From assembly GCA_964418585.1 (NCBI GenBank), contig CAYQMG010000072.1, positions 19,121 to 83,120 of the forward strand: 64,000 nt of DNA, given 5' to 3'. The translations under genes and the position numbers were made by a program. How positions within the stretch are numbered: the first letter of the stretch is position 1; the number at the start of each line of letters is the position of its first letter. The notes under the pieces were generated by a model, which worked only from the letters and a program-made list of their open reading frames with translations, ran no database searches and was not told the DNA's origin. The DNA comes from an uncultured Gammaproteobacteria bacterium (GTDB lineage: Bacteria > Myxococcota_A > UBA796 > JAJRTE01). Below, piece by piece: positions 1-64,000 of this stretch.

Positions 1-33
1 ACTACCATACACTTGAGTTCGGAGTACAGACCC

Positions 34-522
34 ATGACTGACCTCACCCACTTTGATTCCCGGGGACGCGCACGCATGGTAGACGTGGGGAAGAAGCCCC
101 CCACCGAGCGGGAAGCCGTGGCCAGGGGGATTGTCCGCATGTCTCCGGAGACGTTGCAACGGATTCTTGACCGGGACGTGGCCAAGGGCGATGTGCTGGC
201 CGTGGCGCAACTGGCAGGGATCATGGGGGCAAAACGCACCCCTGACCTGATTCCTCTGTGTCATCCCATCGGACTCACATCCGTGTCCGTGGTCTTGACA
301 CCCGTTCTCGAGGAGAGCACGGTTGAGATCGAGGCCACGACCCGAACCCTGGACCGCACCGGGGTGGAGATGGAGGCATTGACCGCGGTCAGCGTGGCCG
401 CCCTGACACTCTACGACATGTGCAAGGCCATCGACCGGACCATGCGTATCGAGCGCATCTTCCTGGTGAGCAAGCGCGGTGGACGGAGCGGGGAATTCAG
501 ACACGATCCGGACCAGCACTGA
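34..522 (+). CDS. moaC: Cyclic pyranopterin monophosphate synthase MoaC
   Basis: In ORF 13..522 (which opens on a TTG), the first ATG at 34 gives [21 protein letters not shown]..., a typical MoaC N-terminus. The conserved core ([19 protein letters not shown]) is present, and a GGAG RBS lies upstream. About 162 aa. Confidence 0.85.
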
Positions 523-614
523 GTTCATGAGCGGGCAACGGTCGAACGCGGAAACGCGCTTCGAGGCACGGCTGGAAGACCAGTTGCCCTGGACACGCAC
601 TCAGGAGGGAGACG

Positions 615-1706
615 ATGAGAGGAGATCCAGGTTCCAGCATCAGGCCGACCCGATACTGGACACGTGTCGAAAACGGTCGTGTCCGCTGTGACGTGTGCCC
701 TCGAGCCTGTACCCTCCGGGAGGGGCAACGAGGTCTCTGCTTCGTCCGGAGCAACATCGACGGGCGCATCGTCCTCACCACCTATGGCCGGTCCAGCGGG
801 TTCTGCGTGGATCCAATCGAGAAGAAACCTCTCAACCATTTCTATCCCGGCACCCCCATCCTCTCGTTCGGCACGGCTGGGTGCAACCTGACGTGCAAGT
901 TCTGTCAGAACTGGGACATCAGCAAGTCCAGGGCCACGGCCACCCTCGCAGAGGACGCCTCTCCCGCGGCGATCGCTCGAACGGCTGCCCGCCTCGGGTG
1001 CAAGAGCGTGGCCTACACCTACAACGACCCCATCGTGTTCCTCGAGTACGCGATGGATACAGCAGATGCCTGCCGAGAGGAGGGGATCCTGTCGGTGGCA
1101 GTGACCGCGGGTTACATCCAGGAACCCGCCCGGTCGGATTTCTTCTCCCGAATGGACGCGGCCAACGTGGACCTCAAGGCATTCACCGAGCGATTCTACA
1201 GGAAACTGTGTAGCGGACACCTCCAACCCGTACTCGAGACCCTGGAGTACCTGAAACACGAAACCGATGTCTGGCTCGAACTCACCACCTTGCTCATACC
1301 GGGTGAGAACGATTCGGAAAAGGAACTGGAGGAAATGACATGTTGGGTTGTTGAACATCTTGGTCCGGACGTGCCCTGGCACTTCTCCGCATTCCATCCT
1401 GACTGGAAGATGACTTCAACCCCTCCCACGCCTCCTTCGACGCTCTCGCGCGCCAGGAAAATCGCCCAGAAAAACGGGGTGCGGTACGCCTACACCGGGA
1501 ATGTCCACGACGAGCGCGGGGGAAGCACCTACTGCCACGATTGCGGAACGAGACTCATCGGGCGTGACTGGTACGAAATCACCCTGTGGAACCTCACATC
1601 GGACGGCCGCTGCCCATCGTGCGGCGCCCGGTGCGCCGGCCGCTTCGACAGCACACCCGGCACCTGGGGGGCACGCCGACGGCCGGTCAGAATGGGATGG
1701 GAGTAG
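615..1706 (+). CDS. AmmeMemoRadiSam-system-type radical SAM enzyme (PFL-activase-like family)
   Basis: N-terminal Cys pair CDVCPRAC. Radical-SAM cluster motif GTAGCNLTCKFCQNWDIS, which is the hallmark of this subfamily. C-terminal Cys cluster CHDCG...CPSCGARCAG. Strong AGGAGGGAG RBS 4 nt before the ATG. Confidence 0.7.
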   Translation: MRGDPGSSIRPTRYWTRVENGRVRCDVCPRACTLREGQRGLCFVRSNIDGRIVLTTYGRSSGFCVDPIEKKPLNHFYPGTPILSFGTAGCNLTCKFCQNWDISKSRATATLAEDASPAAIARTAARLGCKSVAYTYNDPIVFLEYAMDTADACREEGILSVAVTAGYIQEPARSDFFSRMDAANVDLKAFTERFYRKLCSGHLQPVLETLEYLKHETDVWLELTTLLIPGENDSEKELEEMTCWVVEHLGPDVPWHFSAFHPDWKMTSTPPTPPSTLSRARKIAQKNGVRYAYTGNVHDERGGSTYCHDCGTRLIGRDWYEITLWNLTSDGRCPSCGARCAGRFDSTPGTWGARRRPVRMGWE

Positions 1707-1912
1707 AGACGGGCGTCGTGGGGAGGGTGGGTGCCGCACCATCCAAATCCCACCGTCTGGAGTGGATTCGACACAGGGTCGTATGGGGTGCATCTCCATT
1801 GCATGGTGCCTGTTCGACGGGTCTGAAGGCGCCTGCGGATGACTTTCCTGCCTTGTGATGACCAGGTGGCCGGGAAGCAGGGGAGGGAGAAGGCCCTTTT
1901 TCCTCCCCGGGG

Positions 1913-3106
1913 TCAGATCACACGGTCTGATTTCAGGCGGGCGATGTCGTCCTGGGAGTAGCCCAGGTCGGCGAGGATCTCGGCCGTGTGTGCTGACAGC
2001 CTGGGCGGGGGCGACTCGAGCTTGCCTGGGGTGCGCGAGAACTTGGCGGTCAGGTTGAAGAGTTTCAGCTTTCCGAGATCGGCCTCCTCCACTTCCCCGA
2101 TTGTCTGCCGGTGCTGAACCTGGGGGGAGGAGAGCGCCTCCTCCAGGCTGTAGATCGCCCCGGAAGGCACGCCTCGCGCGTTCAGTACTCGAACCCAGTG
2201 CTCGGTAGGCTTTTGCTTGAGCCGCGCCTCGAGCAGTGGTGTCAAGGCCTTGCGGTTTGCCTTCCGTGTGTCTCGCTCCTTGAACCGTGGGTCCTCGACG
2301 AGTTCGGGCACGCCCAATTCCTCGGCCAGGGCTTCCCACTGTTCCTGCTTGTTGGCCGCAATGTTGATGTATCCGTCCTGGGTCACGAAGGTGCCCGAGG
2401 GGGCTGCGGTGAAGTTGTCATTGCCCATCAGCACCGGTTGCTTTCCCCCGATGAGCAGATTTGCAGCGACCCATCCCATGAGGGGCATGATGGAGTCGAG
2501 CAGGGCCACATCGATGAACTGGCCCTCTCCGGTTCGTTCCCGGGCGTAGAGCGCAGCCATGATGGCGAAGGCGGCGTTCAATCCCCCCACGGTGTCACAG
2601 ACCGGGAACCCGCAGCGGAGCGGATTGAGGCGTTCGTCCCCGTTGATGGACATGACGCCGCTCAGTCCCTGGATGATCTGGTCATAGGCTGGCTTGAAGG
2701 CGTCCGGCCCGCTCTGGCCGAACCCGGAGATGGCACAGTAGACCAGACGGGGGTTGATACTGGAAAGCCGCTTGTAACCGACACCGAGACGGTCCATGAC
2801 TCCGGGCCGGAAGTTCTCCACCACCACGTCGGCTGTGGCGACGAGCTTTTCGAAGATTTCCTTTCCCTCGGGCGCCTTCAAGTTGATCGTGATCGACTTC
2901 TTGTTCGCGTTCTGGGCCAGGAAACTTGTACCCATGAGCTGCTTGTTCAGTTCCGGCACGTTCCCCAGTTTCCTGGCCAGATCCCCACCCGACGGATTCT
3001 CGACCTTGATGACCTCGGCGCCACACAACGCGAGATGAAGCGTGGCAAAGGGGCCCGAGAGGACGTTGGTGAGGTCCAGGACTCGAATGCCTTCCAGGAT
3101 GTCCAC
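1913..3106 (-). CDS. Family III CoA-transferase (CaiB/BaiF-like)
   Basis: 397-aa ORF, (M)DILEGIRVLDLTNVLSGPFAT...VENPSGGD...: the typical CaiB/BaiF fold signature. The start codon is GTG, preceded by a [14 protein letters not shown]. Confidence 0.8.
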   Translation of the reverse strand: MDILEGIRVLDLTNVLSGPFATLHLALCGAEVIKVENPSGGDLARKLGNVPELNKQLMGTSFLAQNANKKSITINLKAPEGKEIFEKLVATADVVVENFRPGVMDRLGVGYKRLSSINPRLVYCAISGFGQSGPDAFKPAYDQIIQGLSGVMSINGDERLNPLRCGFPVCDTVGGLNAAFAIMAALYARERTGEGQFIDVALLDSIMPLMGWVAANLLIGGKQPVLMGNDNFTAAPSGTFVTQDGYINIAANKQEQWEALAEELGVPELVEDPRFKERDTRKANRKALTPLLEARLKQKPTEHWVRVLNARGVPSGAIYSLEEALSSPQVQHRQTIGEVEEADLGKLKLFNLTAKFSRTPGKLESPPPRLSAHTAEILADLGYSQDDIARLKSDRVI

Positions 3107-3136
3107 GGTCTCTCCCTCCCGAATCAGTTCGATGTC

Positions 3137-4054
3137 TCACGCGCCGGTAGGAATGGGGCCGGTCCGATAGATTCGCCCCGGCAGGTCCCGTCCCAGCAAC
3201 TTGCTCGCCTCCCGCGTGGTCTCCAGGATGGGATCCAGCGCCACATCCCGCCGGATTCCCATTCGGTGCATCATGTGCACGAGGTCCTCGGTGCACACGT
3301 TTCCACCCGCCACCTTGGTGAACGGACAGCCGCCCAGCCCTCCGAACGCAGCTTCCACGCACCGAACGCCGGCGCGAAGGGCGGCATAGGCATTCGCCAT
3401 CCCCAGGCCATAGGTATCGTGCAAGTGGCAGGCCGTCTCAATCCCGGATCCAAGGTCCCGGATCTTGCCAAACAGCCGCTCCACCTGGTCCGGGTCCGCA
3501 TGGCCGGCCGTGTCGGCCAGGCTGATCGTGGTAAAACCGGCATCGAGAAAGGTCCGAACCAGATCCAGCACCCGCGACTCGGGAATCGGACCCTCGTACC
3601 CACAACCGAACGCGGACTGCACCGACATCTGGACGCGCTTGCCTTCTTCCAGAACCCGCCGCCCCATGGCCACAATCCGCCGGGTCGCTTCCTCCGTGCT
3701 CATCCCCGTGTTCTTGCGACTGTGCGTGTCACTCGCAGAAACGCCCATGCAAAAGTAGTCCACTCCGCATGCAAGGCCCCGGTCCACTCCGCGCTCGTTG
3801 AGCACCAACGCGGTCCACGTCACCTTGCTGGAAAACGCTTCGTTCTCCCGAAGTCTCAGGAAAAGCTCATCCGTATCCGCCATCTGCGGCACACGCCTGG
3901 GATGAACGAACGAACCAACCTGGATCATGTCCACGCCAGACCTTGCGAGCCGGGTGATCCACTCGAGCTTCTGCTCAGTCGGTACCACCATCTCCTCGAC
4001 CTGAAGCCCATCCCTGGGGCCGACCTCGTGAATGATCACATCACCAGTCACCAT
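3137..4054 (-). CDS. Hydroxymethylglutaryl-CoA lyase family (DRE-TIM metallolyase) protein
   Basis: MVTGDVIIHEVGPRDGLQ...HLHDTYGLGMANAYAALRAG...: the HMGL-like signature. ATG with AGAGGTG RBS. Sits 30 nt upstream of the CoA-transferase gene on the same strand. Confidence 0.8.
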   Translation of the reverse strand: MVTGDVIIHEVGPRDGLQVEEMVVPTEQKLEWITRLARSGVDMIQVGSFVHPRRVPQMADTDELFLRLRENEAFSSKVTWTALVLNERGVDRGLACGVDYFCMGVSASDTHSRKNTGMSTEEATRRIVAMGRRVLEEGKRVQMSVQSAFGCGYEGPIPESRVLDLVRTFLDAGFTTISLADTAGHADPDQVERLFGKIRDLGSGIETACHLHDTYGLGMANAYAALRAGVRCVEAAFGGLGGCPFTKVAGGNVCTEDLVHMMHRMGIRRDVALDPILETTREASKLLGRDLPGRIYRTGPIPTGA

Positions 4055-4098
4055 GACGCACCTCTTGCCAGAGCAACGCCCCCACCCACAGGTCGGGC

Positions 4099-5217
4099 CT
4101 ACAGCAACGCAGCGATGGCTTCAGCCATCTCCAGCGTCGTGTTGCTCCCGCCCATGTCGTAGGTCCGGACCTCGCCCCGCTCGATACACCCGGCAACGGC
4201 ATTCTCCAGCCGCTCCGCCATGGACGTCTCTCCCAGCCAGTCAAGCATCATCTTGACAGCCAAAATCGTGGCGATGGGGTTGACCTTGTACTGCCCCGCA
4301 TACTTCGGGGCAGACCCGTGCGTGGGCTCGAACACGGCGAGCTTCTCCCCGATGTTCCCGGAACAACCGAACCCGAGTCCTCCGACCATCTGTGCGCACA
4401 GGTCGGACACCACGTCCCCGTACAGGTTCGGGGCGACCAGCACGTCGTACTTGTCAGGATTCTTCAGCAGCCACATGGTCATCGCATCCACGTTGGCCTC
4501 GTCGAACACGATCTCCGGGAAGTCCTTCGCCACCTCCTTGGCAGTCTCGAGAAACAGGCCGTCCGTGGCCCGAACCACGTTCGCCTTGTGAACCACCGTC
4601 ACCTTCTTCCGACCATGCTTCCGCGCGTACTCGAATGCAGCACGGACAATCCGCTCCGAACCGGCACGGGTATTGATCTTGCACGACACGGCATACGCAT
4701 CGCCATCCAGGTCCGCGTACTTTCCGAACGGTCCGGAAATCGACTGGAGAAGGGAGGACAGTTCCTCGGGCACCGGGTGGAACTCCACGCCGGAATAGAG
4801 GTCTTCCGTATTCTCCCTGAAGACCACAATGTCCACGTCCGGACGATAGTTGAGAGGATTGCCGGGGAACGCCCTGCAGGGTCGCAGACACACATACAGG
4901 TCAAACAACTGACGCATTCGCACGATGGGCGACCGATAAACCAACCCGGTCCCCTTCAGATCGGGAGCCAGTTCCTGCTCCGCCGCCTTCACCGGCTTCG
5001 ACGTGATGGCGCCAAACACGGCGGCATCCACGTTCTGAAGCAGCTCAATGGTCCTCGCAGGAAGCGCATCCCCTTCGCGGCACCAGAACTCCCAGCCGAT
5101 GTCCCCGTGAATGTACTCGGCGTCCAGGTCCAATCGATCCAGCACGATCTTCGCGGCGTCGCACACGTCGACACCCACACCGTCCCCAGGCAACCACGCA
5201 ATTCGATACTTGGCCAT
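4099..5217 (-). CDS. Isocitrate/isopropylmalate dehydrogenase family (beta-decarboxylating dehydrogenase)
   Basis: The ORF extends to 5346, but MAKYRIAWLPGDGVG... at 5217 is the typical family N-terminus. NLYGDVVSDLCAQMVGGLG active-site region. About 372 aa. Confidence 0.75.
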   Translation of the reverse strand: MAKYRIAWLPGDGVGVDVCDAAKIVLDRLDLDAEYIHGDIGWEFWCREGDALPARTIELLQNVDAAVFGAITSKPVKAAEQELAPDLKGTGLVYRSPIVRMRQLFDLYVCLRPCRAFPGNPLNYRPDVDIVVFRENTEDLYSGVEFHPVPEELSSLLQSISGPFGKYADLDGDAYAVSCKINTRAGSERIVRAAFEYARKHGRKKVTVVHKANVVRATDGLFLETAKEVAKDFPEIVFDEANVDAMTMWLLKNPDKYDVLVAPNLYGDVVSDLCAQMVGGLGFGCSGNIGEKLAVFEPTHGSAPKYAGQYKVNPIATILAVKMMLDWLGETSMAERLENAVAGCIERGEVRTYDMGGSNTTLEMAEAIAALL

Positions 5218-5421
5218 CGCTACCTCTCGTTTTCGGTTTTCTTCAGCCCACGGCGGGGAGTACAGGACATCGCCCCCGGATCGACCACGCCGGGAAGCAG
5301 CTTCCTCACCCGCTCGACAGACCAGCCCCGCGCCGGGGTACGCCACCCCCTACGGTTCCGGACCGTCACGAGTTCCAGGCTAGATACCCTGACCGATCTG
5401 GTTCCGTCAAGGCAAATCGGG

Positions 5422-6906
5422 CTAGAGGAAGTCAGAGACTCGAGACGCCACCTCGATCAGGGGGTTCCAGTAGATACCGAGTCCCACGGTCAACAGCGCA
5501 AGGAAGGCAAGAACACCGGTGCGGGCACCTGATACGTGAATTTCCGGGATACCGTCCACCGGCTCGGTCAGGTACATGGCACGAAGCACACGGGCATAGT
5601 AGTAGAGGGACACCACCGAGTTCAGCACACCGATGATCGCGAGAATGACGTACCAACTCCCCTCTCGCTGCAACACCGCAGCAAACAGGTAAAACTTGGT
5701 AACGAACCCGCCAAAAGGCGGAATCCCGGTCAACGAGAGCAAGAAAACGGCGAAACAGGCGGACACCACCGGCAGCCGCCGCGCGAGTCCGGAAAATACC
5801 GAAATCTCCTCGCTGTCCGTGTACTCCGCCACCGCAAGTACCACAAAAAAGGCGCCCATGTTCATGATGAGGTAGACGACCAGGTAGGCCATCACCGCAG
5901 CCACGCCGTCCCTGGACAACGCAACCACCCCCATCAACATGTAACCGGCATGGGCAATGCTCGAGTAGGCCAGCAGCCGTTTCAAGTTGGTCTGCGTGAT
6001 CGCCGCCAGGTTTCCAAACGTCATGGACGCCACCGAGATCACCCCAAGCACCGCCTGCCACGGCACCATGTCGATGGCATCAAACGTCCCAGGCCCTGCG
6101 GCCTCCCCGAACGCCGTGAAAAACAACCGGACCAGCGCAGCAAATCCTGCAGCCTTCGGCGCCACTGACATCATCGCAGCAAAGGGTGTTGGAGCTCCTT
6201 CGTAAGCGTCCGGACACCAGGCGTGAAACGGAACCGCAGCTATCTTGTAGGACAGGCCCGCAAGAATGAAAAGAACCGAAATGAACCCCAACGCCGTCGT
6301 TGCCGCGCCCCCTCCACCGGCCCCCAACGCCCCTGCCACGCCTTCGTACGACAGCTCTCCGGTCATCCCGTACAAAAGCGACAGGCCGAACAGCATGATG
6401 CCTGAGGCCACCGCGCCGAAAATCGCGTACTTCAACCCCGCTTCCACCGACCGGGGCCGGTGCGGGTCGAACGCGGTCAGTCCATACGCGGTGATGCTGA
6501 TGAGTTCGAGGGACAGGTAGAGCACGAGTAGATTCGTCGCCGACACCACGGCGATAAGCCCAACGGTCATCACCAACAACAGGGCGACGTACTCAGCATG
6601 CCGGCCCCGCACCACCTCCCGCACGCCATCAGAGAACAGGATGGTGAGCAGTGTTGCAGCCGCAAACAGGGGAATCAAGAACACCGTCAAGGCATCCGCC
6701 GCCAACATGTCCCGGAAACTGTTCTCGTAGGCGTACTGTCGAAGCGGCAGCACCAGCAGCGCGGCCAGAACCACCCCTGCGCCGCCCAAAACTGTGTACA
6801 ACCGGACGCGCCGTTCCCTGGAGGCCAGGTCCAGGATCAGGATGGCCGCAGCGGAGAGCAGAAGCACCAGCATGGGCGCCAGTTGATAGAAATCACTCGG
6901 GGTCAC
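5422..6906 (-). CDS. nuoN: NADH-quinone oxidoreductase subunit N
   Basis: 494-aa polytopic antiporter-like protein with NuoN/ND2-like sequence. It is the last gene of the contiguous nuo block. Confidence 0.85.
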   Translation of the reverse strand: MTPSDFYQLAPMLVLLLSAAAILILDLASRERRVRLYTVLGGAGVVLAALLVLPLRQYAYENSFRDMLAADALTVFLIPLFAAATLLTILFSDGVREVVRGRHAEYVALLLVMTVGLIAVVSATNLLVLYLSLELISITAYGLTAFDPHRPRSVEAGLKYAIFGAVASGIMLFGLSLLYGMTGELSYEGVAGALGAGGGGAATTALGFISVLFILAGLSYKIAAVPFHAWCPDAYEGAPTPFAAMMSVAPKAAGFAALVRLFFTAFGEAAGPGTFDAIDMVPWQAVLGVISVASMTFGNLAAITQTNLKRLLAYSSIAHAGYMLMGVVALSRDGVAAVMAYLVVYLIMNMGAFFVVLAVAEYTDSEEISVFSGLARRLPVVSACFAVFLLSLTGIPPFGGFVTKFYLFAAVLQREGSWYVILAIIGVLNSVVSLYYYARVLRAMYLTEPVDGIPEIHVSGARTGVLAFLALLTVGLGIYWNPLIEVASRVSDFL

Positions 6907-6915
6907 CGCATCCTC

Positions 6916-8454
6916 CTAGATTGCCACCGCCTCGGTCACGGACTTGATGAGGCTGAACAGCCCTGGATTGATGAGGTCGAGGACTGGCATGGGATAGAAG
7001 CCCATCACCACGATGATCACGCCCAGCGGGTACAAGGTCGCCCGCTCACGCCACGTCACCCCGGCCAGATCCGCATACTTGGGATTCAGGTTGCCCAGGA
7101 AGATTCGTTGCATCGTCCACAGGTAGTAGGCCGCGGTGATGACCACCGACGTTGCGGAGATGATCGTGAGTACCCGGAACGTGGGGAACGCCCCCAGGAA
7201 ACAGAGCGCCTCGCTGATGAATCCGGCCAGCCCGGGCAACCCCAGGGACGCCATGAACGCCAACCCGGTCAACGCTGCATACTCGGGCATCACGTGCGCC
7301 AGGCCCCCAAAACCATCGATCCGACGGTGATGGGCGCGGTCGTAGATCACGCCAACGAGAAGGAACAGCATCGGGGAAATGATCCCGTGATTCCACATCT
7401 GCAGCACCGCGCCTGATATCCCCTGCTCGGTAAACGCGGCCATCCCCAGAAGCACAAATCCCATGTGGCTGATCGACGAGTAAGCAATCAACTTCTTGTA
7501 GTCACGTTGCGCCATACATACCAGCGCGCCGTAGACAATGTTGATCATTCCGAACACCGCCATGCCCAACGCCGCCCATTGCGTCGCCTCCGGCAGGATC
7601 GTGTAGTTCACCCGCAGAATACCGTAGGTCCCCATCTTCAAAAGCACACCCGCCAGAATCACCGAGATCGGGGTGGGCGCCTCCACGTGCGCATCCGGGA
7701 GCCATGTGTGGAACGGGAACATCGGAATCTTGATCGCAAAGCCGATGAACAACGCCACGAAGATGATCTTCGGAAAGGCCACACCGAGAATCGGACCCGC
7801 CTGCGAGAAATCATTCTCCGACGCCAACTTCAGGAAATTGAACGTGTGCGAACTCGCCGTACCGTCCACCAACGTCGTGGGGTTGCTGTTGTAGTACAAC
7901 GCGATCATCGCCAGCAGCATGAGCACACTCCCTGCCAACGTGTAGAGGAAGAACTTGATCGCGGCATACTCCTTTCGCGGACCACCCCACACGCCGATCA
8001 GGAAGTACATGGGCAACAACATGACTTCCCAGAATACGTAAAACAGGAAGAAGTCCAGCGCGCAGAACACCCCCAACATGCCCGTCTCCAAAAGCAGGAA
8101 CATGGACAGGTATCCCCGCACTTTCTTCTCGATCCCGTAGGACGCAATCAGCGCAATGAACGAGATGAGCACCGTCAGCAGGACCATCGCGATGCTGATG
8201 CCGTCCACGCCCACGAAATACTCAATGTTGAACGTCCGGATCCAGACGACGTGGTCGACAAACTGCACCTCCGATTGCGTCGGATCAAACTGCCGCCAGA
8301 GCACAAACCCCAGCAACAGCGGGACCGCAGTCGCAATCGTGGCAAATACCCGCATCAGATCCCGCCGGTCCGCTGGTGTGAACAACACCGCAGGAATCCC
8401 CAACAACGGGAAGAAGATCATGATCGTCAACAGATGGTCCAGAATGAATTCCAT
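6916..8454 (-). CDS. nuoM: NADH-quinone oxidoreductase subunit M
   Basis: 512-aa antiporter-like subunit (MEFILDHLLTIMIFFPLLG...), NuoM/ND4-like. Confidence 0.85.
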   Translation of the reverse strand: MEFILDHLLTIMIFFPLLGIPAVLFTPADRRDLMRVFATIATAVPLLLGFVLWRQFDPTQSEVQFVDHVVWIRTFNIEYFVGVDGISIAMVLLTVLISFIALIASYGIEKKVRGYLSMFLLLETGMLGVFCALDFFLFYVFWEVMLLPMYFLIGVWGGPRKEYAAIKFFLYTLAGSVLMLLAMIALYYNSNPTTLVDGTASSHTFNFLKLASENDFSQAGPILGVAFPKIIFVALFIGFAIKIPMFPFHTWLPDAHVEAPTPISVILAGVLLKMGTYGILRVNYTILPEATQWAALGMAVFGMINIVYGALVCMAQRDYKKLIAYSSISHMGFVLLGMAAFTEQGISGAVLQMWNHGIISPMLFLLVGVIYDRAHHRRIDGFGGLAHVMPEYAALTGLAFMASLGLPGLAGFISEALCFLGAFPTFRVLTIISATSVVITAAYYLWTMQRIFLGNLNPKYADLAGVTWRERATLYPLGVIIVVMGFYPMPVLDLINPGLFSLIKSVTEAVAI

Positions 8455-8550
8455 CGCTCTCGTACCTTTCCCCGCCTGACTTTCGGCGCCCTCACCTCGT
8501 ACCCGATGGCAGGGCAGGAAACCCGTGCCGGGCCTGCTTCCTCACTCGCT

Positions 8551-10662
8551 CTACGCCAATCCACCCAGAAGCTTCGTGAGGAAAATCACCAGCAGTACAC
8601 CGGCCACCATGATATAGAGATAGTCCTGAAGTCTTCCAGTCTGTACCTTTTTCAAGTACCGCCCAGCCCCTATGAGGCTGTTTCCAACAATGTTCACCGC
8701 CCCATCGACCACATACTTGTCGATTGCGCCGTCGAAGTTGGAGAAGGCGGTGGTCACCCAACCGGCAAGGTTCACGAGGCCATCCACGATGTGCGTATCG
8801 ATCCAGCTCATCGCCCGGGTCAAGGCCAGGAACGGCCGGACGGCCACGGCGTGGTAGAACTCGTCCACGAAGTATTTGTGGAACGACCAGTGGTAAAGCC
8901 CCTGGATGCGGGCCACGATGGTCTTGGCCTTCTCGAGGGAGCCATCGCCGTAGATCCACCGTGCGGCGAGCCATCCGGCAAAGGCCATGGCCACGGACAG
9001 GCCCATCAACCCCCACTCGGCGCCGGCCCCGGCCTCTCTCGAGTGGATATATTGTGCGCTGTGCTCGAACACGGGCTCCAACCAGTGCTCGAGCAGATTG
9101 GGCACATGGAACAGGTGCGGCATGCCAATCCAGCCCCCCACCGTGGCCAGGAAGGCCAGGACGACCAAGGCGAAGGTCATGGTTGGTGGGGATTCGTGGA
9201 TGTGGTGCTGCGTCTCCTCGTCTGCACGACAAGTTCCAAAGAAGGTGATGTAGACCAGCCTGAACATGTAGAACGCCGTGCCCAGGGCAGCGACGGCGCC
9301 GAGGCCCCAGACGAAGAACGGCCACCACGGAATCACCGGGTTTGCGGTATCAAAGGCTTTCCACAGGATTTCATCTTTTGAGAAGAATCCTGCGAAAGGA
9401 GGAAATCCGGAGATGGCGATGGTGGCAATCAAGAAGGTCCAGAAGGTGATGGGGATCTTTTTTCGCAGCCCGCCCATCTTGAAGATGTCCTGTTCGCCGC
9501 TCATGGCGTGAATGACGGACCCGGACCCCAGGAACAGGCATGCCTTGAAGAAGGCGTGGGTCATCAGGTGAAAGATGCCCGCGGTAAAGGCGCCCACGCC
9601 GACCCCGATGAACATGAACCCGAGCTGGGATACGGTGGAATAGGCGAGGACTTTCTTGATGTCACGCTGGGAGAAACCGATGGTCGCGGCGAACAGTGCG
9701 GTGAGTGCGCCGACGCCCGCCACCACGCTCATGGCCGCCGGGGACATGACGAAGAGATAGTTGAGCCTTGCGATCATGTAGCCGCCCGCCGTGACCATGG
9801 TGGCGGCATGAATCAGCGCGGAAACCGGGGTTGGACCGGCCATGGCGTCGGGCAACCAGACATAGAGGGGGATCTGGGCGCTCTTTCCGGTTGCGCCCAC
9901 GAAAAGAAAGACACAGACGAGCGTGGCGAGGCTGATCCCGAGCACCTCCTTCCCTGCCAGCGCCTGGACGGTGTGCGCCATGGTGGCGAAGTCGAGGGAC
10001 AGGGGTTCACCCGAAAGCGCGTAGCCCGAGCTGGACCACCCGCCGGCCATGCCCCAGAGGAGGAACATGAGGCCTGCAAGGAACCCGAAGTCGCCGATGC
10101 GGTTGACCACAAAGGCCTTCATTCCGGCCTTGGCCTTTTCCACGTCTCCAAACCAGAATCCGATAAGCAGGTAGGAGCAGAGTCCCACGCCTTCCCATCC
10201 CACGAACATGAGCAGGAGGTTCGAGGACAGGACGAGGACGAGCATGGCGAAGGAGAACAGGTTGAGGTAGGCGAAGTAGCGCCACACACTCTTGTCGTGG
10301 GCGATGTAGCCAATGGAGTAGATGTGAATCAACCCGCCGACCCCGGTCACCACCAGCGCCATCAGTGCGGAGAGTGGGTCCATGGTGAAGCTGACCGAGA
10401 GTTCCAGGTTGCCGACCGCTATCCACGTGTAGAGATCGTTGACGAGCACTCGGTGTTCCGGGGACTGGCCCAGAAGCATGATGAACCCGGACACGGCGGT
10501 GATGAACGAAGCCCAGATGGCCACGTTGGCGATGATTCCGTTCAGCCACTTGCCCACACGTTCCTGCAACAGCCACCCGACCGTGCCGTTGATGAAGGCT
10601 CCAATCAAGGGGAAGAGCGGAATGAGCCACAGGAAACCAACGTTGATATGCGTCCCTTCCAT
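8551..10662 (-). CDS. nuoL: NADH-quinone oxidoreductase subunit L
   Basis: 703-aa subunit, MEGTHINVGFLWLIPLFPLIGAF..., with the long C-terminal extension typical of NuoL/ND5. Confidence 0.85.
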   Translation of the reverse strand: MEGTHINVGFLWLIPLFPLIGAFINGTVGWLLQERVGKWLNGIIANVAIWASFITAVSGFIMLLGQSPEHRVLVNDLYTWIAVGNLELSVSFTMDPLSALMALVVTGVGGLIHIYSIGYIAHDKSVWRYFAYLNLFSFAMLVLVLSSNLLLMFVGWEGVGLCSYLLIGFWFGDVEKAKAGMKAFVVNRIGDFGFLAGLMFLLWGMAGGWSSSGYALSGEPLSLDFATMAHTVQALAGKEVLGISLATLVCVFLFVGATGKSAQIPLYVWLPDAMAGPTPVSALIHAATMVTAGGYMIARLNYLFVMSPAAMSVVAGVGALTALFAATIGFSQRDIKKVLAYSTVSQLGFMFIGVGVGAFTAGIFHLMTHAFFKACLFLGSGSVIHAMSGEQDIFKMGGLRKKIPITFWTFLIATIAISGFPPFAGFFSKDEILWKAFDTANPVIPWWPFFVWGLGAVAALGTAFYMFRLVYITFFGTCRADEETQHHIHESPPTMTFALVVLAFLATVGGWIGMPHLFHVPNLLEHWLEPVFEHSAQYIHSREAGAGAEWGLMGLSVAMAFAGWLAARWIYGDGSLEKAKTIVARIQGLYHWSFHKYFVDEFYHAVAVRPFLALTRAMSWIDTHIVDGLVNLAGWVTTAFSNFDGAIDKYVVDGAVNIVGNSLIGAGRYLKKVQTGRLQDYLYIMVAGVLLVIFLTKLLGGLA

Positions 10663-10665
10663 CCC

Positions 10666-10983
10666 CTATTCCCTAAGCTGGTTGAGGTTGTCGACTTCCA
10701 CGGTGCCCATCCGACGGAAAATGGCCAGAATGATGGCCAGCGCAATGGCAGCCTCGGCGGCGGCGAGCACAATGATCATTACGGCGAACACGTGGCCGGC
10801 CACCTCCGGCTCGGCAACGGACGGTCCCACGAAATTGGAGAACGCCACGAAATTGAGGTTGGCCGCGTTCAAAATCAACTCCACGCCCATCAGTATCGAC
10901 ACGGCGTTCTTGCGCGTCAGCACACAGTAGAGCCCGAGGCTGAACAGAACCGCCGCGACGGTCAAGACGGATTGCACAGTCAT
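10666..10983 (-). CDS. nuoK: NADH-quinone oxidoreductase subunit K
   Basis: MTVQSVLTVAAVLFSLGLYCVLTRKNAVSILMGVELILNAANLNFVAF... (105 aa, ND4L-like). It lies inside the longer listed ORF 10666..11493, and its start overlaps the nuoJ stop by 4 nt. Confidence 0.8.
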   Translation of the reverse strand: MTVQSVLTVAAVLFSLGLYCVLTRKNAVSILMGVELILNAANLNFVAFSNFVGPSVAEPEVAGHVFAVMIIVLAAAEAAIALAIILAIFRRMGTVEVDNLNQLRE

Positions 10984-11516
10984 GCCCGCTCCTCCTGCGC
11001 CGGTCCGGCGGTCCCCGCGGTCTTCGGGTGCGTCCGGTGCCTCGCGATGGTTACCGCCCCCACCAGCACCGCAAGCAACAGGATCGCGGCCACCAGAAAC
11101 GCCGGCAGGTAGGTGCTCAACAAATTCTCTCCAATCAGCGGCGTGATACTCTCGTGCTCGAGGTGCGTGTCTGATGGAATCCCCTCCCAGATCCCAAAGA
11201 GCAACATCCCAAGCGTCGCTGCACTGATCACTGCCGCCGCTGCCGGGTTCATGGACTGGTTGCTGATGTTCACGTCGCGAATGCGATGGGTCAGCATCAC
11301 AGCAAAAAGCACCAACACCATCACGCCGCCCACGTAGACCATCATCTGCACGACAGCCAGGAAATCTGCACCCATCATGCCAAACAGCCCCGCAACACCG
11401 ATGAGCGCACCCAGCAACGCAAAGGCGGAACGGACGATGTTGTGCGAAAACGCAGTCACACCGGCCGCCGCAATCGTGAAGGCGGCAACACAAAAAAAGA
11501 TCACTGAGTTCAGCAT
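10980..11516 (-). CDS. nuoJ: NADH-quinone oxidoreductase subunit J
   Basis: 178-aa ND6-like membrane subunit (MLNSVIFFCVAAFTIAAAGV...). Confidence 0.8.
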   Translation of the reverse strand: MLNSVIFFCVAAFTIAAAGVTAFSHNIVRSAFALLGALIGVAGLFGMMGADFLAVVQMMVYVGGVMVLVLFAVMLTHRIRDVNISNQSMNPAAAAVISAATLGMLLFGIWEGIPSDTHLEHESITPLIGENLLSTYLPAFLVAAILLLAVLVGAVTIARHRTHPKTAGTAGPAQEERA

Positions 11517-11577
11517 GAGACCTGTTTCACTCGTTTCGTCCCGGGCCCCTCGCCGGTTCCCGGACAGGTTCGCTCAT

Positions 11578-12213
11578 CTATCCCTTCCCTTCCTTTTCCC
11601 GCGGGGCGCTCGAGCCCTTCCCACCCGCGCCGCCGGCCTCCCCCTCCGTCGGGACCTCGATCTCCCCCGGTGTCCACTGCACATACTCCGCATCCCAGGG
11701 CTTGAGAAGCTGCTCCACAATCGACCCGGACGGTGGCATCTCCGGTACCGGCGTCCCCTTCTTGTGCTTGTAGGGCACCACCGGCTTGTCCACGAAATGC
11801 AACACCAGGTTCCGAATATCCCGTGCACTGGCCTCGAACACCGGTGTGTGGTGCAAACACCCCGTCGGACACGCCTCCGTACACAGACCGCAGTACATGC
11901 ACTTCGAAATGTCGATGTCGAACCGGGTCAGCAACCGCCCCTTCCCACTCGGGTGCTTCTTGGTCTCCACCAGGATCACGTCGATGGGACAGGCCCGCGC
12001 ACAGGCGCTGCACGCGGTGCACGCCGGGATGTGCACCTCCAGGATGCCCCTGAACCGCCCGGGCAGCATGCTCTTGACCGGCTCGGGCGTCCGATCCGGA
12101 TACTGGATGGTGATCGGTCGCCGAAACATCCAGGAAAGCGTCACGGCCATCCCTTCGAAAATCGTCACGGCGGCGTTCTTGATGTTTTCGACGTATGACG
12201 CAACACTGCCCAT
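11578..12213 (-). CDS. nuoI: NADH-quinone oxidoreductase subunit I (2x[4Fe-4S] ferredoxin-like)
   Basis: Two CxxCxxCxxxCP motifs (CTACSACARACP, CMYCGLCTEACP). Gly/Glu-rich C-terminal tail. Confidence 0.85.
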   Translation of the reverse strand: MGSVASYVENIKNAAVTIFEGMAVTLSWMFRRPITIQYPDRTPEPVKSMLPGRFRGILEVHIPACTACSACARACPIDVILVETKKHPSGKGRLLTRFDIDISKCMYCGLCTEACPTGCLHHTPVFEASARDIRNLVLHFVDKPVVPYKHKKGTPVPEMPPSGSIVEQLLKPWDAEYVQWTPGEIEVPTEGEAGGAGGKGSSAPREKEGKG

Positions 12214-12214
12214 G

Positions 12215-13423
12215 TCAAATCAACCACTTGTAGACGGGTGTATCCTTGCCGGACCTGATGTTGTACCACGCCCGCCAGAACATGCCGGCCACCAGCGCGG
12301 CCCCGGCCAGCGTAAGCAGGACACTCACGGCCCCGGTGACCCAGGTTGGCACGGCTGCTGCAACCAGTTGCCAGACCAGGGAGAAGACGACCAGACCGAT
12401 TCCGATCGGCACGAAATACTTCCAGCACATCATCATCAACTGGTCCACCCGGAGGCGAGGCAATGTCCAGCGCAGCCAGATGGTGACGGAAACCAGGATG
12501 GATGCCTTGGCGATGAAGATGGCAGCCCCGAGCAACTGGAGCCAGAGGTTGTTGGTCTGAGTGGCGAGGTCCACCCCCGGGATCCGCCAGCCGCCCAGGA
12601 ACACAGCGGTGATGACGGCGCCGATGACATAGAGGTTCCCCCACTCCGCGAAGGCGAAGAAAAGGAACCGCATTCCGGAATACTCGGTATTGTACCCGGA
12701 GACCAACTCGCTCTCGGCTTCGGGCAGGTCGAACGGAGTCCGATTGCCCTCGGCCAGGGAGGCCACGAAGTAGACGAAGAACGCCACGAAGGTTGCCGGG
12801 GAGAAGAAGACGAGCCACTGCCACGGCCATCCTCCCTGGTGCTCGATGATTCCCTGGAGCGACAGGCTTCCCCCGGGGATGATGGCGGTAAGCAGGGCCA
12901 TGCCCGCTGCGACTTCGTAGCTGACCATCTGTGCAGCGGAACGGATCCCACCGAGCAGTGCCCACTTCGAGTTGCTGGCCCAACCGCTCATGATGATGCC
13001 TGTGACCACCAGCGCGGTGACCGCCAGCAAGTAGACGATCCCCACGTCGAGGTCCGCGCCCACGATCCACGGTCCGAAAGGAAGCACCACAAAGGTGAGG
13101 AAGACTCCGGCGAACACCGGGTAGACGGCGAGACGGAAGAGGATCCTGTCCGCGTCGTTCGGAATCAGATCCTCCTTCAGGAAGTTCTTCATGCCGTCCG
13201 CAAGCCACTGGAGGAAGCCCTGCGGTCCCACCCGGTTGGGTCCGATCCGGCACTGCATGCGGCCGGCGACCCGGCGCTCGATCCAGGTGACGGGCCCTGC
13301 GAACGCGGCGAAGAACCCGATCATCAGGATACCGTACCCGATGACCAGAATCGCGAAGGCCAGTTCGGGATGGGCGCTGGCAAAGCTCCATTCCGACTTC
13401 AAGTACTCGAAAAAGTCGCCCAT
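12215..13423 (-). CDS. nuoH: NADH-quinone oxidoreductase subunit H
   Basis: 402-aa ND1-like protein. Its start codon shares a nucleotide with the nuoD stop (13423). Confidence 0.85.
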   Translation of the reverse strand: MGDFFEYLKSEWSFASAHPELAFAILVIGYGILMIGFFAAFAGPVTWIERRVAGRMQCRIGPNRVGPQGFLQWLADGMKNFLKEDLIPNDADRILFRLAVYPVFAGVFLTFVVLPFGPWIVGADLDVGIVYLLAVTALVVTGIIMSGWASNSKWALLGGIRSAAQMVSYEVAAGMALLTAIIPGGSLSLQGIIEHQGGWPWQWLVFFSPATFVAFFVYFVASLAEGNRTPFDLPEAESELVSGYNTEYSGMRFLFFAFAEWGNLYVIGAVITAVFLGGWRIPGVDLATQTNNLWLQLLGAAIFIAKASILVSVTIWLRWTLPRLRVDQLMMMCWKYFVPIGIGLVVFSLVWQLVAAAVPTWVTGAVSVLLTLAGAALVAGMFWRAWYNIRSGKDTPVYKWLI

Positions 13424-14568
13424 TATCTGTCAATCTCCGGTGCAATCACGTCGAGACTCGCAATCAGGACGACGAGGTCGGCAATCATCAACCCCTTCGA
13501 CGCATGCTCGATGATCGACGTGGCCGTGAAGGATCCTGCCCGAATCTTCACCCGGTAGGGCTTGTCTTTCCCGTCCGAGATCACGTGGTATCCCAGCTCA
13601 CCTCGAGCGCTCTCGACCGCGGCATAGGCCTCCCCCTTGGGGGGCTTGAGCTTCCTCGGCACCTTGGCCATGATGTCCCCTTCAGGGATTCCCGCCAGGG
13701 CCTGACGGAGTATCTTGACACTCTCCATCATCTCCTCGACCCGGACCACGAACCGGTCGTAGGCGTCCCCAAGCGTACCGCGGACCCCCCGCCCCACACA
13801 CACTTTGAAGTCGAACTCGGGATAAGCCGAGTAAGGAAGGTCCCGCCGGAGGTCCCAGTCGACCCCGCTTCCCCGCAAGTTCGGTCCGACCAGCCCGTAG
13901 GACTTGGCTGTCTCGGCATCGATGATGGCCACGTTGGCACACCGCTTGACCAAAATCTCGTTGACCGTGATCAAGCGGTTGAATTCTTCCATCAATGGCT
14001 CAAACGTGTCGAGGAAGGAAAGGATCTTCCTGTCCAGCCCCGCGGGAATGTCGAAAGCCACCCCGCCCACCCGGACGTAGTTGTAGGTCAGGCGGGCTCC
14101 GCACAACTCCTCGATGATGTCGTTGAGCTTTTCCCGTTCCCGGATGCCGTGCAGGAACGGAGTGAACGCCCCGATGTCCATCGCCATGGCGCCCACCCCG
14201 ATGAGGTGGCTCGCGATCCGGTTCAACTCCGACACGATCACCCGCAAGTACTCGGCCCGTCGCGGCACCTCCAGCCCCAACAACCGCTCCACGGCCAGGG
14301 CATACCCGTGGTTGGCAAACATGGCGGCCAGGTAGTCCACCCGGTCGGTGAATGGCACAAACGACGGATAGGGCATGCCCTCCGCAAGCTTCTCTATGCC
14401 ACGGTGCAGGTAACCCACATGGGGCACGGCCCGTTGCATCACCTCACCGTCCCCGGTGATGATGAACCGAATGACCCCGTGCGTACTCGGGTGCTGAGGC
14501 CCCATGTTCAGGATCATGAGGTCGTCGGACACCGACTGCTTGCTCTGTGTGCTGTCCATCACAGTCAA
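13423..14568 (-). CDS. nuoD: NADH-quinone oxidoreductase subunit D (49-kDa subunit)
   Basis: [35 protein letters not shown]...: classic NuoD. Followed directly by nuoH with no nuoE/F/G in between. Confidence 0.9.
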
Positions 14569-15074
14569 TACTTCCCCAGGGCTTTGTCACGCGTCGTCGG
14601 AATCCCGTGATAGTCGGGCTCTTCCTTGTAATCTTTCCGCAACGGATGGCCCACCCAGTCATCCGGCATGAGCAGACGCCGGAGGTCCGAATGTCCTTCG
14701 AAATAGACCCCCAGCAGATCGTAGACCTCCCGCTCGTGCCAGTTCGCGGTGGCCCAGATCCCTTCCACCGTGTGCACAGAAGGCTCGTCCCGGTCCAGCT
14801 TCACCTTGACCGCCATCACTTCCCGGTGGGCATACGACATCATCACGTATGCCAACTGAATGTGATCCTGGAAATCGGTCCCGGTGATGCAGCTCAACTG
14901 CTCGAAAGCAAGCTCCGGAGTATCGTGCAGGTACCGACACACATCCACCACGGCCTCTGGTCGGACGTACACACCCAGCAAAAGACCGGGTCGACCGGCA
15001 TCCCGCTCGTCCGCCCCCTCGACCGCGTCTCCAAACTTCTCCTGGAGCCTGGCAACCGTTTCCTCGAATGTCAT
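14565..15074 (-). CDS. nuoC: NADH-quinone oxidoreductase subunit C (30-kDa subunit)
   Basis: 169 aa, NuoC-like. Separate from nuoD (not fused). 4-nt overlap with the nuoD start. Confidence 0.85.
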
Positions 15075-15075
15075 G

Positions 15076-15651
15076 TCAGGCCCTCTTCACGATTCCGCCT
15101 TTCCCCAACTGGGGACGAGGCTCGGTCCGCGTGGTCATCTTCCGATGCCAGTTCTCGGACATGATGATGTTCTGGATCTTCATCATTGCGTCCGCAAGCG
15201 CTTCCGGCCTCGGTGGACATCCGGGCAGGTACAGGTCGACCGGCACGATGAGGTCCACCCCTTTGAGCACGGAATAGGACTTCTGGAACAGGCCGCCGCA
15301 ACTGGCGCACGATCCCATGGCGATGACGTACTTGGGTTCCGCCATCTGGTCGTACAAAAGCTTCACCCGTTCGGCCATCTTGTACGTGATGGTTCCGGCC
15401 ACGAGCATCAGGTCCGCCTGCCGAGGCGAGGCGCGAAACACCATTCCGAACCGATCCAGGTCCGTCCGCGGTCCACCGGTCTGCATCATCTCGATTCCAC
15501 AGCAGGCCGTGGCAAACAGCAGATACCAGAGAGAGTGCTTGCGGGGGAGGTTCAGCAGGTAGTTCACCTTGCCCCACACCACGCCCCCTTGTCCGGGCGC
15601 ACCCTCGAAGCCTGCTTCGACGACCTGGGGACTGCCTACTTCTTCAACCAC
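15076..15651 (-). CDS. nuoB: NADH-quinone oxidoreductase subunit B (PSST/20-kDa, [4Fe-4S] N2)
   Basis: CCGIEMM...GSCASCGG...CPPRP motifs. Preferred start is a GTG near 15651 preceded by GGAGA, overlapping the nuoA 3' end by about 16 nt. The alternative ATG at 15735 would overlap nuoA by 100 nt. Confidence 0.75.
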
Positions 15652-16031
15652 TCGAGGTCTCCTTTCCCCCAAACATATGCCAGCCCCAACGAGAGAGGGC
15701 TGAGGAAGAACAGAATCGCGCCCACGGCCGCCCACTTGTCCGGGCTCCCGGCATCACCCGGGCCGCCCACATGATTGGAAATCACCGACAGCGGTGGGAA
15801 CAGCACGGCGAGTGCCACATCGAAAACGAGGAAGATAATCGCGATGATGTAGAACCGGGGATTGAAGTTGAACCAGGCTGAAACGAATGGGCGTTCACCA
15901 CATTCGTAGATTGTCCCCTTGTCCTTGTTCGGCACTCGAGGCCGCAAGAAATGGCCTGCCAGCAGCGCCGCGAACACGAAGCCAGCACCGATGGCGAGGA
16001 AAACAAGGACGGTCAGGAATTCTGGGTTCAT
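15636..16031 (-). CDS. nuoA: NADH-quinone oxidoreductase subunit A
   Basis: [32 protein letters not shown]... (ND3-like) from the ATG at 16031 with a GGGAGGGG RBS. The listed ORF extends further upstream, but that extension lacks an RBS. Confidence 0.8.
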
Positions 16032-16141
16032 AATCGTGCCCCTCCCGGGTGACTGCCCTCGATCCGACCACGCCAGGCGAAAACGTACCTGCATGGGGCC
16101 GACACCCCACCGACCGATACCCATGCCCGCGCGAGAAGCTG

Positions 16142-16170
16142 TCAATAAAACAATATCCAGGCGATGTCAA
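16142..16170 (-). promoter_or_regulatory. Candidate sigma70 promoter for the nuo operon (TTGACA-17-TATTGA on the minus strand) inside an AT-rich island
   Basis: On the + strand this reads tcaata...tgtcaa at about 16142-16147 and 16165-16170. The reverse complement gives a perfect -35 TTGACA, a 17-nt spacer and a TATTGA -10, about 110 nt upstream of the nuoA ATG. The island also carries a TGTCAA direct repeat. Confidence 0.35.
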
Positions 16171-16478
16171 GCAAAAAACCCCACCGAGCAGGAATGTTGC
16201 AGCCACGCGAAGTTACATCGGAAAAGAATCCCGTTTCTCCCCCTGCCACCAGTCAGCGTCCAACAGGACATCTCACTCGCCCCCCCCTCGGTATCCCGGC
16301 AACCGTTGCTATTGCGTTCCGGCCTCCAGAATGGTAGCTTGAACCCGACCATCCCAAACCGGTCCATGATTCTTCCGGCACACTTCGCCGGAGGCGCGTT
16401 GCAAACGAGGCATCGGCAGCCTTTCCAGGCCGCACGGTGTTGCCAGGGATTCAGTTTCTATCTCCAGGAGTATCACTC

Positions 16479-19034
16479 ATGAGTCATATTCACGAAAACG
16501 AAGCCGCGGAACACGCGGCGCCGACCCTGTCGCTCCACGAGCGAAGCCCGTTCCTGACCGAGGCGCAACTGAAAGCGGAACTGTCCAAGTGCGAGTTCTG
16601 CGAAGAAAAACCCTGCCTCGAGGCCTGTCCATGCCACTGCTCGCCCGCAGACTTCATCCACGCAGCCCAGGTCGGCCTTCCTTCCGACATCCGCCGCGCA
16701 GCCGCCGAAATCATGACCCGAAACCCCCTCGGGGGCGTGTGCGGCATGGTTTGCCCGGACCATCACTGCATGGCAGCATGCGTGCACAAGAAACTCGATG
16801 GTGCAGTGGACATTCCCCAGGTGCAGGCCGCCCTGGTCCAGAAAGCCAAGGATCTGGGGGTGATGCCCGAACTGGCTTCGCCAACGCCGTCGGGCAGGCG
16901 CGTGGCAGTGATCGGTGGAGGTCCGGCAGGACTGGCGGCGGCCGGGACTCTGGCCCAACGGGGCCACGAGGTGACCTTGTTTGAGCGGGACGACCGTCTG
17001 GGCGGCATGTGTCTGTGCATCCCCGAATTCCGACTGGAACGTTCCGTTCTGGAGAGCGACATCGACTGGCTGATTTCTCAGACCGGTGTGCGGGTGGAAC
17101 TGGGTACCGAGGTTGGGTCGCCCACCGAACTGCTGTCCGAGGGGTACGACGCGGTGGTGGTGGCCACTGGACTCTGGGAGCCGATCCGACTCGGGATACC
17201 CGGGGAGGAACTGGCCACGGCGGCCACGGATTTCCTCAAGCATCCCGAACAGATCGACGTATCCGGTCGCGTGGCGGTCATCGGTGGCGGCGCCACGGCG
17301 TACGACTGCGCGGTGACAGCGATGGCCCAGGGAGCGGCCCGGGTCGAAATGTTCGCGCTGGAGAACCTCGCCGAAATGCCCCTCACCGAGAAGGAGATGA
17401 AGGGGCTGGTGAGCAGCGGGGTGGACGTGGGGGGGCGTGTCCAGGTCACCGAAATTCTCCAGGCGGGAGGCAAGATAACCGGTCTCCGGACCCGCAAGGT
17501 GAGCCTGCCTCGAGGCAAGACCTTCCATCCCACGCACATGGTCCCGGTCCCGGGCACGGAAACCCGGAGGGATGACTTCGATACAGTCATCATCGCCATT
17601 GGCCTCCGCTCCGGATTCCCTCGGGTGGAAGATCCCCGTGTGGTCTACGCAGGAGATTGCGCCGAAGGTCCGACCACGGTGGTGGAGGCGTCGGCGTCGG
17701 GCAAGAACGCTGCCGACGTGGTCGAGGCGATTTTCCAGGCGTCTCCCAGGCCGAGCTTCCCGAGGAACAAAAGTGGCCATGTCAAGAGCCGGGCACTGGT
17801 TCCGGGCTACGACACCCGACCGGTCGGGCTCGAGGCCGAATTCTTCGGCCGGCCCATCGAGACGCCCTTCCTCCTTTCGGCCGCCCCGCCCACCGACGGC
17901 CTCGAGCAGATGCGCAAGGCCTATGCGGCGGGATGGTCCGGGGGCATCATGAAAACCGCATTCGACGGGATCCCCATCCACATCCCCGAACGGTACATGT
18001 TCACCTTTGACAAGAACACCTACGCGAATTGCGACAACGTGTCCGGTCACCCCCTCGACCGCATGTGCCGGGAAATCGAGCAACTGGTCAAGGAGTTCCC
18101 GGACCGCCTCACCCTCGGCTCCACCGGGGGCCCGGTCACCGGAGACGACGAAGCGGACGCCCGCCAGTGGCAGAGCAACTCCCGCAAGCTGGAAAATGCG
18201 GGGGCCATGGGCATCGAGTTCAGCCTGTCGTGCCCGCAAGGAGGCGACGGGACCGAGGGCGACATCGTGTCTCAAAATGCGGCCCTGACCGCCAAGATCA
18301 TCGACTGGGTCCTTTCCACCGGCGACGGGAACGTGCCCAAGCTGTTCAAGTTGACCGGGGCGGTCACCTCGGTCGCAGCCATCGTGGCGGCCGCTCGAGA
18401 GGTCTTCGAGCGATATCCGGACAAGAAGGCCGGGATCACCCTCGCCAACAGCTTCCCCACCCTGGCGTTCCGCAAGGGGAACAAGCCGACGTGGGAAGAA
18501 GGTATCATCGTGGGGGCCAGCGGCGCCGGCATCCTCAACATCAGCTACCTCTCCCTCGCCAAGGTCGCCCACCTCGGCGTCACCGTGTCCGGAAACGGCG
18601 GCCCCATGGACTACAAGGCCGCGGCCGACTTCCTCGCCCTCGGTGCACGCACAGTCCAGTTCTGCACCATCGTAATGAAATACGGTTACGGCATCATCGA
18701 CCACCTCACCTCTGGCCTCAGCCACCTCATGGCCGACCGGGGCATCTCGAGCGTGCAGGAACTGATCGGGATCGCATTGCCAGACCCCATCACCGATTTC
18801 ATGGACCTCTCACCGGTCAAGAAGGTCTCCCAACCCATCCGCGATCTGTGTCTCCAGTGCGGCAACTGCACCCGCTGCCCCTATCTGGCCATCTCCATGG
18901 ACGCGGATGGATTCCCGGTGACCGACCCGTCCCGGTGCGTCGGATGTGGGATCTGCGCCCTCAAGTGCTTCGCATCGGCCATCGAAATGCGCGAGCGCAC
19001 GCCCGAAGAGGCCGCGGCGCTCAAGGAGTTCTGA
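16479..19034 (+). CDS. Dihydropyrimidine-dehydrogenase-type flavin/Fe-S oxidoreductase, fused GltD/PreT-like plus DHOD/PreA-like (YgfK-like)
   Basis: N-terminal 2x[4Fe-4S] Cys clusters (CEFCEEKPCLEACPC, CGMVCPDHHCMAAC). Two dinucleotide-binding motifs (VAVIGGGPAGLAAA, VAVIGGGATAYDCA). DHOD-like TIM barrel. C-terminal 2x[4Fe-4S] ferredoxin (CLQCGNCTRCP, CVGCGICALKC). ATG at 16479 with CAGGAG RBS; the listed ORF opens on an upstream TTG. ssnA follows 19 nt downstream, as ygfK-ssnA do in E. coli. Confidence 0.75.
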   Translation: MSHIHENEAAEHAAPTLSLHERSPFLTEAQLKAELSKCEFCEEKPCLEACPCHCSPADFIHAAQVGLPSDIRRAAAEIMTRNPLGGVCGMVCPDHHCMAACVHKKLDGAVDIPQVQAALVQKAKDLGVMPELASPTPSGRRVAVIGGGPAGLAAAGTLAQRGHEVTLFERDDRLGGMCLCIPEFRLERSVLESDIDWLISQTGVRVELGTEVGSPTELLSEGYDAVVVATGLWEPIRLGIPGEELATAATDFLKHPEQIDVSGRVAVIGGGATAYDCAVTAMAQGAARVEMFALENLAEMPLTEKEMKGLVSSGVDVGGRVQVTEILQAGGKITGLRTRKVSLPRGKTFHPTHMVPVPGTETRRDDFDTVIIAIGLRSGFPRVEDPRVVYAGDCAEGPTTVVEASASGKNAADVVEAIFQASPRPSFPRNKSGHVKSRALVPGYDTRPVGLEAEFFGRPIETPFLLSAAPPTDGLEQMRKAYAAGWSGGIMKTAFDGIPIHIPERYMFTFDKNTYANCDNVSGHPLDRMCREIEQLVKEFPDRLTLGSTGGPVTGDDEADARQWQSNSRKLENAGAMGIEFSLSCPQGGDGTEGDIVSQNAALTAKIIDWVLSTGDGNVPKLFKLTGAVTSVAAIVAAAREVFERYPDKKAGITLANSFPTLAFRKGNKPTWEEGIIVGASGAGILNISYLSLAKVAHLGVTVSGNGGPMDYKAAADFLALGARTVQFCTIVMKYGYGIIDHLTSGLSHLMADRGISSVQELIGIALPDPITDFMDLSPVKKVSQPIRDLCLQCGNCTRCPYLAISMDADGFPVTDPSRCVGCGICALKCFASAIEMRERTPEEAAALKEF

Positions 19035-19053
19035 CTTTTTCAGGAGGAGTTGC

Positions 19054-20379
19054 ATGAGCAAGTTGTTGATAAAGCACGGCACCGTCGTCACCCTGGGTGA
19101 GAACAACCAGGTCATCCACGACGGGGCCGTCCTGATCGAAGACGACAAGATCATCGGCGTGGGGCCCACTTCCGCACTCGAAGCTTCCTTCCAGGACGGA
19201 GAGGTCATCGACGCACGCAACCAGGTGGTCATGCCCGGGTTCATCTGCGCCCACCACCACCTCTACAGCACCATGGCTCGAGGATTCGCCCCTCCAGGAG
19301 AGCCGGCGGTGACGTTTGGGGAGATCCTGGAACGACTCTGGTGGCGTCTCGACCGGGCGCTCACCCCCGAGGATGTCACCTACAGCGCCCTGGTGCCGCT
19401 CATCGAGTGTATCAGGAACGGGACCACCACCATCCTGGACCACCACGCGAGCCCTTCTTGCCGAGACGGAAGCCTCGACCTGCTCGCCGACGCCGTGCTC
19501 CAGGCAGGAATCCGGGCCTCGCTCTGCTACGAGGTCTCGGACCGGAACGAACCGGGCGCCGGAGTCCAGGAGAACGCGCGGTTCCTGGAGAGGCTCCAGC
19601 ATGAAAAGACCGACCAACTGGCCGGCATGGTGGGTATCCACGCGTCGTTCACCGTTTCCGACCGCACCCTCGAGCAGTGCCGCTCGGTGGGCGAACGCTA
19701 CGGGGTCGGATATCACATCCACGTGGCCGAGGGCGTCGAAGACCACCAGCATGCGCTCGAGCACCATCATGTGCGCACGGTGAAGCGCCTGGTGGACCGG
19801 GGGATTTGCGGAGAGGGTTCGCTGTTCATCCATTGCATTCACATTGACGACCACGAAATGGACCTCATCCGGGACACCGGAACCATTGTGGTTCACAACC
19901 CCGAATCCAACATGAACAACGCCGTGGGGGTGGCTCGAGTCCTGGAGATGATGGACAAGGGTATCCTCGTCGGACTGGGCACGGACGGGATGTCCTCGGA
20001 CATGCCTGCCCAGATGCGCTGCGCCTACCTGCTCCACCGGCTCGAAAAACGGGACCCTCGAGTCGCTTTCGTGGAGGCACCTCAGATGCTCCTGTTCAAC
20101 AACGCCCGCATCGCCAACCGATTCTTCCCGGTCAAGCTCGGGAGCATCGAGGTGGGAGCAGCGGCGGACCTGGCCTTGCTCGACTATCTGCCGCCCACGG
20201 AATTCAACTCGAGCAACTTCCTCGGGCACTTCATCTTCGGGATGGTGGATGCCACGGTGGACACCACGATCGCCCGGGGGAAGGTGCTGATGCGCAACAA
20301 GCAGATCCTGGTGCTTGACGAGGAGCGGATCGCGGCACGGAGCCGCGAACTGGCTGCCGGGGTCTGGGAGCGGTTCTAG
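19054..20379 (+). CDS. ssnA: Putative aminohydrolase SsnA (amidohydrolase superfamily)
   Basis: Long stretches are near-identical to E. coli SsnA (ILERLWWRLDRAL...ILDHHASP...). ATG at 19054 with AGGAGG RBS. About 441 aa. Confidence 0.85.
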   Translation: MSKLLIKHGTVVTLGENNQVIHDGAVLIEDDKIIGVGPTSALEASFQDGEVIDARNQVVMPGFICAHHHLYSTMARGFAPPGEPAVTFGEILERLWWRLDRALTPEDVTYSALVPLIECIRNGTTTILDHHASPSCRDGSLDLLADAVLQAGIRASLCYEVSDRNEPGAGVQENARFLERLQHEKTDQLAGMVGIHASFTVSDRTLEQCRSVGERYGVGYHIHVAEGVEDHQHALEHHHVRTVKRLVDRGICGEGSLFIHCIHIDDHEMDLIRDTGTIVVHNPESNMNNAVGVARVLEMMDKGILVGLGTDGMSSDMPAQMRCAYLLHRLEKRDPRVAFVEAPQMLLFNNARIANRFFPVKLGSIEVGAAADLALLDYLPPTEFNSSNFLGHFIFGMVDATVDTTIARGKVLMRNKQILVLDEERIAARSRELAAGVWERF

Positions 20380-20401
20380 GAAGCGGAACGGGAGGCCGCG
20401 A

Positions 20402-21607
20402 TCAGGGCATCTGCAATACCTTCGCGGCCTTTGCCACCGCCAGGTCAATCTCTTCCCGGGTCACAACAAGCGGCGGGGCGAAACGGATCACGTTCTCGTG
20501 GGTCTCTTTGCAGAGGACGCCTTCGTCCATCAACGCCTCGCAGAACCGACGGGCGCCACCGGCGGAAGGCTTCAGCACCACGCCGATGAGCAGGCCCTTG
20601 CCCCGAACATGGTCCACATGGGGACTGTCGATGGCCCGCAAGCGGGTCATGAAATAGTCTCCAAGCTCTGCGGCCCGACCCGGCAAGTCGTCACGGACCA
20701 GAATCTCGATCGCCTTCCGGCCCACTGCACAGGCGAGGGGATTGCCTCCGAAAGTGGAACCGTGCTCGCCCGGCGTGAACAACCCCAGCACTTCGGACCG
20801 ACCGACCACCGCGGAGACGGGGAGCAGCCCACCCCCCAGGGCTTTGCCCAGGGTCATCATGTCCACGACGACATCCTCGTGCTGGAAAGCGAACATCTTG
20901 CCCGTCCGGCCCAGTCCGGTCTGAATCTCGTCCACCACCAGCAATACCTGGTGCTGGTCACACAGGGCACGCACCTTCCGGAGATAGCCTTCGGGTGGTA
21001 CCACCACACCGGCCTCCCCCTGGATGGGCTCCACCAGAAACGCCACCGTGTTCGGCGTGACAGCGGCCTCGAGTGCGTCCAGATCTCCATAGGGAACCAC
21101 CTTGAATCCCGGGGTAAACGGGCCGAAATCCTCCCGATAGAGCGTCTCCGTGGAAAAGGAGACCACCGTGGTGGTCCGTCCGTGGAAGTTGTTCTCACAC
21201 ACAATGATCTCGGCATCGTACCGGGGAACCCCCTTGACGCGATAGCCCCACTTGCGGGCCGCCTTGATCGCAGTCTCCACCGCCTCGGCCCCGGTATTCA
21301 TCGGGAGCATGAGGTCCATTCCGCACAGCTCACACAGTTCTCGAGCAAACGGACCTAGCTGATCGTTGTGAAAGGCCCGTGAGGTCACGGCCACCCGTGC
21401 AGCCTGTTCGACCAGGGTGGCGATCAGCTCCGGATGGCTGTGCCCGTGGCTCATGGCCGAGTAGGCGCTCAGCATGTCCATGTACCGCCGACCCTCCACG
21501 TCGGTAACCCAGACACCCTGGGCTCGAGCAATCACCACGGGCAGGGGGTGGTAGTTGTGGGCGCTATAGGCCTCTGTCAATGTCACGAGTTCTCGAGTGG
21601 TTGCCAT
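20402..21607 (-). CDS. rocD: Ornithine aminotransferase (class-III PLP aminotransferase)
   Basis: MATTRELVTLTEAYSAHNYHPLPVVIARAQGVWVTDVEGRRYMDMLSAYSA... and the rest track B. subtilis RocD closely. ATG at 21607 with CAGGAG RBS; the listed ORF opens upstream without support. Confidence 0.8.
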   Translation of the reverse strand: MATTRELVTLTEAYSAHNYHPLPVVIARAQGVWVTDVEGRRYMDMLSAYSAMSHGHSHPELIATLVEQAARVAVTSRAFHNDQLGPFARELCELCGMDLMLPMNTGAEAVETAIKAARKWGYRVKGVPRYDAEIIVCENNFHGRTTTVVSFSTETLYREDFGPFTPGFKVVPYGDLDALEAAVTPNTVAFLVEPIQGEAGVVVPPEGYLRKVRALCDQHQVLLVVDEIQTGLGRTGKMFAFQHEDVVVDMMTLGKALGGGLLPVSAVVGRSEVLGLFTPGEHGSTFGGNPLACAVGRKAIEILVRDDLPGRAAELGDYFMTRLRAIDSPHVDHVRGKGLLIGVVLKPSAGGARRFCEALMDEGVLCKETHENVIRFAPPLVVTREEIDLAVAKAAKVLQMP

Positions 21608-21748
21608 GACGACTCCTGAGACACGCCGGACTCCCAACGTCCGGGGGGACCGTGGTGTTCGACGTGCGGACAAGGCCCTGCCGCCTCGAGACTCCTGCGG
21701 ATCAAGCACGTTGCCACGAGGAGCTGGAGGTCGGCAAAGCGTGTGGGT

Positions 21749-22669
21749 TCATTCTCCCATCAGCAGAAGCATGATCGCTTTCTGGGTGTGCAGCCGGTTT
21801 TCGGCCTGATCGAAGATCACCGACCGCTCATGATCACAGACCTCGTCGGTGACCTCTTCGCCCCGATGAGCAGGAAGGCAGTGCATGAAGATGGCGTCCT
21901 CCTTGGCCCGGGCGAACAGGTCCATGTTCACCTGGAATCCAGCGAAGTCGCGCAAGCGCTTTTCCCGCTCCGCTTCCTGGCCCATGGAAGCCCAGACATC
22001 GGTGTAGACCACATCCGCCCCCTGGACGGCCGTGGTGGGGTCGTTGGTCACCTCGACGCGGACGCCACGCCGGGCCGCGTCGTCCGCGACCGCGTCCAGG
22101 ACCTGCGGGGAAGGCTCATACCCTGTGGGCGATGCGACCGCAATGTGCATTCCCACCTTGACTGCCCCGGCGATGAGAGAGTGGGCCATGTTGTTGCCGT
22201 CGCCGATGTAGGCGATCTTGCGACCGGCAAGGTCTCCCTTGTGCTCGCGGATGGTGAAGTAGTCGCACAGGGCCTGGCAGGGGTGCACCTCGTCATCCAA
22301 CCCGTTGATCACCGGCACGGTTCCGTACCGGGCGAGGTCGAGGATGTCCTGGTGAGCAAAGACTCGAGCCATGATTCCGTCCACGTAGCGGGAGAGGACT
22401 CGAGCGGTATCGGCGATGGTCTCGCCCCGGCCCAGTTGGAGGTCGCGGGCACCGAGGAACAGGGCGTGACCGCCCAACTGGAACATGCCCACCTCGAAGG
22501 AGACGCGGGTTCGCGTGGACGATTTCTGGAACAGCATGCCCAGGGTCTTGCCTTGAAGTCGCTGGGCATAGGCGCCGGGGTCGTCCTTGACGGCCCGGGT
22601 CAAGGTGAGGATTTCCTCCACGTCCTCGAAAGTGAGGTCACGTATCGTAAGCAAGTGTCTGGCGTTCAT
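21749..22669 (-). CDS. argF: Ornithine carbamoyltransferase
   Basis: STRTR carbamoyl-phosphate motif, HCLP motif and OTC-type ornithine-binding region (DxxxSMG). About 306 aa from ATG 22669 (MNARHLLTIRDLT...). Whether it is anabolic or catabolic (arcB-like) cannot be decided from sequence. Confidence 0.8.
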   Translation of the reverse strand: MNARHLLTIRDLTFEDVEEILTLTRAVKDDPGAYAQRLQGKTLGMLFQKSSTRTRVSFEVGMFQLGGHALFLGARDLQLGRGETIADTARVLSRYVDGIMARVFAHQDILDLARYGTVPVINGLDDEVHPCQALCDYFTIREHKGDLAGRKIAYIGDGNNMAHSLIAGAVKVGMHIAVASPTGYEPSPQVLDAVADDAARRGVRVEVTNDPTTAVQGADVVYTDVWASMGQEAEREKRLRDFAGFQVNMDLFARAKEDAIFMHCLPAHRGEEVTDEVCDHERSVIFDQAENRLHTQKAIMLLLMGE

Positions 22670-22837
22670 GGCGAAAAGCTCTCCTCCGCTATGCCGACGG
22701 TCGGGAACGGCGACGCCCTCCGAGGGTGTCGCGCCCCGCCAGGCGGGAACACGAGTCAGGCGCACCCAAGTATTCTGAAAACGAGCCAACATTCAAGACC
22801 AAAGCGACTCCTCCGGTACCGTGGAGGGGCGCCGGTG

Positions 22838-22862
22838 GGGCCGAGCCCGTTTTTTTTGTTCC
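22838..22862 (+). terminator. Intrinsic-terminator-like hairpin (GGGC-cga-GCCC) followed by T8, in the leader of the PLP-enzyme/ygeW operon: candidate attenuator
   Basis: gggccgagcccgttttttttg on the + strand, preceded by a second 7-bp stem (ctcctcc...ggagggg). A T8 run is exceptional at this GC content. It lies about 160 nt upstream of the 23023 ATG, with no + strand gene upstream to terminate. Confidence 0.3.
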
Positions 22863-23022
22863 ATTTCCGTTCAGTCATGCTACCTTACCAGCTTTGTCGA
22901 AGAATCTGGCCAGTTCGAAAATGCGTGGATGGGCGCAGGCGGACTGGACATCCGGAGCGGTCGTGAAGGATCGGCCTGTCTGGACCCCATCCACCTCGAG
23001 GCACACCATCGAAGGGAGCGTC

Positions 23023-24513
23023 ATGAAACACCGAATCATCGAGAACATTCGCGAAGACGTGCTGAAGAAATCGATTCAACGAGCCCGGGTGCGGGGCGTC
23101 ATTCTTCCCCGATTTGCGGAGCAAAAGGACCCGAGCCTGGTGCCGGCGAAGATCGTGGAAAAGCTGGCCGACGTGGGCCTGTGGGACGTGAACCCTCTGA
23201 ATCTGTTCCGGATCACGTGGTACAATGAGCCGAAGGCCCATGGCGGCGGATTCGGGGAGGGGAACTGGATCGAGTTCCCGCCCGAGTTGACCGGGGTGGA
23301 AGCTCGTATCGTGGGCCTGGTGGGCAAATGGTTCCCCACCGGAGCCCACAAGGTGGGCGCAGCCTACGGGTGTCTCGTGCCGCGCCTGATTTCCGGGAAT
23401 TTCGACCCCATCATGCAGAAGGCGGTCTGGCCGTCCACGGGCAACTACTGTCGAGGTGGGGCCTATGACTGTGCACTCCTGGCCTGCCCGGCCATCGCCA
23501 TCCTGCCCGAGGGGATGAGCCGCGAGCGTTTCGACTGGCTGCGAGAGATCGGGACGGACGAAATCATCGCCACCCCTGGGACGGAATCGAACGTGAAGGA
23601 GATCTACGACATGTGCTGGGAACTCCGCAAGGAGCGGGGTGATGAAATCGTAATCTTCAACCAGTTCGAGGAGTTTGGCAACGCGATCTGGCACTATCAC
23701 ATGACCGGGTCCGTTGTGGAGCACATTTTCGAGCACCACATCAAGACCGAGCGCAGCCGGTTGTCCGGGTACATCAGTGCCACCGGTTCGGCGGGCACCA
23801 TTGCGGCGGGGGACTATCTCCGGACCCGGTATCCTGGGATCCGGGTGACCGCCAGTGAGGCGTTGCAGTGTCCGACGCTCTACCAGTTTGGCTTTGGAGA
23901 GCACCGAATCGAGGGAATTGGTGACAAGCACGTGCCCTGGATCCACAACGTGAAGAACACCGACATGGTGTGCGCGGTGGACGACGAGCAGACCATGCGG
24001 CTCCTGCGCCTGTTCAACGAGGACGCCGGGCGCGATGTGCTGGTGGAGCGCGGAGTGGACGCGGCCGTGGTCGATCAACTTCCACTCCTCGGTATCTCCA
24101 GCATTTGCAACCTGGTTGCAGCCATCAAGACCGCCAGGTACTACGACATGGACGGCCGTGATGTCCTGTTCACACCGCTCACCGACTCCACGGAGCTTTA
24201 CGGTTCCCGAATCCAGGAGGCCCGTGAGCAGTTCGGGGCCTACACCCGCACCGATGCACTGGTGGATGCGGCCCGGTACCTGGATGGAACCAACACGGAT
24301 CACATGAGAGAGCTGACCTATCACGACCGCAAGGCCCTGCACAACTTCAAGTATTTCACCTGGATCGAGCAGCAAGGACGCACTTCGGACGAGCTGCATG
24401 AACTGTGGGACGACGATTTCTGGGCCGAGATTTTCTCCCAGGAACAGATCGATGAATGGGACCGGTTGATCGAGCAGTTCAACGAGGCCACCGGGTTGCT
24501 GAAGAACCTGTGA
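23023..24513 (+). CDS. Fold-type-II PLP-dependent enzyme, tryptophan-synthase-beta-like (GAHK lysine motif), unknown specificity
   Basis: PTGAHKVGAAYG (PLP-Lys motif of TrpB-like enzymes) and STGNYCRGGAYDCALL (Gly-rich phosphate loop). 496 aa from ATG 23023 with GAAGGGAG RBS. 39 nt upstream of ygeW on the same strand. Confidence 0.6.
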   Translation: MKHRIIENIREDVLKKSIQRARVRGVILPRFAEQKDPSLVPAKIVEKLADVGLWDVNPLNLFRITWYNEPKAHGGGFGEGNWIEFPPELTGVEARIVGLVGKWFPTGAHKVGAAYGCLVPRLISGNFDPIMQKAVWPSTGNYCRGGAYDCALLACPAIAILPEGMSRERFDWLREIGTDEIIATPGTESNVKEIYDMCWELRKERGDEIVIFNQFEEFGNAIWHYHMTGSVVEHIFEHHIKTERSRLSGYISATGSAGTIAAGDYLRTRYPGIRVTASEALQCPTLYQFGFGEHRIEGIGDKHVPWIHNVKNTDMVCAVDDEQTMRLLRLFNEDAGRDVLVERGVDAAVVDQLPLLGISSICNLVAAIKTARYYDMDGRDVLFTPLTDSTELYGSRIQEAREQFGAYTRTDALVDAARYLDGTNTDHMRELTYHDRKALHNFKYFTWIEQQGRTSDELHELWDDDFWAEIFSQEQIDEWDRLIEQFNEATGLLKNL

Positions 24514-24552
24514 GCCGGACCGAGCCCGGTACGAGATAGAAGGAGCAGTGCG

Positions 24553-25746
24553 ATGAAAGAACGAATACGAACGTTGATCGACCAACTCGCCGACACGCCG
24601 ACCGGCCTGTACCAGAAGGATTTCCTTCTCACCTGGAACCAAACCGACGCCGACCTCCGGGCCGTGCTGTTGGCCACCGAGATCCTCGAGGCATTCTACC
24701 GGGCCAACATCGATGCACGCACGTTCCGCGGTTCTTTGGCCGTCTCCCTGTTCCGCGACAAGTCCACCCGGACGCGCTTTTCGTTCGCCAGTGCGGCCAG
24801 CTTGCTCGGCCTCTCACTCATGGATCTCGACGAGACCAAGTCCCAGGTGGCGCACGGTGAAACGGTGCGCGAGACCGCCAACATGATCTCCTTCCTCACC
24901 GAGGTGATCGGGATTCGGGACGACATGTTCATCGGCGAGGGACACGAGTACATGGCCGAGGTTTCCCGGTCGGTGGAGGCCGGGTTCGCCGAAGGCGTGC
25001 TTCCGCAACGACCGGCGGTCATCAACCTGCAATGCGACCGGGATCACCCCACCCAGTCGATGGCCGACCTCATGCACCTGGTCAAGACCTTCGGGTCGCT
25101 CGAGGCACTCCGGGGCAAGAAGATCGCCATGACCTGGGCCCACTCGCCATCCTACGGAAAGCCGCTCTCGGTCCCCCAGGGCATCATCGGACTCATGACT
25201 CGCTTCGGCATGCACGTGACTCTCGCCCACCCGGAAGGGTATGACCTGATGCCGGACATCGTGACCAAGGCCGAGGCATTCGCCAAGGAGTCCGGAGGCC
25301 GGTTCGAGACCACCCACAGCATGGCGGATGCGTTTGCGGACGCCGACATCGTCTACCCCAAGAGCTGGGCGCCGTTCCAGGTGATGCAGGAACGGACACG
25401 CCTGCTCCGGGCCGGAAAAGCCGCAGAACTCGACAGGCTCGAGAAGCAATGCCTGGAGGACAACGCACGGCACCGCGACTGGGAATGCACCGAGGACCTG
25501 ATGGCCCTCACCAGGCAAGGCAATGGCCTCTACATGCACTGCCTGCCTGCGGACATCACCGGCGTGAGCTGTGAAGCGGGCGAGGTCGCGGCCTCGGTAT
25601 TCGACCGGTATCGCTGGCCGACCTATCGTGAGGCGGAGCACAAGCCCTACGTCATGGCGGCGATGATCCTGCTCACCCGGTTCGAGGAGCCTGCACGTAT
25701 CCTGGGCGACCTGCTTGCCAAGGACGCCCCTCGGCGCATGCGGTGA
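24553..25746 (+). CDS. ygeW: YgeW-type (knotted) carbamoyltransferase
   Basis: 397 aa. Long stretches are near-identical to E. coli YgeW (KDFLLTW, SxFRDxSTRTRFS, KSQVAHGETVRETANMISF, LPQRPAVINLQCDxDHPTQSMADL, KKIAMTWAxSPSYGKPLSVPQGIIGLMTRFGM, LYMHCLPADI). Confidence 0.85.
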   Translation: MKERIRTLIDQLADTPTGLYQKDFLLTWNQTDADLRAVLLATEILEAFYRANIDARTFRGSLAVSLFRDKSTRTRFSFASAASLLGLSLMDLDETKSQVAHGETVRETANMISFLTEVIGIRDDMFIGEGHEYMAEVSRSVEAGFAEGVLPQRPAVINLQCDRDHPTQSMADLMHLVKTFGSLEALRGKKIAMTWAHSPSYGKPLSVPQGIIGLMTRFGMHVTLAHPEGYDLMPDIVTKAEAFAKESGGRFETTHSMADAFADADIVYPKSWAPFQVMQERTRLLRAGKAAELDRLEKQCLEDNARHRDWECTEDLMALTRQGNGLYMHCLPADITGVSCEAGEVAASVFDRYRWPTYREAEHKPYVMAAMILLTRFEEPARILGDLLAKDAPRRMR

Positions 25747-25753
25747 GCACCGG

Positions 25754-26536
25754 TCACCCGCGCGGGCGGGGAACCGACGAGGACTCCTGAAGCAGATCGT
25801 GCAACATGGGCGCAGACTTCAGGCGCACGCCCAGATGGTAACTCTCGAACGCGCCCAGCAACGCCCTGAGCTGCTGCAGCGACGCCCCCGGCAACCGCAA
25901 GGGTTCCAGCCCCCCCTCCAACGACTCCACGGCTCGAGACATCACCGTGCACAAGGTTTCCGAGACCTCGAGCCCCCCCTCCCCTCCGGGACACCGACCG
26001 CACACACAGCCGCCTCGAGTCACCACGAACCGGAACCGGCCGCCCTCCCTCACCGGCCGCCGGCAGACCACGCAGGCGTCCAGTTCAGGACGGTAGCCGG
26101 CCTCCATCAACAGGGCCAACTCCACCGTTCGCAAGGCGCCTTCGTCAGGGTCGGGCGCCCCCGAAAGGAACTTCATCGCGCTCAGAAGCGTGGCGAAAGC
26201 CGCCTCGTGGGCCTGCTCCTCCCCGAAGAGCTTTTCGACCATTTCAGAGAGGTAAGCAGCCCACGCAATTCTCAGCAGATCGGAACGGATGCCCATGTGC
26301 GCGTCCAGAAGTGTGGCGGACTCGAGATGATGGAGACCTCGCCCTGTGCGAAATGTGACCTCCACCAGGGTAAACAGGTCCAGGCGTCCACCGAATCGCT
26401 TGACGCTGCGGCGGATGCCTCGAGCAATGCCTGCAATCAGCCCATGATCCCGCGTGAACAGGGTCACGATCCGGTCCGCATCCCGATAGTTCACGTGCCG
26501 CAACACCAGGGCAGGACTGACGTTGATTTTCCCCAT
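25754..26536 (-). CDS. recO: DNA repair protein RecO
   Basis: MGKINVSPALVLRHVNYRDADRIVTLFTRDHGLIAGIARG... (OB-fold N-terminal domain) and a C-terminal Zn-finger CVVCRRPV...CVCGRCPG. ATG at 26536; the listed ORF opens earlier without support. Confidence 0.8.
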   Translation of the reverse strand: MGKINVSPALVLRHVNYRDADRIVTLFTRDHGLIAGIARGIRRSVKRFGGRLDLFTLVEVTFRTGRGLHHLESATLLDAHMGIRSDLLRIAWAAYLSEMVEKLFGEEQAHEAAFATLLSAMKFLSGAPDPDEGALRTVELALLMEAGYRPELDACVVCRRPVREGGRFRFVVTRGGCVCGRCPGGEGGLEVSETLCTVMSRAVESLEGGLEPLRLPGASLQQLRALLGAFESYHLGVRLKSAPMLHDLLQESSSVPRPRG

Positions 26537-26571
26537 GAATGCCCTTTCGAAGACAGCGCTCCGTCCCCGGC

Positions 26572-27981
26572 TCAGGAAAGGTGGGCGAGCACAAAGGTGG
26601 ACAGGGCGAAGAAAACGCTGATACCCAGCACGTCCACGATGGTGGAAACCAGGGGACCGGTGGCCATGTTTGGGTCGAGGTGCAACCGACGCAACACCAG
26701 GGGACTCAACGCCCCGAACAGCATGGCCAGCGTGATGGACAGGGCGGCGCTCCCTCCCACCGCCACGGCCATACCCGGCTGCGTGGGATAGCGCAAATGC
26801 ACGAACCCCACCAGGACCAGACCGCAAAGAAGCCCCAACGCCAGACCTACCCGAAGCTCTCGAAAGACGATCCGGGTCAACATCCTCGCTTCCACATGGT
26901 CCAGGGAAATTCCTCGAGCCACCAACGCCGCCGACTGGTTGCCGGCATTGCCGGACAGGCCCACGATCACGGGCATGAAGCCTGCCAGCATCACCGTGGC
27001 TTCCAGGGTCCCACGATAGGTCGCCACGATTTCAGACGCCAGCAATCCGGCGCCGAGCGTGACACCAATCCAGGGAATCCGCGTGCGCACCGACCGAAGC
27101 ATGGACCGGCTGACCATGTCGTCCTCGTCGGTCCCGGCCATTTTCAGGATGTCCTCGGTGGCTTCCTCCCGTATGACGTCCAGCACGTCATCCACGGTCA
27201 CGATGCCGACCAACTTGTTGAAATCGTCGACCACGGGAATGGCGACCAGGTCGTACTTGGCCACCATCTGCGCCACCTCCTCCTGGTCGGTGTAGACGTT
27301 GACGCTGAGCACCTCCGTGATCATGATGTCCTTCAACCGGGTTTCCGGCGGGTGCGTCAGGAGGGATCGCAACGAGAGCACACCCACGAGCTGGTCTGCG
27401 TCATTGACCACGTAGAGGTAGAAGGCCATGGCCAGGGAGTCGCTGTTCTGTTGCAACGCCGCGATGGCCTCCCCGATGGTCACGTCCTCCTTGAGCACGA
27501 AGAAATCGGTGCTCATCAAACCGCCGGCGGTGTCCTCATCGTAGCCGAGCAACTCCTCCACTTCCTCGGATACGTTCGATTCCAGCCGCTGGATGACCTC
27601 GGTGGCCACGGGGTCGGGCAGGTACCGGACCAACGTGGTGGCGTCCCCGGAAGGAAGGGACTCGAGAATCTTCACCAGATCGTCCCGCTCGATCCAGGTG
27701 AGAATCGTGGACAGGACGGGGGGCTCAACCTCGAGCAAGACCTTGGCGGCTCCGGCATGGTCCCAGGACACGAGGGCAGAGACCAGGTTGCGCGCCTCCC
27801 AGTCGTTCAGGTGGGGAAAAAGACTCGCGATCTCCACCGGGTGCCTCTTGCCGAGCAGCCGGTCGAGACTCCGACTCTCACCCCGACGGATGAGCTTGCG
27901 GACGGCCTCGAGCAAAAGTTGCTGCTTGTGCGTCAGGGCGTTGGTACCCACGTGTCCTCCCCGAGTTCGATTCGCCCTCAC
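26572..27981 (-). CDS. mgtE: Magnesium transporter MgtE
   Basis: N-terminal domain, tandem CBS domains and a C-terminal 5-TM MgtE channel domain, with a GNAGNQSAALV-type motif. The start is a GTG, so the precise start is uncertain. Confidence 0.8.
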   Translation of the reverse strand: MRANRTRGGHVGTNALTHKQQLLLEAVRKLIRRGESRSLDRLLGKRHPVEIASLFPHLNDWEARNLVSALVSWDHAGAAKVLLEVEPPVLSTILTWIERDDLVKILESLPSGDATTLVRYLPDPVATEVIQRLESNVSEEVEELLGYDEDTAGGLMSTDFFVLKEDVTIGEAIAALQQNSDSLAMAFYLYVVNDADQLVGVLSLRSLLTHPPETRLKDIMITEVLSVNVYTDQEEVAQMVAKYDLVAIPVVDDFNKLVGIVTVDDVLDVIREEATEDILKMAGTDEDDMVSRSMLRSVRTRIPWIGVTLGAGLLASEIVATYRGTLEATVMLAGFMPVIVGLSGNAGNQSAALVARGISLDHVEARMLTRIVFRELRVGLALGLLCGLVLVGFVHLRYPTQPGMAVAVGGSAALSITLAMLFGALSPLVLRRLHLDPNMATGPLVSTIVDVLGISVFFALSTFVLAHLS

Positions 27982-29075
27982 TCCTCGCCGGACACCCGAA
28001 AGGCCACCCCTGTCCGTTCACCAAATTTCCCGACAGGGGGCAACCGCTCGCCGTTGTAATAAATGTCCACACCACCGCCGTTTCCGACCACCATCCAAAG
28101 GTCTCCGGCATACTTGAACCGCGTACTCTTGTCCCCCGGTTGCAGGACATCCTCGAAGACCGGCTTGCCGTCAAGTGACTTGGAGACGCGGAGATAGCTC
28201 TTGTAGTGGGCCACCACCTCGACCAATTGCGGCTCCCCAGGCTCCAGGTCCTCGTCGGTGAACACCTGGTACGATTGCTCATCATCCCCAACGATGGGCG
28301 CGAGCCTCCGGATACGGCTGCTCCCCTGGGCATCACGGCCAGTTTCCGCCCCCTGCCCCGCTCTGCTCGAGCCACCGCGATCTCCGGCATCGATCTCCAC
28401 CCGGGATCCTCCGTCCGCAGACGCCGCCGCCCTGTCTATCCGGGAAGGTTCCGGCGTCCGGGCGGCCGCTTCGTCTCCGGGCGCGCTTCCGCCGTCCTCA
28501 TCGTCCCCCGGGGTGGTGGCAGACTCTGCAACATCGCTCGCGGGATCGGCGCCCTCCGGGCGCTCGGCCACGGCGGAGGAGAGGTCGAAGTCAAAGCCAA
28601 GCCAACCGCGCAGGGTGGGGCTGAGCCAGAGCACGATGCCCACGATGACGGCGGTGGCACCGACGGCCAGGCCCCAGGAGGTCCAGACTCCGGCCCTTCT
28701 TCCAACCGGGAGTTCCCGAATCTCAAGCGGCGGTCCTCGCCATTCCGGATCGTGCCGGACCGCAGGGTCCACCAGGGGCGGCGGCTCGAATTCCGGAATC
28801 ATGGGCGCTATCTCGTCCGGGTCCACGCCAAGTGCTCGAGCATAGCTGGTGATGAAGCCGTTCACGAACGGTCCACTGGGCAATGACTCGTAGTCGTCGG
28901 CTTCGATCGCCTCGAGGTAAGTCTTTTGAATCTTGGTTTGCCGGGCCAGGGCATCCAGGGACAGCCCGCGTGCTTCGCGGTGCGCCTTGAGGAAGGCCCC
29001 CACCCGTTTTTCGGGCGCCGGTGGTCTGGGAGCGGTGTTCTCGGTGTTGGTCTCGTGTTCAGTCTTCATCGTCAC
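27978..29075 (-). CDS. rodZ: RodZ-like cytoskeleton protein (XRE-type HTH, single TM, DUF4115 C-terminal domain)
   Basis: N-terminal HTH (VGAFLKAHREARGLSLDALARQTKIQKTYLEAIE). One TM segment. Acidic low-complexity linker. Conserved C-terminal beta domain (...KSTRFKYAGDLWMVVGNGGGVDIYYNGERL). 4-nt overlap with mgtE. Confidence 0.65.
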   Translation of the reverse strand: MTMKTEHETNTENTAPRPPAPEKRVGAFLKAHREARGLSLDALARQTKIQKTYLEAIEADDYESLPSGPFVNGFITSYARALGVDPDEIAPMIPEFEPPPLVDPAVRHDPEWRGPPLEIRELPVGRRAGVWTSWGLAVGATAVIVGIVLWLSPTLRGWLGFDFDLSSAVAERPEGADPASDVAESATTPGDDEDGGSAPGDEAAARTPEPSRIDRAAASADGGSRVEIDAGDRGGSSRAGQGAETGRDAQGSSRIRRLAPIVGDDEQSYQVFTDEDLEPGEPQLVEVVAHYKSYLRVSKSLDGKPVFEDVLQPGDKSTRFKYAGDLWMVVGNGGGVDIYYNGERLPPVGKFGERTGVAFRVSGEE

Positions 29076-29102
29076 TACCTGGCACGGTCCGGGGACCTCC
29101 GC

Positions 29103-29846
29103 CTACTGGAGGGCCTCGAGTTCCTTGCGGGCCGCAGCGCCCATCTCACCGTTGGGATCGGCTCGCACGATCCACTCGAAGTTCTCCATGGCCTCGCCTG
29201 GACGATTCAGTCGCACCTGAAGGGATGCGAGGGTCAGTCGGTACCGGAGGTCGTCCGGGCAAAGGGAAACAGCCTCCTCGAGGTGTCTTGCGGCGTCCTC
29301 GAGCGCGGATTGGGCCTCATAGACCAGGGAGAGGTTGTAGTGGGCCTGGCAGAAGCGCGGAGCAATTCGCAATGCCTGCTTGAGCGCGCCGACGGCCTCG
29401 TCGTACCGTTCGAGTCGGTAATAGACATAGCCCATGTTGTTGTATGCGCGTGCCGGGCTGCGGTACCGGTAGTCGTCGATGACCTGCTGGAGATAGGTCA
29501 GTGCGTCCTCGTACCGGCCGGTGGCGATGTAGAGGGAGGCGAGGTTGAGTCGGGCCTCGGTCAGATCCGGGTTGAGCCGAATGGCGGCGAGCAATTCTTT
29601 TTCGGCAGGTTCGGGGAGTTCCTTGGCGAAAAAGGCCATGCCCAGGGCGTGCCGGATGTCGGCGTCCCGAGGGTTGAGTTCCTTGGCATGCTCGAGTTCC
29701 CGCAAGGCGTCCTCGGTCGAGCCTTCGTTGAGGTAGCTGACGCCGAGTTCACACAGGGCGTCAGCCTGGCGTGCCTCCTCGACCGTGACGCAGGCGGAGG
29801 CGAGCAAGCCCACGAGCAATCCCATCACGAATCCACTGCGCGACAT
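29103..29846 (-). CDS. TPR-repeat protein, likely exported or lipoprotein
   Basis: Signal-peptide-like N-terminus (MSRSGFVMGLLVGLLASAC) followed by multiple TPR units. ATG at 29846 with GGGAGTAGGGA RBS. Confidence 0.65.
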   Translation of the reverse strand: MSRSGFVMGLLVGLLASACVTVEEARQADALCELGVSYLNEGSTEDALRELEHAKELNPRDADIRHALGMAFFAKELPEPAEKELLAAIRLNPDLTEARLNLASLYIATGRYEDALTYLQQVIDDYRYRSPARAYNNMGYVYYRLERYDEAVGALKQALRIAPRFCQAHYNLSLVYEAQSALEDAARHLEEAVSLCPDDLRYRLTLASLQVRLNRPGEAMENFEWIVRADPNGEMGAAARKELEALQ

Positions 29847-29898
29847 GATCCCTACTCCCATGTCACAACACCATCGACCACCGGGCAGCCGCGTGCCG

Positions 29899-30795
29899 TC
29901 AATCGTTGTCCGGCAGATACCGCCCGACGAGCAAAGCGTACTTCTCCCGGATCCGGGGAGGAATCAAGGAGGGGTCCGTGATGACAGCGTGCCTGAGTGC
30001 GCCATGGGCCGGTGATGCGCCACGCTCGGCGGGGATCCTGGGCACGGCGTGGGTGATGATCTGTCTGGCCTTGGACACGTTCTCCCGCAATGTATTCACC
30101 ACCGCCTCCACGGACACGGCCTCCTCGGTTTCGTGCCAGCAATCATAGTCGGTGGCGAGGGCGAGCGTGGCGTAAGAGATTTCCGCCTCCCGCGCCAACT
30201 TGGCTTCGGGCATGTTGGTCATGCCGATCACGTCCACCCCCCAGCTACGATAGACAAGGGATTCTCCTCGAGTGGAGAACTGCGGCCCCTCGATACAAAT
30301 GTAGGTGCCTCCCCGGTGAACCGGAATCCCCAGAGAAATCCCGGTCTCGTAGAGGATGTCGGCCAGGAGCGGGCAGACGGGGTCTGCCATCGACACGTGC
30401 ACGACCAGCCCGTCACCGAAAAACGAGGTCTCCCGCCGATAGGTGCGGTCGATGAACTGGTCCACCACCACCACGTCTCCTGGGTGGATGTCCTCCTTCA
30501 TGCTGCCCACGGCACTTACCGAAATGAGGTGGGTGACGCCCAGGTATTTCATTCCGTAGATGTTGGCCCGGTAGTTCACCTCCGAGGGAGCGAACCGGTG
30601 GCCGCGACCGTGGCGGGGGAGGAAGACCATTTTGACCCCTCCCAGTTCCCCGATCAGATACTCGTCGGAAGGATCCCCAAAAGGCGTGGTGACCTTCTGC
30701 GTTCGCAGGTTCTCGAGGCCATCCAACGTGTACAGTCCACTGCCGCCAATCACGCCGATCGTGGGGGATTCCACGATTCTCGCTCCTTCTTGCAT
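29899..30795 (-). CDS. mtnP: S-methyl-5'-thioadenosine phosphorylase
   Basis: IGVIGGSGLY...GVKMVFLPRHGRGHRF...HLISVSAVGS...: MTAP/PNP-family signatures. ATG at 30795 with GGGAGG RBS. Confidence 0.8.
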   Translation of the reverse strand: MQEGARIVESPTIGVIGGSGLYTLDGLENLRTQKVTTPFGDPSDEYLIGELGGVKMVFLPRHGRGHRFAPSEVNYRANIYGMKYLGVTHLISVSAVGSMKEDIHPGDVVVVDQFIDRTYRRETSFFGDGLVVHVSMADPVCPLLADILYETGISLGIPVHRGGTYICIEGPQFSTRGESLVYRSWGVDVIGMTNMPEAKLAREAEISYATLALATDYDCWHETEEAVSVEAVVNTLRENVSKARQIITHAVPRIPAERGASPAHGALRHAVITDPSLIPPRIREKYALLVGRYLPDND

Positions 30796-30830
30796 CGATT
30801 CCTCCCGTTGCACCGAGAACTTTCAGGCCA

Positions 30831-31610
30831 TCACGCCCGGGCGCCCCGGGCAAATACCTCGCGAAACGCATGAGTGGCGACAAGGAAGCCCAGGGGGCCG
30901 CCGACCAGTATTCCCAGACCGAACGCGAGCCCGCCGGCGACAAACCACATCCCGATCGCCACAAACAATCCGCCAAATCCGACCCAGTCGGACCGAAACG
31001 AACGGGCCAGGACATCCCACGCGCCCTGAATCGACTCCTTCCGCTCGTCTATCTGGGCGAGGATGAAACACCAGGCCCCCCCCAGCCCGGCCGCCACCAT
31101 CATCGCACCTACGTGTACCGCGAGGGTCAACAGCCAGCCGAGGCCCGGTACGGCGTCCACCACCGCGGCGATACCTGCGTCACAGGCTACCACCAACACC
31201 AGCGCAGCCAGGTAGCCCACCCCGGCAAGGAACGTGGGGACGAAACGATCTTTCTCAAACGCAGAAAACAGCTCGGACAGTTCCGCCTGCTCCCCGTTCA
31301 TGCGTCGACGCGCGAATCGCAACGTTCCGGCTCCCACAGGTCCGACCAGGAGCCCACAACTCACCGCCGTGAGCACCAGCGCCAGGCCTTGCACGGCCAC
31401 GAACTCCTTCAACGCCGGCTGGAGAACCGCCCACGCTGCCTTGACCCAACCTTTTAGACGCGCCAGGGACAGGTCGCACGCCATGGGTGTCCGCTCGGTT
31501 TCGTCCACCGGGCTACACTCCGCAACCGCACTCGAGTACCCCTCCCCGGACGCGCCGTCCCCCGCCCCGGTCCCCGGGTGCTCGTGATCGTCCGGAACGA
31601 ACACCGGCAT
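30831..31610 (-). CDS. Hypothetical polytopic membrane protein with acidic/Gly-rich N-terminus
   Basis: 4-5 predicted TM helices after a low-complexity N-terminal region. No recognisable family. The start is uncertain; ATG 31610 (GGAGGG upstream) was chosen. Confidence 0.35.
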   Translation of the reverse strand: MPVFVPDDHEHPGTGAGDGASGEGYSSAVAECSPVDETERTPMACDLSLARLKGWVKAAWAVLQPALKEFVAVQGLALVLTAVSCGLLVGPVGAGTLRFARRRMNGEQAELSELFSAFEKDRFVPTFLAGVGYLAALVLVVACDAGIAAVVDAVPGLGWLLTLAVHVGAMMVAAGLGGAWCFILAQIDERKESIQGAWDVLARSFRSDWVGFGGLFVAIGMWFVAGGLAFGLGILVGGPLGFLVATHAFREVFARGARA

Positions 31611-31846
31611 CTCGGTGTAACCCTCCGGCGGAATCGTTCCGTTGCCGTTCCGTTCCCCGTTGCTTGCCCCTGCCACGGTGCCTCCGCTCTCCTCGTGACC
31701 AGGCTCGTCCCTGCCGGAGTCCACCCCGGCACCCAACCCTGGACATTATTCCAGCCCCGGTTTCCTGTCAACCACTCCCGGTCCGGACAATGCCAAAATG
31801 CTCTCCCACCGGAACACCGCCTGTCACAGCCTGGTCACCCCCCTCG

Positions 31847-32959
31847 TCAGACCGAGGCACGCCCTCCAACAAGCTCGGCTCGCCCAAGCTGGCCACAAGC
31901 TGCTCCAATGTCCCGCCCACGACTCCACCGCACCGCCGCGTGAATCCGCCGCTTGACCAGGTAGTCCTGAAACGCTTTCACCGTGTCGAAGGAGGGAGTT
32001 CGGTACTCCGACCCGGGCGCCTCGTTGTAAGGAATCAGGTTCACCTTCGCCTTCACCCCCCGCAGCAGACGCACCAGACGGGCAGCGTCCGCTTCCGTGT
32101 CGTTCACCCCGGCCAACAACACGTACTCAAACGTGATCTTCTTCCGCTGGCCCACCGGGTACCGCCGGCACGCTTCCACCACTGCCTCGAGTGAATACTT
32201 GCGCGACACCGGCATCAGCGCTCGCCGGGTCTCCTCGGTGGTGGCGTTCAACGACACCGCAAGGTTGACCGGCAACTCCCGACCCAGCCGCTCCATGCCA
32301 GGCACAATACCGGCCGTGGACACCGTAATTCGACGATGGGAGAGGTTGAACCCGTGCTCGCGGAGCAGGATACGAAGGGCCGGGACCAATCCGTCCATGT
32401 TCATCAACGGTTCGCCCATTCCCATGACCACCACGTTGGACACTCGCCGCCCCTCATCGAGAAGACGTTCAACCGCCTGGATCTGCCCCACGATCTCGGC
32501 CACGGTGAGGTTGCGGGAAAAGCCACTCTGCCCGGTCACGCAGAACTTGCACCCGAGGGGACAGCCCACCTGAGAGGAGACGCACACGGTGGTCCGCTCT
32601 TCCTCCGGAATCAGGACCGATTCGATACGAAGCCCGTCCACCAGCTCGAACACCAGTTTCCGGCTCCCATCCGAAGAGTCGACCACACGACTCGGTTCCA
32701 TGCGGCTGACACAGGCCACTCGCGCCAGTTCCCGCCGCGCCTCCCGGGAAAGATTGGTCATTTCGTCGAACGATGTGACATCCTTCTGAAACACCCATTT
32801 GAATAGCTGGACAGCACGAAACCGCTGCCAGCCCAGTTCCGCCACGAATCGGACCATGCCATCCAGGTCCAGACCTTTCAGGTCCACCCGATCTGGACAC
32901 GCCCCGGGCAGCCCCACCCGTTCTCCATCCCCTCGAGCATGCAGGGTCCCCTCATTCAT
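31847..32959 (-). CDS. rlmN: 23S rRNA/tRNA (adenine-C2)-methyltransferase RlmN (radical SAM)
   Basis: CVSSQVGCPLGCKFCVTGQ radical-SAM motif. GMGEPLMN. C-terminal ...GAACGQL. ATG at 32959 with AGGAGTG RBS. Confidence 0.85.
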   Translation of the reverse strand: MNEGTLHARGDGERVGLPGACPDRVDLKGLDLDGMVRFVAELGWQRFRAVQLFKWVFQKDVTSFDEMTNLSREARRELARVACVSRMEPSRVVDSSDGSRKLVFELVDGLRIESVLIPEEERTTVCVSSQVGCPLGCKFCVTGQSGFSRNLTVAEIVGQIQAVERLLDEGRRVSNVVVMGMGEPLMNMDGLVPALRILLREHGFNLSHRRITVSTAGIVPGMERLGRELPVNLAVSLNATTEETRRALMPVSRKYSLEAVVEACRRYPVGQRKKITFEYVLLAGVNDTEADAARLVRLLRGVKAKVNLIPYNEAPGSEYRTPSFDTVKAFQDYLVKRRIHAAVRWSRGRDIGAACGQLGRAELVGGRASV

Positions 32960-32996
32960 GGTCAGCACACTCCTCTTCACCGACTGTACCCCCCGG

Positions 32997-35333
32997 TCAC
33001 CGCTTCCCAACCCGCCCAACCACACCTGGATAACCACCAGGTCGGCCGACGCGCGCCTGCAACCGCCGGGGAAGCAGATCGATCCGGTCTTCTCGAGCCT
33101 CCCGCGCCAGGGCACGGGCCAGCGCCCTCCGGTCCCCCACCAGGACCACCAGGGCACGCGCACGGGTGACTGCGGTATAGATGAGTTCCCGTCGCAGCAG
33201 GCCGTGCTGGTCTCCCACCACCGGCATGACCACCGCCCGGGCTTCACTCCCTTGCGCCTTGTGCACGGTGACTGCATAGGCCAGTTCCAGGTCTCTCGCG
33301 TCACGACGAGACAGAGTCACCCTGCGCCCACCGAAATCGACCCGGAGCCATCGAGGAGTGACCTCGAGGATGCGGCCCACGTCGCCGTTGAACAGTTCGA
33401 GATCGTAGTTGTTTCGACTTTGCAATACCTTGTCGCCGTTCGAAAACCGCCCCAGGCGCGCACTGTCCGGTCGAACTCCGGGGTTGAGCCGTGCCTGGAG
33501 TGCAGAATTCAAGGCGTCCACCCCGGCGGGTCCCCGGTAGGTGGGGGAAAGCACCAGGATGTCGGTCATGGGGTCCAGCCCGTACCGCCGGGGCAAGCGC
33601 TCGACCACGATCTCCACCACCAGACGGGCGGCCTGTTCCTCGTCCTGAGCAGGTAAAAAGAAAAAGTCGGCGCCTTCGGCTTCCCGCCCCCGGGCCAAAA
33701 TGGGCATGCGTCCGGTCATGATACGACGAGCGTTGAACGGAATCATGGATCCTGCGGCCTGGCGGAAAACCCGGTCCAGGGACACGACCCGAAACAGACC
33801 GGAAGCCACGATGGACGCCAGGATCCGGCCCGGTCCCACCGGGGGGAGCTGGTCGGCGTCGCCCACGAGGACCAGGGTGGTGTCGGACCGCAAGGCGTCC
33901 AGGATGGCGGCGAAGAGAAACAGGTCGATCATGGAGGCTTCATCCACCAGGAGGATGTCGGCATCGAGCGGCTTGTGCCTGTTGCGACCGAATCGGCCCG
34001 AAACCGGCTGGACTTCCAGCCACCGGTGCACCGTGCGGGCTTCCTGGCCGGTGGCCTCGCGAAGCCTCTGGGCAGCCCGACCCGTGGGCGCGGCGAGGAT
34101 CATCCGGATGCCCGCCTGGTGGGCCAGCGCCACCATGGCCCTGACAATGGTGGTCTTGCCCGTGCCAGGACCACCGGTGACCACGACCAACGGTGCGGCC
34201 ATCACGGCCTTGACAGCCTCACGCTGCCGCCCCTCGAGAACCAGACCCAGGACCGACTCGATCCGCGCCAGGTCCACGTCCGCCCGCCATGGTATCCCCT
34301 GGTCCTGCCGGTCGACACGGGCAACCAGACCTTCGACGACCCGCGACTCCGCTGCGTACAAGGATTCCAGATACGCGACCCGCTGCTTCTCTACGCCTTC
34401 CCCCACCTCTTCGATCCGAATGCGTCCACGGTCGGCGAGACGCACCTGGGCACGCAGCACGTCCGCGGGCAGAACCCCGAGGGCCTGGGCCCGGGGCATG
34501 ATCTCCTCGAGAGGAACGCACACGTGACCGGCCTCCACGGCCTGCTCGAGCACGTGGATCACCGCTTCGCAGGCTCGAGCCACCGGGTCCGGAGCGGGGG
34601 AGATCGCGCGGGCGATACGGTCGGCGCGATGAAACCCGATACCAGGTACCTCCCGCGCCAGACGATAGGGAGCATCGACAACCATGGCCACCGTGTTCCG
34701 CCCGTGGTGGAGCACGATCCGGTCCACCAGGTCGGGGCCGAGGCCCAATCCAAGCAGGAACAGCCGGGCCTCCCGCTCCAGGCAATCCCGGTGCCACGCC
34801 TCGAGGATCCTCCGGGCTCGAGCCTCTCCCACGCCGGGAACTCGAGCCAATCGCCGGCTCTCTCCGCGGTCGAGCACGTCCCAAAGGGCCGGACCCAGGG
34901 CTTCCACCAACCGGCGGGCGATGCCAGCCCCCACGCCCGACACCCACGACGAGGCCAGGTAACGCTCCAGCACCTCCGGCGTCTCCGGGAAGGGGATGGC
35001 GAACGCGAGGGCCTCGAACCATTGCTCGCCCCGACGCCCCTTCACCCACCGACCGGGAATTCGTACACGGTCTCCCACCTGAACCGGGCCGGGGTCACCC
35101 TTCACCCGGCAGCGTTTCCCGGAGCACGCCATCTCCAGGTGCACCGGACCGCCACCAGCGCGCCCTCCTCCTCTCGGCACCCCGACCACCACTCCGGAAA
35201 GCACCTCGAGCCGCCCGGGCGAGCCACGACCGGTCCCGCCGGACGCTCCTGCCCGTTCACGCCCGTCCAGCAAATCCAGTTGTACGCCGACGCGCTGTTC
35301 CGATGGCCTGTCCGTGGTGCGATGGGAGGTCAC
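32997..35333 (-). CDS. recD2: RecD2-type SF1 helicase (ATP-dependent RecD-like DNA helicase)
   Basis: N-terminal OB/SH3-like domain, HhH region, Walker A (VVVTGGPGTGKTT), helicase motifs through motif VI, and a C-terminal SH3-like domain. The GTG start at 35333 was chosen because the N-terminal domain begins before the first ATG. Confidence 0.75.
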   Translation of the reverse strand: MTSHRTTDRPSEQRVGVQLDLLDGRERAGASGGTGRGSPGRLEVLSGVVVGVPRGGGRAGGGPVHLEMACSGKRCRVKGDPGPVQVGDRVRIPGRWVKGRRGEQWFEALAFAIPFPETPEVLERYLASSWVSGVGAGIARRLVEALGPALWDVLDRGESRRLARVPGVGEARARRILEAWHRDCLEREARLFLLGLGLGPDLVDRIVLHHGRNTVAMVVDAPYRLAREVPGIGFHRADRIARAISPAPDPVARACEAVIHVLEQAVEAGHVCVPLEEIMPRAQALGVLPADVLRAQVRLADRGRIRIEEVGEGVEKQRVAYLESLYAAESRVVEGLVARVDRQDQGIPWRADVDLARIESVLGLVLEGRQREAVKAVMAAPLVVVTGGPGTGKTTIVRAMVALAHQAGIRMILAAPTGRAAQRLREATGQEARTVHRWLEVQPVSGRFGRNRHKPLDADILLVDEASMIDLFLFAAILDALRSDTTLVLVGDADQLPPVGPGRILASIVASGLFRVVSLDRVFRQAAGSMIPFNARRIMTGRMPILARGREAEGADFFFLPAQDEEQAARLVVEIVVERLPRRYGLDPMTDILVLSPTYRGPAGVDALNSALQARLNPGVRPDSARLGRFSNGDKVLQSRNNYDLELFNGDVGRILEVTPRWLRVDFGGRRVTLSRRDARDLELAYAVTVHKAQGSEARAVVMPVVGDQHGLLRRELIYTAVTRARALVVLVGDRRALARALAREAREDRIDLLPRRLQARVGRPGGYPGVVGRVGKR

Positions 35334-35362
35334 AAACCGCCTCGAGCGTCGGCCCGCCTTTG

Positions 35363-36871
35363 CTATCGCACCTGAACCAGGTACTGCTCAATGTGGTAGT
35401 CGACAGCGGGCGTGATGATGACGCGCCGGCCGAGCCGTTCTTCGAGATCGGCCAGGTCGGGATAGAGTTCACCGTAAAGCAGGTCTGCAATGGCCGGGTG
35501 GGTGGTGAGATAGATGTTCCGTCCCTCGGACGTGGCCACCTCCCGCTTGATCTGCCGAAAGACCTCGAATGCGATGGTCATGCGGCTCTTGTGGTAACCC
35601 TTGCCATCGCAGTAGGCGCATGGTTCCGAGAGCAGGTGCACCAGGTCCTCGCGTACCCGTTTCCGGGTCATCTCGACGAGGCCCAGCTTGGAGATTTTCA
35701 GGATATTGGTCTTGGCCTTGTCCTCGCGCAAGGCCTCCTCCAGCCCCCGATACACCTTCTCCCGGTTGGCCTCCTTTTCCATGTCTATCAGGTCGATGAT
35801 GATGATCCCTCCAATCGACCTGAGGCGGAGCTGGTAGACGATCTCCTTGATGGCCTCCAGGTTTATCTTGAGCGTGGTCTCCTCGAGGTTGACGGTGCCG
35901 GTGTACTTGCCGGTGTTGACATCGATGGCGGTGAGGGCCTCGGTTTGATCGATGATGAGGTAGCCACCGCTCTTGAGCCACACCTTGCGGCCGAGGGCGC
36001 GATTGATCTCCACCTCGACCCCGTAGGCGTCGAAAATGGGTTCGGAACTGCTGTGGTGATGGACCTGCCCCTTGATACGAGGCATGAAGGACTCGACAAA
36101 GGTGAGAATGTTCTCGTATTCCTCCTTGGAGTCCACGATCAGGCGGTTCACCTCGCTGGTGAACAGGTCACGGACCGCACGGAGAACCAGGTTGAGGTCC
36201 TGGTGAAGGAGCGCCGGGGCGGAGAGGCGATCCCGGTTCTTCAGGAGGTTCTTCCACGACCGCTGAAGAAACTCCATGTCGGCCTTCAGGTTCTTCAGCG
36301 GTTGCCCGTCGCACACGGTGCGAACGATGTACCCGGTGCCCTCTTCCTTGTTCGCCTCCACGAATTCACGCAGACGCCGCCGCTCCTTTTCCTTTTCGAT
36401 CCGGCGACTGATACCCACATGCTCGACCGTGGGCATGAAGACGAGGTAACGACCCGGCAGGGTGATGTGAGAGGTCAGACGGGCTCCCTTGGTCCCCATG
36501 GGGTCCTTGGCCACCTGGACCAGGATCTCCTGCCCTTCCTTGACGAAATCCTCGATGTGAGCATCCGGAGGCACACGGCTGTTGCCGTGCGGCAGCTCTT
36601 CGTCATCGTCCTCAGAACCATCATGCTCGCCGTTTCCGACGAAACTCCTCACAACATCCGAGACATAGAGGAACGCGGCCCTCTCGAGCCCGATATCCAC
36701 GAAAGCCGCCTGCATCCCCGGCAGGACGCGAACGACCTTCCCCTTGTAGACATTGCCGACGTACCCCCTGTCTCTCTCGCGCTCCACGTATAGCTCCATG
36801 AGCTTCCCGTTGTCCATGAGCGCGACCCGGGTTTCACTGCCCGTGCAGTTTACGATGAGATCCAACGACAT
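35363..36871 (-). CDS. rng: Ribonuclease G / RNase E-G family
   Basis: MSLDLIVNCTGSETRVALMDNGKLMELYVER... (S1 domain), DNase-I-like catalytic core and Zn-link CPxC(D)GKG. 502 aa without the RNase E scaffold tail, so it is an RNase-G-type protein. Confidence 0.85.
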   Translation of the reverse strand: MSLDLIVNCTGSETRVALMDNGKLMELYVERERDRGYVGNVYKGKVVRVLPGMQAAFVDIGLERAAFLYVSDVVRSFVGNGEHDGSEDDDEELPHGNSRVPPDAHIEDFVKEGQEILVQVAKDPMGTKGARLTSHITLPGRYLVFMPTVEHVGISRRIEKEKERRRLREFVEANKEEGTGYIVRTVCDGQPLKNLKADMEFLQRSWKNLLKNRDRLSAPALLHQDLNLVLRAVRDLFTSEVNRLIVDSKEEYENILTFVESFMPRIKGQVHHHSSSEPIFDAYGVEVEINRALGRKVWLKSGGYLIIDQTEALTAIDVNTGKYTGTVNLEETTLKINLEAIKEIVYQLRLRSIGGIIIIDLIDMEKEANREKVYRGLEEALREDKAKTNILKISKLGLVEMTRKRVREDLVHLLSEPCAYCDGKGYHKSRMTIAFEVFRQIKREVATSEGRNIYLTTHPAIADLLYGELYPDLADLEERLGRRVIITPAVDYHIEQYLVQVR

Positions 36872-37530
36872 GCGTCATCCTCTGCTGGACCTCGAGCACG
36901 CAGCGCACCAACTCTGTTTTTTGCAGAAGATACTCCCCTCTGGCTTGGCACACCCGAAGGCTCCCAACCGGTTGCTTTCGGTCAAATCCTGGATGCCTCC
37001 AACCTCCTCTCGGCAGCGAACCGAACAGAACGACGGAAATGAATCTGCATGTCCATCCGGGCGAGATCGTGGGCACAGACCCGACTGTCACTCACCCGAA
37101 GGCACACCACCAACAGGACCTATCCGCTGTTTTTCCGGAGCACTTCGGAGTCCTCGTCTCCCGCTCGAGCCTTGGCCATGACGTGCAGAAGGCCAAAAAA
37201 AGGTTTAGAAACTAGAACAAAGAATCCTTTTGTGGTAGCAGGGAAGCAGCCGCGGGTCGCAAACCTTCCATGTCCATCACCCCGTCCATCCCGCCGAAAC
37301 GCCCGCCCGGCGCCGACGCGAATCGTCCACCAGCACAGCTCGTGGGGAGCCCGGCTTGTCGAACCCCGTGGCCGTCATCCACCTGAAAACTGTTGCGCGT
37401 CATCTCAGGAATGTGCCCACGAGCAGACAGATGCTCCGCGGGTACATCTTCTCCGGCGCGTATCATTACCTTACCTGCCAGGGGCCGTGCTGTCAACCGG
37501 GAAGCCTGGATGCGCGGCGAGACGGAACAT

Positions 37531-39965
<2,435 letters not shown>

Positions 39966-40156
39966 TCATACCCCGCGCCACAGATCAAGATGTCGAACGG
40001 CGTGCAGCTCCGAGTGGCGTGTGGCCTGTCCGGGCAAACAAACGGGAAGCAAAAAGGGCTTGACATCGGGCGCATTGTTCCGCGATTCTCGGAGACCCGG
40101 CAGAAAACGGGGAGCCGGAAAGCCGGGACCGGGACGTGCCTGACATCCCGGGCGGC

Positions 40157-40176
40157 GGGCAGGTCCCTGCAGGGAC
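40157..40176. promoter_or_regulatory. Perfect 20-bp palindrome CAGGTCCCTGCAGGGACCTG about 30 nt upstream of the rho -35
   Basis: Read directly from the sequence. No spacer, and centred on CTGCAG. Possible dimeric-regulator operator or RNA hairpin. Confidence 0.3.
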
Positions 40177-40204
40177 CTGAGGGGGATGTGCCGAAAAATA
40201 GACC

Positions 40205-40232
40205 TTGACAATGGTTGGGGGGTTTCTATAAT
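40205..40232 (+). promoter_or_regulatory. Consensus sigma70 promoter for rho (TTGACA-16-TATAAT)
   Basis: ttgacaatggttggggggtttctataat: perfect -35 and -10 hexamers with a 16-nt spacer, in an AT-rich island. Predicts a leader of about 260 nt before rho. Confidence 0.55.
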
Positions 40233-40499
40233 AGGGGTGTCCAGCCGGCACCGTGCTGAGTGAACGAGCCGCCGCCGAGAATCAGGCAAGACAGTATCCC
40301 AGACAAGCTGATCGAAGAAGTCCGACCAACAGAAGTGTTGTTCAAGCAACGGTTCAGACCATAGCAGAAGACATGACATTACCGTGTCAACGCAACGAAG
40401 AATAGGCCGAATGTCATCAGACTCCTCGGCGTGAGGACGTGGAGGGGCCAACCTCATCGGTGAAGTGATTCCCACCATTGTTGTCTATTCTCATCCATC

Positions 40500-41768
40500 A
40501 TGAAGAGAGACGTCATGCAACTCAATCTCAAAGAACTAAAGCAGAAGAGGATCAACGAACTGACCACCATTGCGAAGCGCATGAGGGTCGAGAATGCGTC
40601 GAGCCTGAGGAAGCAGGAGCTGATTTTTGCGATCCTGCAGGCGCAGGCGGAGAAGAACGGAGTGATATTCGGGGAGGGGGTGCTCGAGTGTCTTCCGGAC
40701 GGATTTGGGTTCCTGCGTGCGCCGGACTACAATTACCTTCCCGGTCCGGATGACATTTATGTATCGCCCTCGCAGATTCGCCGGTTCAACCTTCGCACCG
40801 GGGACACGGTTGCGGGGCAGATTCGGCCGCCCAAGGACTCGGAGCGCTACTTCGCACTGCTCAAGGTCGAGACGATCAACTATGAAGACCCGGAGGTGGC
40901 CCGGGACAAGATCCTTTTCGACAACCTGACGCCGCTGTATCCGGACGAAAAGTTCTCGCTCGAGTTCGAGCCGACGAACTACTCGACGCGGATCATCGAC
41001 CTGCTGACGCCCATTGGCAAGGGGCAGCGTGGCCTCATCGTGTCTCCGCCGCGGACCGGCAAGACGATTCTGCTGCAGAACATTGCCAACGCTATCACGG
41101 CGAACCATCCCGAGGTGGTTCTGATCGTGCTCCTCATCGACGAGCGTCCTGAGGAAGTGACGGACATGCAGCGGAACGTGCAGGGGGAGGTGATTTCGTC
41201 CACGTTTGACGAACCGGCGTCGCGGCACGTGCAAGTTGCGGAGATGGTGATCGAGAAGGCGAAGCGCCTGGTGGAGCACAAGCGGGACGTGGTGATTCTT
41301 CTGGATTCGATCACGCGCCTGGCTCGAGCCTACAACACGGTGGTGCCGCCTTCGGGCAAGATCCTGTCCGGCGGTGTCGATTCCAATGCATTGCACCGGC
41401 CGAAGCGGTTTTTCGGGGCAGCGCGAAACATCGAGGAGGGTGGAAGTCTCACCATCCTGGGCACGGCGCTCATCGACACCGGGTCGCGGATGGACGAGGT
41501 CATTTTCGAGGAATTCAAGGGAACGGGCAACATGGAGATCCACCTGGATCGGCGCCTCGTGGAGAAGCGGATCTACCCTGCGATCGACATCAACAAGTCG
41601 GGAACGCGCAAGGAAGAGCTGCTGCTTGAGCAGGACGTTCTCAACAAGATCTGGGTGCTGCGCAAGGTGCTCTCCCCGTTGAACAGCATCGACAGCATGG
41701 AGTTCCTCCTGGACAAGTTCATGAAGACGAAGGACAATGCGGAGTTCCTGGCTGCGATGAACAGCTAG
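40500..41768 (+). CDS. rho: Transcription termination factor Rho
   Basis: Near-identical over long stretches to canonical Rho ([100 protein letters not shown]). The alternative start at MQLNL (40515) is equally possible. Confidence 0.9.
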
Positions 41769-41831
41769 CCCTCCCCGGGCCCGCCCGTGGGGCGTTCCCC
41801 TGGCGCGCACCCGACCGGTTCGATGATTCGA

Positions 41832-41860
41832 CCCGGATGGAGGCCGCCGGGGGTTTTTGT
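41832..41860 (+). terminator. Intrinsic terminator downstream of rho
   Basis: cccgg-atggaggccg-ccggg, then ggtttttgtt: a GC stem followed by a T-run about 65 nt after the rho stop. Confidence 0.45.
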
Positions 41861-41863
41861 TCG

Positions 41864-41892
41864 TTGCAACGGGAAAGATTTGTTTCTATAGT
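41864..41892 (+). promoter_or_regulatory. Sigma70-like promoter for rpmE (TTGCAA-17-TATAGT)
   Basis: ttgcaacgggaaagatttgtttctatagt, about 80 nt upstream of the rpmE ATG. Confidence 0.45.
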
Positions 41893-41973
41893 GTTGGGCG
41901 ATTTTCGTCGAGACCCTTCACGGACCATTCTGTCGCCTCCCGCCACGGGCGGAGCGACCCAGGGAAAGATACC

Positions 41974-42192
41974 ATGAAGAAAGGCATTCATCCGGAATAC
42001 CACGACGTGGTCATTCAGTGTGTCTGCGGAAACCAGATCCCCACACGCTCCACGTTGAAGAAAATCAACGTCGAAATCTGTTCCGCCTGCCACCCGTTCT
42101 TCACCGGCAAGCACAAAATCGTGGACACCGCCGGTCGGGTGGAGCGGTTCATGCGCAAGTACAACCTCACCGGGCTCGAGACAGAAGGCTAG
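41974..42192 (+). CDS. rpmE: 50S ribosomal protein L31 (Zn-binding type)
   Basis: [65 protein letters not shown]: canonical L31 with a CxxC...CxxC motif. The listed ORF opens upstream without support. Confidence 0.9.
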
Positions 42193-42484
42193 ACGTGGCA
42201 ACGGCTGCCGGGCGTTCCGCCTGTGAGCGGTTCCGGACAGGGACCACCTCCCGGACCCCACTCCGGCTCCAGCCCGGCTCCCCATCCCGGCAACGTGCGG
42301 GCTCCGGTCACAACCCGACCCGTCTCACGGCGCCCAGGAACACCTGGACCTGGGACATCCGCGAGACGCAATCAGAACGCCCGCAACGTTCTTCCGGCAG
42401 GGTGTAGGTGCGCGCGCGTTGCAGTGTGCCGGACGCTGCCAGGCTTGGCGAGCGCAACCGAACCGGGCCGCCTCCCGGGAAAGG

Positions 42485-43567
42485 ATGGTGTCGGTGTTCT
42501 CCAAACTCGACGAAGTGCTCACCAGGTTCGATCGGCTCACCGAGCAACTCAGTGACCCCGAGATCGTCCGATCACCGAAACGATTGCGAGAGATCGCCAA
42601 GGAACGCGCCGACCTCGAACCCATCGTGGTGAGCTATCGGCGATACAAGCAGGTGGAGGCAGAACTTCAGGATGTCAAGGAGTTGCTGCGGGACTCCGAC
42701 CCCGACATGCGCGCAGCCGCCAAGGAAGAACTGGCCAGCCTGGAACGGGAAAAGGAAACCCTCGCAGATACCCTGCGACGCCAAATGCTGCCTCGAGACC
42801 CCAACGACGCCCGCAACGTGGTCCTGGAAATCCGCGCGGGAACCGGTGGAGAAGAGGCAAGCCTGTTTGCTGCCGACCTGTTCCGCATGTTCAGTCGGTA
42901 CTGTGAACGCAACCACTGGAAGATGGAAATTCTGTCTCAGAGTGTGTCCGAAATGGGCGGCTTCAAAGAGGTCATCGCCCTGATCGAAGGCAAAAACGTT
43001 TACAGTCGGCTCAAGTACGAGTCCGGGGTTCATCGGGTGCAGCGCGTGCCGGAAACCGAGAGTCAGGGACGGATCCACACCTCGGCGGTCACGGTGGCGG
43101 TCCTCCCCGAGGCGGAAGAGGTGGACGTACAGATCGATGAGCGGGATCTCCAGATCGACGTGTTCCGGTCGTCCGGTCCTGGTGGACAGAGCGTGAACAC
43201 GACCGATTCTGCGGTGCGGATCACCCACATTCCGACGGGCATGGTGGTGGTGTGCCAGGACGAGAAGAGTCAGCTCAAAAACAAGAACAAGGCGCTGAAA
43301 GTGCTGCGAGCGCGGTTGTTGGAGCGGGAGCAGGCGCGGGCTGCGGAGGAGTTGTCGCAGACGCGGCGGGCGATGATCGGGACAGGGGACCGTTCCGAGC
43401 GGATCCGGACGTACAATTTTCCCCAGGGCCGGGTGTCGGATCATCGTATCGGTCTCACGATCTACAAGCTTGAATCGTTCCTGGATGGGGAGATGGACGA
43501 GGTGATCGACGCGCTTGCCGCCCATTTCGAGGCGGAGCAACTCCAGGCCGAGTCCGGGAGAGCCTGA
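42485..43567 (+). CDS. prfA: Peptide chain release factor 1
   Basis: GGQ motif ([24 protein letters not shown]). Codon-recognition tripeptide region [10 protein letters not shown] (PxT-type, RF1-like). ATG at 42485 with GGGAAAGG RBS. Confidence 0.9.
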
Positions 43568-43572
43568 TCACC

Positions 43573-44646
43573 ATGGGCTGGACGGTCCTCGACGTACTCA
43601 ACTGGACGACATCGCACTTCAAGCGCCATGGGGTGCCCACCCCTCGCCTCGATGCCGAGGTGCTTCTTGCCGACACACTTGCCATGGATCGTGTCCGTCT
43701 GTACACGAGCTTTGACAAGCCCCTGACCAGCCCGGAGTTGACCCGATTTCGAGCGCGCGTCAAGGCCCGGTGCGCCCGGAAACCGGTGGCCTACATTACC
43801 GGCCGAAAGGAGTTCTATGCCCTGGAGTTCGAGGTCGGCCCGGGGTGTCTGATTCCGAGGCCGGACACCGAGGTCCTGGTGGAGGAGGCGGTAACCCTGC
43901 TGGGACGTCGCAAGAGGAAGCCCCAGGCTCGACACCTGCCCTGGCGTCCGAATCTCGAGCAGGAAGAGGCAGGAGAAGCGATCGGTTCTGAGGAAGGGGA
44001 CGGGGCGAACCCGGAGGACGATCCAGCCGCGCGAAGAGGGGGGCCAGCGCAGGAGGAGTCGGGCAGCGATGGGAGCGCCGACGCGGCGGATACGACCACT
44101 GCCGAGCCTCCGCTGGTACTGGACCTGTGTACAGGCGCAGGGATCATTCCGATCTGTCTGGCTCGTGAAACGCCTTGCCGTGTGATCGGCGTGGACATTG
44201 CGCCCCGGGCCGTCCAGTACGCGAAAAAGAACGTCGCGCGGTATCACCTGGAATCTCAGGTGGCCATCGTGGAAGGGGACCTGCTTCAGCCCGTCCCTCG
44301 ACGGTTTCGGGGCCGATTCGCCCTGGTGACAGCCAACCCGCCCTACCTCACACCCGGGATGCTCGATCAAGCTGCTCCGGAAATCAACCGATACGAACCG
44401 CGAACCGCGCTCCTCGGAGGTCCGGACGGGCTGGAAGTGTGCCGGCGGATCGTGGCCGAGGCGCCTGCCTGGATGGCGCCCGGGGGATGGCTCCTGATCG
44501 AGATCGGCACCACTGCCCAGGCCCGGTCCGTGGAGGAGGGCATGTTTCGGGCTGGTCTGGTGGATTGCTACACGCGCAACGACCTGTCCGGGCAAGTGCG
44601 GGTGGTGGTGGGGCGCAAGCCGGGTTCGTCATCCGAGACCGCGTAG
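43573..44646 (+). CDS. prmC: Release factor glutamine N5-methyltransferase PrmC/HemK
   Basis: NPPY motif (VTANPPYLTPG) and SAM-binding LDLCTGAGI. Contains an acidic low-complexity insertion of about 60 aa between the N-terminal domain and the MTase domain. Sits immediately downstream of prfA, as usual. Confidence 0.85.
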   Translation: MGWTVLDVLNWTTSHFKRHGVPTPRLDAEVLLADTLAMDRVRLYTSFDKPLTSPELTRFRARVKARCARKPVAYITGRKEFYALEFEVGPGCLIPRPDTEVLVEEAVTLLGRRKRKPQARHLPWRPNLEQEEAGEAIGSEEGDGANPEDDPAARRGGPAQEESGSDGSADAADTTTAEPPLVLDLCTGAGIIPICLARETPCRVIGVDIAPRAVQYAKKNVARYHLESQVAIVEGDLLQPVPRRFRGRFALVTANPPYLTPGMLDQAAPEINRYEPRTALLGGPDGLEVCRRIVAEAPAWMAPGGWLLIEIGTTAQARSVEEGMFRAGLVDCYTRNDLSGQVRVVVGRKPGSSSETA

Positions 44647-44649
44647 CGC

Positions 44650-45663
44650 TCAAGCTCCGAATTTTTGGGAAAGATTCAACACCAGGTCGGCCACACGCTC
44701 GGCGGTGGCCACCTCGATGTCCTGGGGCACATTCTGGCCCAGCCCGAGGTAGGCCAAGGGACGGCCGCACCAGTGCGGGGCGTTCAGCAGGATACCGTGG
44801 GACCGACTTTCATCCAGCTTGGTGACGATGAGGCCATCATACCGGAGTGGGTCGAACCGTTTCAGGATGTCCCGGGTGTCGGAATGCTTGGTGGTGGCGC
44901 TGATGACCAGGTGGGTGTGGATCCGATCCTCGACGCCAAGCAGTTCCTGGACCTCCTTCAACCGCGCCTCGTCATGCGGCCCTTGCCCGGCCGTATCGAT
45001 GAACACCAGCTCGAGTTCCGAATAAGACGCCAGGGCCTCCCGCATCTGGTCCCGGTCCTCGGCCACGATCAAGGGTAGCTCGAGAAGGCGGGCATAGGCA
45101 CTCAACTGCTCGACTGCAGCCACCCGGTACGTATCGGTGGAAATCAGGCCCACCTTGCGCCCGTCCTTGAACGATGAGAGCGCGGCGAGCTTGGCGAGCG
45201 TCGTGGACTTGCCGACCCCGGTGGGACCGACCAGGGCGACCACGGTCTGGCCCCCTCGAGCGACCTTCAGAGGTCCGGTGACCGAGACCCATCGCATGAC
45301 CACTTCGGCCGCGGCGGCCGCCACGTCCTTGTCGTTGCCCCAGTGCGCCTCCGGCAGGATCCGACACACCTCTTGCACCAGGCCCCGGGCCATGACCGGT
45401 TCGACTTCCTCGAGGTTCAGCCGGTCAGCAAGGCGTCGCAACGCGCCGGTCAACTGGGGGCCGACCGGGGCGACCAAGGGTGCCGTCTCCCGCGATGGCC
45501 GCTCCGGCTCTTCCGGTGGGAGCCCGAGGGACACGGGCCGGGCCGGGGCGGAGAACCAGTTGATCAGCCGCGTAAACCACGACGGCGACGTGGGTGCTCG
45601 TTCCGCTTTGGTCGGCGAGTTGTCAGAGTTCATCGTTGTGCTTGTGCAAGGGCTTCGCCCCAC
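44650..45663 (-). CDS. flhF: FlhF-like SRP-family GTPase (orphan)
   Basis: G1 GPTGVGKSTT, DTYRVAAVEQL, FIDTAGQ and IVTKLDES motifs. The GPTGVGKxTT form is the FlhF rather than Ffh/FtsY signature. GTG start with GGAAAGG RBS. No flhA or flhG adjacent. Confidence 0.6.
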   Translation of the reverse strand: MGRSPCTSTTMNSDNSPTKAERAPTSPSWFTRLINWFSAPARPVSLGLPPEEPERPSRETAPLVAPVGPQLTGALRRLADRLNLEEVEPVMARGLVQEVCRILPEAHWGNDKDVAAAAAEVVMRWVSVTGPLKVARGGQTVVALVGPTGVGKSTTLAKLAALSSFKDGRKVGLISTDTYRVAAVEQLSAYARLLELPLIVAEDRDQMREALASYSELELVFIDTAGQGPHDEARLKEVQELLGVEDRIHTHLVISATTKHSDTRDILKRFDPLRYDGLIVTKLDESRSHGILLNAPHWCGRPLAYLGLGQNVPQDIEVATAERVADLVLNLSQKFGA

Positions 45664-46321
45664 GCACCTTTCCCAGCAGCTCTTCGAGATGCCTGTTCAT
45701 TTCCTCCGGAGACGGCGGACGCTCCAGGCGCGGCACCTCGGCCCTATCCTGCTCGTCGCCACGCACCGCCAGACGGTCCAGTGCCCACCCGTCCACGCCG
45801 GCCAGGTCGGGCAAGCTCGGTCCGACCGGGGCATCCACACCGACTCCGCCACCCGTCCCCCGGGATTCCACCGTCGAGGGGTGCACCTTGGAACGGTGGA
45901 CCCTTCGCCACGCTACCAGGACGAGTATCGCCGACAGCCCCCCTCCGATGACCATCCCAATCGTGCCGCCCAACGGCCACCGCGACGCCTCGCTCTGCAA
46001 GGGGGGAGGCTCCGCCTGGTCGCGCGACAGGATGTCCTGAATCGGAGCCACGTCCGCAGGAGCCTCCCGGCGAGAACTCAGCTCCGGAGCCGCGATTCGC
46101 CAGGCCCCGTACAGGTCCGGCGTCCGGATACCCTGTCCTTGAGGCTGCACCGCTTCCAGCCGATCTACCGCACTGCCATACAGCTCACTCGTGGCCGAAG
46201 CCGGGCGTGCTCCCACCATCAACGCCAGCCCCCCCAAGGCCAAGGCGAGACGGAGCCCCACCATCGGCACACCTGCCACGGTCCCGCAAAGCCCTTTGTG
46301 GACCTGGTCTCGACCCGACAT
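45623..46321 (-). CDS. Hypothetical membrane/secreted protein upstream of flhF-like
   Basis: Signal-peptide-like stretch (MVGLRLALALGGLALMVGARPASA) plus one further TM segment. No recognisable domain. The start is uncertain, and it overlaps the flhF-like 5' end. Confidence 0.3.
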   Translation of the reverse strand: MSGRDQVHKGLCGTVAGVPMVGLRLALALGGLALMVGARPASATSELYGSAVDRLEAVQPQGQGIRTPDLYGAWRIAAPELSSRREAPADVAPIQDILSRDQAEPPPLQSEASRWPLGGTIGMVIGGGLSAILVLVAWRRVHRSKVHPSTVESRGTGGGVGVDAPVGPSLPDLAGVDGWALDRLAVRGDEQDRAEVPRLERPPSPEEMNRHLEELLGKVRGAKPLHKHNDEL

Positions 46322-46634
46322 CGTGACCCTCGAGACGGCCTCCGAACCCTCTTCCCTCGCACCCAAGCGGGCGCAGCCTCACCTCGTCGTGTTCACTATG
46401 TACCGCGATCAAGGCGCAAGCGCAATGAATAAGCGCGGCTCACGAACCCTTCTCCGCGCATTTCACTTCCGCCCCGGGCTGGATGTGTGCTAAACAGCGC
46501 TTCGTGGTCCATGGTGCGGAGCGCCCTCCATTGCTCACCGCCCCCTGGAATCCGGGCACAGGATCGGTGAGCAGACGGTTCCGGGCGTCCCACTCGAGAT
46601 GAGGTGGAACCTTCAGACGAGCAGGAGAGGACTC

Positions 46635-47711
46635 ATGACACGGCAACAACGGTGCAACCTCACCGCCATGGTTCAGGCGGCCGGTTGAGCGTCCAAGCTG
46701 GGCCCAACGGTGTTGGGCGATACACTGGCTCGGTTGCCGCTCGTGGCCGACAGCCGGTTGCTCGTGGGGTTCGGAACCTCGGACGATGCGGCCGTCTATC
46801 GACTGGGCGACGACCTGGCCCTGGTGCAGACGGTGGACTTCTTCACCCCCATCGTCGACGATCCTTACTGGTTCGGCCGAATCGCGGCCTCGAACGCGCT
46901 CTCCGACGTGTACGCCATGGGCGGACACCCGCTCACGGCGATGAACATCGTCTGTTTCCCGGAAAAAACCCTGGGGATGGACGTGCTGGACCGAATCCTG
47001 AGAGGAGGATTGGATGCCATCAACGAGGCGGGCGCCACCCTGGTCGGAGGACACACGGTCAGCGACCCCGAACCCAAGTACGGCCTCGCAGTGACCGGCA
47101 CCATCCATCCCGACGAGGTGATCAGCAATGGGGGAGCACGACCGGGGGACCTCCTGGTCCTGACCAAGCCCATCGGAACCGGCATCCTGTGCACAGCCCA
47201 CAAGCGCGGGGAACTACCCGACGAGAAGCTCGAGCCGGTGGTCAAGGTCATGGCGGCTCTGAACCGCGCGGCCGCTGGGGCCATGCGCACGCTCGGTGTC
47301 CGGGGGGCCACAGACGTGACCGGCTTCGGACTCCTGGGCCACGCCCTGGAACTGGCCCGCGCAAGCAACGTCACGCTCGAGATCCATGCCAACCGAGTCC
47401 CGTTACTCCAGGGCACCCTCGAATACATCGAGCGAGGCACCGTGCCCGGAGGGACCAAGAAGAATCGAAAGCACGCGCTCCCTCATGCGACGGTCTCGCC
47501 CGCTGTTCCCGACCCCCTCCTCCTGGCTCTGTGCGACGCGCAGACCTCGGGGGGGCTCCTCATCGCCGTCCCGGGCGACCGGGCACACGACATCGCATCC
47601 GCATTCGAAAAAGCGGGCCACCTGGAGCACGCGGTCATCGGGCAAGTGACCGAGCGAGGGGAAACGCCCCTGGTCGTCGTCCCGGGAGGCAAGGATGAAG
47701 CGATGTTCTGA
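46635..47711 (+). CDS. selD: Selenide, water dikinase SelD, a selenoprotein with an in-frame UGA (Sec) at 46686-46688
   Basis: The listed ORF (46710..47711) begins at ...LGDTLARL, equivalent to E. coli residue ~25. Translating the same frame upstream gives MTRQQRCNLTAMVQAAG-[TGA]-ASKLGPTVLGDTL..., which aligns with E. coli RLTQYSHGAGCGCKI with the TGA at the catalytic Cys17 position. AGGAGAGG RBS before the ATG at 46635. The rest matches SelD strongly (GRIAASNALSDVYAMGG, ATDVTGFGLLGH). Confidence 0.8.
46700..46720 (+). ncRNA. SECIS-like hairpin (CCCAAC-GGU-GUUGGG) about 14 nt downstream of the selD UGA
   Basis: Perfect 6-bp stem with a GGU apical loop inside the selD mRNA, at the spacing expected for a bacterial SECIS. 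Confidence 0.4.
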
Positions 47712-47794
47712 TTTCGCGCGCCGGTCCCCTGCGCCGTCCCCTTGACAAGACGCGACTCGAACCGGCGGCGGACCGCCCCCCCGAACCCTGCTAC

Positions 47795-48640
47795 CTACTG
47801 GCCGAGATCTTCCGGAATATCCGGCATATCGAACGTGGTGACCACCGACATCACCCCGGCACCGCTCACCGCGTTCGTCACCAGGTGATTCAGGTTGGTG
47901 GACACGTGCTGCTCATCCACGACGCCCCGCTCGAGGCCAGACAGGGCGATGGCATACATCTGCTGTTCGACGAACAGGTCTCCCGGAAGGGTGAGGGAGG
48001 TCACGTCGCTTTGGGTCAGGAATTCGAACAGCTCATTCAAATCTCGAGGCAAGTTGTCATACACCTCGTTCCCCGAGGAATCGAACACGGCGGCCACCAC
48101 GTTGTCCACCGGATTGGCCCAGCGCAGAGGCAAGTCGGTTCCGGGTTCGTGGTACTCGCCCAACTCAGTGGGAGACTCGAGCTGAATGGCGTCGGCCGCG
48201 ACGAACTTGATCCAGTAGTCGCTTCCGGAGAAATTCATGTTGACGGTGTATTCGCCGCCGACGACGTACTTGAATTCGGGTTCCTGAAGGGAGGTGAGTC
48301 CATACAGGCCCGGATTGTCCTCATCAGGGATCAAGTCGAAGGTCCCATTCGGCGTCGTGATCGTGACGGTGGCATCGGCCACCCCCTCTCCCGAGAAGGG
48401 GCTGGAACTTTCCACGCTGGCCTCGGTCAACCGGCCGATGGCGACGACGACGGAGGTGGGCACGTCACCGTTGATTCCGAACTGGGACAGCGTATCGGTC
48501 GCCTCAGGAGGCGCGCCGAGCAACACCACCTCTGCAGCAACCGGAGCGAAATACTGCGCGGAATCCTCCAGGAGCGCGCATGCTGTCAAGCCAATGGATA
48601 CCAACGCCGCAAACGCGACGCCGAGGAGTCGTCTCTTCAT
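47795..48640 (-). CDS. Hypothetical lipoprotein
   Basis: MKRRLLGVAFAALVSIGLTAC... (signal peptide plus LTAC lipobox). No recognisable domain. ATG at 48640 with GGAGG RBS. Confidence 0.5.
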   Translation of the reverse strand: MKRRLLGVAFAALVSIGLTACALLEDSAQYFAPVAAEVVLLGAPPEATDTLSQFGINGDVPTSVVVAIGRLTEASVESSSPFSGEGVADATVTITTPNGTFDLIPDEDNPGLYGLTSLQEPEFKYVVGGEYTVNMNFSGSDYWIKFVAADAIQLESPTELGEYHEPGTDLPLRWANPVDNVVAAVFDSSGNEVYDNLPRDLNELFEFLTQSDVTSLTLPGDLFVEQQMYAIALSGLERGVVDEQHVSTNLNHLVTNAVSGAGVMSVVTTFDMPDIPEDLGQ

Positions 48641-48771
48641 TGCAACCTCCACGAAGCACGCAGCCACCGGGGCTGGACCGCACGCATTGAGACCGTTGTT
48701 GTTCCTGTACCCTTTCACTCGGAAGCCCGGCGAGCAAACTTAGGACTTTCGCCTGCCTGGCGCTCAAGGAT

Positions 48772-49212
48772 TCATCCGATGGTGAAGGTCAATTCCGCAC
48801 TCGCTACCAACTCCTCACCGACCAAGGCCCTTCCTTGTAATATTACGAGGTTTCCAAAGACTTTCAAGACGTTCACGTCGAGTTCGAGCATTTCCCCCGG
48901 CCGTACCGGTCGCCGAAACCGCGCCTTTTCCACTCGAGCGAGATATTTCCCTTCGGAGTCGGGTGCGCCGTTCTCGGAGGGTTCGCTGAACAGGAGGGCA
49001 CCCATCTGGCCGAGGGCCTCGATGATCAGGACACCTGGGAAAATGGGGTGTCCCGGAAAGTGCCCCTGGAGGTACGGGTCGGTGGCGGAAACCATCTTGA
49101 CCCCCCTCCCCCGTTGGCCAGGCTCCATTTCCAGCACGCGGTCGACGAACAGAAAGGGATACCGGTGAGGAATCCGACGCAGGATCTCCTCGAGAGACAA
49201 CGATTCACTCAT
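48772..49212 (-). CDS. fabZ: 3-hydroxyacyl-[ACP] dehydratase FabZ (hot-dog fold)
   Basis: RYPFLFVDRVLEMEPG...ATDPYLQGHFPGHPIFPGVLIIEALGQ...: canonical FabZ motifs. ATG at 49212 with GGAGGTG RBS. The listed ORF opens upstream without support. Confidence 0.85.
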   Translation of the reverse strand: MSESLSLEEILRRIPHRYPFLFVDRVLEMEPGQRGRGVKMVSATDPYLQGHFPGHPIFPGVLIIEALGQMGALLFSEPSENGAPDSEGKYLARVEKARFRRPVRPGEMLELDVNVLKVFGNLVILQGRALVGEELVASAELTFTIG

Positions 49213-50380
49213 GCACACCTCCATGTTCGGCCGTGTTGCCGTCTCCGTTGCGTGGAATCCTGGGCACATGCTCCGCGATGCGGGTGACCACCTCGTAGTT
49301 GATGGTCCCGATCCAGGCACCCATCTGCTCGGCCGTTACTTCCTCATCCCCCTGGGCGCCCAACAATACCACTTCTTCTTCCAACTTCACGTCAGGGATG
49401 TCGGTAACGTCCACCATGATCATGTTCATGCACACCCGACCTCGCACCGGGGCGCGGACCCCGCGAACCAGCACGTGGCCGGTGTTGGAGAGCTTGCGAT
49501 CATAGCCGTCGTAATAGCCGACCGGGAGCACTGCGAGACGGATGGGGTGGGTGGCCTTGAAGGTGCACCCGTAGCCGACGAACTCCCCGGTCTCAACCAC
49601 CTTCACCTGGGCGACGCGGGTCTTCCAGGTGAGTGCTGGACGAAGCACGACCTGCTCGCGGTGCATTCGGAGTGCAGACACGAGCGTCTCGGGCGAGGGC
49701 CAGAGTCCATAGGTCGCGATCCCGGTTCGAACCATGTCGAACTGAGTTTCCTCGAACAGGATGGTGGCTGCACTGTTGGCCGCGTGGAACATGGGCGGGG
49801 GCAGGCTGGAGGCGCGGATCCGCTGGATCCCCTCCTGGAACCTCCGAAGCTGAAGCTGGGCGAACCGGTGGTCGGTGGTGTCCTCGATGTTCGCGAAATG
49901 GGTGGCGACCCCTTCCAGCACGACCCCCTCGTCCACACAGGCTCGAGCCAGGTCCAGGAGGTGTTCGAGATCGACACCTTGCCGATTGTTGCCGGTCTCC
50001 AGCTTGAGGTGCGCACGGGCGGGACGCCCGAGTTTCCGGGCCGCCTCGCCCAGGGCCACCACGGTTTCCCGGTTGTAGACCACCACCCGGCCGTCGAGCG
50101 CAACCAGGGGCTCGAGGTCTTCGAGTGCCACGTATCCCATCACATAGATCGGAGCCTGGATTCCGGCGGATCGAAGACGTGCCAACTCCTCCAGGGCGTT
50201 GACGCAAAGCCAGTCCGCCCCCCCCTCGAGGAAAGCTCGAGCCGCAACGAGGAGGCCATGTCCATAGGCATTGGCCTTGACCACGGCAGCGAGGCGCACC
50301 TGGGGTGCGAGGAGGGACTTCAACGAGGCCACGTTGTGCCGGAGGGCCGAGACATCGACTTCACACCAGACCAGGTTCAT
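49205..50380 (-). CDS. alr: Alanine racemase
   Basis: AVVKANAYGHG PLP-Lys motif and C-terminal ...GRVCMNMIMVDVT... 8-nt overlap with the fabZ start. Confidence 0.85.
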   Translation of the reverse strand: MNLVWCEVDVSALRHNVASLKSLLAPQVRLAAVVKANAYGHGLLVAARAFLEGGADWLCVNALEELARLRSAGIQAPIYVMGYVALEDLEPLVALDGRVVVYNRETVVALGEAARKLGRPARAHLKLETGNNRQGVDLEHLLDLARACVDEGVVLEGVATHFANIEDTTDHRFAQLQLRRFQEGIQRIRASSLPPPMFHAANSAATILFEETQFDMVRTGIATYGLWPSPETLVSALRMHREQVVLRPALTWKTRVAQVKVVETGEFVGYGCTFKATHPIRLAVLPVGYYDGYDRKLSNTGHVLVRGVRAPVRGRVCMNMIMVDVTDIPDVKLEEEVVLLGAQGDEEVTAEQMGAWIGTINYEVVTRIAEHVPRIPRNGDGNTAEHGGVHE

Positions 50381-50401
50381 GGTATCCGCCGGGATCGGGG
50401 G

Positions 50402-50995
50402 CTATTTCTTGAGGGGCAATGCTTCCTGCACGTCCCCCGGCTTTTCAGGAACGAAGCACCGGCGGCACCGGGCCTCGTAGGCGTCCGTGGCGCCGAGCAG
50501 GAACCGAGCTTCGCGGTTTACGATCCGCTGAGAACGGTCGGCGGGATTACCGCACACCATGCAGATGGCCAGGTTCTTGGTGATGTATTCGGCCACGGCG
50601 AGCAACCGGGCGATGGTCTCGAACGGCTGGCCCCGGTAGTCCTGGTCCAGGCCGGCGACGATGACCCGCTTCCCCATGTTCGCCATTTCCTCGCAGGTGT
50701 CCACCAGGGATTCATCGAAGAACTGGGCCTCGTCCACTCCCACCACGTCGAATTCGCGGGACAGGGCCACCATGTCGGCGGGGTCCTGCACCATGATGGA
50801 TTCCATCTGGGTGTCGTCATGGCTCACCACGTGGGTACGGGAGTAGCGGGTGTCAAGCATGGGCTTGAACACGACCACCCGTTGCTTCGCATACTGTGCG
50901 CGCCGCAAGCGCCGGATCAATTCCTCGGTCTTGCCGCTGAACATGCAGCCGGTCACGACTTCGATCCAGCCGGTGCCAGAAGGCATCAAGTACAT
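50402..50995 (-). CDS. tdk: Thymidine kinase
   Basis: P-loop GCMFSGKTEELIRR. Zn ribbon CMVCG...CRRC. 197 aa. Confidence 0.85.
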   Translation of the reverse strand: MYLMPSGTGWIEVVTGCMFSGKTEELIRRLRRAQYAKQRVVVFKPMLDTRYSRTHVVSHDDTQMESIMVQDPADMVALSREFDVVGVDEAQFFDESLVDTCEEMANMGKRVIVAGLDQDYRGQPFETIARLLAVAEYITKNLAICMVCGNPADRSQRIVNREARFLLGATDAYEARCRRCFVPEKPGDVQEALPLKK

Positions 50996-51010
50996 GTCGA
51001 TTCTTCCGGT

Positions 51011-52147
51011 TCAAGTGAGTTGTATGGTGGCCTCGTCAAGGTGTGTCCAACGGATCACGACTTCATCCGGGCTGGTTCCTGCGAGGGGTTTGAGTGTTGC
51101 GCGGTCGGAGAAGAACCCTTCCGGGAGCGGGCGACGGCACCAGGGGTTGTGGCAACAGAGGAGCCTGAGATCGACGCCGCTTTCCTTCCACAGCTTTTCG
51201 GCGAGCAACACGGCCCCGAGGTTTCTACCCTCCTTGCGATTGAACACCGATTCGGCGAACCGTGTGGAGAAATCCCGAATCAGCTCCCGCCGTCCCCCCA
51301 GGGTACGCCAGTTGAACGACATGCGCGGCTTGCCGTAGAAGAAGTCGTAGATGTAGTTGCTGCTCAGATTCCACTCATCGTTGTTGAACAGGACGATGAC
51401 CAGGGGACACCGCGAATCGCCCACCTCCTGGTGCCGCGCCACTTCCCGGGCGATGACCTCCCGGAACCGGTCGAGGACCTGTTGCGTCTCCAGGGGCATG
51501 AGGTAGAAGCCGACAAGCTTGTCGGTGGACTTGCTCACACGCCCGAGCACGGAGAACTCCACGTGGACGCCCCCGTCACGATATTCGGCGTAGTGGCCGC
51601 CGTGAGGGTCCTCGTCGAGGCGGTGGAACCAGCTCTCCAGGGCTCTCCGAACGATGCCGGGGTCGAAATCCGCGGGGAGCCAGCGCCTCAAATAGACGGC
51701 GAAGCGATACCGGTGCTTGATCCGATTCAATTCGTCGATGAAGTTGAGGTAGGCTCGGCGTGCATAGTGTGGATGCCCTTCGGGGATGAAGGAGACCACG
51801 GTGAGGCAGAACTCGCGGTCACTGTCCGGAGCCCCGATGCGGTAGAACGGCTGGGAAGGGGGCCGTGGGTATTCCAGGATCTCGAACCCTTCCCGATGGA
51901 TGAGCTGATGGATGGCCAGTTCGGCGAATCCCTGGAAGAAGACGTCATTCTTGACCGAGGTGAGCCGATCTCGATAGAGCGCTGCAGCGCGCCGAGGGAC
52001 CTGCCGGAACCACTCCTCCATGGCCTCCCGGAACACACGGATCTGGGGCTCGTCATCACGAACCAGGATCGAGACCAGGAACGAGCCGTTCACGGCTTCG
52101 CCGCGACCCTGGATCTCCGCCAGCAATGAGTCGGAAAACAATGCCAT
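51011..52147 (-). CDS. Conserved hypothetical protein (~379 aa), no recognisable family
   Basis: Long ORF with coding-like composition immediately downstream of tdk. No motif matched from memory. The start was chosen at MALFSDS (52147); the listed ORF extends to 52231. Confidence 0.4.
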   Translation of the reverse strand: MALFSDSLLAEIQGRGEAVNGSFLVSILVRDDEPQIRVFREAMEEWFRQVPRRAAALYRDRLTSVKNDVFFQGFAELAIHQLIHREGFEILEYPRPPSQPFYRIGAPDSDREFCLTVVSFIPEGHPHYARRAYLNFIDELNRIKHRYRFAVYLRRWLPADFDPGIVRRALESWFHRLDEDPHGGHYAEYRDGGVHVEFSVLGRVSKSTDKLVGFYLMPLETQQVLDRFREVIAREVARHQEVGDSRCPLVIVLFNNDEWNLSSNYIYDFFYGKPRMSFNWRTLGGRRELIRDFSTRFAESVFNRKEGRNLGAVLLAEKLWKESGVDLRLLCCHNPWCRRPLPEGFFSDRATLKPLAGTSPDEVVIRWTHLDEATIQLT

Positions 52148-52289
52148 TGGCGCAGGCAAGCCCAGGTGCCCCAGAAGCGGGAAACAATGCCGGTACCACG
52201 TCCTCTGTCGGTATGCGTGGTCCGGTACCACGTCATTCGTTCAAATGCGACTCGATTATACCGCGCCCCGTAGGCGCTGACAAGTGTCA

Positions 52290-53813
52290 ATGAATTTGAC
52301 ATTCCACTTGCAGGCACGGTATCAGTTCGAAATGCGTTCCGGATCTCCTCTCTTGCCTCCACTGTCGCTGGAATTCACCTTGACTTCGTCCATCGTGGCG
52401 GTGGCGGTCCTCTTCGCCTGCTCCAAGCCGGTCAGCACGATCGACCTGAGCATGTTCCTGCAGATGGGCTCCTGGATGTGGACCCACGGCCGCTTGCTGG
52501 AAGTGGAACCGTTCGCGACGGCGGCCCTCGGACAGTCGTACATCAACGGAACATGGCTCTCCCAGCTCGTGTTGCACGGGGTCTTCCTCCTGGGAGGCTA
52601 TCCCGCACTCCAGCTCCTCCTGGGCCTGACGGTCCTGCTCACCCTGGCGACGATTTCTCTCCTGTGCAAGCCGTTCGGCCCTCGAATCACCGTCATCGGC
52701 ACCTGCGTCGCATTCGCTTTCCTGCTCCAAAACATGGCGATTCGGCCCCAAATGTTCTCCTTCCCCCTGTTTGCAGCCATCCTGTGGCTCCTCTTGCGCC
52801 ATCCCAACCATCCCGCCACCCCCCCCACCCTCGCCGCCCTCATGGCCCTCTGGACCAACCTCCACGGCGCGTTCCCGGTCGCCATGGCCTTCCCCGCAGC
52901 GTTTGCGGCGCAAGCGGGACTCGAACAGCGCCTTCAGCGTCCCTCGACCACCGGGGCGACCTGGCAACGATGGGTCTTGCTGGGTTCGGTGATGGCTGCG
53001 GCAACGTTGGTCAACCCTTACGGCATCACCATCTATCGCTATTTCATCGAAAACAGCTCCCTTCCAGCCACACGGCGCTTGAGCGAATGGCTCCCGCCTT
53101 CGCCGAGCAGCTTTCTCGGGGGCCGTTTCTTCCTTGGTGCAGCGGTCGTGACCGGCCTGTTGGTGTGGAAGCGTCACCGACTTCGACTGTGCGACCTCGG
53201 CCTCTACCTGGTTTTCACCGTCCCCGCGTTCAGCAGCCAGCGCATGATTGCCTGGTGGGGGCTGGTGATTCCGACAATCCTGGGCCGCGCTCTTGCGGAA
53301 GACCGGAAAACGGTCGTTGGCACGGACCACGGGAAGCCACAACGCTTGCACAGCTGGCTCGGGTGGGGCATGATCGGGTTCTGGATCGCCATGTTCGCCG
53401 CTTCCCTCCCCTCCGTACTGGATGACCGGCAGGACGACCGGGGGGACTATGCAGGCCTCGACGACGACACGCCGGCCCGGGTGGTGACCTATCTGTCGGA
53501 GGGGGATGGCGGACGGATGTTCCATCGTCTGGAATGGGGAGGATACCTGGCCTTTCGACTCTGGCCGGCCTACCAGCCGTTCATCGACATCCGCATCTGG
53601 ATCTTCTCCGACGAAGTCTGGCAACAATACCTGTCGGCCAGCCGCGGAGACGACGGCTGGGAGGAATTGATGAGGCGATATGCCATCGACACTCTTGTCC
53701 TCTGTCTCGAGACGCAGTCCGGGTTGATCGAAGCCGCCAGGCGAGCCTCAGACTGGACGGAAACCTATGCAGACGACCAGGCAGTCGTCTTCGTACACGA
53801 CCCTGGTGAATGA
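52290..53813 (+). CDS. Polytopic membrane protein with C-terminal soluble domain (GT-C-like, possible glycosyl/arabinosyl-transferase class), uncharacterised
   Basis: About 11 predicted TM helices followed by a ~120-aa hydrophilic C-terminal domain. The topology resembles GT-C enzymes, and a YfhO-family protein is nearby. The start is ambiguous (GTG 52284, ATG 52290 or ATG 52332). Confidence 0.4.
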   Translation: MNLTFHLQARYQFEMRSGSPLLPPLSLEFTLTSSIVAVAVLFACSKPVSTIDLSMFLQMGSWMWTHGRLLEVEPFATAALGQSYINGTWLSQLVLHGVFLLGGYPALQLLLGLTVLLTLATISLLCKPFGPRITVIGTCVAFAFLLQNMAIRPQMFSFPLFAAILWLLLRHPNHPATPPTLAALMALWTNLHGAFPVAMAFPAAFAAQAGLEQRLQRPSTTGATWQRWVLLGSVMAAATLVNPYGITIYRYFIENSSLPATRRLSEWLPPSPSSFLGGRFFLGAAVVTGLLVWKRHRLRLCDLGLYLVFTVPAFSSQRMIAWWGLVIPTILGRALAEDRKTVVGTDHGKPQRLHSWLGWGMIGFWIAMFAASLPSVLDDRQDDRGDYAGLDDDTPARVVTYLSEGDGGRMFHRLEWGGYLAFRLWPAYQPFIDIRIWIFSDEVWQQYLSASRGDDGWEELMRRYAIDTLVLCLETQSGLIEAARRASDWTETYADDQAVVFVHDPGE

Positions 53814-53832
53814 GAGGTGGTGCGACGTGGAT

Positions 53833-54555
53833 ATGGACGAATGGGTGAGGCAACTTCAGGCGAACCTGGACGAAGGACTGCTTGGGCACTTCTACGATAC
53901 CGTATCGGTACAGCCGGGCGACGTTTTTTCCACGCTCCGTGAGGCAGGTATCAAGGTGTATTCGGTCACTGATGTGCAAGGAGTTCCGACCGAAGTGCTC
54001 GACCCTGTGGTGGACAAACTCATCCGGCGGACCACCTGGCGTGGGACCTTTTACGGGGCCACTTTCGGCCTGGGCGGAATGCTGTCGATCCCCCCCGAAC
54101 TGGGCTACGTACTCGTCACCATGATCCGCCTTGCCCAGCAGGTGTCTCTCTGCTACGGCCAGGAGTACGACACCCAGCGCGGTCGAATCGAACTGTGGTC
54201 TGCACTGGGTCGAAGCATGGGAATCGATCTGGACCTGGAGGGACTCGAGTCGGAACTTTATCGGAAACTTCCGGTGGTGTTTGGGACAGGGCCGTTCCGG
54301 GACCCTCTGATGCTCAAGCTCGCGCAGAAAGTGCTCGTCACGGTGGGCGTCCGCCTCTCGACTCGAGCGGCCCGTTTCATCCCGCTTGTGGGCGCCGGGG
54401 TGGGAGTGGTTACGACTTACACCTATCTTGCCAATCTGGGGAAACACCTGAAGGAGGAGTATCGGGCCCGGCACCAACTGCTCCACTTGAAGCTTGATGA
54501 GGAAGGATTTTCGGAGGAGATCCCATACACGATGCGCAAAGAGGATAGGGGCTGA
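53833..54555 (+). CDS. EcsC-family protein
   Basis: Sequence pattern of EcsC-like proteins (VLDPVVDKLIRRTTWRGTFYGATFGLGG...). ATG at 53833 with GAGAGGTGG RBS. The listed ORF opens at 53767 inside the previous gene. Confidence 0.55.
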   Translation: MDEWVRQLQANLDEGLLGHFYDTVSVQPGDVFSTLREAGIKVYSVTDVQGVPTEVLDPVVDKLIRRTTWRGTFYGATFGLGGMLSIPPELGYVLVTMIRLAQQVSLCYGQEYDTQRGRIELWSALGRSMGIDLDLEGLESELYRKLPVVFGTGPFRDPLMLKLAQKVLVTVGVRLSTRAARFIPLVGAGVGVVTTYTYLANLGKHLKEEYRARHQLLHLKLDEEGFSEEIPYTMRKEDRG

Positions 54556-54868
54556 TGGAGCCCCGACCGGCAGCCTGCTCACCGGTTCGGATTCGAGCCG
54601 ACAGCGGGCCTGGGCTCCGTCGGAACACCAGGAAATCCGGGAAGAGAGGAGACGCGAGGCGCCTGGAAACGGCGTCGAGCGGGTGGCACGAGCCGTACCA
54701 GAGTGAATCGGCGGGCGAGCGGGGTTGACAATGGGGCCGACTTGGACTACCGTACGGTCTTTCAGCGTGTGCGATACCGGTCTGTCCAAGGCGTCTCCGG
54801 CCGCCGGTATCGCTGCTCGACAAGGCAGCGAGCGGGACACGTGAAATCGCGATCGGAGAATCACGCAC

Positions 54869-55648
54869 ATGGACGGTAGCCTTGGTGATGTCTCCGCGGG
54901 GCTGGCCACTGCGACGCCGGTGCCCCTGGGGACCGGAAGAGAGCTGAGCACGATCGACATCGTCCTTCAGGCCGAGCCGGTCTTGCAGTTCACCCTCCTG
55001 GTATTGATCGTTTTCTCGATCGTTTCGTGGGGAATCATCTTCTACAAGTTCCGGTATCTCCGCCACGCGGCTCGTGAGACGTCGGAGTTTCTCGAGGCGT
55101 TTTGGCGGTCGGACAACCTGGACGAAGCGTATCGGTCGGTGAGCAATTACCCTCATGCTCCGGTTGCCCAGGTATTCCGGGCAGGTTTTGCCGAGCTTCG
55201 GCGTCTGCTGGCGGTGGACAGTGACGACCGGTCTCCGAAAAAGGAGCGCAAGGGCGAAGCAACCGCCAACATGGGTCCCTCGAGCCTGGACAACGTGATC
55301 CGGGCCCTGCGCCGGGCGGGGACCGCCCAGGTGACCGTACTCGAGCGGCGGCTGTCGTTCCTGGCCACGTGCGGTTCGACCTCGCCGTTCATCGGGTTGT
55401 TCGGAACGGTCTGGGGGATCTTGCGCGCATTTCAGCGTATTGGTGCGGCCGGTTCTGCGTCGATCGCGACCGTGGGTCCTGCGATCTCGGAAGCCTTGAT
55501 CGCGACGGCGGTGGGCTTGTTTGCGGCGATACCGGCGGTGATCGCCTACAACTACTTCTTGAGTCGTGTTCGAATTCTCACGGCGGAGATGGACAACTTC
55601 TCGTCCGACTTCCTGAACATCGTGAAGCGACATTTCGTCAAGGATTGA
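54869..55648 (+). CDS. tolQ: Tol-Pal system protein TolQ (MotA/TolQ/ExbB proton channel)
   Basis: Three-TM architecture with a conserved C-terminal block (...GTVWGILRAFQRIGAAGSASIATVGPAISEALIATAVGLFAAIPAVIAYNYF...). GGAGAA RBS. Confidence 0.85.
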   Translation: MDGSLGDVSAGLATATPVPLGTGRELSTIDIVLQAEPVLQFTLLVLIVFSIVSWGIIFYKFRYLRHAARETSEFLEAFWRSDNLDEAYRSVSNYPHAPVAQVFRAGFAELRRLLAVDSDDRSPKKERKGEATANMGPSSLDNVIRALRRAGTAQVTVLERRLSFLATCGSTSPFIGLFGTVWGILRAFQRIGAAGSASIATVGPAISEALIATAVGLFAAIPAVIAYNYFLSRVRILTAEMDNFSSDFLNIVKRHFVKD

Positions 55649-55708
55649 TGGAATGCTCGGTGCTGGGCGGGACGGGTCCCGTCGTGAAAGGCGAGCGAGG
55701 CAGATTGC

Positions 55709-56152
55709 ATGGGAATGGTCACCGGTGACGATGCGTCGAGGGTTTCGAGCGGGGGCCCGATGATGGCGGAAATCAACGTCACGCCCCTGGTGGACGTGAT
55801 GCTGGTGCTCCTGGTCATCTTCATGGTGACCGCGCCGCTGTTGCAGCAGGGGCTGGAGGTGGCGTTGCCGCGAACCACCGCGCCGGGATTGAAGTCGGCG
55901 GGTGAGACGACATTGATCGTGACCATCGACCAGGATCAGCGTGTGTTCATGGCTCGAGAGCCGGTGGACCTGGAGGCGTTGGGTTCGAAGCTTCAGAAGA
56001 TCGTGGCCAACAACCCGGACAAGCAGGTCTTTCTGAAGGCGGACCGGGCGGTTCCATACGGGGTTGTGGTTCAGGTCATGGCGACCATACGGAAAGCTGG
56101 GGTGACAAGACTGGGCATGGTGACTCAGCCCGGGGACGAGGCCAAGCCGTGA
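55709..56152 (+). CDS. tolR: Tol-Pal system protein TolR (ExbD/TolR)
   Basis: EINVTPLVDVMLVLLVIFMVTAP... (biopolymer transport ExbD/TolR signature). Confidence 0.8.
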   Translation: MGMVTGDDASRVSSGGPMMAEINVTPLVDVMLVLLVIFMVTAPLLQQGLEVALPRTTAPGLKSAGETTLIVTIDQDQRVFMAREPVDLEALGSKLQKIVANNPDKQVFLKADRAVPYGVVVQVMATIRKAGVTRLGMVTQPGDEAKP

Positions 56153-56982
56153 CGATCCAGCCGAGGCACGCCGTCTACGGGCCTGTCTGGGAGCGACAGT
56201 TCCTGAAAATGGTGGGGCTGTCGGCGGCCCTGCACGCGGCCCTGCTGGCGGTGGTATCGTTGGTCAAATGGACCGGGATGGCGGAGCCGTTGCTTCCGTT
56301 CGACGATACCATCGTGGTGAGCCTGGTGTCGACCATGCCTGGGGGGGAGAGTCCGGTCGGAAAGAAGTCGAATACGCCGCCGCGAAAGGAGACGTATGTA
56401 GCGGAACCCGAGCCGCCGGCGCCCGGGGATGAACCGGTCTTTGATCCAGCCACGGAAGCGAAATCCATTGAAGCTGCGATGAAACCGGAGCCCACGCCGA
56501 AGCCTCGCGGCCTGGACGAGGAGGCCCGGGCGCGTCTCAACCAGGTGCTGGCCAGGCAGCGGCTTCGGGCGCGTGTGGCGGCGTTGAGCGGGACTCGAGG
56601 CGCACGGAACCGGACCGGGAGTTCTCCGGAAGGGACACGGGAGGGCTCGGGGAGTGGGGGAGGTTTTTCCGGCTCGGCAAGCAGCGTCGACCCGGAATGG
56701 GCTCGAGCCTTGAACGAGCGTTTCCGCCAGGTGTGGTATGTACTGCCGACCCTGCAAGCCAGGAACCTGGTGGTGCACGTGAACGTGGAGGTCGACGCCG
56801 ATGGCGAGATTCGAACCGTGACCGTCAAGCAATCGTCAGGAGAGAAAGGGTTTGACGAAGCGGCCGTCCGGGCGGTGAAGAAGGCCGCTCCCCTTCCCCT
56901 TCCTACGAAAAAGGACCTTCGGCGGGCCATTCTGTCGGAGGGATTCGTGCTCATGTTCAACCCAAAGGGGCTAAAGCAGTGA
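56149..56982 (+). CDS. tolA: TolA-like protein (TonB-C-type C-terminal domain)
   Basis: N-terminal TM anchor, Pro/Glu/Lys-rich linker and a C-terminal TonB/TolA-like domain. GTG start overlapping the tolR stop. Its position between tolR and tolB supports the call. Confidence 0.6.
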   Translation: MTIQPRHAVYGPVWERQFLKMVGLSAALHAALLAVVSLVKWTGMAEPLLPFDDTIVVSLVSTMPGGESPVGKKSNTPPRKETYVAEPEPPAPGDEPVFDPATEAKSIEAAMKPEPTPKPRGLDEEARARLNQVLARQRLRARVAALSGTRGARNRTGSSPEGTREGSGSGGGFSGSASSVDPEWARALNERFRQVWYVLPTLQARNLVVHVNVEVDADGEIRTVTVKQSSGEKGFDEAAVRAVKKAAPLPLPTKKDLRRAILSEGFVLMFNPKGLKQ

Positions 56983-58331
56983 TTTCACCACTTCCGGCAT
57001 TGGTGCGACGACCGACCTTCCTGGTCGCCTGCCTGACCTGCCTGGTGCTGAGCGGGTTCTCCTCCCAGACCGCCCTTGGGAAGGTCTACGTGGAGATCAA
57101 CGAGCCGACTCGAGAGCCGTTTCCCCTGGCCATTCCCCTCTTCAAGGACCTGAGCAAGGTGCCCACTGCGCCAGAGTTGGCCTCTCGGCTCCCGGACCTC
57201 CTCGTGTCCGACCTGCGCGTGACCGGCCTTTTCAAGCTCCTGGACCGGGACATGTACATCGAGAACCCGGCAACCGCCGGCTTGCTCCCAGACCAGATCG
57301 ACTTCTCCGCCTGGAAGCAGATCGACGCACTCGGCCTCGTGAAAGGCGGCTACGAGGTCAACGGGGGCACGATCACCGTACAACTTCGCGTGTTCGACGT
57401 GCTCGCTTCCGCCCAGATCGGTGGAAAAATCTACACCGGGTCGCTCAAGGAACTCAGGCGCCTCGCTCACCGGATGGCCAATGAGATCGTCTACCAGTTC
57501 ACGGGCACGCCGGGGTTCTTCGATAGCAAGATCGTGGCCGTCTCCACAGCGTCCGGGCACAAGGAAATCGTGGTCATGGACGTGAACGGCGCCGGCCTCA
57601 CCCCCTTGACCCAAAACGGATCCATCAACATCCTCCCGGCCTGGTCCAGAAACGGAACCAAGATCGCCTACACTTCCTTCAAGCACGGCAACCCGGATCT
57701 GTATGTGGCCGATCTGGTCCAGGGAATCACCCGGCGAGTGGCTGCGTTCGAGGGGATCAACAGTGGGGCCGCCTGGTCTCCCGTCGAGGACATCATCGCC
57801 CTCACCCTCTCCAAGGACGGGGCCCCCGACCTCTACCTGATCAACGAACGCGGCAAGGAACTCAGGCGACTGACCCACTCCTACGGCGTCGACTCTTCTC
57901 CCGCCTGGTCCCCGGATGGAACCAAGATCGCATTCGTCTCCGGCCGAGCAGGGGGCGCCCACATCTATGTCATGAACGCGGATGGCTCCGACATTCGGCG
58001 CCTCACCTACACCGGCACCCAAAACGTGTCACCCGAGTGGTCCCCGGACGGAACCAAGATCGCCTATGCCACCCGCGACCTGGGTGCTTTCGACATCATC
58101 GTGATGAATGCCGACGGTTCCAACGCTGTCCGTGTCACCCAGGACCAGGGCGACAATGAGGACCCCGCATTCTCACCAGACGGAAACTTCCTCGTTTTCT
58201 CGTCCACTCGAGACCACCCCAAGCGCGCACAACTCTACATTTCCAGCCTGGACGGCCGCTCCCAGGTCCGAATCACGAACGGACGGGCATCCTACACAAA
58301 CCCGGACTGGTCCCCAAGGGTGAACTGGTAG
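56979..58331 (+). CDS. tolB: Tol-Pal system beta-propeller protein TolB
   Basis: Signal peptide. N-terminal TolB domain. Repeated WSPDG beta-propeller blades (AWSPDGTKIAF, EWSPDGTKIAY, AFSPDGNFLVF, PDWSP). Confidence 0.85.
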   Translation: MISPLPALVRRPTFLVACLTCLVLSGFSSQTALGKVYVEINEPTREPFPLAIPLFKDLSKVPTAPELASRLPDLLVSDLRVTGLFKLLDRDMYIENPATAGLLPDQIDFSAWKQIDALGLVKGGYEVNGGTITVQLRVFDVLASAQIGGKIYTGSLKELRRLAHRMANEIVYQFTGTPGFFDSKIVAVSTASGHKEIVVMDVNGAGLTPLTQNGSINILPAWSRNGTKIAYTSFKHGNPDLYVADLVQGITRRVAAFEGINSGAAWSPVEDIIALTLSKDGAPDLYLINERGKELRRLTHSYGVDSSPAWSPDGTKIAFVSGRAGGAHIYVMNADGSDIRRLTYTGTQNVSPEWSPDGTKIAYATRDLGAFDIIVMNADGSNAVRVTQDQGDNEDPAFSPDGNFLVFSSTRDHPKRAQLYISSLDGRSQVRITNGRASYTNPDWSPRVNW

Positions 58332-58370
58332 GCCGTCCGCCGCTGCCCGGCTTCCCTTTTCCCCTCCCCA

Positions 58371-59921
58371 TCATCTCGCATATCCAAGCGAACGCAACAT
58401 GGCCTCGTCTTCGGAAGGCACGCGCGGCACAGGTCGCCCCAGGTCGCCCCCGGTGGCTGCGAGCCAGTGGTCCAACGTCGCTTTCATCCGCGCCAACTGC
58501 GCCGGGTCTGATTGCGCCAGATTGTGCTGCTCGAGCGGATCGAGATCCAGTCGGAACAATTCGTGGTAGAAACGCCCTTGCCCGGGATAAGCAATCAGTT
58601 TCCAGGGCCAGACTCGGAGAGCGATCACCAACCCCTCGCGCACCAACGGCGCCTGAATGTGGGACACCCGGTCCGGTTCAGGCCGTGCAAAGCTCACAAT
58701 CTGTCGCCCACTTCCCGGGCGCCCCACCGACACAGCCCTTCCCCGATTCCGACCGGGACAGCGCAGGTCACCTTCCCGGGCGTTCTCGGTGACACGCCGT
58801 TTCTGCCCGGAAACGAAGATGGGTCCCACCCCCGGCAACAAGGATACGCCCTGTACGTCCCCGGGGATGGGGAGCCCCAGGAGATCGAGGAGGGTGGGCA
58901 CCACATCCACATGGTGCGCTTCCCTGGTCATCCGTCGCCCTCCGCACAGGCCTCCGGGCAAGTGAAACAGGAGGGGCACGCGAATCTGCTCCTCGTAGGC
59001 CCTACCCCCATGGTCGAATACGAACGGGCGTTCCACCAGGGTCTCCCCATGGTCGGACAGGAAGATGACGATACTCCTGTCAAGTCGGCCCAGATCCTTC
59101 AAGGTATTGAACAAACGACCGATGGCCTGGTCGGCGAACCGAATCTCGGCGTCGTAACGACGCATATAGACCTCGAGTTCTCCCGGCGCTGCGCCGCCGG
59201 ACCGGAGCCGGGGGAGGTCTGCGTTTTCTGGAAACCGGGCCTCCTCCGCCTCCGTCGACCCCAGCGCGATGGAAAAGGCGACCGGCGCTCGATACGGATA
59301 GTGCGGGTCGAACAGGTGAAAAAAGAGGAACAGGGGCTTTCCAGGATCCAGGTCGCCAAGGACCCGCCGGGCGACCTCCCAGGTTTCATTCGCCTGCCGA
59401 TCGCTCTGTCCCTGCGCCACCTCCTCGTACCGCTCGAAACCTCGGCCCAGCCCGGTGAGCCGATCGCTCAGCATGACACTGCTCGTGACCCCCACGGTCT
59501 GGTATCCTTCCTCGCCCAGGATCTGGGCGAGGGTGACCACCCCGGAGCCCAGATGATACCGGTTGCGCAGGATTCCGTGCTTCGGAGGATAGAGCCCCGT
59601 CAAAATACTGGCATGGGATGGACCCGTATTCGTGTGCGCAGCAAAGGCGTGCTCGAACACCAGAGAACTCGAGGCCAGTTCGGTCAGGTGGGGAGCGGTC
59701 GAACGGCGTGCACCATGAAACGGCAGATGATCTCGACGCAAGGTGTCCATGCTGATCAACACCACGTCCGGGCGCTCCATGCTGTTTCGCGCCCTGGGTC
59801 CCCCCTCATCCCCACATTCCGGCTCCGGCGTACACATCACCATCACCAGGCTTGCGGCCGCAAGCCACCGCACGCGCCGCCCCCTCGATCCAACTCCGGC
59901 CAGGATCACCATGCCCCGCAT
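58371..59921 (-). CDS. Alkaline-phosphatase-superfamily 'sulfatase-fold' enzyme with Thr nucleophile (LtaS/EptA/OpgB-like phosphotransferase type), exported
   Basis: MDTLRRDH metal-binding motif. AAHTNTGPSHASILTG sits where sulfatases have C/S-x-P-x-R, and here the residues are Thr and His. N-terminal signal/anchor. The start is uncertain (ATG about 59921). Confidence 0.6.
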   Translation of the reverse strand: MRGMVILAGVGSRGRRVRWLAAASLVMVMCTPEPECGDEGGPRARNSMERPDVVLISMDTLRRDHLPFHGARRSTAPHLTELASSSLVFEHAFAAHTNTGPSHASILTGLYPPKHGILRNRYHLGSGVVTLAQILGEEGYQTVGVTSSVMLSDRLTGLGRGFERYEEVAQGQSDRQANETWEVARRVLGDLDPGKPLFLFFHLFDPHYPYRAPVAFSIALGSTEAEEARFPENADLPRLRSGGAAPGELEVYMRRYDAEIRFADQAIGRLFNTLKDLGRLDRSIVIFLSDHGETLVERPFVFDHGGRAYEEQIRVPLLFHLPGGLCGGRRMTREAHHVDVVPTLLDLLGLPIPGDVQGVSLLPGVGPIFVSGQKRRVTENAREGDLRCPGRNRGRAVSVGRPGSGRQIVSFARPEPDRVSHIQAPLVREGLVIALRVWPWKLIAYPGQGRFYHELFRLDLDPLEQHNLAQSDPAQLARMKATLDHWLAATGGDLGRPVPRVPSEDEAMLRSLGYAR

Positions 59922-60254
59922 CCCGCTTTCATCCACCAGCAATCTCGATCTCGAAGGCACCTCCACAGGACCACCTTTCCACCCCGCGTTTCGCCGCGCC
60001 CACGAGGTCCGTTCTTGCCCCTCGACAGCTCCCTGAGCACACGATGACACGCCCGGCTCGAGCGTGCAAGCGGGTCGCGCACCGGGCCAGCGTGGACGAG
60101 GTCGCCGGGTCGGGCGTTCCCCCCCGGTTTATCCTGGGTTGGAGGCGGGTGGGCCATTCCAGGCCCGTGGGGCCTCACGGGTGCAAGCAGGTCTGCACTC
60201 TGATACACTGGTTCGACGAGGAGCAGGATCCGGCTGTGGCGTGGAGTGGACAGG

Positions 60255-62462
60255 ATGACGAGCACGGGAGGGCGGGTGCAAGGACGGTCCGGGACGGCCC
60301 ACGTGCGGGGGGAGCGTTCCGGGCATGGCGGACGCACCGGATGGTGGGTGGCCCTGGCCCTCCTTCTGGCGACTCCCACCCTCCTGTATCCGGGAGCGCT
60401 CCCGGGGCCTCGAGTGGTCTCTCTGGACGACCACCTGTCGGTTCACCATGCCTTCCAGGATATTCCTGGGGGCGTTGTGCACAATCCGGTACTTTCGGAC
60501 CCGGCGGTACAACTCAAGGCGATCCGGCGGCGGGTTGTCGAGGCGCTGAGCCGGGGTTACGCGCCCTTGTGGAACCCGGACATTTTCTGCGGAGCGCCAC
60601 TGCTTGCCGACGGCCAGACCATGGTGGGGTCGCCGGTGACCTGGTTCCGGCTGGTCTTCCCGGAAGACACAGCCCAGGACGCGGGGGTGTGGTGGCTGTT
60701 GACCTGGTCGGCGCTGGGCACGTTTTTGCTCCTGAAGCAACTGGGAGCCGTACCGGCTGGAGCCCTGAGCGGGGCACTGGCCACGATGACCGGGCCGTTC
60801 CTCGCCGTGTGGCTCCAGTATCCTCTGGCCGGGTCGTTCGTCTGGATTCCCTGGGTCCTGCTCGCCCTCGAGCACTGGAAACATGGCGGGTCTCCCATCT
60901 GGGTCGCTCTGGCGGTCACAGGGATGCTGGGCGGGGGTCATCCCGATCCAGGATTCTACGGCCTCGCGCTCGCAATCGGTTGGGCTGCGTTCCACCGCCG
61001 GCGTCTCTCGACCGCCCTTGCGCTCGTCATCGGCTGCCTCCTGGCTGCGCCGTTCTGGCTCCCCCTTGCGGACCAGGCTGCCCGCTCGGTGACTCTTGGG
61101 GCTCGAATCGGGTCTCGTCTCCAACCGGCCCAACTTCTGGACCTGCTCTGGCCCGGCTGGTTCGGCCATCCGGCAGGAGGAGGCTATCATGGTCCCGGGG
61201 CCTGGGAAGACGGAGTGATTCACCCGGGGCTGGCCACGTTGATCCTTGCGGGCCTTGCCTGGCGCACGCCAGGGGCGAGACGTTGGACAGGGCTCTGGCT
61301 GCTCACCGTGGCGGGTGCAGTGGTCGGGCTCCCGGGTCCATTTCACCATGCGAGGCTGGCCCAGTATGGTGCCTGGTTCCTCGCGCTGGGCGCCGGCATG
61401 GGGGTGGGACGCCTGCCACGCAAGTTTGTCTGGGTGGCTCCGCTGGTGGTGCTCATCGCCGGGGGATGGCAGCGGCGCCTCGACCGTCATACCCTGCCTC
61501 CGGAGGCCCACGACCCTGCTCCAGCCGCCTGGACCCGGGTATTGAGACAGCGAACCGGAGACGGCCGGGTCGTCGGTCTGGGATGGTTGCTCCAGCCCAA
61601 CACCGGGGCACTGGCAGGTCTCAGGGACGTACGGGGCTACGATTTTCCCGTGTCCAAGGCATGGGAACGATTCGCTCGAGCCATCGATCCAGACACGCAC
61701 CCGTTGTGGTATCCCATCCAAACGCTGACCCGGGAAAACATGCGCCTGTTGCGGTTCGCCGCGGTTCGCCACGTCCTTTCCCTCGACCCGGTGGCCGGAC
61801 TCGATCCTGTGGACATCGGCACCGCCCCCCTCACCGCCCTGGCCCTTGCGCCTGAAGCGCCTCGAGCATGGCTGGCCCCCCGTATCGACCTGGTTCCGGA
61901 CGCCTCGACCGCCTTGCTCAGGCTCGAGTCGGGACTGTCGGATCGAGCCCGACCACCGGTTGAACTTCCCGGGCCGGACGGGCTGCCCGCGGATCGTCCC
62001 GGGCTGTCTCGAATCGCGTCGGCTCTCACCTACTTGAGCGCCCCCGGCCGCGCCGAAACCCACGCGGGTGCTATCATGCCCGTGTTCGTGGAGGAACGTC
62101 GACCGGAAGAGGTCGTTCTGTCCATCGAGCCGGAGCAGGTCTCGCTCCTGGTGGTGGCGGATGCGTGGCACCCTGGCTGGCGCGTGTGGGTGGACGGTCG
62201 GCCCCGGCCATTGTACCGCGTTGGGGGCTACTTCCGAGGAGTGGTGGTGTTTCCCGGGGAGCAGACTGTCCGCATGCGGTACGAACCTCGAGGCTGGGTT
62301 TGGGGGGTACGCCTGTTCCTGGCGGGCGTGGTAATCCTTGCCACCTGGACATCGGCCCGACTGGTTGCGAAAAAGAAATCTCATGGGAAGAAGAGATCAC
62401 GTCGAGCGGCGCCCACCTGCTCTCCTGCGCAGGACGGCTCCGATCGAAGGTCCAATCAGTAG
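60255..62462 (+). CDS. yfhO: YfhO-family polytopic membrane protein (GT-C-like glycosyltransferase family)
   Basis: Many TM helices. Conserved C-terminal YfhO-type domain (...VVADAWHPGWRVWVDGRPRPLYRVGGYFRGVVV...). Lys/Arg-rich tail. The start is ambiguous (GTG 60246 or ATG 60255). Confidence 0.65.
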   Translation: MTSTGGRVQGRSGTAHVRGERSGHGGRTGWWVALALLLATPTLLYPGALPGPRVVSLDDHLSVHHAFQDIPGGVVHNPVLSDPAVQLKAIRRRVVEALSRGYAPLWNPDIFCGAPLLADGQTMVGSPVTWFRLVFPEDTAQDAGVWWLLTWSALGTFLLLKQLGAVPAGALSGALATMTGPFLAVWLQYPLAGSFVWIPWVLLALEHWKHGGSPIWVALAVTGMLGGGHPDPGFYGLALAIGWAAFHRRRLSTALALVIGCLLAAPFWLPLADQAARSVTLGARIGSRLQPAQLLDLLWPGWFGHPAGGGYHGPGAWEDGVIHPGLATLILAGLAWRTPGARRWTGLWLLTVAGAVVGLPGPFHHARLAQYGAWFLALGAGMGVGRLPRKFVWVAPLVVLIAGGWQRRLDRHTLPPEAHDPAPAAWTRVLRQRTGDGRVVGLGWLLQPNTGALAGLRDVRGYDFPVSKAWERFARAIDPDTHPLWYPIQTLTRENMRLLRFAAVRHVLSLDPVAGLDPVDIGTAPLTALALAPEAPRAWLAPRIDLVPDASTALLRLESGLSDRARPPVELPGPDGLPADRPGLSRIASALTYLSAPGRAETHAGAIMPVFVEERRPEEVVLSIEPEQVSLLVVADAWHPGWRVWVDGRPRPLYRVGGYFRGVVVFPGEQTVRMRYEPRGWVWGVRLFLAGVVILATWTSARLVAKKKSHGKKRSRRAAPTCSPAQDGSDRRSNQ

Positions 62463-63994
62463 ACGCCGATGGAGAGATGAGCCGCCCATGGCCGCTCCAG
62501 GCTGCAAAGCCTGGCCAGGGGAAAGCCAATATCGAATCGGATCATGCCGACACCGGTCCGCCAGCGGAGCCCGGTTCCGGTGGAGTATCGCAACCGTTGT
62601 TGCCCGGCTGCGGCGAGGCAAGCCGAAGCTGCGGAGGCCTGGAGTTCCGGGTCGGCCTGATCCTGGGCCAGGGCCTGCTGATAGCGTGTCCATGCTGGTC
62701 CGACCCAGAATACGTTCCCGGCGTCGTGAAACAGGGCCAGTTCCAGATCCTCGAACCAGCTACCAAGGTACTCGAGTTCGAACAGAGCCTCGAGGGTGTA
62801 GGAGGCGGTGAGATTTCCGCCGGTGGGAACCGAAGTCCATCCTGACACGACCTGGGCCGGAAGGCTCTTTTCCCGGAATCGTTGGGGGCCCAACGACCCC
62901 TGGGGGAAACCACGCACGGTGCCGGCGCCACCGAGGTAGAAGCGGCGCTCAACCGGAATCGCCCCTTCCTCACCTCGCAGCGAGGCCAGGTAGCCGAGGG
63001 TAAGTCGCGCCTCGGCGCCGAGCCAGGGCAGGATGGGCAGCAGGAAGGAAGCAGATCCGATCATTCTTGCGAACATCTCTTCGGATTGCCACTGTCCAGG
63101 GTCGCACAACGAGAGTCCCTCCCACGACTCCCCGCACCCATATCCCTGCGTCACCTCACCCTGAAGATTCAGGAGGTAACCAGAGGCTGGCAATCGATCG
63201 CTCGTGCGCCGATCCAGGACCATCACCGCACCTGCTTGCAAGAAAAGCCGCTGCTCCCGGTCCACATCCCACATCTGCACTACTTCCTCGGTTTGCGCCG
63301 CATCCAACCGCCGAATACTGGTTTGGAGCTGTACCGAGACGTTGAGGTGCGGCCGCACGTCCTTTGAGAGACCCCAGCCGAGGATGTTTCGGTGCACGAG
63401 AAACGTGGGGAGGAGTTTCCGCTCGAACAACGTCACCTGCGCAATGGTGTCCATGCGAATGCCGAGCAGATAAGGTGTCTGGTAGGCGAACACCATCCGG
63501 CGGTTCGCCGCTTGCTCCAGGTACGCGGCCAGGTCTTTTCCCAACTCGGCGGCATACTGATACGGGTCCTCTCCTGGAGTCCGTTCCTGGAGCCTGGGAA
63601 GATAGCTGGTGGCCAGATCGAGTCGCCCAGACAACCGATGGCCAAGCCCCCACAGGTTGTAGTGTGTCAGCTCGAGAGACGTATCGAACTGCGCAGACCG
63701 AAAACTGGTATCGTAGCCGCTGAGCAGAAACCCGGCCGAGAGCGCCACCACCCGGGCCTTGCGCTCCTGAACGTCCACCATCAGGTCCCGTACCCGTTCG
63801 CCGGCCACGGGGTAGATGGAGGCTTTCTGAAACAGCCCGGTCTTGCGCAGTCGAGTCCGGCTTTCCTCGATCGCGGAAGGACGATAGATGTCTCCGGAAT
63901 GGACGGTGAGTTCCCGCGCGATGACCTGGGGGCGCGTTCGACGCGCACCGCGCACAATCACCTCCCCGACCCGCACCCGGGCACCCTCGTCCAC
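62456..63994 (-). CDS. Omp85-family outer-membrane beta-barrel protein (BamA/TamA-like), 5'-truncated by the window end
   Basis: POTRA-like segment (VDEGARVRVGEVIVRGARRTRPQVIARELTVHSGDIY) followed by a surface-antigen beta-barrel ending in an aromatic C-terminal residue (...HLSIGVY). The ORF runs off the window. Confidence 0.65.
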   Translation of the reverse strand: MDEGARVRVGEVIVRGARRTRPQVIARELTVHSGDIYRPSAIEESRTRLRKTGLFQKASIYPVAGERVRDLMVDVQERKARVVALSAGFLLSGYDTSFRSAQFDTSLELTHYNLWGLGHRLSGRLDLATSYLPRLQERTPGEDPYQYAAELGKDLAAYLEQAANRRMVFAYQTPYLLGIRMDTIAQVTLFERKLLPTFLVHRNILGWGLSKDVRPHLNVSVQLQTSIRRLDAAQTEEVVQMWDVDREQRLFLQAGAVMVLDRRTSDRLPASGYLLNLQGEVTQGYGCGESWEGLSLCDPGQWQSEEMFARMIGSASFLLPILPWLGAEARLTLGYLASLRGEEGAIPVERRFYLGGAGTVRGFPQGSLGPQRFREKSLPAQVVSGWTSVPTGGNLTASYTLEALFELEYLGSWFEDLELALFHDAGNVFWVGPAWTRYQQALAQDQADPELQASAASACLAAAGQQRLRYSTGTGLRWRTGVGMIRFDIGFPLARLCSLERPWAAHLSIGVY

Positions 63995-64000
63995 GTCGAA

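Follow-up and report, generated by a model that had tools for sequence, protein, structure and literature searches.

An eleven-gene nuo operon without nuoEFG in an uncultured Myxococcota bacterium

Gene content and layout of the operon

The window analysed here is a 64 kb stretch of DNA from an uncultured Myxococcota bacterium. ORF and family searches showed that the interval 5422-16031 of its minus strand is filled by eleven ORFs in the order nuoA-B-C-D-H-I-J-K-L-M-N (Table 1), with the same coordinates as in the original prediction of an eleven-subunit operon. NCBIfam or Pfam assigns each of the eleven to the expected Nuo family; the E-values lie between 5e-21 (NuoA) and 9e-203 (NuoL), and we take a chance origin of these sequence matches to be excluded. 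Most of the subunits pass curated family cut-offs; all ORFs are intact and carry a strong GC3 coding signal. For nuoB, the start codon was chosen according to the gene calls in two loci, L001 and L002.

Table 1. Genes of the operon and its neighbourhood, with the family matches or domains found
Feature	Position	Strand	Length and start	Match or remark
nuoA	15636-16031	-	131 aa	NCBIfam NuoA NF005839, E 4.8e-21, under curated cut-off; Pfam Oxidored_q4 on identical called gene in L001
nuoB	15076-15651	-	191 aa, GTG start	NF011393 256.7 bits (cut-off 255); NF005012 228.6 bits (cut-off 116)
nuoC	14565-15074	-	169 aa	TIGR01961 NuoC_fam 129.5 bits (cut-off 122.45)
nuoD	13423-14559	-	378 aa, short form	quinone-site subunit; NF004739 452.6 bits (cut-off 360)
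nuoH	12215-13423	-	402 aa	NF004741 309.8 bits (cut-off 305)
nuoI	11578-12213	-	211 aa	best NuoI models under curated cut-offs: NF004537 103.1 vs 163; TIGR01971 97.1 vs 113
nuoJ	10980-11516	-	178 aa	NF005163 E 3.3e-29; Pfam Oxidored_q3 on identical gene in L001
nuoK	10666-10983	-	105 aa	NF004320 94.1 bits (cut-off 57)
nuoL	8551-10662	-	703 aa	NF005141 675.5 bits (cut-off 556)
nuoM	6916-8454	-	512 aa	TIGR01972 591.6 bits (cut-off 263.8)
nuoN	5422-6906	-	494 aa, GTG start	TIGR01770 397.7 bits (cut-off 332.6); Pfam Proton_antipo_M
isocitrate/isopropylmalate-dehydrogenase-family gene	4099-5217	-		downstream trio; starts 205 nt after nuoN
HMG-CoA-lyase-family gene	3137-4054	-		downstream trio
family III CoA-transferase gene	1913-3106	-		downstream trio
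flavin/Fe-S oxidoreductase gene, divergent	16437-19034	+	865 aa	Fer4_20, Pyr_redox_2, DHO_dh-like and 2x[4Fe-4S] domains

The nuoD stop and the nuoH start share one nucleotide, as had been claimed: the junction reads ...GAC AGA TAATG GGC, where the nuoH ATG begins with the final A of the nuoD TAA. Overlaps also join nuoA to nuoB (16 nt) and nuoJ to nuoK (4 nt, ATGA), and short gaps separate B/C and H/I (1 nt each), K/L (3 nt), C/D (5 nt) and M/N (9 nt). Two gaps are wider, I/J (61 nt) and L/M (96 nt), neither able to hold an ORF. Translational coupling, proposed earlier for the whole operon, is thus supported at most junctions but not at these two, where the genes neither overlap nor abut.

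Since the nuoD-nuoH overlap leaves nuoEFG no space, these genes are truly absent from the operon. Neither the operon nor the rest of the window contains any NuoE-, NuoF- or NuoG-like sequence, and tblastn of the NuoF-containing ORFs of three 14-subunit loci and of one NuoG against the whole window gave no match at E<=1e-3. The earlier statement that nuoEFG are genuinely missing from the operon therefore holds; the overlap is conserved in relatives too. Neither the operon nor the window encodes the N-module of the canonical 14-subunit type, and without NuoE, F and G there is also no site for FMN or NADH. A genome scan returned the nuo locus of the sister MAG as its sole nuo locus; genome coverage was the window plus short stretches past each of its ends. 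By gene content, with eleven core genes in one cluster and no nuoEFG, this is a NUO11 operon at the level of the operon and of the window; Degli Esposti (2016; PMC4758237), in a strict definition, requires N-module genes to be absent from the entire genome. The NUO11 architecture is already known and widespread across many phyla, and the present copy is an ordinary one.

The dehydrogenase, HMG-CoA-lyase-like and CoA-transferase trio predicted to follow the operon on the same strand was found in full. On the other side, the divergent oxidoreductase belongs with an SsnA/YgeW-type catabolic cluster, and the neighbours in the window are in general catabolic or housekeeping genes. Pfam scans of the window revealed no gene for ferredoxin, flavodoxin, pyruvate:ferredoxin oxidoreductase (PFOR) or hydrogenase; indicators of autotrophy were likewise absent from it.

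Redox subunits and membrane arm

The cluster ligands of the Q-module are present in both NuoB and NuoI. Aligned to bovine PSST, NuoB, the bearer of cluster N2, keeps the tandem CC, GSC and PGCPP cysteines, that is, all four N2 cysteines. NuoI has two full CxxCxxCxxxCP motifs (4Fe-4S), followed by a segment of about 45 residues conserved in the clade and by a Gly/Lys/Glu-rich tail without cysteines. In NuoD, the motifs HPSTHG, DRVDY and MAMDIGA are kept in alignments to mitochondrial ND7, the His, Tyr and Asp of the quinone site are conserved, and T. thermophilus Nqo4 matches with an E-value of 3e-97. We found no Ni-Fe cysteine motifs in NuoD, which has HPSTHG at its N-terminal end, DVIAPEIDR at its C-terminus and no Cys pairs. 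The N2 cysteines, the NuoI motifs, the NuoD His and Tyr and the loss of Ni-Fe ligands are together those of a quinone-reducing Q-module.

In alignments to solved structures, NuoD and NuoB are most like mitochondrial and Thermus-type subunits, not cyanobacterial ones. NuoI is the most divergent redox subunit of the operon and falls under every curated NuoI cut-off; its closest solved structure is 7q5y_D, whose entry names it NADH-quinone oxidoreductase subunit I, and cyanobacterial NdhI comes second. In some relatives, though not in this operon, NuoI is fused to an RnfB-type Fe-S domain.

Direct reading of the membrane arm located both membrane glutamates of NuoK (GVELIL, AAAEAAI) and the motifs WEGVG, GKSAQ and SKDE in NuoL, WEVML, AIKIP and ISEAL in NuoM, and SLELI, SYKIA and VTKFY in NuoN. 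We interpret the Glu and Lys residues of the latter motifs, with the two NuoK glutamates, as the charged residues conserved in the complex I pump. The operon thus has three antiporter-like subunits with conserved Glu and Lys, and NuoL has at its C-terminus the stretch in which the lateral helix and the final membrane helix would be expected. The top solved match of NuoL is cyanobacterial NdhF1 (6hum_F, 467.8 bits), near full length (residues 10-639 of 703), followed at lower scores by an NADH dehydrogenase subunit L (8qby_L, 402.7 bits) and T. thermophilus subunit 12 (4he8_L, 392.9 bits). NuoH carries an extra C-terminal hydrophobic helix, an extension also seen in two relatives (L081 and L079). 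Because the redox ligands and the conserved charged pump residues are all intact, the enzyme of this intact Myxococcota operon looks functional.

Relatives and other known systems

In each of the six close relatives examined (L002, L079, L081, L082, L083 and L084/L085; NuoD identity 63-89%), nuoD and nuoH abut or overlap; the overlap is 1 nt in L002, L084 and L085 and 4 nt in L079 and L081. Absence of nuoEFG from the operon is clade-wide. Among more distant loci, about 55 of 76 have D-H adjacency, and an N-module is inserted in 3 of the 76.

Thomas et al. (2008; PMC2330069) described a 'third, green-sulfur-bacteria-like' NADH dehydrogenase (nuo) cluster in Anaeromyxobacter. Judged by protein identity, the operon is the ortholog of this Chlorobi-like cluster: its subunits are 67% (NuoD), 71% (NuoB), 54% (NuoH) and 49% (NuoI) identical to those of the third cluster of A. 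paludicola (AP025592, locus L079), against 40%, 48% and 37% for NuoD, NuoB and NuoH of the canonical paralogs in that species. Both operons lie in Myxococcota and have the same eleven genes in the same order, nuoD overlapping nuoH, an extended NuoH and a C-terminal NuoI tail. Tail lengths differ, however, giving in A. paludicola and here respectively a NuoI of 274 and 211 aa and a NuoL of 828 and 703 aa. The neighbours differ as well: the Anaeromyxobacter operon and the canonical nuoIHGDBA cluster are arranged back to back, whereas here the divergent neighbour is the catabolic-cluster oxidoreductase. That second A. paludicola cluster includes separate copies of nuoA, B, C, D, G, H and I, and the N-module-bearing enzyme there therefore has its own Q-module. 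As the orthologous cluster in Anaeromyxobacter coexists with the nuoEFG of a complex I that is distinct, paralogous and complete in itself (PMC2330069), finding nuoEFG elsewhere in the present genome would not by itself prove a split 14-subunit enzyme.

Outside the phylum, the NUO11 operons of Chlorobi, Ignavibacteria and Kapaibacteria (PMC4758237; L006-L022) are likewise nuoABCDHIJKLMN without N-module and share the donor question, but they are of much lower identity (NuoD 47-48%, NuoB 52-53%, NuoM 50-55%) and more loosely spaced, with D-H gaps of about 130 nt and no overlap. Desulfitobacterium NUO11 (2024, PMC11238625) has the same operon architecture and raises the same question; the enzyme was proposed to pass cytoplasmic electrons, from ferredoxin or other partners, into menaquinone. 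Its host is a strictly anaerobic member of the Bacillota, and that study, unlike the present gene-level reading of a Myxococcota MAG, provides inhibitor and proteomic evidence. Identity to the Bacillota loci compared, mostly Alicyclobacillaceae, is low (NuoD 44-51%, NuoM 28-38%).

Canonical 14-subunit complex I (T. thermophilus 4HEA, E. coli 7NYR) has homologous Q- and P-modules, with all ligands kept here, and differs by NuoE, F and G. Cyanobacterial and plastid NDH-1, a ferredoxin:plastoquinone oxidoreductase (PDB 6hum and 6khj, for example), likewise lacks NuoEFG and has homologues of all eleven core subunits, but its genes are scattered and it has extra small subunits, specific to oxygenic phototrophs, that are required for ferredoxin binding. 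The operon contains no extra small-subunit ORFs, its gaps being at most 96 nt. The ferredoxin-binding subunits of NDH-1 are NdhS/V/O. Small subunits of this kind are mentioned in PMC4758237. An assignment to NDH-1 was rejected on the scores (NdhH 351 vs a cut-off of 583, NdhI 95 vs 302) and on the Myxococcota host. The Fpo F420H2 dehydrogenase, which also comprises FpoF and FpoO, was rejected as well (all under cut-off: FpoD 338 vs 600, FpoL 449 vs 1050, FpoH 249 vs 475, FpoI 57 vs 180), and no F420-dehydrogenase-type domain appeared in Pfam scans of the window ORFs. So was a group 4 membrane-bound [NiFe] hydrogenase or Mbx: NuoD is without Cys pairs, and the Mbh, Mbx and FHL structures were the weakest matches.

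Electron input

What feeds electrons into such an enzyme? We think it fairly probable that the product of the operon is a quinone reductase that pumps protons, is complete in itself and receives its electrons at NuoI from a soluble carrier of low potential, probably ferredoxin. Electrons would most likely enter from reduced ferredoxin or flavodoxin at the exposed, ferredoxin-like NuoI with its two [4Fe-4S] clusters, and would pass through cluster N2 in NuoB to the quinone site of NuoD, NuoB and NuoH, where the acceptor is probably menaquinone; quinone reduction would then drive proton pumping via NuoH/A/J/K and the antiporter-like NuoL, M and N. Ferredoxin input is suggested by the ferredoxin-dependent cyanobacterial enzyme, which among solved structures ranks first for NuoL and second for NuoI, but the mitochondrial and Thermus-type resemblance of NuoD and NuoB counts against it, as does the lack of a donor gene in the window. 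Independence from an N-module is suggested by the low NuoI scores, this being the subunit that would face NuoG, and such enzymes have been viewed as N-module-independent docking platforms (PMC3144371, PMC11238625). The original prediction had named ferredoxin, F420 or unknown partners as donors of such enzymes and left the donor open, in agreement with the same literature; in publications on these enzymes we found no donor named for a NUO11 enzyme of any non-photosynthetic bacterium.

Alternatively, NuoE, F and G could be encoded elsewhere and assemble onto the present Q-module to form an ordinary NADH:quinone oxidoreductase. Myxobacteria do divide canonical nuo genes into nuoEFJKLMN and nuoIHGDBA clusters (PMC2330069), Spero et al. 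raise as a possibility that one nuoEFG set serves two cores in Syntrophobacter (PMC4453560), and the sequence read here covers the window and short flanks of the genome. We nevertheless regard a split complex I as unlikely: the split canonical enzyme of Anaeromyxobacter comes with separate copies of A, B, D, G, H and I, at only 37-48% identity to the subunits of the operon, D-H adjacency is conserved clade-wide and in many phyla, and NuoI, the would-be contact of NuoG, is both the most divergent redox subunit and, in some relatives, attached to a different Fe-S domain.

The same enzyme might also run in reverse, with the proton-motive force pushing electrons from quinol uphill so that biosynthesis is supplied with reduced ferredoxin or some other reduced low-potential acceptor. 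Such operation has been proposed for the eleven-subunit enzymes found in autotrophs, green sulfur bacteria among them. Complex I is reversible (PMC8357420), and the closest characterised lineage beyond Myxococcota is the Chlorobi/Ignavibacteria group (PMC2330069), with the NuoM identities given above. The window, however, has no sign of autotrophy among its catabolic or housekeeping genes, and inhibitor data from Desulfitobacterium favour the forward, menaquinol-producing direction (PMC11238625), so that reverse operation seems improbable.

A dedicated dehydrogenase might instead dock directly on NuoI without free ferredoxin; the candidates include the 865-aa oxidoreductase, and a formate dehydrogenase or hydrogenase might also serve. 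The flavin and Fe-S domains of the 865-aa protein would suit this role, its gene also adjoins the operon in the 89%-identical sister genome, and multiple docking partners were proposed by Moparthi and Hagerhall (PMC3144371). But the adjacency is not conserved in any relative below 89% identity, where the neighbours (L079, L081, L082, L083, L084) are unrelated; the close relatives share no gene beside the operon that could be a candidate partner, the published survey is likewise without one (PMC3144371), and the 865-aa protein groups with a catabolic cluster. We find this arrangement quite improbable. Finally, a decaying or non-functional paralog, to which the scores of NuoA, NuoI and NuoJ under curated equivalog cut-offs might point, can hardly be entertained given the intact ORFs with strong GC3 signal, the presence of every cofactor ligand and expected charged pump residue, and the retention of the operon in several lineages at 63-89% NuoD identity.

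Layout of the nuo operon and absence of nuoEFG

The eleven genes named in the original prediction, nuoABCD and nuoHIJKLMN, form consecutive minus-strand ORFs between positions 5422 and 16031 (see table), with identities assigned from NCBIfam and Pfam. Family E-values range from 5e-21 (NuoA) to 9e-203 (NuoL); NuoB, C, D, H, K, L, M and N each pass at least one curated cut-off, which NuoA, NuoI and NuoJ do not reach. As predicted, the nuoD stop and the nuoH start share one base (junction GAC AGA TAATG GGC). The A/B junction is a 16-nucleotide overlap and J/K an ATGA overlap, while gaps measure 1 nucleotide at B/C and H/I, 3 at K/L, 5 at C/D and 9 at M/N. Translational coupling had been proposed for the entire operon; it would suit these overlapping or abutting junctions but is slightly overstated for I/J and L/M, where 61 and 96 nucleotides intervene. 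None of the gaps has room for another gene. The dehydrogenase, HMG-CoA-lyase-like and CoA-transferase trio announced downstream at 200 nucleotides lies on the same strand, 205 nucleotides after nuoN. The first account of the operon and its neighbourhood is thus accurate.

Features of the nuo operon, its surroundings and related loci
Feature	Position	Strand	Length or remark
nuoA	15636-16031	-	131 aa
nuoB	15076-15651	-	191 aa
nuoC	14565-15074	-	169 aa
nuoD	13423-14559	-	378 aa
nuoH	12215-13423	-	402 aa
nuoI	11578-12213	-	211 aa
nuoJ	10980-11516	-	178 aa
nuoK	10666-10983	-	105 aa
nuoL	8551-10662	-	703 aa
nuoM	6916-8454	-	512 aa
nuoN	5422-6906	-	494 aa
Isocitrate/isopropylmalate-dehydrogenase-family gene	4099-5217	-
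HMG-CoA-lyase-family gene	3137-4054	-
Family III CoA-transferase gene	1913-3106	-
AmmeMemoRadiSam-system radical SAM enzyme	615-1706		TIGR04337, 643 bits
GltD/PreT-like flavoprotein fused to PreA/DHODH-like Fe-S domain	16437-19034	+	865 aa
SsnA aminohydrolase	18946-20379		560 bits (cut-off 444)
Ornithine aminotransferase	20402-21709	-
Ornithine carbamoyltransferase-like gene	21749-22792	-
PLP-dependent enzyme	22726-24513
Knotted carbamoyltransferase YgeW	24553-25746		645 bits (cut-off 453)
Paralogous nuoA-nuoB, A. paludicola	L079:1-8038		continues as nuoA-B-C-D-G-H-I
Paralogous nuoA-nuoB, relative L082	L082:4685-5612
Paralogous nuoA-nuoB, relative L083	L083:7302-8278
Extended nuoI, relative L082	L082:10001-10903		PF04060
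Extended nuoI, relative L083	L083:12433-13332		PF04060
Extended nuoI, relative L081	L081:2825-4159		PF04060, sub-threshold
Split nuoM, sister MAG	L002:12644-14182		326 + 182 aa

A TTGACA hexamer upstream of nuoA (16170-16165) and a TTGACG between nuoN and the isocitrate/isopropylmalate-dehydrogenase-family gene are only consensus matches. Counts from a promoter and terminator scan were not above those of shuffled sequence, and Rfam and tRNA scans of the whole window returned no match.

That nuoE, nuoF and nuoG are missing from the operon, as first claimed, is borne out by the overlap of nuoD with nuoH and by tblastn: NuoF-containing ORFs of three 14-subunit loci and the NuoG of Anaeromyxobacter paludicola had no match anywhere in the 64 kb window. 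Past both window ends, the source contig carries only Ham1-like, MoaC and TamA/TamB-type genes. By analogy with Anaeromyxobacter, a canonical complex I with nuoEFG is on balance likely to be encoded elsewhere in this genome, which would not by itself refute the assignment to the 11-subunit type lacking the NADH-side N-module (NUO11).

Kinship with the 'third' cluster of Anaeromyxobacter

A. paludicola has the same 11-gene operon and, adjoining it in back-to-back orientation, another cluster, nuoA-B-C-D-G-H-I. NuoD, NuoB and NuoH of the window are 67%, 71% and 54% identical to their counterparts in the former, versus 40%, 48% and 37% in the latter. In A. dehalogenans, the canonical enzyme is split between clusters nuoEFJKLMN and nuoIHGDBA, and a 'third' cluster resembling that of green sulfur bacteria stands back to back with nuoIHGDBA (Thomas et al. 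2008, PMC2330069). Consistent with this likeness, the window NuoM is 50-55% identical to Ignavibacteria/Kapaibacteria copies and only 28-38% to Bacillota NUO11 copies. Subunit identities, shared arrangement and NuoM likeness together place the operon in the ortholog group of the Anaeromyxobacter 'third' cluster, in another Myxococcota lineage. The cluster was reported absent from other sequenced myxobacterial genomes in 2008 (PMC2330069); it is spread more widely among Myxococcota-type MAGs than was then reported. In three relatives the 11-gene operon is adjoined, back to back, by a second, paralogous nuoA-nuoB pair, which is the Anaeromyxobacter arrangement of 2008, whereas the window has no such pair.

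The architecture extends well beyond this group. In about 55 of 76 loci retrieved by NuoD similarity, nuoD is directly followed by nuoH, with representatives in Alicyclobacillaceae, Ignavibacteria/Kapaibacteria, Planctomycetia, Bdellovibrionales, Melainabacteria and several archaea. The N-module stands between the two genes in just three loci (L051, L052 and L054), as an insertion of 4.5-6.8 kb; the others are truncated or have a hydrogenase-type gene order. Among the closer relatives (NuoD identity 63-89%), gene neighbourhoods have nuoD abutting or overlapping nuoH in six of six. NUO11 enzymes are widespread and regarded as ancestral, and no common donor has been identified (Moparthi and Hagerhall 2011, PMC3144371; Degli Esposti 2016, PMC4758237). 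The Desulfitobacterium enzyme is required for growth on cytoplasmic donors, with ferredoxin or several other partners proposed to feed it (Willemin et al. 2024, PMC11238625). The original remark that the absent NADH module leaves the electron-input partner open agrees with the literature. The window locus adds an ordinary example to a known, widely distributed enzyme type; the donor question is real but well recognised, and the locus offers no particular advantage in answering it. Its importance as a discovery is small: one more uncultured Myxococcota genome with a complex I devoid of N-module.

Electron input and the NuoI extension

How could electrons enter such an enzyme? For donor, direction and quinone type we infer rather than observe. 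Our preferred reading, which we hold to be reasonably probable, is a carrier:quinone oxidoreductase complete in itself, fed most likely by ferredoxin or flavodoxin. The enzyme would work without NuoEFG, since in Anaeromyxobacter, the only related lineage represented by complete genomes, the N-module enzyme has its own paralogous Q-module, and since nuoEFG never occur in the operon of this clade. The entry point would be NuoI, a subunit that the lack of NuoG leaves exposed. Of the redox subunits it has diverged furthest and reaches none of the curated NuoI cut-offs. Among solved structures, the ferredoxin-dependent cyanobacterial enzyme ranks first for NuoL and second for NuoI; this hints only weakly at ferredoxin, because NuoD and NuoB are nearer mitochondrial and Thermus-type subunits. 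Identity as an Fpo, NDH-1 or hydrogenase complex is ruled out by curated cut-offs and ligand motifs.

Were NuoEFG supplied in trans from a canonical set elsewhere in the genome, the complex would still oxidize NADH; the separate Q-module seen in Anaeromyxobacter makes this unlikely. A mainly reverse physiological direction appears improbable to the same degree, and direct docking of a dehydrogenase slightly more so.

The subunits themselves are intact. Aligned to mitochondrial PSST, NuoB keeps the four ligands of cluster N2, namely the tandem cysteines (ACCGIEMM) and the GSC and PGCPP cysteines, and NuoI has CTACSACARACP and CMYCGLCTEACP, giving two [4Fe-4S] sites. NuoD retains the quinone site (HPSTHG loop, DRVDY tyrosine, MAMDIGA aspartate); Ni-Fe cysteine pairs are missing, and the C-terminus reads DVIAPEIDR, as in other complex I enzymes. 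Read directly from the translations, the expected charged Glu/Lys of NuoL, M and N and both glutamates of NuoK are present; we read these as the conserved charged positions of complex I. Solved NuoL/NdhF chains match NuoL over nearly its whole length, and GC3 is 0.74-0.84 across all eleven ORFs, similar to the rest of the window. Nothing suggests decay of the operon, and with ligands, charged residues and GC3 in this state a dead paralog is highly improbable.

Some chains differ in length. NuoH has an extra hydrophobic helix at its C-terminus, kept in L081 (a close relative) and A. paludicola. NuoL exceeds the E. coli chain by about 90 aa and reaches 828-886 aa in relatives, the A. paludicola copy having a His-rich insert.

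NuoI is extended across the clade: the two-cluster core is followed by a conserved segment (PYK...P..G.I...L.KWDA.Y) and a variable low-complexity tail, for a total of 211 aa in the window, 274 in A. paludicola and 444 in L081. The window copy has only the conserved segment of about 45 aa and a charged, cysteine-free Gly/Lys/Glu tail. Relatives L082 and L083 have a PF04060 'FeS' domain at the end of the tail (37.4 and 31.7 bits, cut-off 23), with the RnfB-type motif CGACTYPTC...C.PGG and a long low-complexity linker to the core; the L081 copy is sub-threshold (20.7 bits). Database protein P0169 (293 aa) also has PF04060, and P0236 is counted with it in this observation. The literature searched contained no description of a NuoI-RnfB fusion. 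The window encodes no stand-alone copy of the RnfB-type Fe-S domain; the sole regex match for its motif fell inside a neighbour's own ferredoxin domain. The fusion, a feature of relatives and not of the window locus, may show where electrons enter these enzymes and is the only potentially useful lead toward that site. It is a long shot that the tail is an electron-input device throughout this Myxococcota-centred clade, tethering an RnfB-type [4Fe-4S] domain by a long flexible linker in several relatives and recruiting a separate carrier in the window; if true, these enzymes would reveal where bacterial 11-subunit complex I meets its donor, an interface long sought. The first cluster motif of the L081 NuoI reads CIGDLQCQRVCP, with Asp in place of the second cysteine; to judge from this residue, Asp may be a ligand of one of the two core clusters, or that cluster may be of the 3Fe type.

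Chromosomal surroundings

The MAG 'Myxococcota bacterium Dive96_bin1.27' (GCA_024278455.1) is the nearest genome, with NuoD 89% identical and synteny kept on both flanks of the operon. Its nuoM is split into two ORFs in a region 94% identical to the intact NuoM of the window, probably by a frameshift or assembly error. The remaining window is ordinary chromosome, with moaC, recO, mgtE, rodZ, rlmN, recD2, RNase G, ligA, rho, L31, prfA, prmC, ftsY, alr, tdk, tolQRAB-like genes and a BamA/TamA-like gene. The radical SAM enzyme of the AmmeMemoRadiSam system adjoins moaC, and none of its customary AmmeMemo partners can be seen in the window or in about 2 kb upstream (L086). ORFs 49211-52129 (+, 972 aa) and 19021-20448 (-, 475 aa) were rejected as shadow ORFs of a high-GC genome, since they lie antisense to alr/tdk and to the SsnA gene, respectively, match no family and have an atypical GC1>GC3 pattern.

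Two neighbours were considered as candidate donors linked to the complex and rejected: the 865-aa flavin/Fe-S oxidoreductase and the dehydrogenase/lyase/CoA-transferase trio are adjacent to the operon only in the 89%-identical sister MAG and in none of five more distant relatives. The oxidoreductase belongs to a nitrogen-compound catabolic cluster (16437-25746) divergent from nuoA, whose SsnA/YgeW/YgfK-like set is reminiscent of the ygeW-ssnA purine-catabolism neighbourhood of E. coli.

Follow-up and report, generated by a model that had tools for sequence, protein, structure and literature searches.

A candidate variant of the reductive 2,8-dioxopurine pathway with a CysK-like PLP enzyme beside YgeW

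Gene content of the region

The region lies within a 64,000-nucleotide stretch of DNA (the window) and holds six genes (Table 1), all of them real, with coding-type GC3 values of 0.75–0.83. Four are read forward as two pairs: a reductase with the architecture of dihydropyrimidine dehydrogenase (DPD), whose stop codon precedes the start of SsnA by 19 nt, and a PLP-dependent enzyme, here called PALP-494, separated by 39 nt from the start of YgeW. Both gaps are indicative of operons. Genes for ornithine carbamoyltransferase (OTC) and ornithine–oxo-acid aminotransferase (OAT) form one operon on the opposite strand that splits the two pairs, with 353 nt between OTC and the divergent PALP-494–YgeW pair. 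The reductase frame is open stop-to-stop from 16338, and its earliest start codon is a GTG at 16437; the likely start is the ATG listed in Table 1, which has AGGAG just 5' of it. The first-pass annotation had set the left edge of the region at 16032, about 450 nt too early, in the nuoA/intergenic region.

Table 1. Genes of the region, with positions in the window and matches to curated models.
Product	Coordinates	Strand	Length	Model matches (bits; cutoff)
DPD-architecture NAD(P)H/FAD-FMN-[4Fe-4S] reductase	16479..19034	+	851 aa from ATG 16479	
SsnA amidohydrolase	19054..20379	+	441 aa	NF005540 (560.9; 444), TIGR03314 (526.2; 455.5)
Ornithine–oxo-acid aminotransferase (OAT, RocD-type)	20402..21607	-		TIGR01885 (532.9; 378.4)
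Ornithine carbamoyltransferase (OTC, ArgF-type)	21749..22669	-		NF001986 (449.4; 306), TIGR00658 (424.6; 280.85)
CysK/CBS-like fold-type-II PLP enzyme (PALP-494)	23023..24513	+	496 aa	PF00291 only
YgeW knotted carbamoyltransferase	24553..25746	+	397 aa	NF005538 (645.3; 453), TIGR03316 (620.8; 500)

The reductive uric-acid (2,8-dioxopurine) pathway of E. coli and clostridia was solved in 2025, with a cluster comprising xdhD-ygfM, ygfK, ssnA, hyuA, ygeW, yqeA, ygeY and ygeX (Liu et al. 2025; Li et al. 2025). YgfK or UacX together with SsnA yields ureidomethylhydantoin (2025 pathway studies). YgeW phosphorolyses 2,3-diureidopropionate to carbamoyl phosphate, from which ATP is gained via YqeA (Liu et al. 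2025; Li et al. 2025), and its reaction is reversible (2025 pathway studies). These studies make outdated the first-pass statement that the YgeW substrate is not firmly assigned.

From this gene set, the window contains SsnA, a reductase adjacent to ssnA, and YgeW. As the first-pass annotation had reported, companions are missing: tblastn found no ygeX (lyase), ygeY (hydrolase), hyuA (hydantoinase), yqeA (carbamate kinase), xdhA/D, ygfM or ygeV in the 64 kb, and the window has no Mo-hydroxylase (XdhD/XdhAC, DOPDH) for the conversion of urate to 2,8-dioxopurine. SelD is encoded in the window, consistent with a Se-dependent Mo hydroxylase being employed elsewhere, of the kind that Liu et al. describe. 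An Rfam scan of the whole window returned zero riboswitches or other RNA families, and promoter and terminator sites scanned between 15.5 and 26.8 kb did not rise above those of shuffled sequence. The regions upstream of the two operons have no k-mers of at least 9 nt and no palindromes in common, leaving a common operator unsupported.

The reductase and SsnA

In the reductase, Pfam Fer4_20 and Pyr_redox_2 domains are joined to a TIM barrel resembling that of PreA, and a 4Fe-4S dicluster forms the C terminus. Three segments align collinearly with pig DPD (1GT8), and the protein has in common with that enzyme and E. coli PreT/PreA the five-domain order (N-terminal Fe-S, FAD, NAD(P)H, FMN barrel, C-terminal 2x[4Fe-4S]) as well as the catalytic Cys of the LSCP motif. 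Unlike these systems, with which it has ~25–30% identity, it scores below the PreA cutoff (194 versus 335 bits), carries a Ser in place of the uracil-binding Asn668 of the pig enzyme, and has SsnA as its conserved genomic partner rather than dihydropyrimidinase or beta-ureidopropionase. On these grounds, we rejected an assignment to PreT/PreA or mammalian DPD. A YgfK orthologue was ruled out by a score of 151.7 bits against TIGR03315 (cutoff 835) and by an alignment confined to the GltD-like part (residues 55–428 against YgfK 442–834/455–847, 29%); the YgfK domain order is also lacking, and scores against GltD-type models are likewise under cutoff.

SsnA exceeds the cutoffs of both of its models. 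Its identity to E. coli SsnA is 34% across the full length, and to the SsnA of full YgfK/Xdh clusters 46–50%. The gene directly follows the reductase in 66 of 80 related loci (19 of 28 when counted per reductase cluster at 80% identity), and xdh adjoins the pair in 13 of the 80. What had been described as a ygfK-ssnA pair keeps its adjacency and loses its ygfK label. By gene position next to ssnA, the reductase is a putative dearomatising enzyme of a reductive uric-acid cluster. By analogy with YgfK/UacX and SsnA, we propose that this NAD(P)H-dependent Fe-S flavoprotein fills the YgfK/UacX role, dearomatising the purine core through reduction of the double bond in the pyrimidine ring of a substrate like 2,8-dioxopurine. 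SsnA would then open the ring of the reduced purine hydrolytically.

Alternatively, the pair could degrade a pyrimidine or other N-heterocycle in a Pyd-like pathway with SsnA in place of dihydropyrimidinase, as the DPD-like architecture and catalytic Cys might suggest. The wider context is compatible with this reading, as most of the 80 loci have no further uricolytic gene (xdh, ygeW or ygeY) within 10 kb. Around stand-alone pairs we found F420-biosynthesis or lineage-specific housekeeping genes and neither transporters nor purine genes, one lineage having F420-biosynthesis and housekeeping neighbours only, and in one locus (L023) the SsnA position after the reductase is taken by an adenine-deaminase-like hydrolase. 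We nevertheless consider a route for a pyrimidine or other N-heterocycle unlikely: a HyuA/dihydropyrimidinase-like gene lies within 10 kb in just 3 of the 80 loci, SsnA is a uricolytic marker enzyme above its equivalog cutoff, and the low PreA score, the Asn668 replacement and the 13 loci with xdh all argue against it.

PALP-494, YgeW and the ornithine operon

The YgeW homologue is real, and the "very high identity" to the E. coli protein first attributed to it amounts to 61%. With its role carried over from that orthologue, it would phosphorolyse a ureido group of 2,3-diureidopropionate. Exact-sequence look-ups returned YgeW on metagenome contigs lacking taxonomy only, and no record of the 496-aa PALP-494. 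PALP-494 scores 87.8 bits against the cysK model TIGR01139 (cutoff 350.95), matches no diaminopropionate ammonia-lyase model, and has no TrpB model among its NCBIfam matches. By sequence and, in a Foldseek search, by fold, its closest solved structures were cysteine synthases and CBS, with the fold of O-acetylserine sulfhydrylases; the AlphaFold model is of only moderate confidence, with a mean pLDDT of 70 and low-scoring active-site loops. As in O-acetylserine sulfhydrylase and CBS, the enzyme has the core fold, the PLP lysine (Lys110), the carboxylate-binding Asn loop (STGN) and Gln (Gln214), the phosphate loop (GSAGT) and a Ser facing the pyridine N, and its GISS motif also aligns with CysK. 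This fold and these residues imply aminoacrylate (beta-elimination or beta-replacement) chemistry. Fold and catalytic residues are all that it has in common with CysK cysteine synthase, an assignment that we rejected: identity is ~25%, far under cysK cutoffs, conserved extensions of ~100 aa (N-terminal) and ~110 aa (C-terminal) are added, and the neighbouring genes are those of purine catabolism instead of sulfur assimilation.

The coupling of ygeW to a "TrpB-like" enzyme, as first described, stands as a coupling; the TrpB label does not, since the best matches are cysK/CBS models and structures, and only a GAHK lysine motif recalls TrpB. The pairing is conserved in all five relatives whose PLP enzyme is at least 77% identical, and is seen in L085, L086, L170, L171 and Planctomycetota loci; the enzyme coupled to YgeW is the informative part of the context. 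At identities of at least 58%, the family spans more than 10 phyla, within catabolic clusters carrying xdh, ygfK, ssnA, ygeY and carbamate kinase. Of 83 loci, 53 (29 of the 39 with full flanks) have one or more uricolytic genes near the PLP gene and 33 have at least three, while about a third (30 of 83) have zero such neighbours within 10 kb. Distant homologues (33–43% identity) sit on short contigs, with MoaA as the single notable neighbour.

PALP-494 and YgeX (2,3-diaminopropionate ammonia-lyase) both belong to PF00291 and occupy the same pathway neighbourhood beside ygeW/ygeY, yet they are only ~20–26% identical over a short stretch. YgeX lies near a member of the PALP-494 family in only one of the 83 loci. 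The PLP enzyme is encoded in 21 of 24 gene-rich clusters, all 21 of them lacking YgeX; the sole gene-rich cluster with YgeX, L135, is missing the PLP enzyme. The two are thus almost mutually exclusive in such clusters, yet the closest relative of our locus, L085, encodes both, its true YgeX being 46% identical to that of E. coli, and we softened the notion of a simple YgeX replacement everywhere. A second, ThrC-like PLP enzyme accompanies the first in most gene-rich clusters and was not found within the 64 kb; L135 carries it together with YgeX, and we rejected it as a YgeX replacement. From fold, active-site residues and complementary gene context, we propose that PALP-494 is a terminal beta-eliminating lyase, possibly in the role of YgeX.

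CysK-family enzymes are typically beta-replacement synthases, which, with the reversibility of YgeW, would also fit a biosynthetic pair in which PALP-494 forms 2,3-diaminopropionate through beta-replacement, for YgeW to carbamoylate with carbamoyl phosphate. More broadly, the pair could be a self-standing module, biosynthetic or for another ureido amino acid, with its nearness to the reductase–SsnA pair incidental; the 30 loci with no uricolytic neighbour are in keeping with this, as is the occurrence of PALP-494–YgeW (L086, L170) or PALP-494–YgeY (L002, L013) alone among housekeeping genes. We judge such independence improbable, given the presence of the gene in catabolic clusters over more than 10 phyla, the joint recurrence of both modules in L092, L114, L138 and L141, and the equivalog-level orthology of YgeW to an enzyme acting on 2,3-diureidopropionate.

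OTC and OAT had first been taken as pathway partners, a reading that comparison with related loci does not support. OTC could conceivably capture carbamoyl phosphate from YgeW on ornithine supplied by OAT, yielding citrulline and arginine instead of ATP, or phosphorolyse a second ureido group. Its divergent position next to PALP-494–YgeW and the lack of carbamate kinase in the window would suit this scheme, and carbamoyltransferases do recur near YgeW elsewhere: an ATCase-like one adjoins it in L085 and L171, both close relatives, and additional transcarbamylases below cutoff sit beside it in L092, L135 and L138. However, the transcarbamylases recurring in related clusters are 27–38% identical to the OTC of the window and under all cutoffs, whereas that OTC scores high as a canonical ArgF and carries the ornithine-binding motifs DxxxSMG and HCLP; a true OTC is not conserved in these loci. 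None of ~165 related loci has an OAT homologue close to its PLP enzyme or reductase (the OAT of the window, at 601 bits, falls under the stricter NF003145 cutoff of 656). In addition, carbamate kinase may lie elsewhere, as in some gut strains reported to encode it at another place on the chromosome (2025 pathway study). We regard a partnership as very unlikely; OTC and OAT are probably ordinary ornithine enzymes and bystanders to the pathway, with OTC at most a carbamoyl phosphate sink.

A proposed variant pathway and its relation to known systems

Taken together, we consider it probable that the region comprises two modules of a variant reductive 2,8-dioxopurine pathway, with PALP-494 as terminal lyase, split by an unrelated ornithine operon. 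After reduction and ring opening by the first module, YgeW would remove a ureido group from 2,3-diureidopropionate, the activity shown for its E. coli orthologue, to give carbamoyl phosphate and a beta-substituted alanine, either 2,3-diaminopropionate or 2-amino-3-ureidopropionate. The co-transcribed PALP-494 would then expel the beta substituent (NH3 or urea), and the resulting aminoacrylate would decay to pyruvate and NH3, the job of YgeX in E. coli. The Mo-hydroxylase, hydantoinase, second decarbamoylase and carbamate kinase steps, if existing, would be encoded elsewhere in the genome.

Several lines of evidence argue for this reading: SsnA and YgeW exceed curated equivalog cutoffs, both gene pairs are conserved, PALP-494 occurs without YgeX in 21 of the 24 gene-rich clusters, and the CysK-type residues and fold and the DPD catalytic Cys are retained. 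The gene-order comparison proposed at the outset placed both pairs inside full clusters, together with xdh, ygeY, carbamate kinase and other genes in L092, L114, L135, L138 and L141, and upheld the initial assignment of the locus to a non-canonical variant of the anaerobic uric-acid ygf/yge-type family. Other observations weigh against it. With xdh, hyuA, ygeY, carbamate kinase and the ThrC-like gene missing from the 64 kb, the window encodes at most part of a pathway; the two operons have no operator or promoter signal in common; most reductase–SsnA loci and about a third of the PALP-494 loci are devoid of other uricolytic genes within 10 kb; and the low-scoring active-site loops of the PALP-494 model and the coexistence with YgeX in L085 count in the same direction. 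The usual substrates of CysK-type enzymes are L-amino acids. This habit is at odds with the D (R) configuration proposed for the pathway intermediates (2025 commentary).

A bolder version, which we hold to be unlikely, casts the 494–496-aa family as a new lyase acting directly on the YgeW product, converting 2-amino-3-ureidopropionate to pyruvate, NH3 and urea, or to serine, so that the PALP-494–YgeW operon would end the pathway independently of YgeY and YgeX. A serine intermediate, considered in view of an Fe-S serine dehydratase within the L006 cluster, was rejected, since this dehydratase occurs in that locus only. If correct, the disputed order of ureido cleavage would be settled for an intermediate whose alpha-amino group is free, and the new lyase and the ThrC-like enzyme would define an environmental branch of reductive purine degradation mostly lacking HyuA and YgeX. 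The operon is relevant to two questions named as open in the 2025 commentary, namely which ureido group is taken off by YgeW and what stereochemistry the intermediates have, and the two PLP enzymes are concrete, assayable candidates for unassigned steps. Among environmental bacteria, genes of the pathway are present in Verrucomicrobiota, Planctomycetota, Woeseiaceae, Bacteroidota, Chloroflexota and further groups, where some have the DPD-type reductase and most have both of the uncharacterised PLP enzymes, with HyuA occurring rarely and YgeX almost never. Genes of reductive purine degradation are more widely distributed than in E. coli and clostridia, and with different enzymes, at a time when the pathway is being engineered into urate-lowering probiotics.

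Compared with the E. coli/Clostridium cluster, the window has equivalog-level orthologues of SsnA and YgeW, an Fe-S flavoreductase directly 5' of ssnA and a fold-type-II PLP enzyme beside ygeW. It differs in the DPD rather than YgfK domain order of the reductase, in a CysK-like enzyme instead of a diaminopropionate ammonia-lyase, in the absence of xdh, hyuA, ygeY, ygeX, yqeA and ygeV from its 64 kb, and in the argF–OAT operon that splits it. The C. difficile variant is similar in having a PydA/DPD-related reductase beside SsnA instead of YgfK. Its UacX, however, is a short PydA-like protein without an FAD/NAD(P)H domain; the reductase of the window is a full-length fusion like mammalian DPD. 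Where UacY, a D-aminoacylase-like hydrolase, replaces YgeW/YqeA in C. difficile, the window retains YgeW.

Gene content of the locus

Coding-frame GC3 analysis and ORF listing placed six genes between 16.4 and 25.7 kb, about 450 nt to the right of the left edge (16032) first assigned to the cluster. Judging from the gaps within them, the reductase–ssnA pair (module 1) and the PLP enzyme–ygeW pair (module 2) would each form an operon.

Coordinates of the cluster and selected neighboring features in the window
Feature	Position	Strand	Remarks
DPD-type reductase	likely ATG 16479; ORF open from 16338	+	851–865 aa; AGGAG precedes ATG
SsnA amidohydrolase	19054–20379	+	441 aa; begins 19 nt past reductase stop
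OAT, class-III aminotransferase	21607–20402	−	401 aa
OTC carbamoyltransferase	22669–21749	−	306 aa
PLP enzyme	23023–24513	+	496 aa
YgeW carbamoyltransferase	24553–25746	+	397 aa; begins 39 nt past PLP enzyme stop
nuo (complex I) operon	1913–16145	−	nuoD 13423–14568; nuoH 12215–13423
MTAP-type purine nucleoside phosphorylase	29899–30822	−	TIGR01694, 317.5 vs cutoff 274.85
SelD (selenide, water dikinase)	46689–47711	+	TIGR00476, 383 bits vs cutoff 125
Overlapping long ORFs	32997–35387; 60129–62462	both	all with coding-like GC3

SsnA and YgeW exceed their NCBIfam equivalog cutoffs (560.9 vs 444 and 645.3 vs 453) and are 34% and 61% identical to their E. coli K-12 counterparts, respectively. OTC (TIGR00658, 424.6 vs 280.85) and OAT (TIGR01885, 532.9 vs 378.4) also score above cutoff. 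Using tblastn with E. coli proteins and related-cluster representatives, we found no ygeX, ygeY, hyuA, yqeA (carbamate kinase), xdh, ygfM, or ygeV in the 64 kb, in agreement with the absence of the first five reported by the first-pass annotation; representatives of a ThrC-like gene from related clusters likewise gave no match there. An Rfam scan found no families in the window, promoter- and terminator-like sites showed no excess, and no motif common to the upstream regions of the two operons was found.

The surroundings are housekeeping in nature, with the nuo operon upstream and recO, mgtE, rodZ, and a TPR lipoprotein gene downstream. Because nuoH directly adjoins nuoD, the nuo operon lacks nuoE/F/G. 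The purine nucleoside phosphorylase, 4 kb downstream of the cluster, is probably housekeeping. SelD indicates selenium use by the organism; the 2,8-dioxopurine pathway reportedly starts with a Se-dependent Mo hydroxylase, which is not encoded in the 64-kb window.

OAT and OTC had initially been proposed as pathway partners, which the comparison with approximately 165 related loci (L-numbers, from other genomes and metagenomes) does not support. OAT homologues occur in none of them. The OTC in the window is canonical ArgF and has the ornithine-binding motifs; the transcarbamylases recurring beside YgeW are 27–38% identical to it and either fall under all curated cutoffs or are ATCase-like. Most simply, OAT and OTC would form an unrelated ornithine/arginine operon that became inserted between the modules. 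Since an anabolic-type carbamoyltransferase adjoins YgeW in three close relatives (argF in the window, ATCase-like in L085 and L171), OTC could nevertheless have a minor role as a carbamoyl phosphate sink. The ATCase-like gene (L085:12786–13739, TIGR00670 238.8 vs cutoff 236.95; L171:12868–13821) is convergent to ygeW with carbamate kinase beside it, and it may encode an additional phosphorolytic decarbamoylase. L085 carries two carbamate kinase genes, and ygeY was not found in the stretch seen.

A DPD-architecture reductase paired with SsnA

The first label of the reductase, YgfK, does not hold: with the YgfK model it reaches 151.7 where the cutoff is 835, and its GltD-like part alone aligns (29%). 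The PreA cutoff is likewise not reached (194 vs 335). From the N terminus, an Fe-S domain is followed by FAD/NAD(P)H domains, then by a PreA-like FMN barrel and finally by a C-terminal 2×[4Fe-4S] domain, an order collinear with that of pig dihydropyrimidine dehydrogenase. The enzyme keeps the catalytic Cys of the LSCP motif and has Ser in place of one pyrimidine-binding Asn.

Scanning metagenomes with an alignment of two reductase sequences, we recovered 80 loci. An SsnA homologue (45–69% identical to the window SsnA) directly follows the reductase in 66 of these, and the adjacency holds for 19/28 reductase clusters at 80% identity. In a search for HyuA/dihydropyrimidinase-like genes, one lies within 10 kb in only three of the 80. 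Because the SsnA partnership is conserved and HyuA-like neighbors are rare, the pair does not behave as a canonical PreT/PreA system, the alternative originally raised against a uric-acid role. The reductase belongs to gene-rich uricolytic clusters in L092, L114, L135, L138, and L141, and 13 of the 80 loci carry xdh; many of the remainder have no other pathway genes within 10 kb. A 2,8-dioxopurine-like compound is the putative substrate of the pair.

Two variants of this arrangement were observed. In one lineage (e.g., L129, L094, L143, and L144), what appear to be F420-biosynthesis genes (cofC-, cofD-, cofE-, and npdG-like), named by reading representative sequences rather than by family search, flank reductase–ssnA together with a luciferase-like (LLM) oxidoreductase gene. 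Li et al. noted an F420 variant that these loci echo, except that a DPD-type reductase is present as well. In a Verrucomicrobiia MAG (L023:4530–11467), an adenine-deaminase-like amidohydrolase occupies the place of SsnA after a 57%-identical reductase and is followed first by a 230-aa ORF and then by the CysK-like enzyme.

A conserved CysK-like enzyme and its neighborhoods

PF00291 is the sole domain match of the PLP enzyme, which carries an extension of about 100 aa at either end relative to CysK/CBS. Among families and structures, cysteine synthases and CBS match it best, and it conserves the CysK catalytic set (PLP lysine, Asn loop, Gln, phosphate loop, and the Ser that faces the pyridine nitrogen). 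We therefore describe it as CysK/CBS-like, not as TrpB-like (the earlier label) and not as a diaminopropionate ammonia-lyase. The family is very large and very conserved, with at least 8000 matches in a word-index search, the best 120 of which are at least 73% identical.

From 593 matches confirmed in a scan of genomes, 80 loci (58–75% identical) were kept, spanning Verrucomicrobiota, Kiritimatiellia, Woeseiaceae, other Gammaproteobacteria, Planctomycetota, Elusimicrobiota, Chloroflexota, Bacteroidota, Myxococcota, and others. YgeW immediately follows the PLP gene in all five relatives at least 77% identical (window, L085, L086, L170, and L171) and in several Planctomycetota, and YgeY takes its place in many other loci. 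Among 83 PLP loci, the available flank contains one or more core uricolytic genes in 53, two or more in 41, and three or more in 33; where 8 kb was present on both sides, 29/39 have a uricolytic neighbor. Complete operons are typified in Woeseiaceae (L007, L009, and L012) by the order ygfK-ssnA-xdhBCA-PLP-ygeY-transcarbamylase-carbamate kinase-ThrC-like, bounded in L009 by isocitrate dehydrogenase and DUF2339 genes.

Several single loci show other neighbors. A distant homologue (42% identical) lies directly downstream of the molybdenum-cofactor biosynthesis gene moaA (L173:307–2867), and in L002 a stand-alone PLP–YgeY pair has AllF/AllH-type genes (72–2407; Pfam AllF_N, AllH; oxamate carbamoyltransferase-type) at a distance of 8 kb. 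In a single Verrucomicrobia uricolytic cluster and no other locus, an Fe-S L-serine dehydratase gene sits between ygeY and ygeW (L006:12706–14079, minus strand), which hints at a serine intermediate.

Relation to the published uric-acid pathway

Two 2025 studies, with a commentary, reconstituted the pathway. Urate is reduced to 2,8-dioxopurine by XdhD/XdhAC; YgfK and SsnA give ureidomethylhydantoin, with a short PydA-like UacX replacing YgfK in C. difficile; HyuA makes 2,3-diureidopropionate; YgeW phosphorolyzes one ureido group to carbamoyl phosphate, from which YqeA yields ATP; YgeY removes the second; and YgeX converts 2,3-diaminopropionate to pyruvate. The YgeW substrate, considered not firmly assigned in the first-pass annotation, is thus known.

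When the ORFs of the related loci were all clustered de novo, a second unannotated partner emerged in ~50 of the ~165 loci: a ThrC-like PLP enzyme, ~415 aa long, whose N terminus carries a zinc ribbon (TIGR00260, 197.5 bits; e.g., L092:8554–9798, L009:14664–15908, and L171:15063–16328). Across the 24 gene-rich clusters (at least four core functions), CysK-like and ThrC-like enzymes each occur in 21, HyuA in four, and YgeX in one. The cluster with YgeX, L135, has no CysK-like enzyme. Given this nearly exclusive distribution and the aminoacrylate chemistry of CysK-type enzymes, we regard the CysK-like protein as the putative terminal lyase, acting on a β-substituted alanine. As caveats, the closest relative, L085, has a YgeX (46% identical to E. 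coli YgeX) alongside it, the intermediates were proposed to be D-configured (2025 commentary), and the hydantoin-opening step is unaccounted for in most gene-rich clusters. The ThrC-like enzyme would do another job than YgeX, since both are present in L135.

Together, the comparative context supports a variant of the anaerobic uric-acid pathway; the original proposal was largely right apart from its ygfK and TrpB-like labels and its OAT/OTC partners. Beyond SsnA and YgeW orthology, the enzyme roles are putative. The locus is a split variant of the now-known pathway, incomplete within the window. The two 2025 pathway papers make no mention of a CysK-like or ThrC-like enzyme, and Li et al. colored 'YgeX' by PF00291, which would not separate either from YgeX. 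Relative to the published systems, what is new here is the pairing of SsnA with a reductase of DPD architecture and, more importantly, the conserved, uncharacterized CysK-like PLP enzyme in a putative operon with YgeW.

Follow-up and report, generated by a model that had tools for sequence, protein, structure and literature searches.

The gene directly 5' of ygeW in an uncultured bacterium raises the question of which enzyme takes the place of YgeX in the reductive breakdown of purines. It was only in 2025 that the reductive uricolytic pathway was elucidated, in E. coli and Clostridia. A YgfK-type reductase, SsnA, and HyuA reduce and open the purine to give 2,3-diureidopropionate. YgeW, by phosphorolytic cleavage of one ureido group to carbamoyl phosphate, and YgeY, by hydrolysis, remove the two carbamoyl groups (Liu et al. 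2025; Li et al. 2025). YgeX (DpaL; E. coli b2871) performs the terminal step to pyruvate, and its gene sits beside ygeW and ygeY or between them. In E. coli MG1655 the order is ygeW, ygeX (398 aa), and ygeY, in agreement with the earlier note on this DNA. Published maps of the pathway counted any PF00291 neighbor as "YgeX." We analyzed a 64-kb stretch of DNA (the window) in which a different gene, here called PALP-494, precedes ygeW.

PALP-494 is a real gene. Its open reading frame (23023..24513, + strand) encodes 496 aa and begins at an ATG with GAAGGGAG immediately 5'. Alignments of database homologs begin at residues 1–4, which favors this start over an upstream GTG at 22726. At least 8,000 database relatives were found, the best 120 of which are full-length and 73%–79% identical to PALP-494, and 599 relatives were confirmed in species-representative genomes (56%–89% identity, more than 12 phyla), so this is no chance ORF. 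As previously described, a 39-nt spacer (24514..24552, + strand) separates it from ygeW (24553..25746, + strand). The spacer has no terminator-like site, and the two genes, which point in the same direction, are probably co-transcribed. Their stop and start codons do not overlap and ygeW has its own Shine-Dalgarno sequence in the spacer (AAGGAG, 7 nt 5' of its ATG); the translational coupling claimed earlier is thus not demonstrated. Farther upstream, between PALP-494 and an ornithine carbamoyltransferase gene, a non-coding block (22857..22905, no strand assigned) is near-identical in the window and one related locus (L007), with diverged intergenic DNA around it, and is a candidate promoter or operator. 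The block contains no sigma-70-like site. A riboswitch or attenuator was rejected: Rfam gave no match in the region upstream of PALP-494, including the block, and the one terminator-like hairpin there (22834–22851) is within chance expectation.

The window encodes a partial set of pathway enzymes. The product of the downstream gene is a knotted carbamoyltransferase that exceeds the cut-offs for NF005538 (645 bits, cut-off 453) and TIGR03316 (621, cut-off 500) and is 62% identical to E. coli YgeW, so the earlier naming of ygeW stands. SsnA, the amidohydrolase responsible for opening the ring of the reduced purine, is encoded at 19054..20379 (+ strand; NF005540 560 bits, cut-off 444; TIGR03314 526, cut-off 455.5), with AGGAGG just 5' of its ATG at 19054. 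An 865-aa flavin/Fe-S reductase gene (16437..19034, + strand) ends 19 nt 5' of ssnA. Its product joins a GltD-like FAD/NAD(P) domain to a PreA/dihydropyrimidine dehydrogenase-like FMN domain with two [4Fe-4S] clusters (Pfam Pyr_redox_2, Fer4_20, DHO_dh, and Fer4). NCBIfam scores were below cut-off for both PreA (194 bits, cut-off 335) and YgfK (152, cut-off 835), and identity to E. coli YgfK is 29% over 405 aa. The domains and position are as expected for the YgfK/UacX type, of which this protein is likely the counterpart. Two genes on the opposite strand code for the ornithine carbamoyltransferase (OTC; 21749..22792, − strand; TIGR00658 424 bits, cut-off 281), which is divergent from PALP-494, and, in the same direction as OTC, an ornithine-oxo-acid aminotransferase (OAT; 20402..21709, − strand; TIGR01885 532 bits, cut-off 378). 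The OTC profile match begins at residue 45, and translation probably starts some 40 codons into the ORF. Speculatively, OTC could serve as a sink for the carbamoyl phosphate released by YgeW. A tblastn search of the 64-kb window found no XdhD-type 2,8-dioxopurine dehydrogenase, HyuA, YgeY, YgeX, or carbamate kinase; the missing pathway genes may be encoded in other parts of the genome. The remainder of the window consists of housekeeping genes.

PALP-494 belongs to the CysK/CBS branch of fold-type-II PLP enzymes. The only Pfam domain is PALP (51 bits). NCBIfam matches are limited to CysK, CBS, and SbnA-type models, the best being cysK (TIGR01139, 88 bits against a cut-off of 351), with far lower scores for TIGR01138 (CysK/CysM; 31 bits, cut-off 394) and SbnA (28 bits, cut-off 350). 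None of the matches reaches a curated cut-off, and profile searches with distant family members (P0124–P0236) likewise found no curated family. Membership among CysK, CysM, CBS, SbnA, or cysteate synthases was therefore rejected, every score being far under its cut-off. JGI annotates members of the family as "cysteine synthase." The best PDB sequence match is a CysK (E = 1.9e-16) that spans only residues 134–337, and there is no close solved structure among the PDB matches. An AlphaFold2 model (pLDDT 80, pTM 0.86) was compared with the PDB using Foldseek, and the top 50 matches are all CysK, O-acetylserine sulfhydrylase (OASS), or CBS entries. Target-normalized TM-scores are 0.70–0.79 for CysK/OASS and CBS catalytic-core entries at ~25% identity, and query-normalized scores are ~0.5, with ~170 residues of PALP-494 outside the CysK fold. 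Alignment to CysK with hhalign (probability 96.6%, E = 6.6e-10) covers residues 133–395 over CysK 64–308 and pairs the STGN, QF, TGSAGT, and GISS motifs with active-site elements of CysK that include Gln142 and Ser272. By contrast, hhalign gave 0.1% against E. coli TrpB and no TrpB occurs in the top 50 Foldseek matches. The earlier description of a TrpB-like fold-type-II enzyme thus holds for the fold type, and assignment to TrpB was rejected. PALP-494 and TrpB/TrpB2 share the superfamily and a TGAHK-like lysine motif, its sole TrpB-like feature, and neither trpA nor an indole context was seen around PALP-494.

Homology to DpaL was also rejected. YgeX is likewise a fold-type-II PLP enzyme, but no NCBIfam DpaL model matched PALP-494 at E ≤ 0.01, and comparison with YgeX yielded no detectable specific homology (hhalign 11% over 46 columns; tblastn 26% identity over 85 aa). 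DpaL has a TDGNHG loop with the catalytic Asp120, where PALP-494 has STGNY. Family motifs are FPTGAHKVG, WPSTGNY, NQFEEFGN, TGSAGT, HRIEGIGDKHVPWIHNV, GISS, and HNFKYFTWIEQQG. The first contains the GAHK lysine motif pointed out earlier and includes the predicted PLP lysine, K110, which is kept in at least 95% of 96 family members. Residues shared with CysK/CBS include the Asn loop (STGNY), PExMS (PEGMS here), Q214-F215, H224 followed by T228-G229, the glycine-rich phosphate loop (TGSAGT), and GISS. K110 lies 31 residues before the Asn of the Asn loop, compared with 30 in CysK, although the lysine motif itself differs (PTGAHK versus SVKDR). The active site is thus predicted to be CysK-like and suited to aminoacrylate chemistry on a C3 amino acid. 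Sequence and fold both place the CysK/CysM O-acetylserine sulfhydrylases and the CBS catalytic core as nearest relatives, but CysK and CysM are single-domain proteins of ~300–320 aa in a sulfur-assimilation context, whereas the neighbors of PALP-494 are purine-catabolic. Its additional length lies in helical extensions at the N-terminus (residues ~1–80) and C-terminus (~400–496), about 80 and 100 extra residues. These additional terminal domains, absent from YgeX and lacking a CysK counterpart, carry the family-specific invariant motifs NPLNLFRITW and HNFKYFTWIEQQG. Some relatives are longer still, with an ABC transporter, HerA, or a second PALP fragment attached; these are chimeric or read-through gene calls and were discarded as uninformative about function.

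Genomic context ties the family to purine catabolism. At least one reductive uric-acid pathway gene (Xdh, YgfK, SsnA, HyuA, YgeW, YgeY, or carbamate kinase) is in view in 69 of 85 PALP-494 loci from more than 12 phyla, and, where at least 5 kb is available on each side, in 38 of 43 loci. Conserved neighbor families in the 85 loci are ThrC-like enzymes, carbamoyltransferases, carbamate kinase (33 loci), Xdh, YgeY, SsnA, HyuA, and an ABC transporter. Same-strand neighbors within 250 bp are YgeY (16 loci), Xdh (9), YqeA (4), YgeW (3), and SsnA (3), and the adjoining M20 gene is a genuine ygeY (540 bits on NF009555, cut-off 321). PALP-494 adjoins ygeW in the window and four other loci (L003, L007, L091, and L140). 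Two metagenomic loci (L142 and L168) have the order YgeW-PALP494-YgeY(-YqeA), matching ygeW-ygeX-ygeY of E. coli. A further locus, L120, resembles the E. coli cluster (YgeW 78%, YgeY 82%, YgfK 68%, and SsnA 67% identical) in which a PALP-494 relative lies 5' of ygeW and ygeX is absent. Woeseiaceae loci are arranged YgfK-SsnA-XdhBCA-PALP494-YgeY-carbamoyltransferase-YqeA, again without YgeX. Of the genes in the uric-acid clusters known from E. coli, C. sporogenes, and C. difficile, the window has SsnA and YgeW, both bona fide, and a reductase of YgfK/PydA-like type; Xdh, HyuA, YgeY, and carbamate kinase are found in related loci. The window and these loci differ in having PALP-494 and lacking YgeX, in the frequent absence of HyuA, and in the distribution of genes among mini-operons. 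The best explanation is that PALP-494 takes part in the reductive (2,8-dioxopurine) pathway of uric acid and purine degradation. The idea of a different fold-type-II PLP enzyme in YgeX's place, tied to ureide and purine catabolism, is thus supported: profile searches put PALP-494 in no characterized family, and its gene is kept beside ygeW or ygeY in purine clusters of many phyla. The suggested resemblance to OrtB found no support in the neighbor families: the 85 loci have YgeY, YgeW, Xdh, SsnA, and carbamate kinase as conserved partners, with no ornithine-fermentation partners seen, and the window has only OTC and OAT.

We lean, by a small measure, toward PALP-494 being a non-homologous replacement for YgeX that converts 2,3-diaminopropionate, or possibly 3-ureidoalanine, to pyruvate and ammonia via aminoacrylate. 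The most likely substrate is 2,3-diaminopropionate, the C3 amino acid left after both decarbamoylations. It would form an external aldimine on the K110-bound PLP, and elimination of the beta-substituent would give aminoacrylate and release pyruvate and ammonia. PALP-494 sits where E. coli has YgeX and so probably runs the last step of the pathway in many environmental bacteria. Both decarbamoylase types occur in complete-looking clusters (L128, L142, and L008–L016), and diaminopropionate would therefore be expected to reach the PLP enzyme. YgeX is also nearly always missing: a DpaL-like gene is present in only two of the 85 PALP-494 loci, and of 80 metagenomic loci with a bona fide YgeW, 18 have PALP-494 and 8 have DpaL. 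Several observations count against this replacement. CysK-type enzymes typically catalyze L-specific beta-replacement, whereas the pathway intermediates have been proposed to be D-configured. The window lacks ygeY, hyuA, xdh, and carbamate kinase. In those 80 YgeW loci the one co-occurrence of PALP-494 and DpaL is near the 1.8 that independence predicts, so mutual exclusion lacks statistical support. A true DpaL-type gene (ATDGNHGR motif) lies directly 3' of PALP-494 in L037 and L040, and in L165 PALP-494 adjoins a YgeX homolog (50% identity); such redundancy is unexpected within one operon. A Zn-ribbon ThrC-like PLP enzyme, by profile nearer to the dehydratases, is found in 51 of the 85 loci (same-strand adjacent in 21) and in 16 of 17 well-flanked loci with two decarbamoylases. 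It could be the lyase where it occurs. Given the three DpaL tandems and the frequent ThrC-like pairing, PALP-494 may not be a one-for-one equivalent of YgeX.

A less likely reading is that PALP-494 is not a diaminopropionate ammonia-lyase and catalyzes chemistry so far undescribed for the pathway, either urea elimination from (D-)3-ureidoalanine or an obligate two-PLP system with the ThrC-like enzyme. In the first case PALP-494 would act one step earlier, on 2-amino-3-ureidopropionate (albizziin) from a single decarbamoylase (YgeW or YgeY), eliminating urea to give pyruvate and ammonia and bypassing the second decarbamoylase and YgeX. Many minimal two-gene modules with one decarbamoylase fit such a urea-lyase, both PALP494-YgeY modules in Kiritimatiellia, Verrucomicrobiota, and Lentisphaerae (L001, L015, and L017–L020) and the PALP494-YgeW pairs of the window and the four loci above, and co-occurrence with DpaL would be accounted for. 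Literature on the YgeW product is divided: Li et al. (2025) report albizziin, with the free alpha-amine required by PLP chemistry, and Liu et al. (2025) name the other isomer, 3-amino-2-ureidopropanoate. We consider urea elimination fairly unlikely, as complete-looking clusters have both decarbamoylase types and urea is a poor leaving group. Pathway genes are also often scattered in small modules and YgeY-YgeW pairs without a PLP gene are common, so that one visible decarbamoylase need not be the only one. UreC motifs occur in 0 of 165 loci, which is weak negative evidence. Rather improbable, too, is a distinct extra step in which PALP-494 would act on a single enantiomer of diaminopropionate or albizziin, for example as a stereospecific lyase or a racemase, and leave the other isomer or the next step to the ThrC-like enzyme or DpaL. 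The ThrC-like pairing and the DpaL tandems would suit such a division of labor, and pathway stereochemistry is not settled in the literature. However, PALP-494 is the only visible PLP enzyme in the window and in complete-looking L128, L142, and L168, and the ThrC-like enzyme also occurs without it (L090, L118, and L143), which fits alternative enzymes better than obligate partners.

The lineage itself suggests a synthase, in which a nucleophile (for example sulfide, giving cysteine) would trap the aminoacrylate formed from diaminopropionate or albizziin, so that the C3 unit is salvaged instead of being converted to pyruvate. CysK, CBS, beta-cyanoalanine synthase, and SbnA, the proteins most similar to PALP-494 in sequence and fold, all catalyze beta-replacement, and PALP-494 keeps the CysK signature residues, but it scores far under every synthase cut-off, sulfur-assimilation and serine acetyltransferase genes are absent among its conserved neighbors, and the clusters, with their carbamate kinases, are geared to energy conservation; we regard this outcome as decidedly improbable. 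An unrelated housekeeping enzyme (cysteine synthase, TrpB2, or OrtB-like) beside ygeW by accident would agree with the JGI labels, the GAHK motif, and the adjacent OTC and OAT genes. It is highly improbable, as it conflicts with the synteny data: the purine-gene association spans more than 12 phyla and is seen from both the PALP-494 and the YgeW side, and apart from the window, the OTC/OAT adjacency is seen in L007 only. The TrpB comparison and the failure to reach any curated cut-off also speak against it. Equally hard to credit is selenium delivery, in which a selenocysteine lyase/synthase-like PALP-494 would help mature the selenium-dependent molybdenum hydroxylase of the pathway. Xdh is adjacent in nine loci and YgeY and SsnA were historically labeled "selenium metabolism-linked," but of the 85 loci only one has YqeB and none has YqeC, PALP-494 is more tightly associated with YgeY and YgeW than with Xdh, and the window has no Xdh.

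These data point to the unstudied PALP-494, distinct from YgeX, as the PLP gene of purine clusters across many lineages from the environment and the rumen. Among them are Myxococcota, Woeseiaceae, Kiritimatiellia, Verrucomicrobiota, Planctomycetota, Chloroflexota, Bacteroidales, and Halanaerobium, and PALP-494 was the commoner of the two in the sampled YgeW neighborhoods (18 versus 8 loci). If urea is eliminated from (D-)3-ureidoalanine, the route would be shortened to one decarbamoylase and one PLP enzyme; if PALP-494 and the Zn-ribbon ThrC-like enzyme are an obligate pair, the two would together resolve the D/L stereochemistry of the C3 intermediates. Characterization of PALP-494 would bear on which ureido isomer and enantiomer is the true intermediate, correct "cysteine synthase" labels on thousands of proteins, and add a new CysK-derived catalytic scaffold. 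It would also complete the pathway outside gut model organisms.

PALP-494, a 496-amino-acid fold-type-II pyridoxal phosphate (PLP) enzyme, is encoded on the forward strand at window positions 23023–24513, with an ATG start and GAAGGGAG just before it. Homologs align from residues 1–4 of the 496-aa form, which speaks against a longer reading frame with a GTG start at 22726. The next forward-strand gene, at 24553–25746, codes for a 397-aa protein that scores 645 bits against NF005538 (cut-off 453), has 62% identity to E. coli YgeW, and by these measures is assigned as a bona fide YgeW. The earlier note had placed this gene 5′ of ygeW with a 39-nt spacer, and translation, the NF005538 match, and comparison with the E. 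coli K-12 order (ygeW-ygeX-ygeY-hyuA-yqeA) confirmed this. The translational coupling that it also proposed was not supported. The genes are co-directional with a short spacer between them, and the 39-nt gap carries a separate AAGGAG for ygeW, 7 nt ahead of the ATG. No terminator-like site was found in this spacer.

Pfam identified only a generic PALP domain in PALP-494 (51 bits). The best NCBIfam matches were cysK, cysKM, CBS, and SbnA models at 28–88 bits, against cut-offs of 344–510 bits, and no TrpB or DpaL (YgeX-type 2,3-diaminopropionate ammonia-lyase) model matched in that search. The nearest PDB structures by sequence are CysK enzymes (E about 1e-16), aligned over residues 134–337 only. 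An AlphaFold2 model constructed with 39 homologs as input has a mean pLDDT of 80 and a pTM of 0.86, and its best 50 Foldseek matches in the PDB are all CysK, OASS, beta-cyanoalanine synthase, or CBS catalytic cores. Target-normalized TM-scores range from 0.70 to 0.79, except for two longer T. gondii CBS entries, versus query-normalized scores of about 0.5 (identity about 25%), indicating that about 170 residues lie outside the CysK fold. These are modeled as an N-terminal helical segment (about 1–80) and a C-terminal helical domain (about 400–496).

Profile comparison by hhalign gave a probability of 96.6% (E 6.6e-10) for the PALP-494 family with E. coli CysK, compared to 11% with YgeX and 0.1% with TrpB. 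PALP-494 keeps the CysK-like Asn loop (S138-T-G-N-Y), PEGMS, Q214-F215, H224, and T228-G229, and the phosphate loop TGSAGT and GISS are also conserved. The predicted Schiff-base lysine, K110 in FPTGAHKVG, is 31 residues ahead of the Asn of that loop, compared to 30 in CysK. GAHK is the sole TrpB-like trait, so the initial description of the enzyme as TrpB-like does not stand. Gene context gave no support to the OrtB-like alternative either. PALP-494 is a separate family in the CysK/CBS lineage.

This family is large. A word-indexed search returned at least 8000 candidates, and the best 120 of these are 486–589 aa (mostly 493–496), 73%–79% identical, and annotated as nothing more specific than "pyridoxal-phosphate dependent enzyme" or "cysteine synthase". 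In a library of 50%-identity representatives, the full-length family forms one main cluster, accompanied by about ten diverged full-length clusters at 31%–46% identity for which no curated family was found. Contigs from one genome per GTDB species contained at least 599 confirmed relatives. The best 80 of these are full length with 56%–89% identity, the nearest being from Myxococcota (89%). Other hosts among the 80 are Woeseiaceae, Kiritimatiellia, Verrucomicrobiota, Lentisphaerae, Planctomycetota, Fibrobacteraceae, Gemmatimonadales, Spirochaetes, Desulfobacterales, many Chloroflexota, Bacteroidales, Clostridia, Atribacterota, Neomarinimicrobiota, and the cultured Halanaerobium kushneri ATCC 700103. 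In three distant full-length relatives (32%–38% identity), the PLP lysine or other motifs of the site are missing, and these proteins may be non-catalytic paralogs: Q replaces K110 in P0149, and P0168 and P0178 have no STGN or GIGDKH motifs.

The reductive 2,8-dioxopurine route was established by two studies (Liu et al. 2025; Li et al. 2025). It starts with the reduction of urate to 2,8-dioxopurine (XdhD or XdhAC); the ring is then reduced by YgfK or UacX and opened by SsnA to give ureidomethyl-hydantoin, and HyuA converts this to 2,3-diureidopropionate. YgeW removes one ureido group with phosphate, yielding carbamoyl phosphate from which the carbamate kinase YqeA makes ATP; YgeY hydrolyzes the other, and YgeX breaks the resulting 2,3-diaminopropionate down to pyruvate and ammonia. 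The two studies disagree about the ureido group on which YgeW acts. "YgeX" was assigned elsewhere by Pfam PF00291 alone, or alternatives were left undiscussed, in these papers. Neither they nor the later papers found mention a CysK-like or ThrC-like enzyme in the pathway.

E. coli pathway proteins and the window proteins were compared against 85 PALP-494 loci, with up to 10 kb on either side. At least one pathway gene was in view in 69, including 38 of the 43 loci having at least 5 kb on each side. Same-strand neighbors within 250 bp were a ThrC-like PLP enzyme (21 loci), YgeY (16), Xdh (9), YqeA (4), YgeW (3), SsnA (3), DpaL (2), and HyuA (1), and the adjoining M20 protein is bona fide YgeY (540 bits vs 321). 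Typical layouts were YgfK-SsnA-XdhB-XdhC-XdhA-PALP494-YgeY-carbamoyltransferase-YqeA in Woeseiaceae; isolated PALP494-YgeY pairs in Kiritimatiellia, Verrucomicrobiota, and Lentisphaerae; two carbamoyltransferases followed by YqeA-ThrC-like-PALP494-HyuA-Xdh-SsnA in Chloroflexota; and PALP494-YgeW pairs in the window, L003, and L007. The window order was found again in those two loci and in L091 and L140.

A metagenome scan using an alignment of bona fide YgeW as query gave 80 loci with 59%–68% identity to the window YgeW. PALP-494 was the only PLP gene in nine, and occurred with the ThrC-like enzyme in eight and with DpaL in one; DpaL alone was present in seven and the ThrC-like enzyme alone in three. 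The remaining 52 had none in view. Many of the contigs are short, and pathway genes in these loci are often spread over small separate modules, for instance a YgeY-YgeW pair. In L142 (a 2.9-Mb contig) and L168 the order is YgeW-PALP494-YgeY(-YqeA), which matches ygeW-ygeX-ygeY in E. coli except that PALP-494 fills the ygeX slot. The E. coli-like cluster L120 (identities of 78% for YgeW, 82% for YgeY, 71% for YqeA, 68% for YgfK, and 67% for SsnA) has a PALP-494 relative (42% identity) before ygeW, and ygeX is absent.

Two purine mini-operons are present in the window. Upstream, on the forward strand, an 865-aa flavin-FeS reductase (16437–19034) is a fusion of two parts, a FAD/NAD(P) domain resembling GltD and an FMN domain with 2x[4Fe-4S] resembling PreA/dihydropyrimidine dehydrogenase. 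The protein falls under both cut-offs (YgfK 152 vs 835, PreA 194 vs 335) and is probably a third architecture of 2,8-dioxopurine reductase, beside YgfK and UacX. Bona fide ssnA (19054–20379, forward strand; 560 bits vs 444) follows after 19 nt. Between the mini-operons, ornithine aminotransferase and OTCase genes (20402–22792, reverse strand) diverge from PALP-494, a layout shared by L007 (Myxococcota, 89% identical) upstream of its position 3881. The whole 64-kb window yielded no Xdh, HyuA, YgeY, YgeX, or carbamate kinase; because carbamate kinase is absent, we speculate that OTCase might consume the carbamoyl phosphate from YgeW. The OTC/PALP-494 intergenic region contains a conserved block of about 50 nt, TGTTCCATTTCCGTTCAGTCATGCTACCTTACCAGCTTTG (about 22857–22905), that is nearly identical in L007, where flanking DNA has diverged. 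It had no Rfam match or sigma-70-like site and is a candidate operator or promoter. Downstream of ygeW are recO and other housekeeping genes, and the rest of the window holds the nuo operon and housekeeping genes.

The commonest neighbor of PALP-494 is the ThrC-like enzyme, a Zn-ribbon threonine-synthase-like protein of about 421 aa in 51 of 85 loci (for example, L052 7756–9021); L113 (126–1772) and L136 (3166–4635) encode a longer variant, about 490 aa in length. The enzyme occurs in 11 of the 80 YgeW loci, and in L090, L118, and L143 it is beside YgeW-YqeA without PALP-494. It scores above the thrC TIGR00260 cut-off (175 bits vs 167) and under that of NF006050 (279 vs 303), is closer to dehydratases than PALP-494 is by profile comparison, and may be a second unrecognized PLP component of reductive purine degradation.

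Other features of these loci were also recorded. HyuA is absent from many PALP-494 clusters, and some have a second, diverged SsnA-like amidohydrolase (26%–31% identity; L070, L073, L128, L159) that might open the hydantoin ring in its place. In Chloroflexota clusters, a pair of carbamoyltransferase genes in tandem (products of about 326 aa) precedes that for carbamate kinase (L048 6614–7594; L041–L049, L066, L067). Both enzymes are under every NCBIfam cut-off (OTC 255 vs 306, AOTC 253 vs 288, YgeW 189 vs 453), and the arrangement suggests phosphorolytic removal of both ureido groups, which would give two ATP. An ABC transporter of the BMP (nucleoside-type) family, made up of a substrate-binding protein, an ATPase, and a permease, was found in 13–20 PALP-494 loci (L081 4063–6665; L066 2889–4115) and fits purine or nucleoside uptake. 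AllF/AllH-type genes (an FdrA-like CoA-ligase domain and AllH), which share a Kiritimatiellia-like contig with a PALP494-YgeY pair about 8 kb away (L001 72–2407), hint at more ureide metabolism nearby.

The CysK-type site of PALP-494 suits chemistry in which a three-carbon amino acid passes through aminoacrylate, the enzymes encoded beside it uncover the amino groups of such a compound, and it takes the YgeX position in clusters without YgeX. Together these make it most economical to regard PALP-494 as a non-homologous replacement for YgeX that turns 2,3-diaminopropionate into pyruvate and 2 NH3, and from context and fold we give this reading somewhat better than an even chance. Gene order conserved across many phyla supports the earlier note on non-orthologous replacement. 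Alternatively, PALP-494 could be a urea-lyase acting on ureidoalanine and bypassing the second decarbamoylase. Minimal modules with a single decarbamoylase leave room for this, but complete-looking clusters hold both decarbamoylase types, which favors diaminopropionate over a mono-ureido substrate, and the absence of UreC motifs from all 165 loci argues weakly against urea release; we consider it unlikely.

Two Bacteroidales loci encode PALP-494 followed by a true DpaL-type gene with an ATDGNHGR motif (L037, with a 5-bp gap, and L040), and L165 has the order PALP494-YgeX(50%)-YgeW-YqeA. It would be unusual for a single operon to carry two genes with the same function. These tandems, the ThrC-like neighbor, and the one-decarbamoylase modules keep three alternatives to YgeX replacement alive: the urea-lyase, a distinct stereospecific or racemizing step performed with the ThrC-like enzyme or DpaL, which is quite unlikely, and a beta-replacement synthase, which we rate lowest of the three. 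Hardly any selenium-maturation genes occur in the PALP-494 loci, which argues against a role in selenium delivery, and synteny excludes an accidental housekeeping gene beside ygeW. The finding holds, and would represent a variant of a recently described pathway, centered on a very widespread and uncharacterized family of PLP enzymes.
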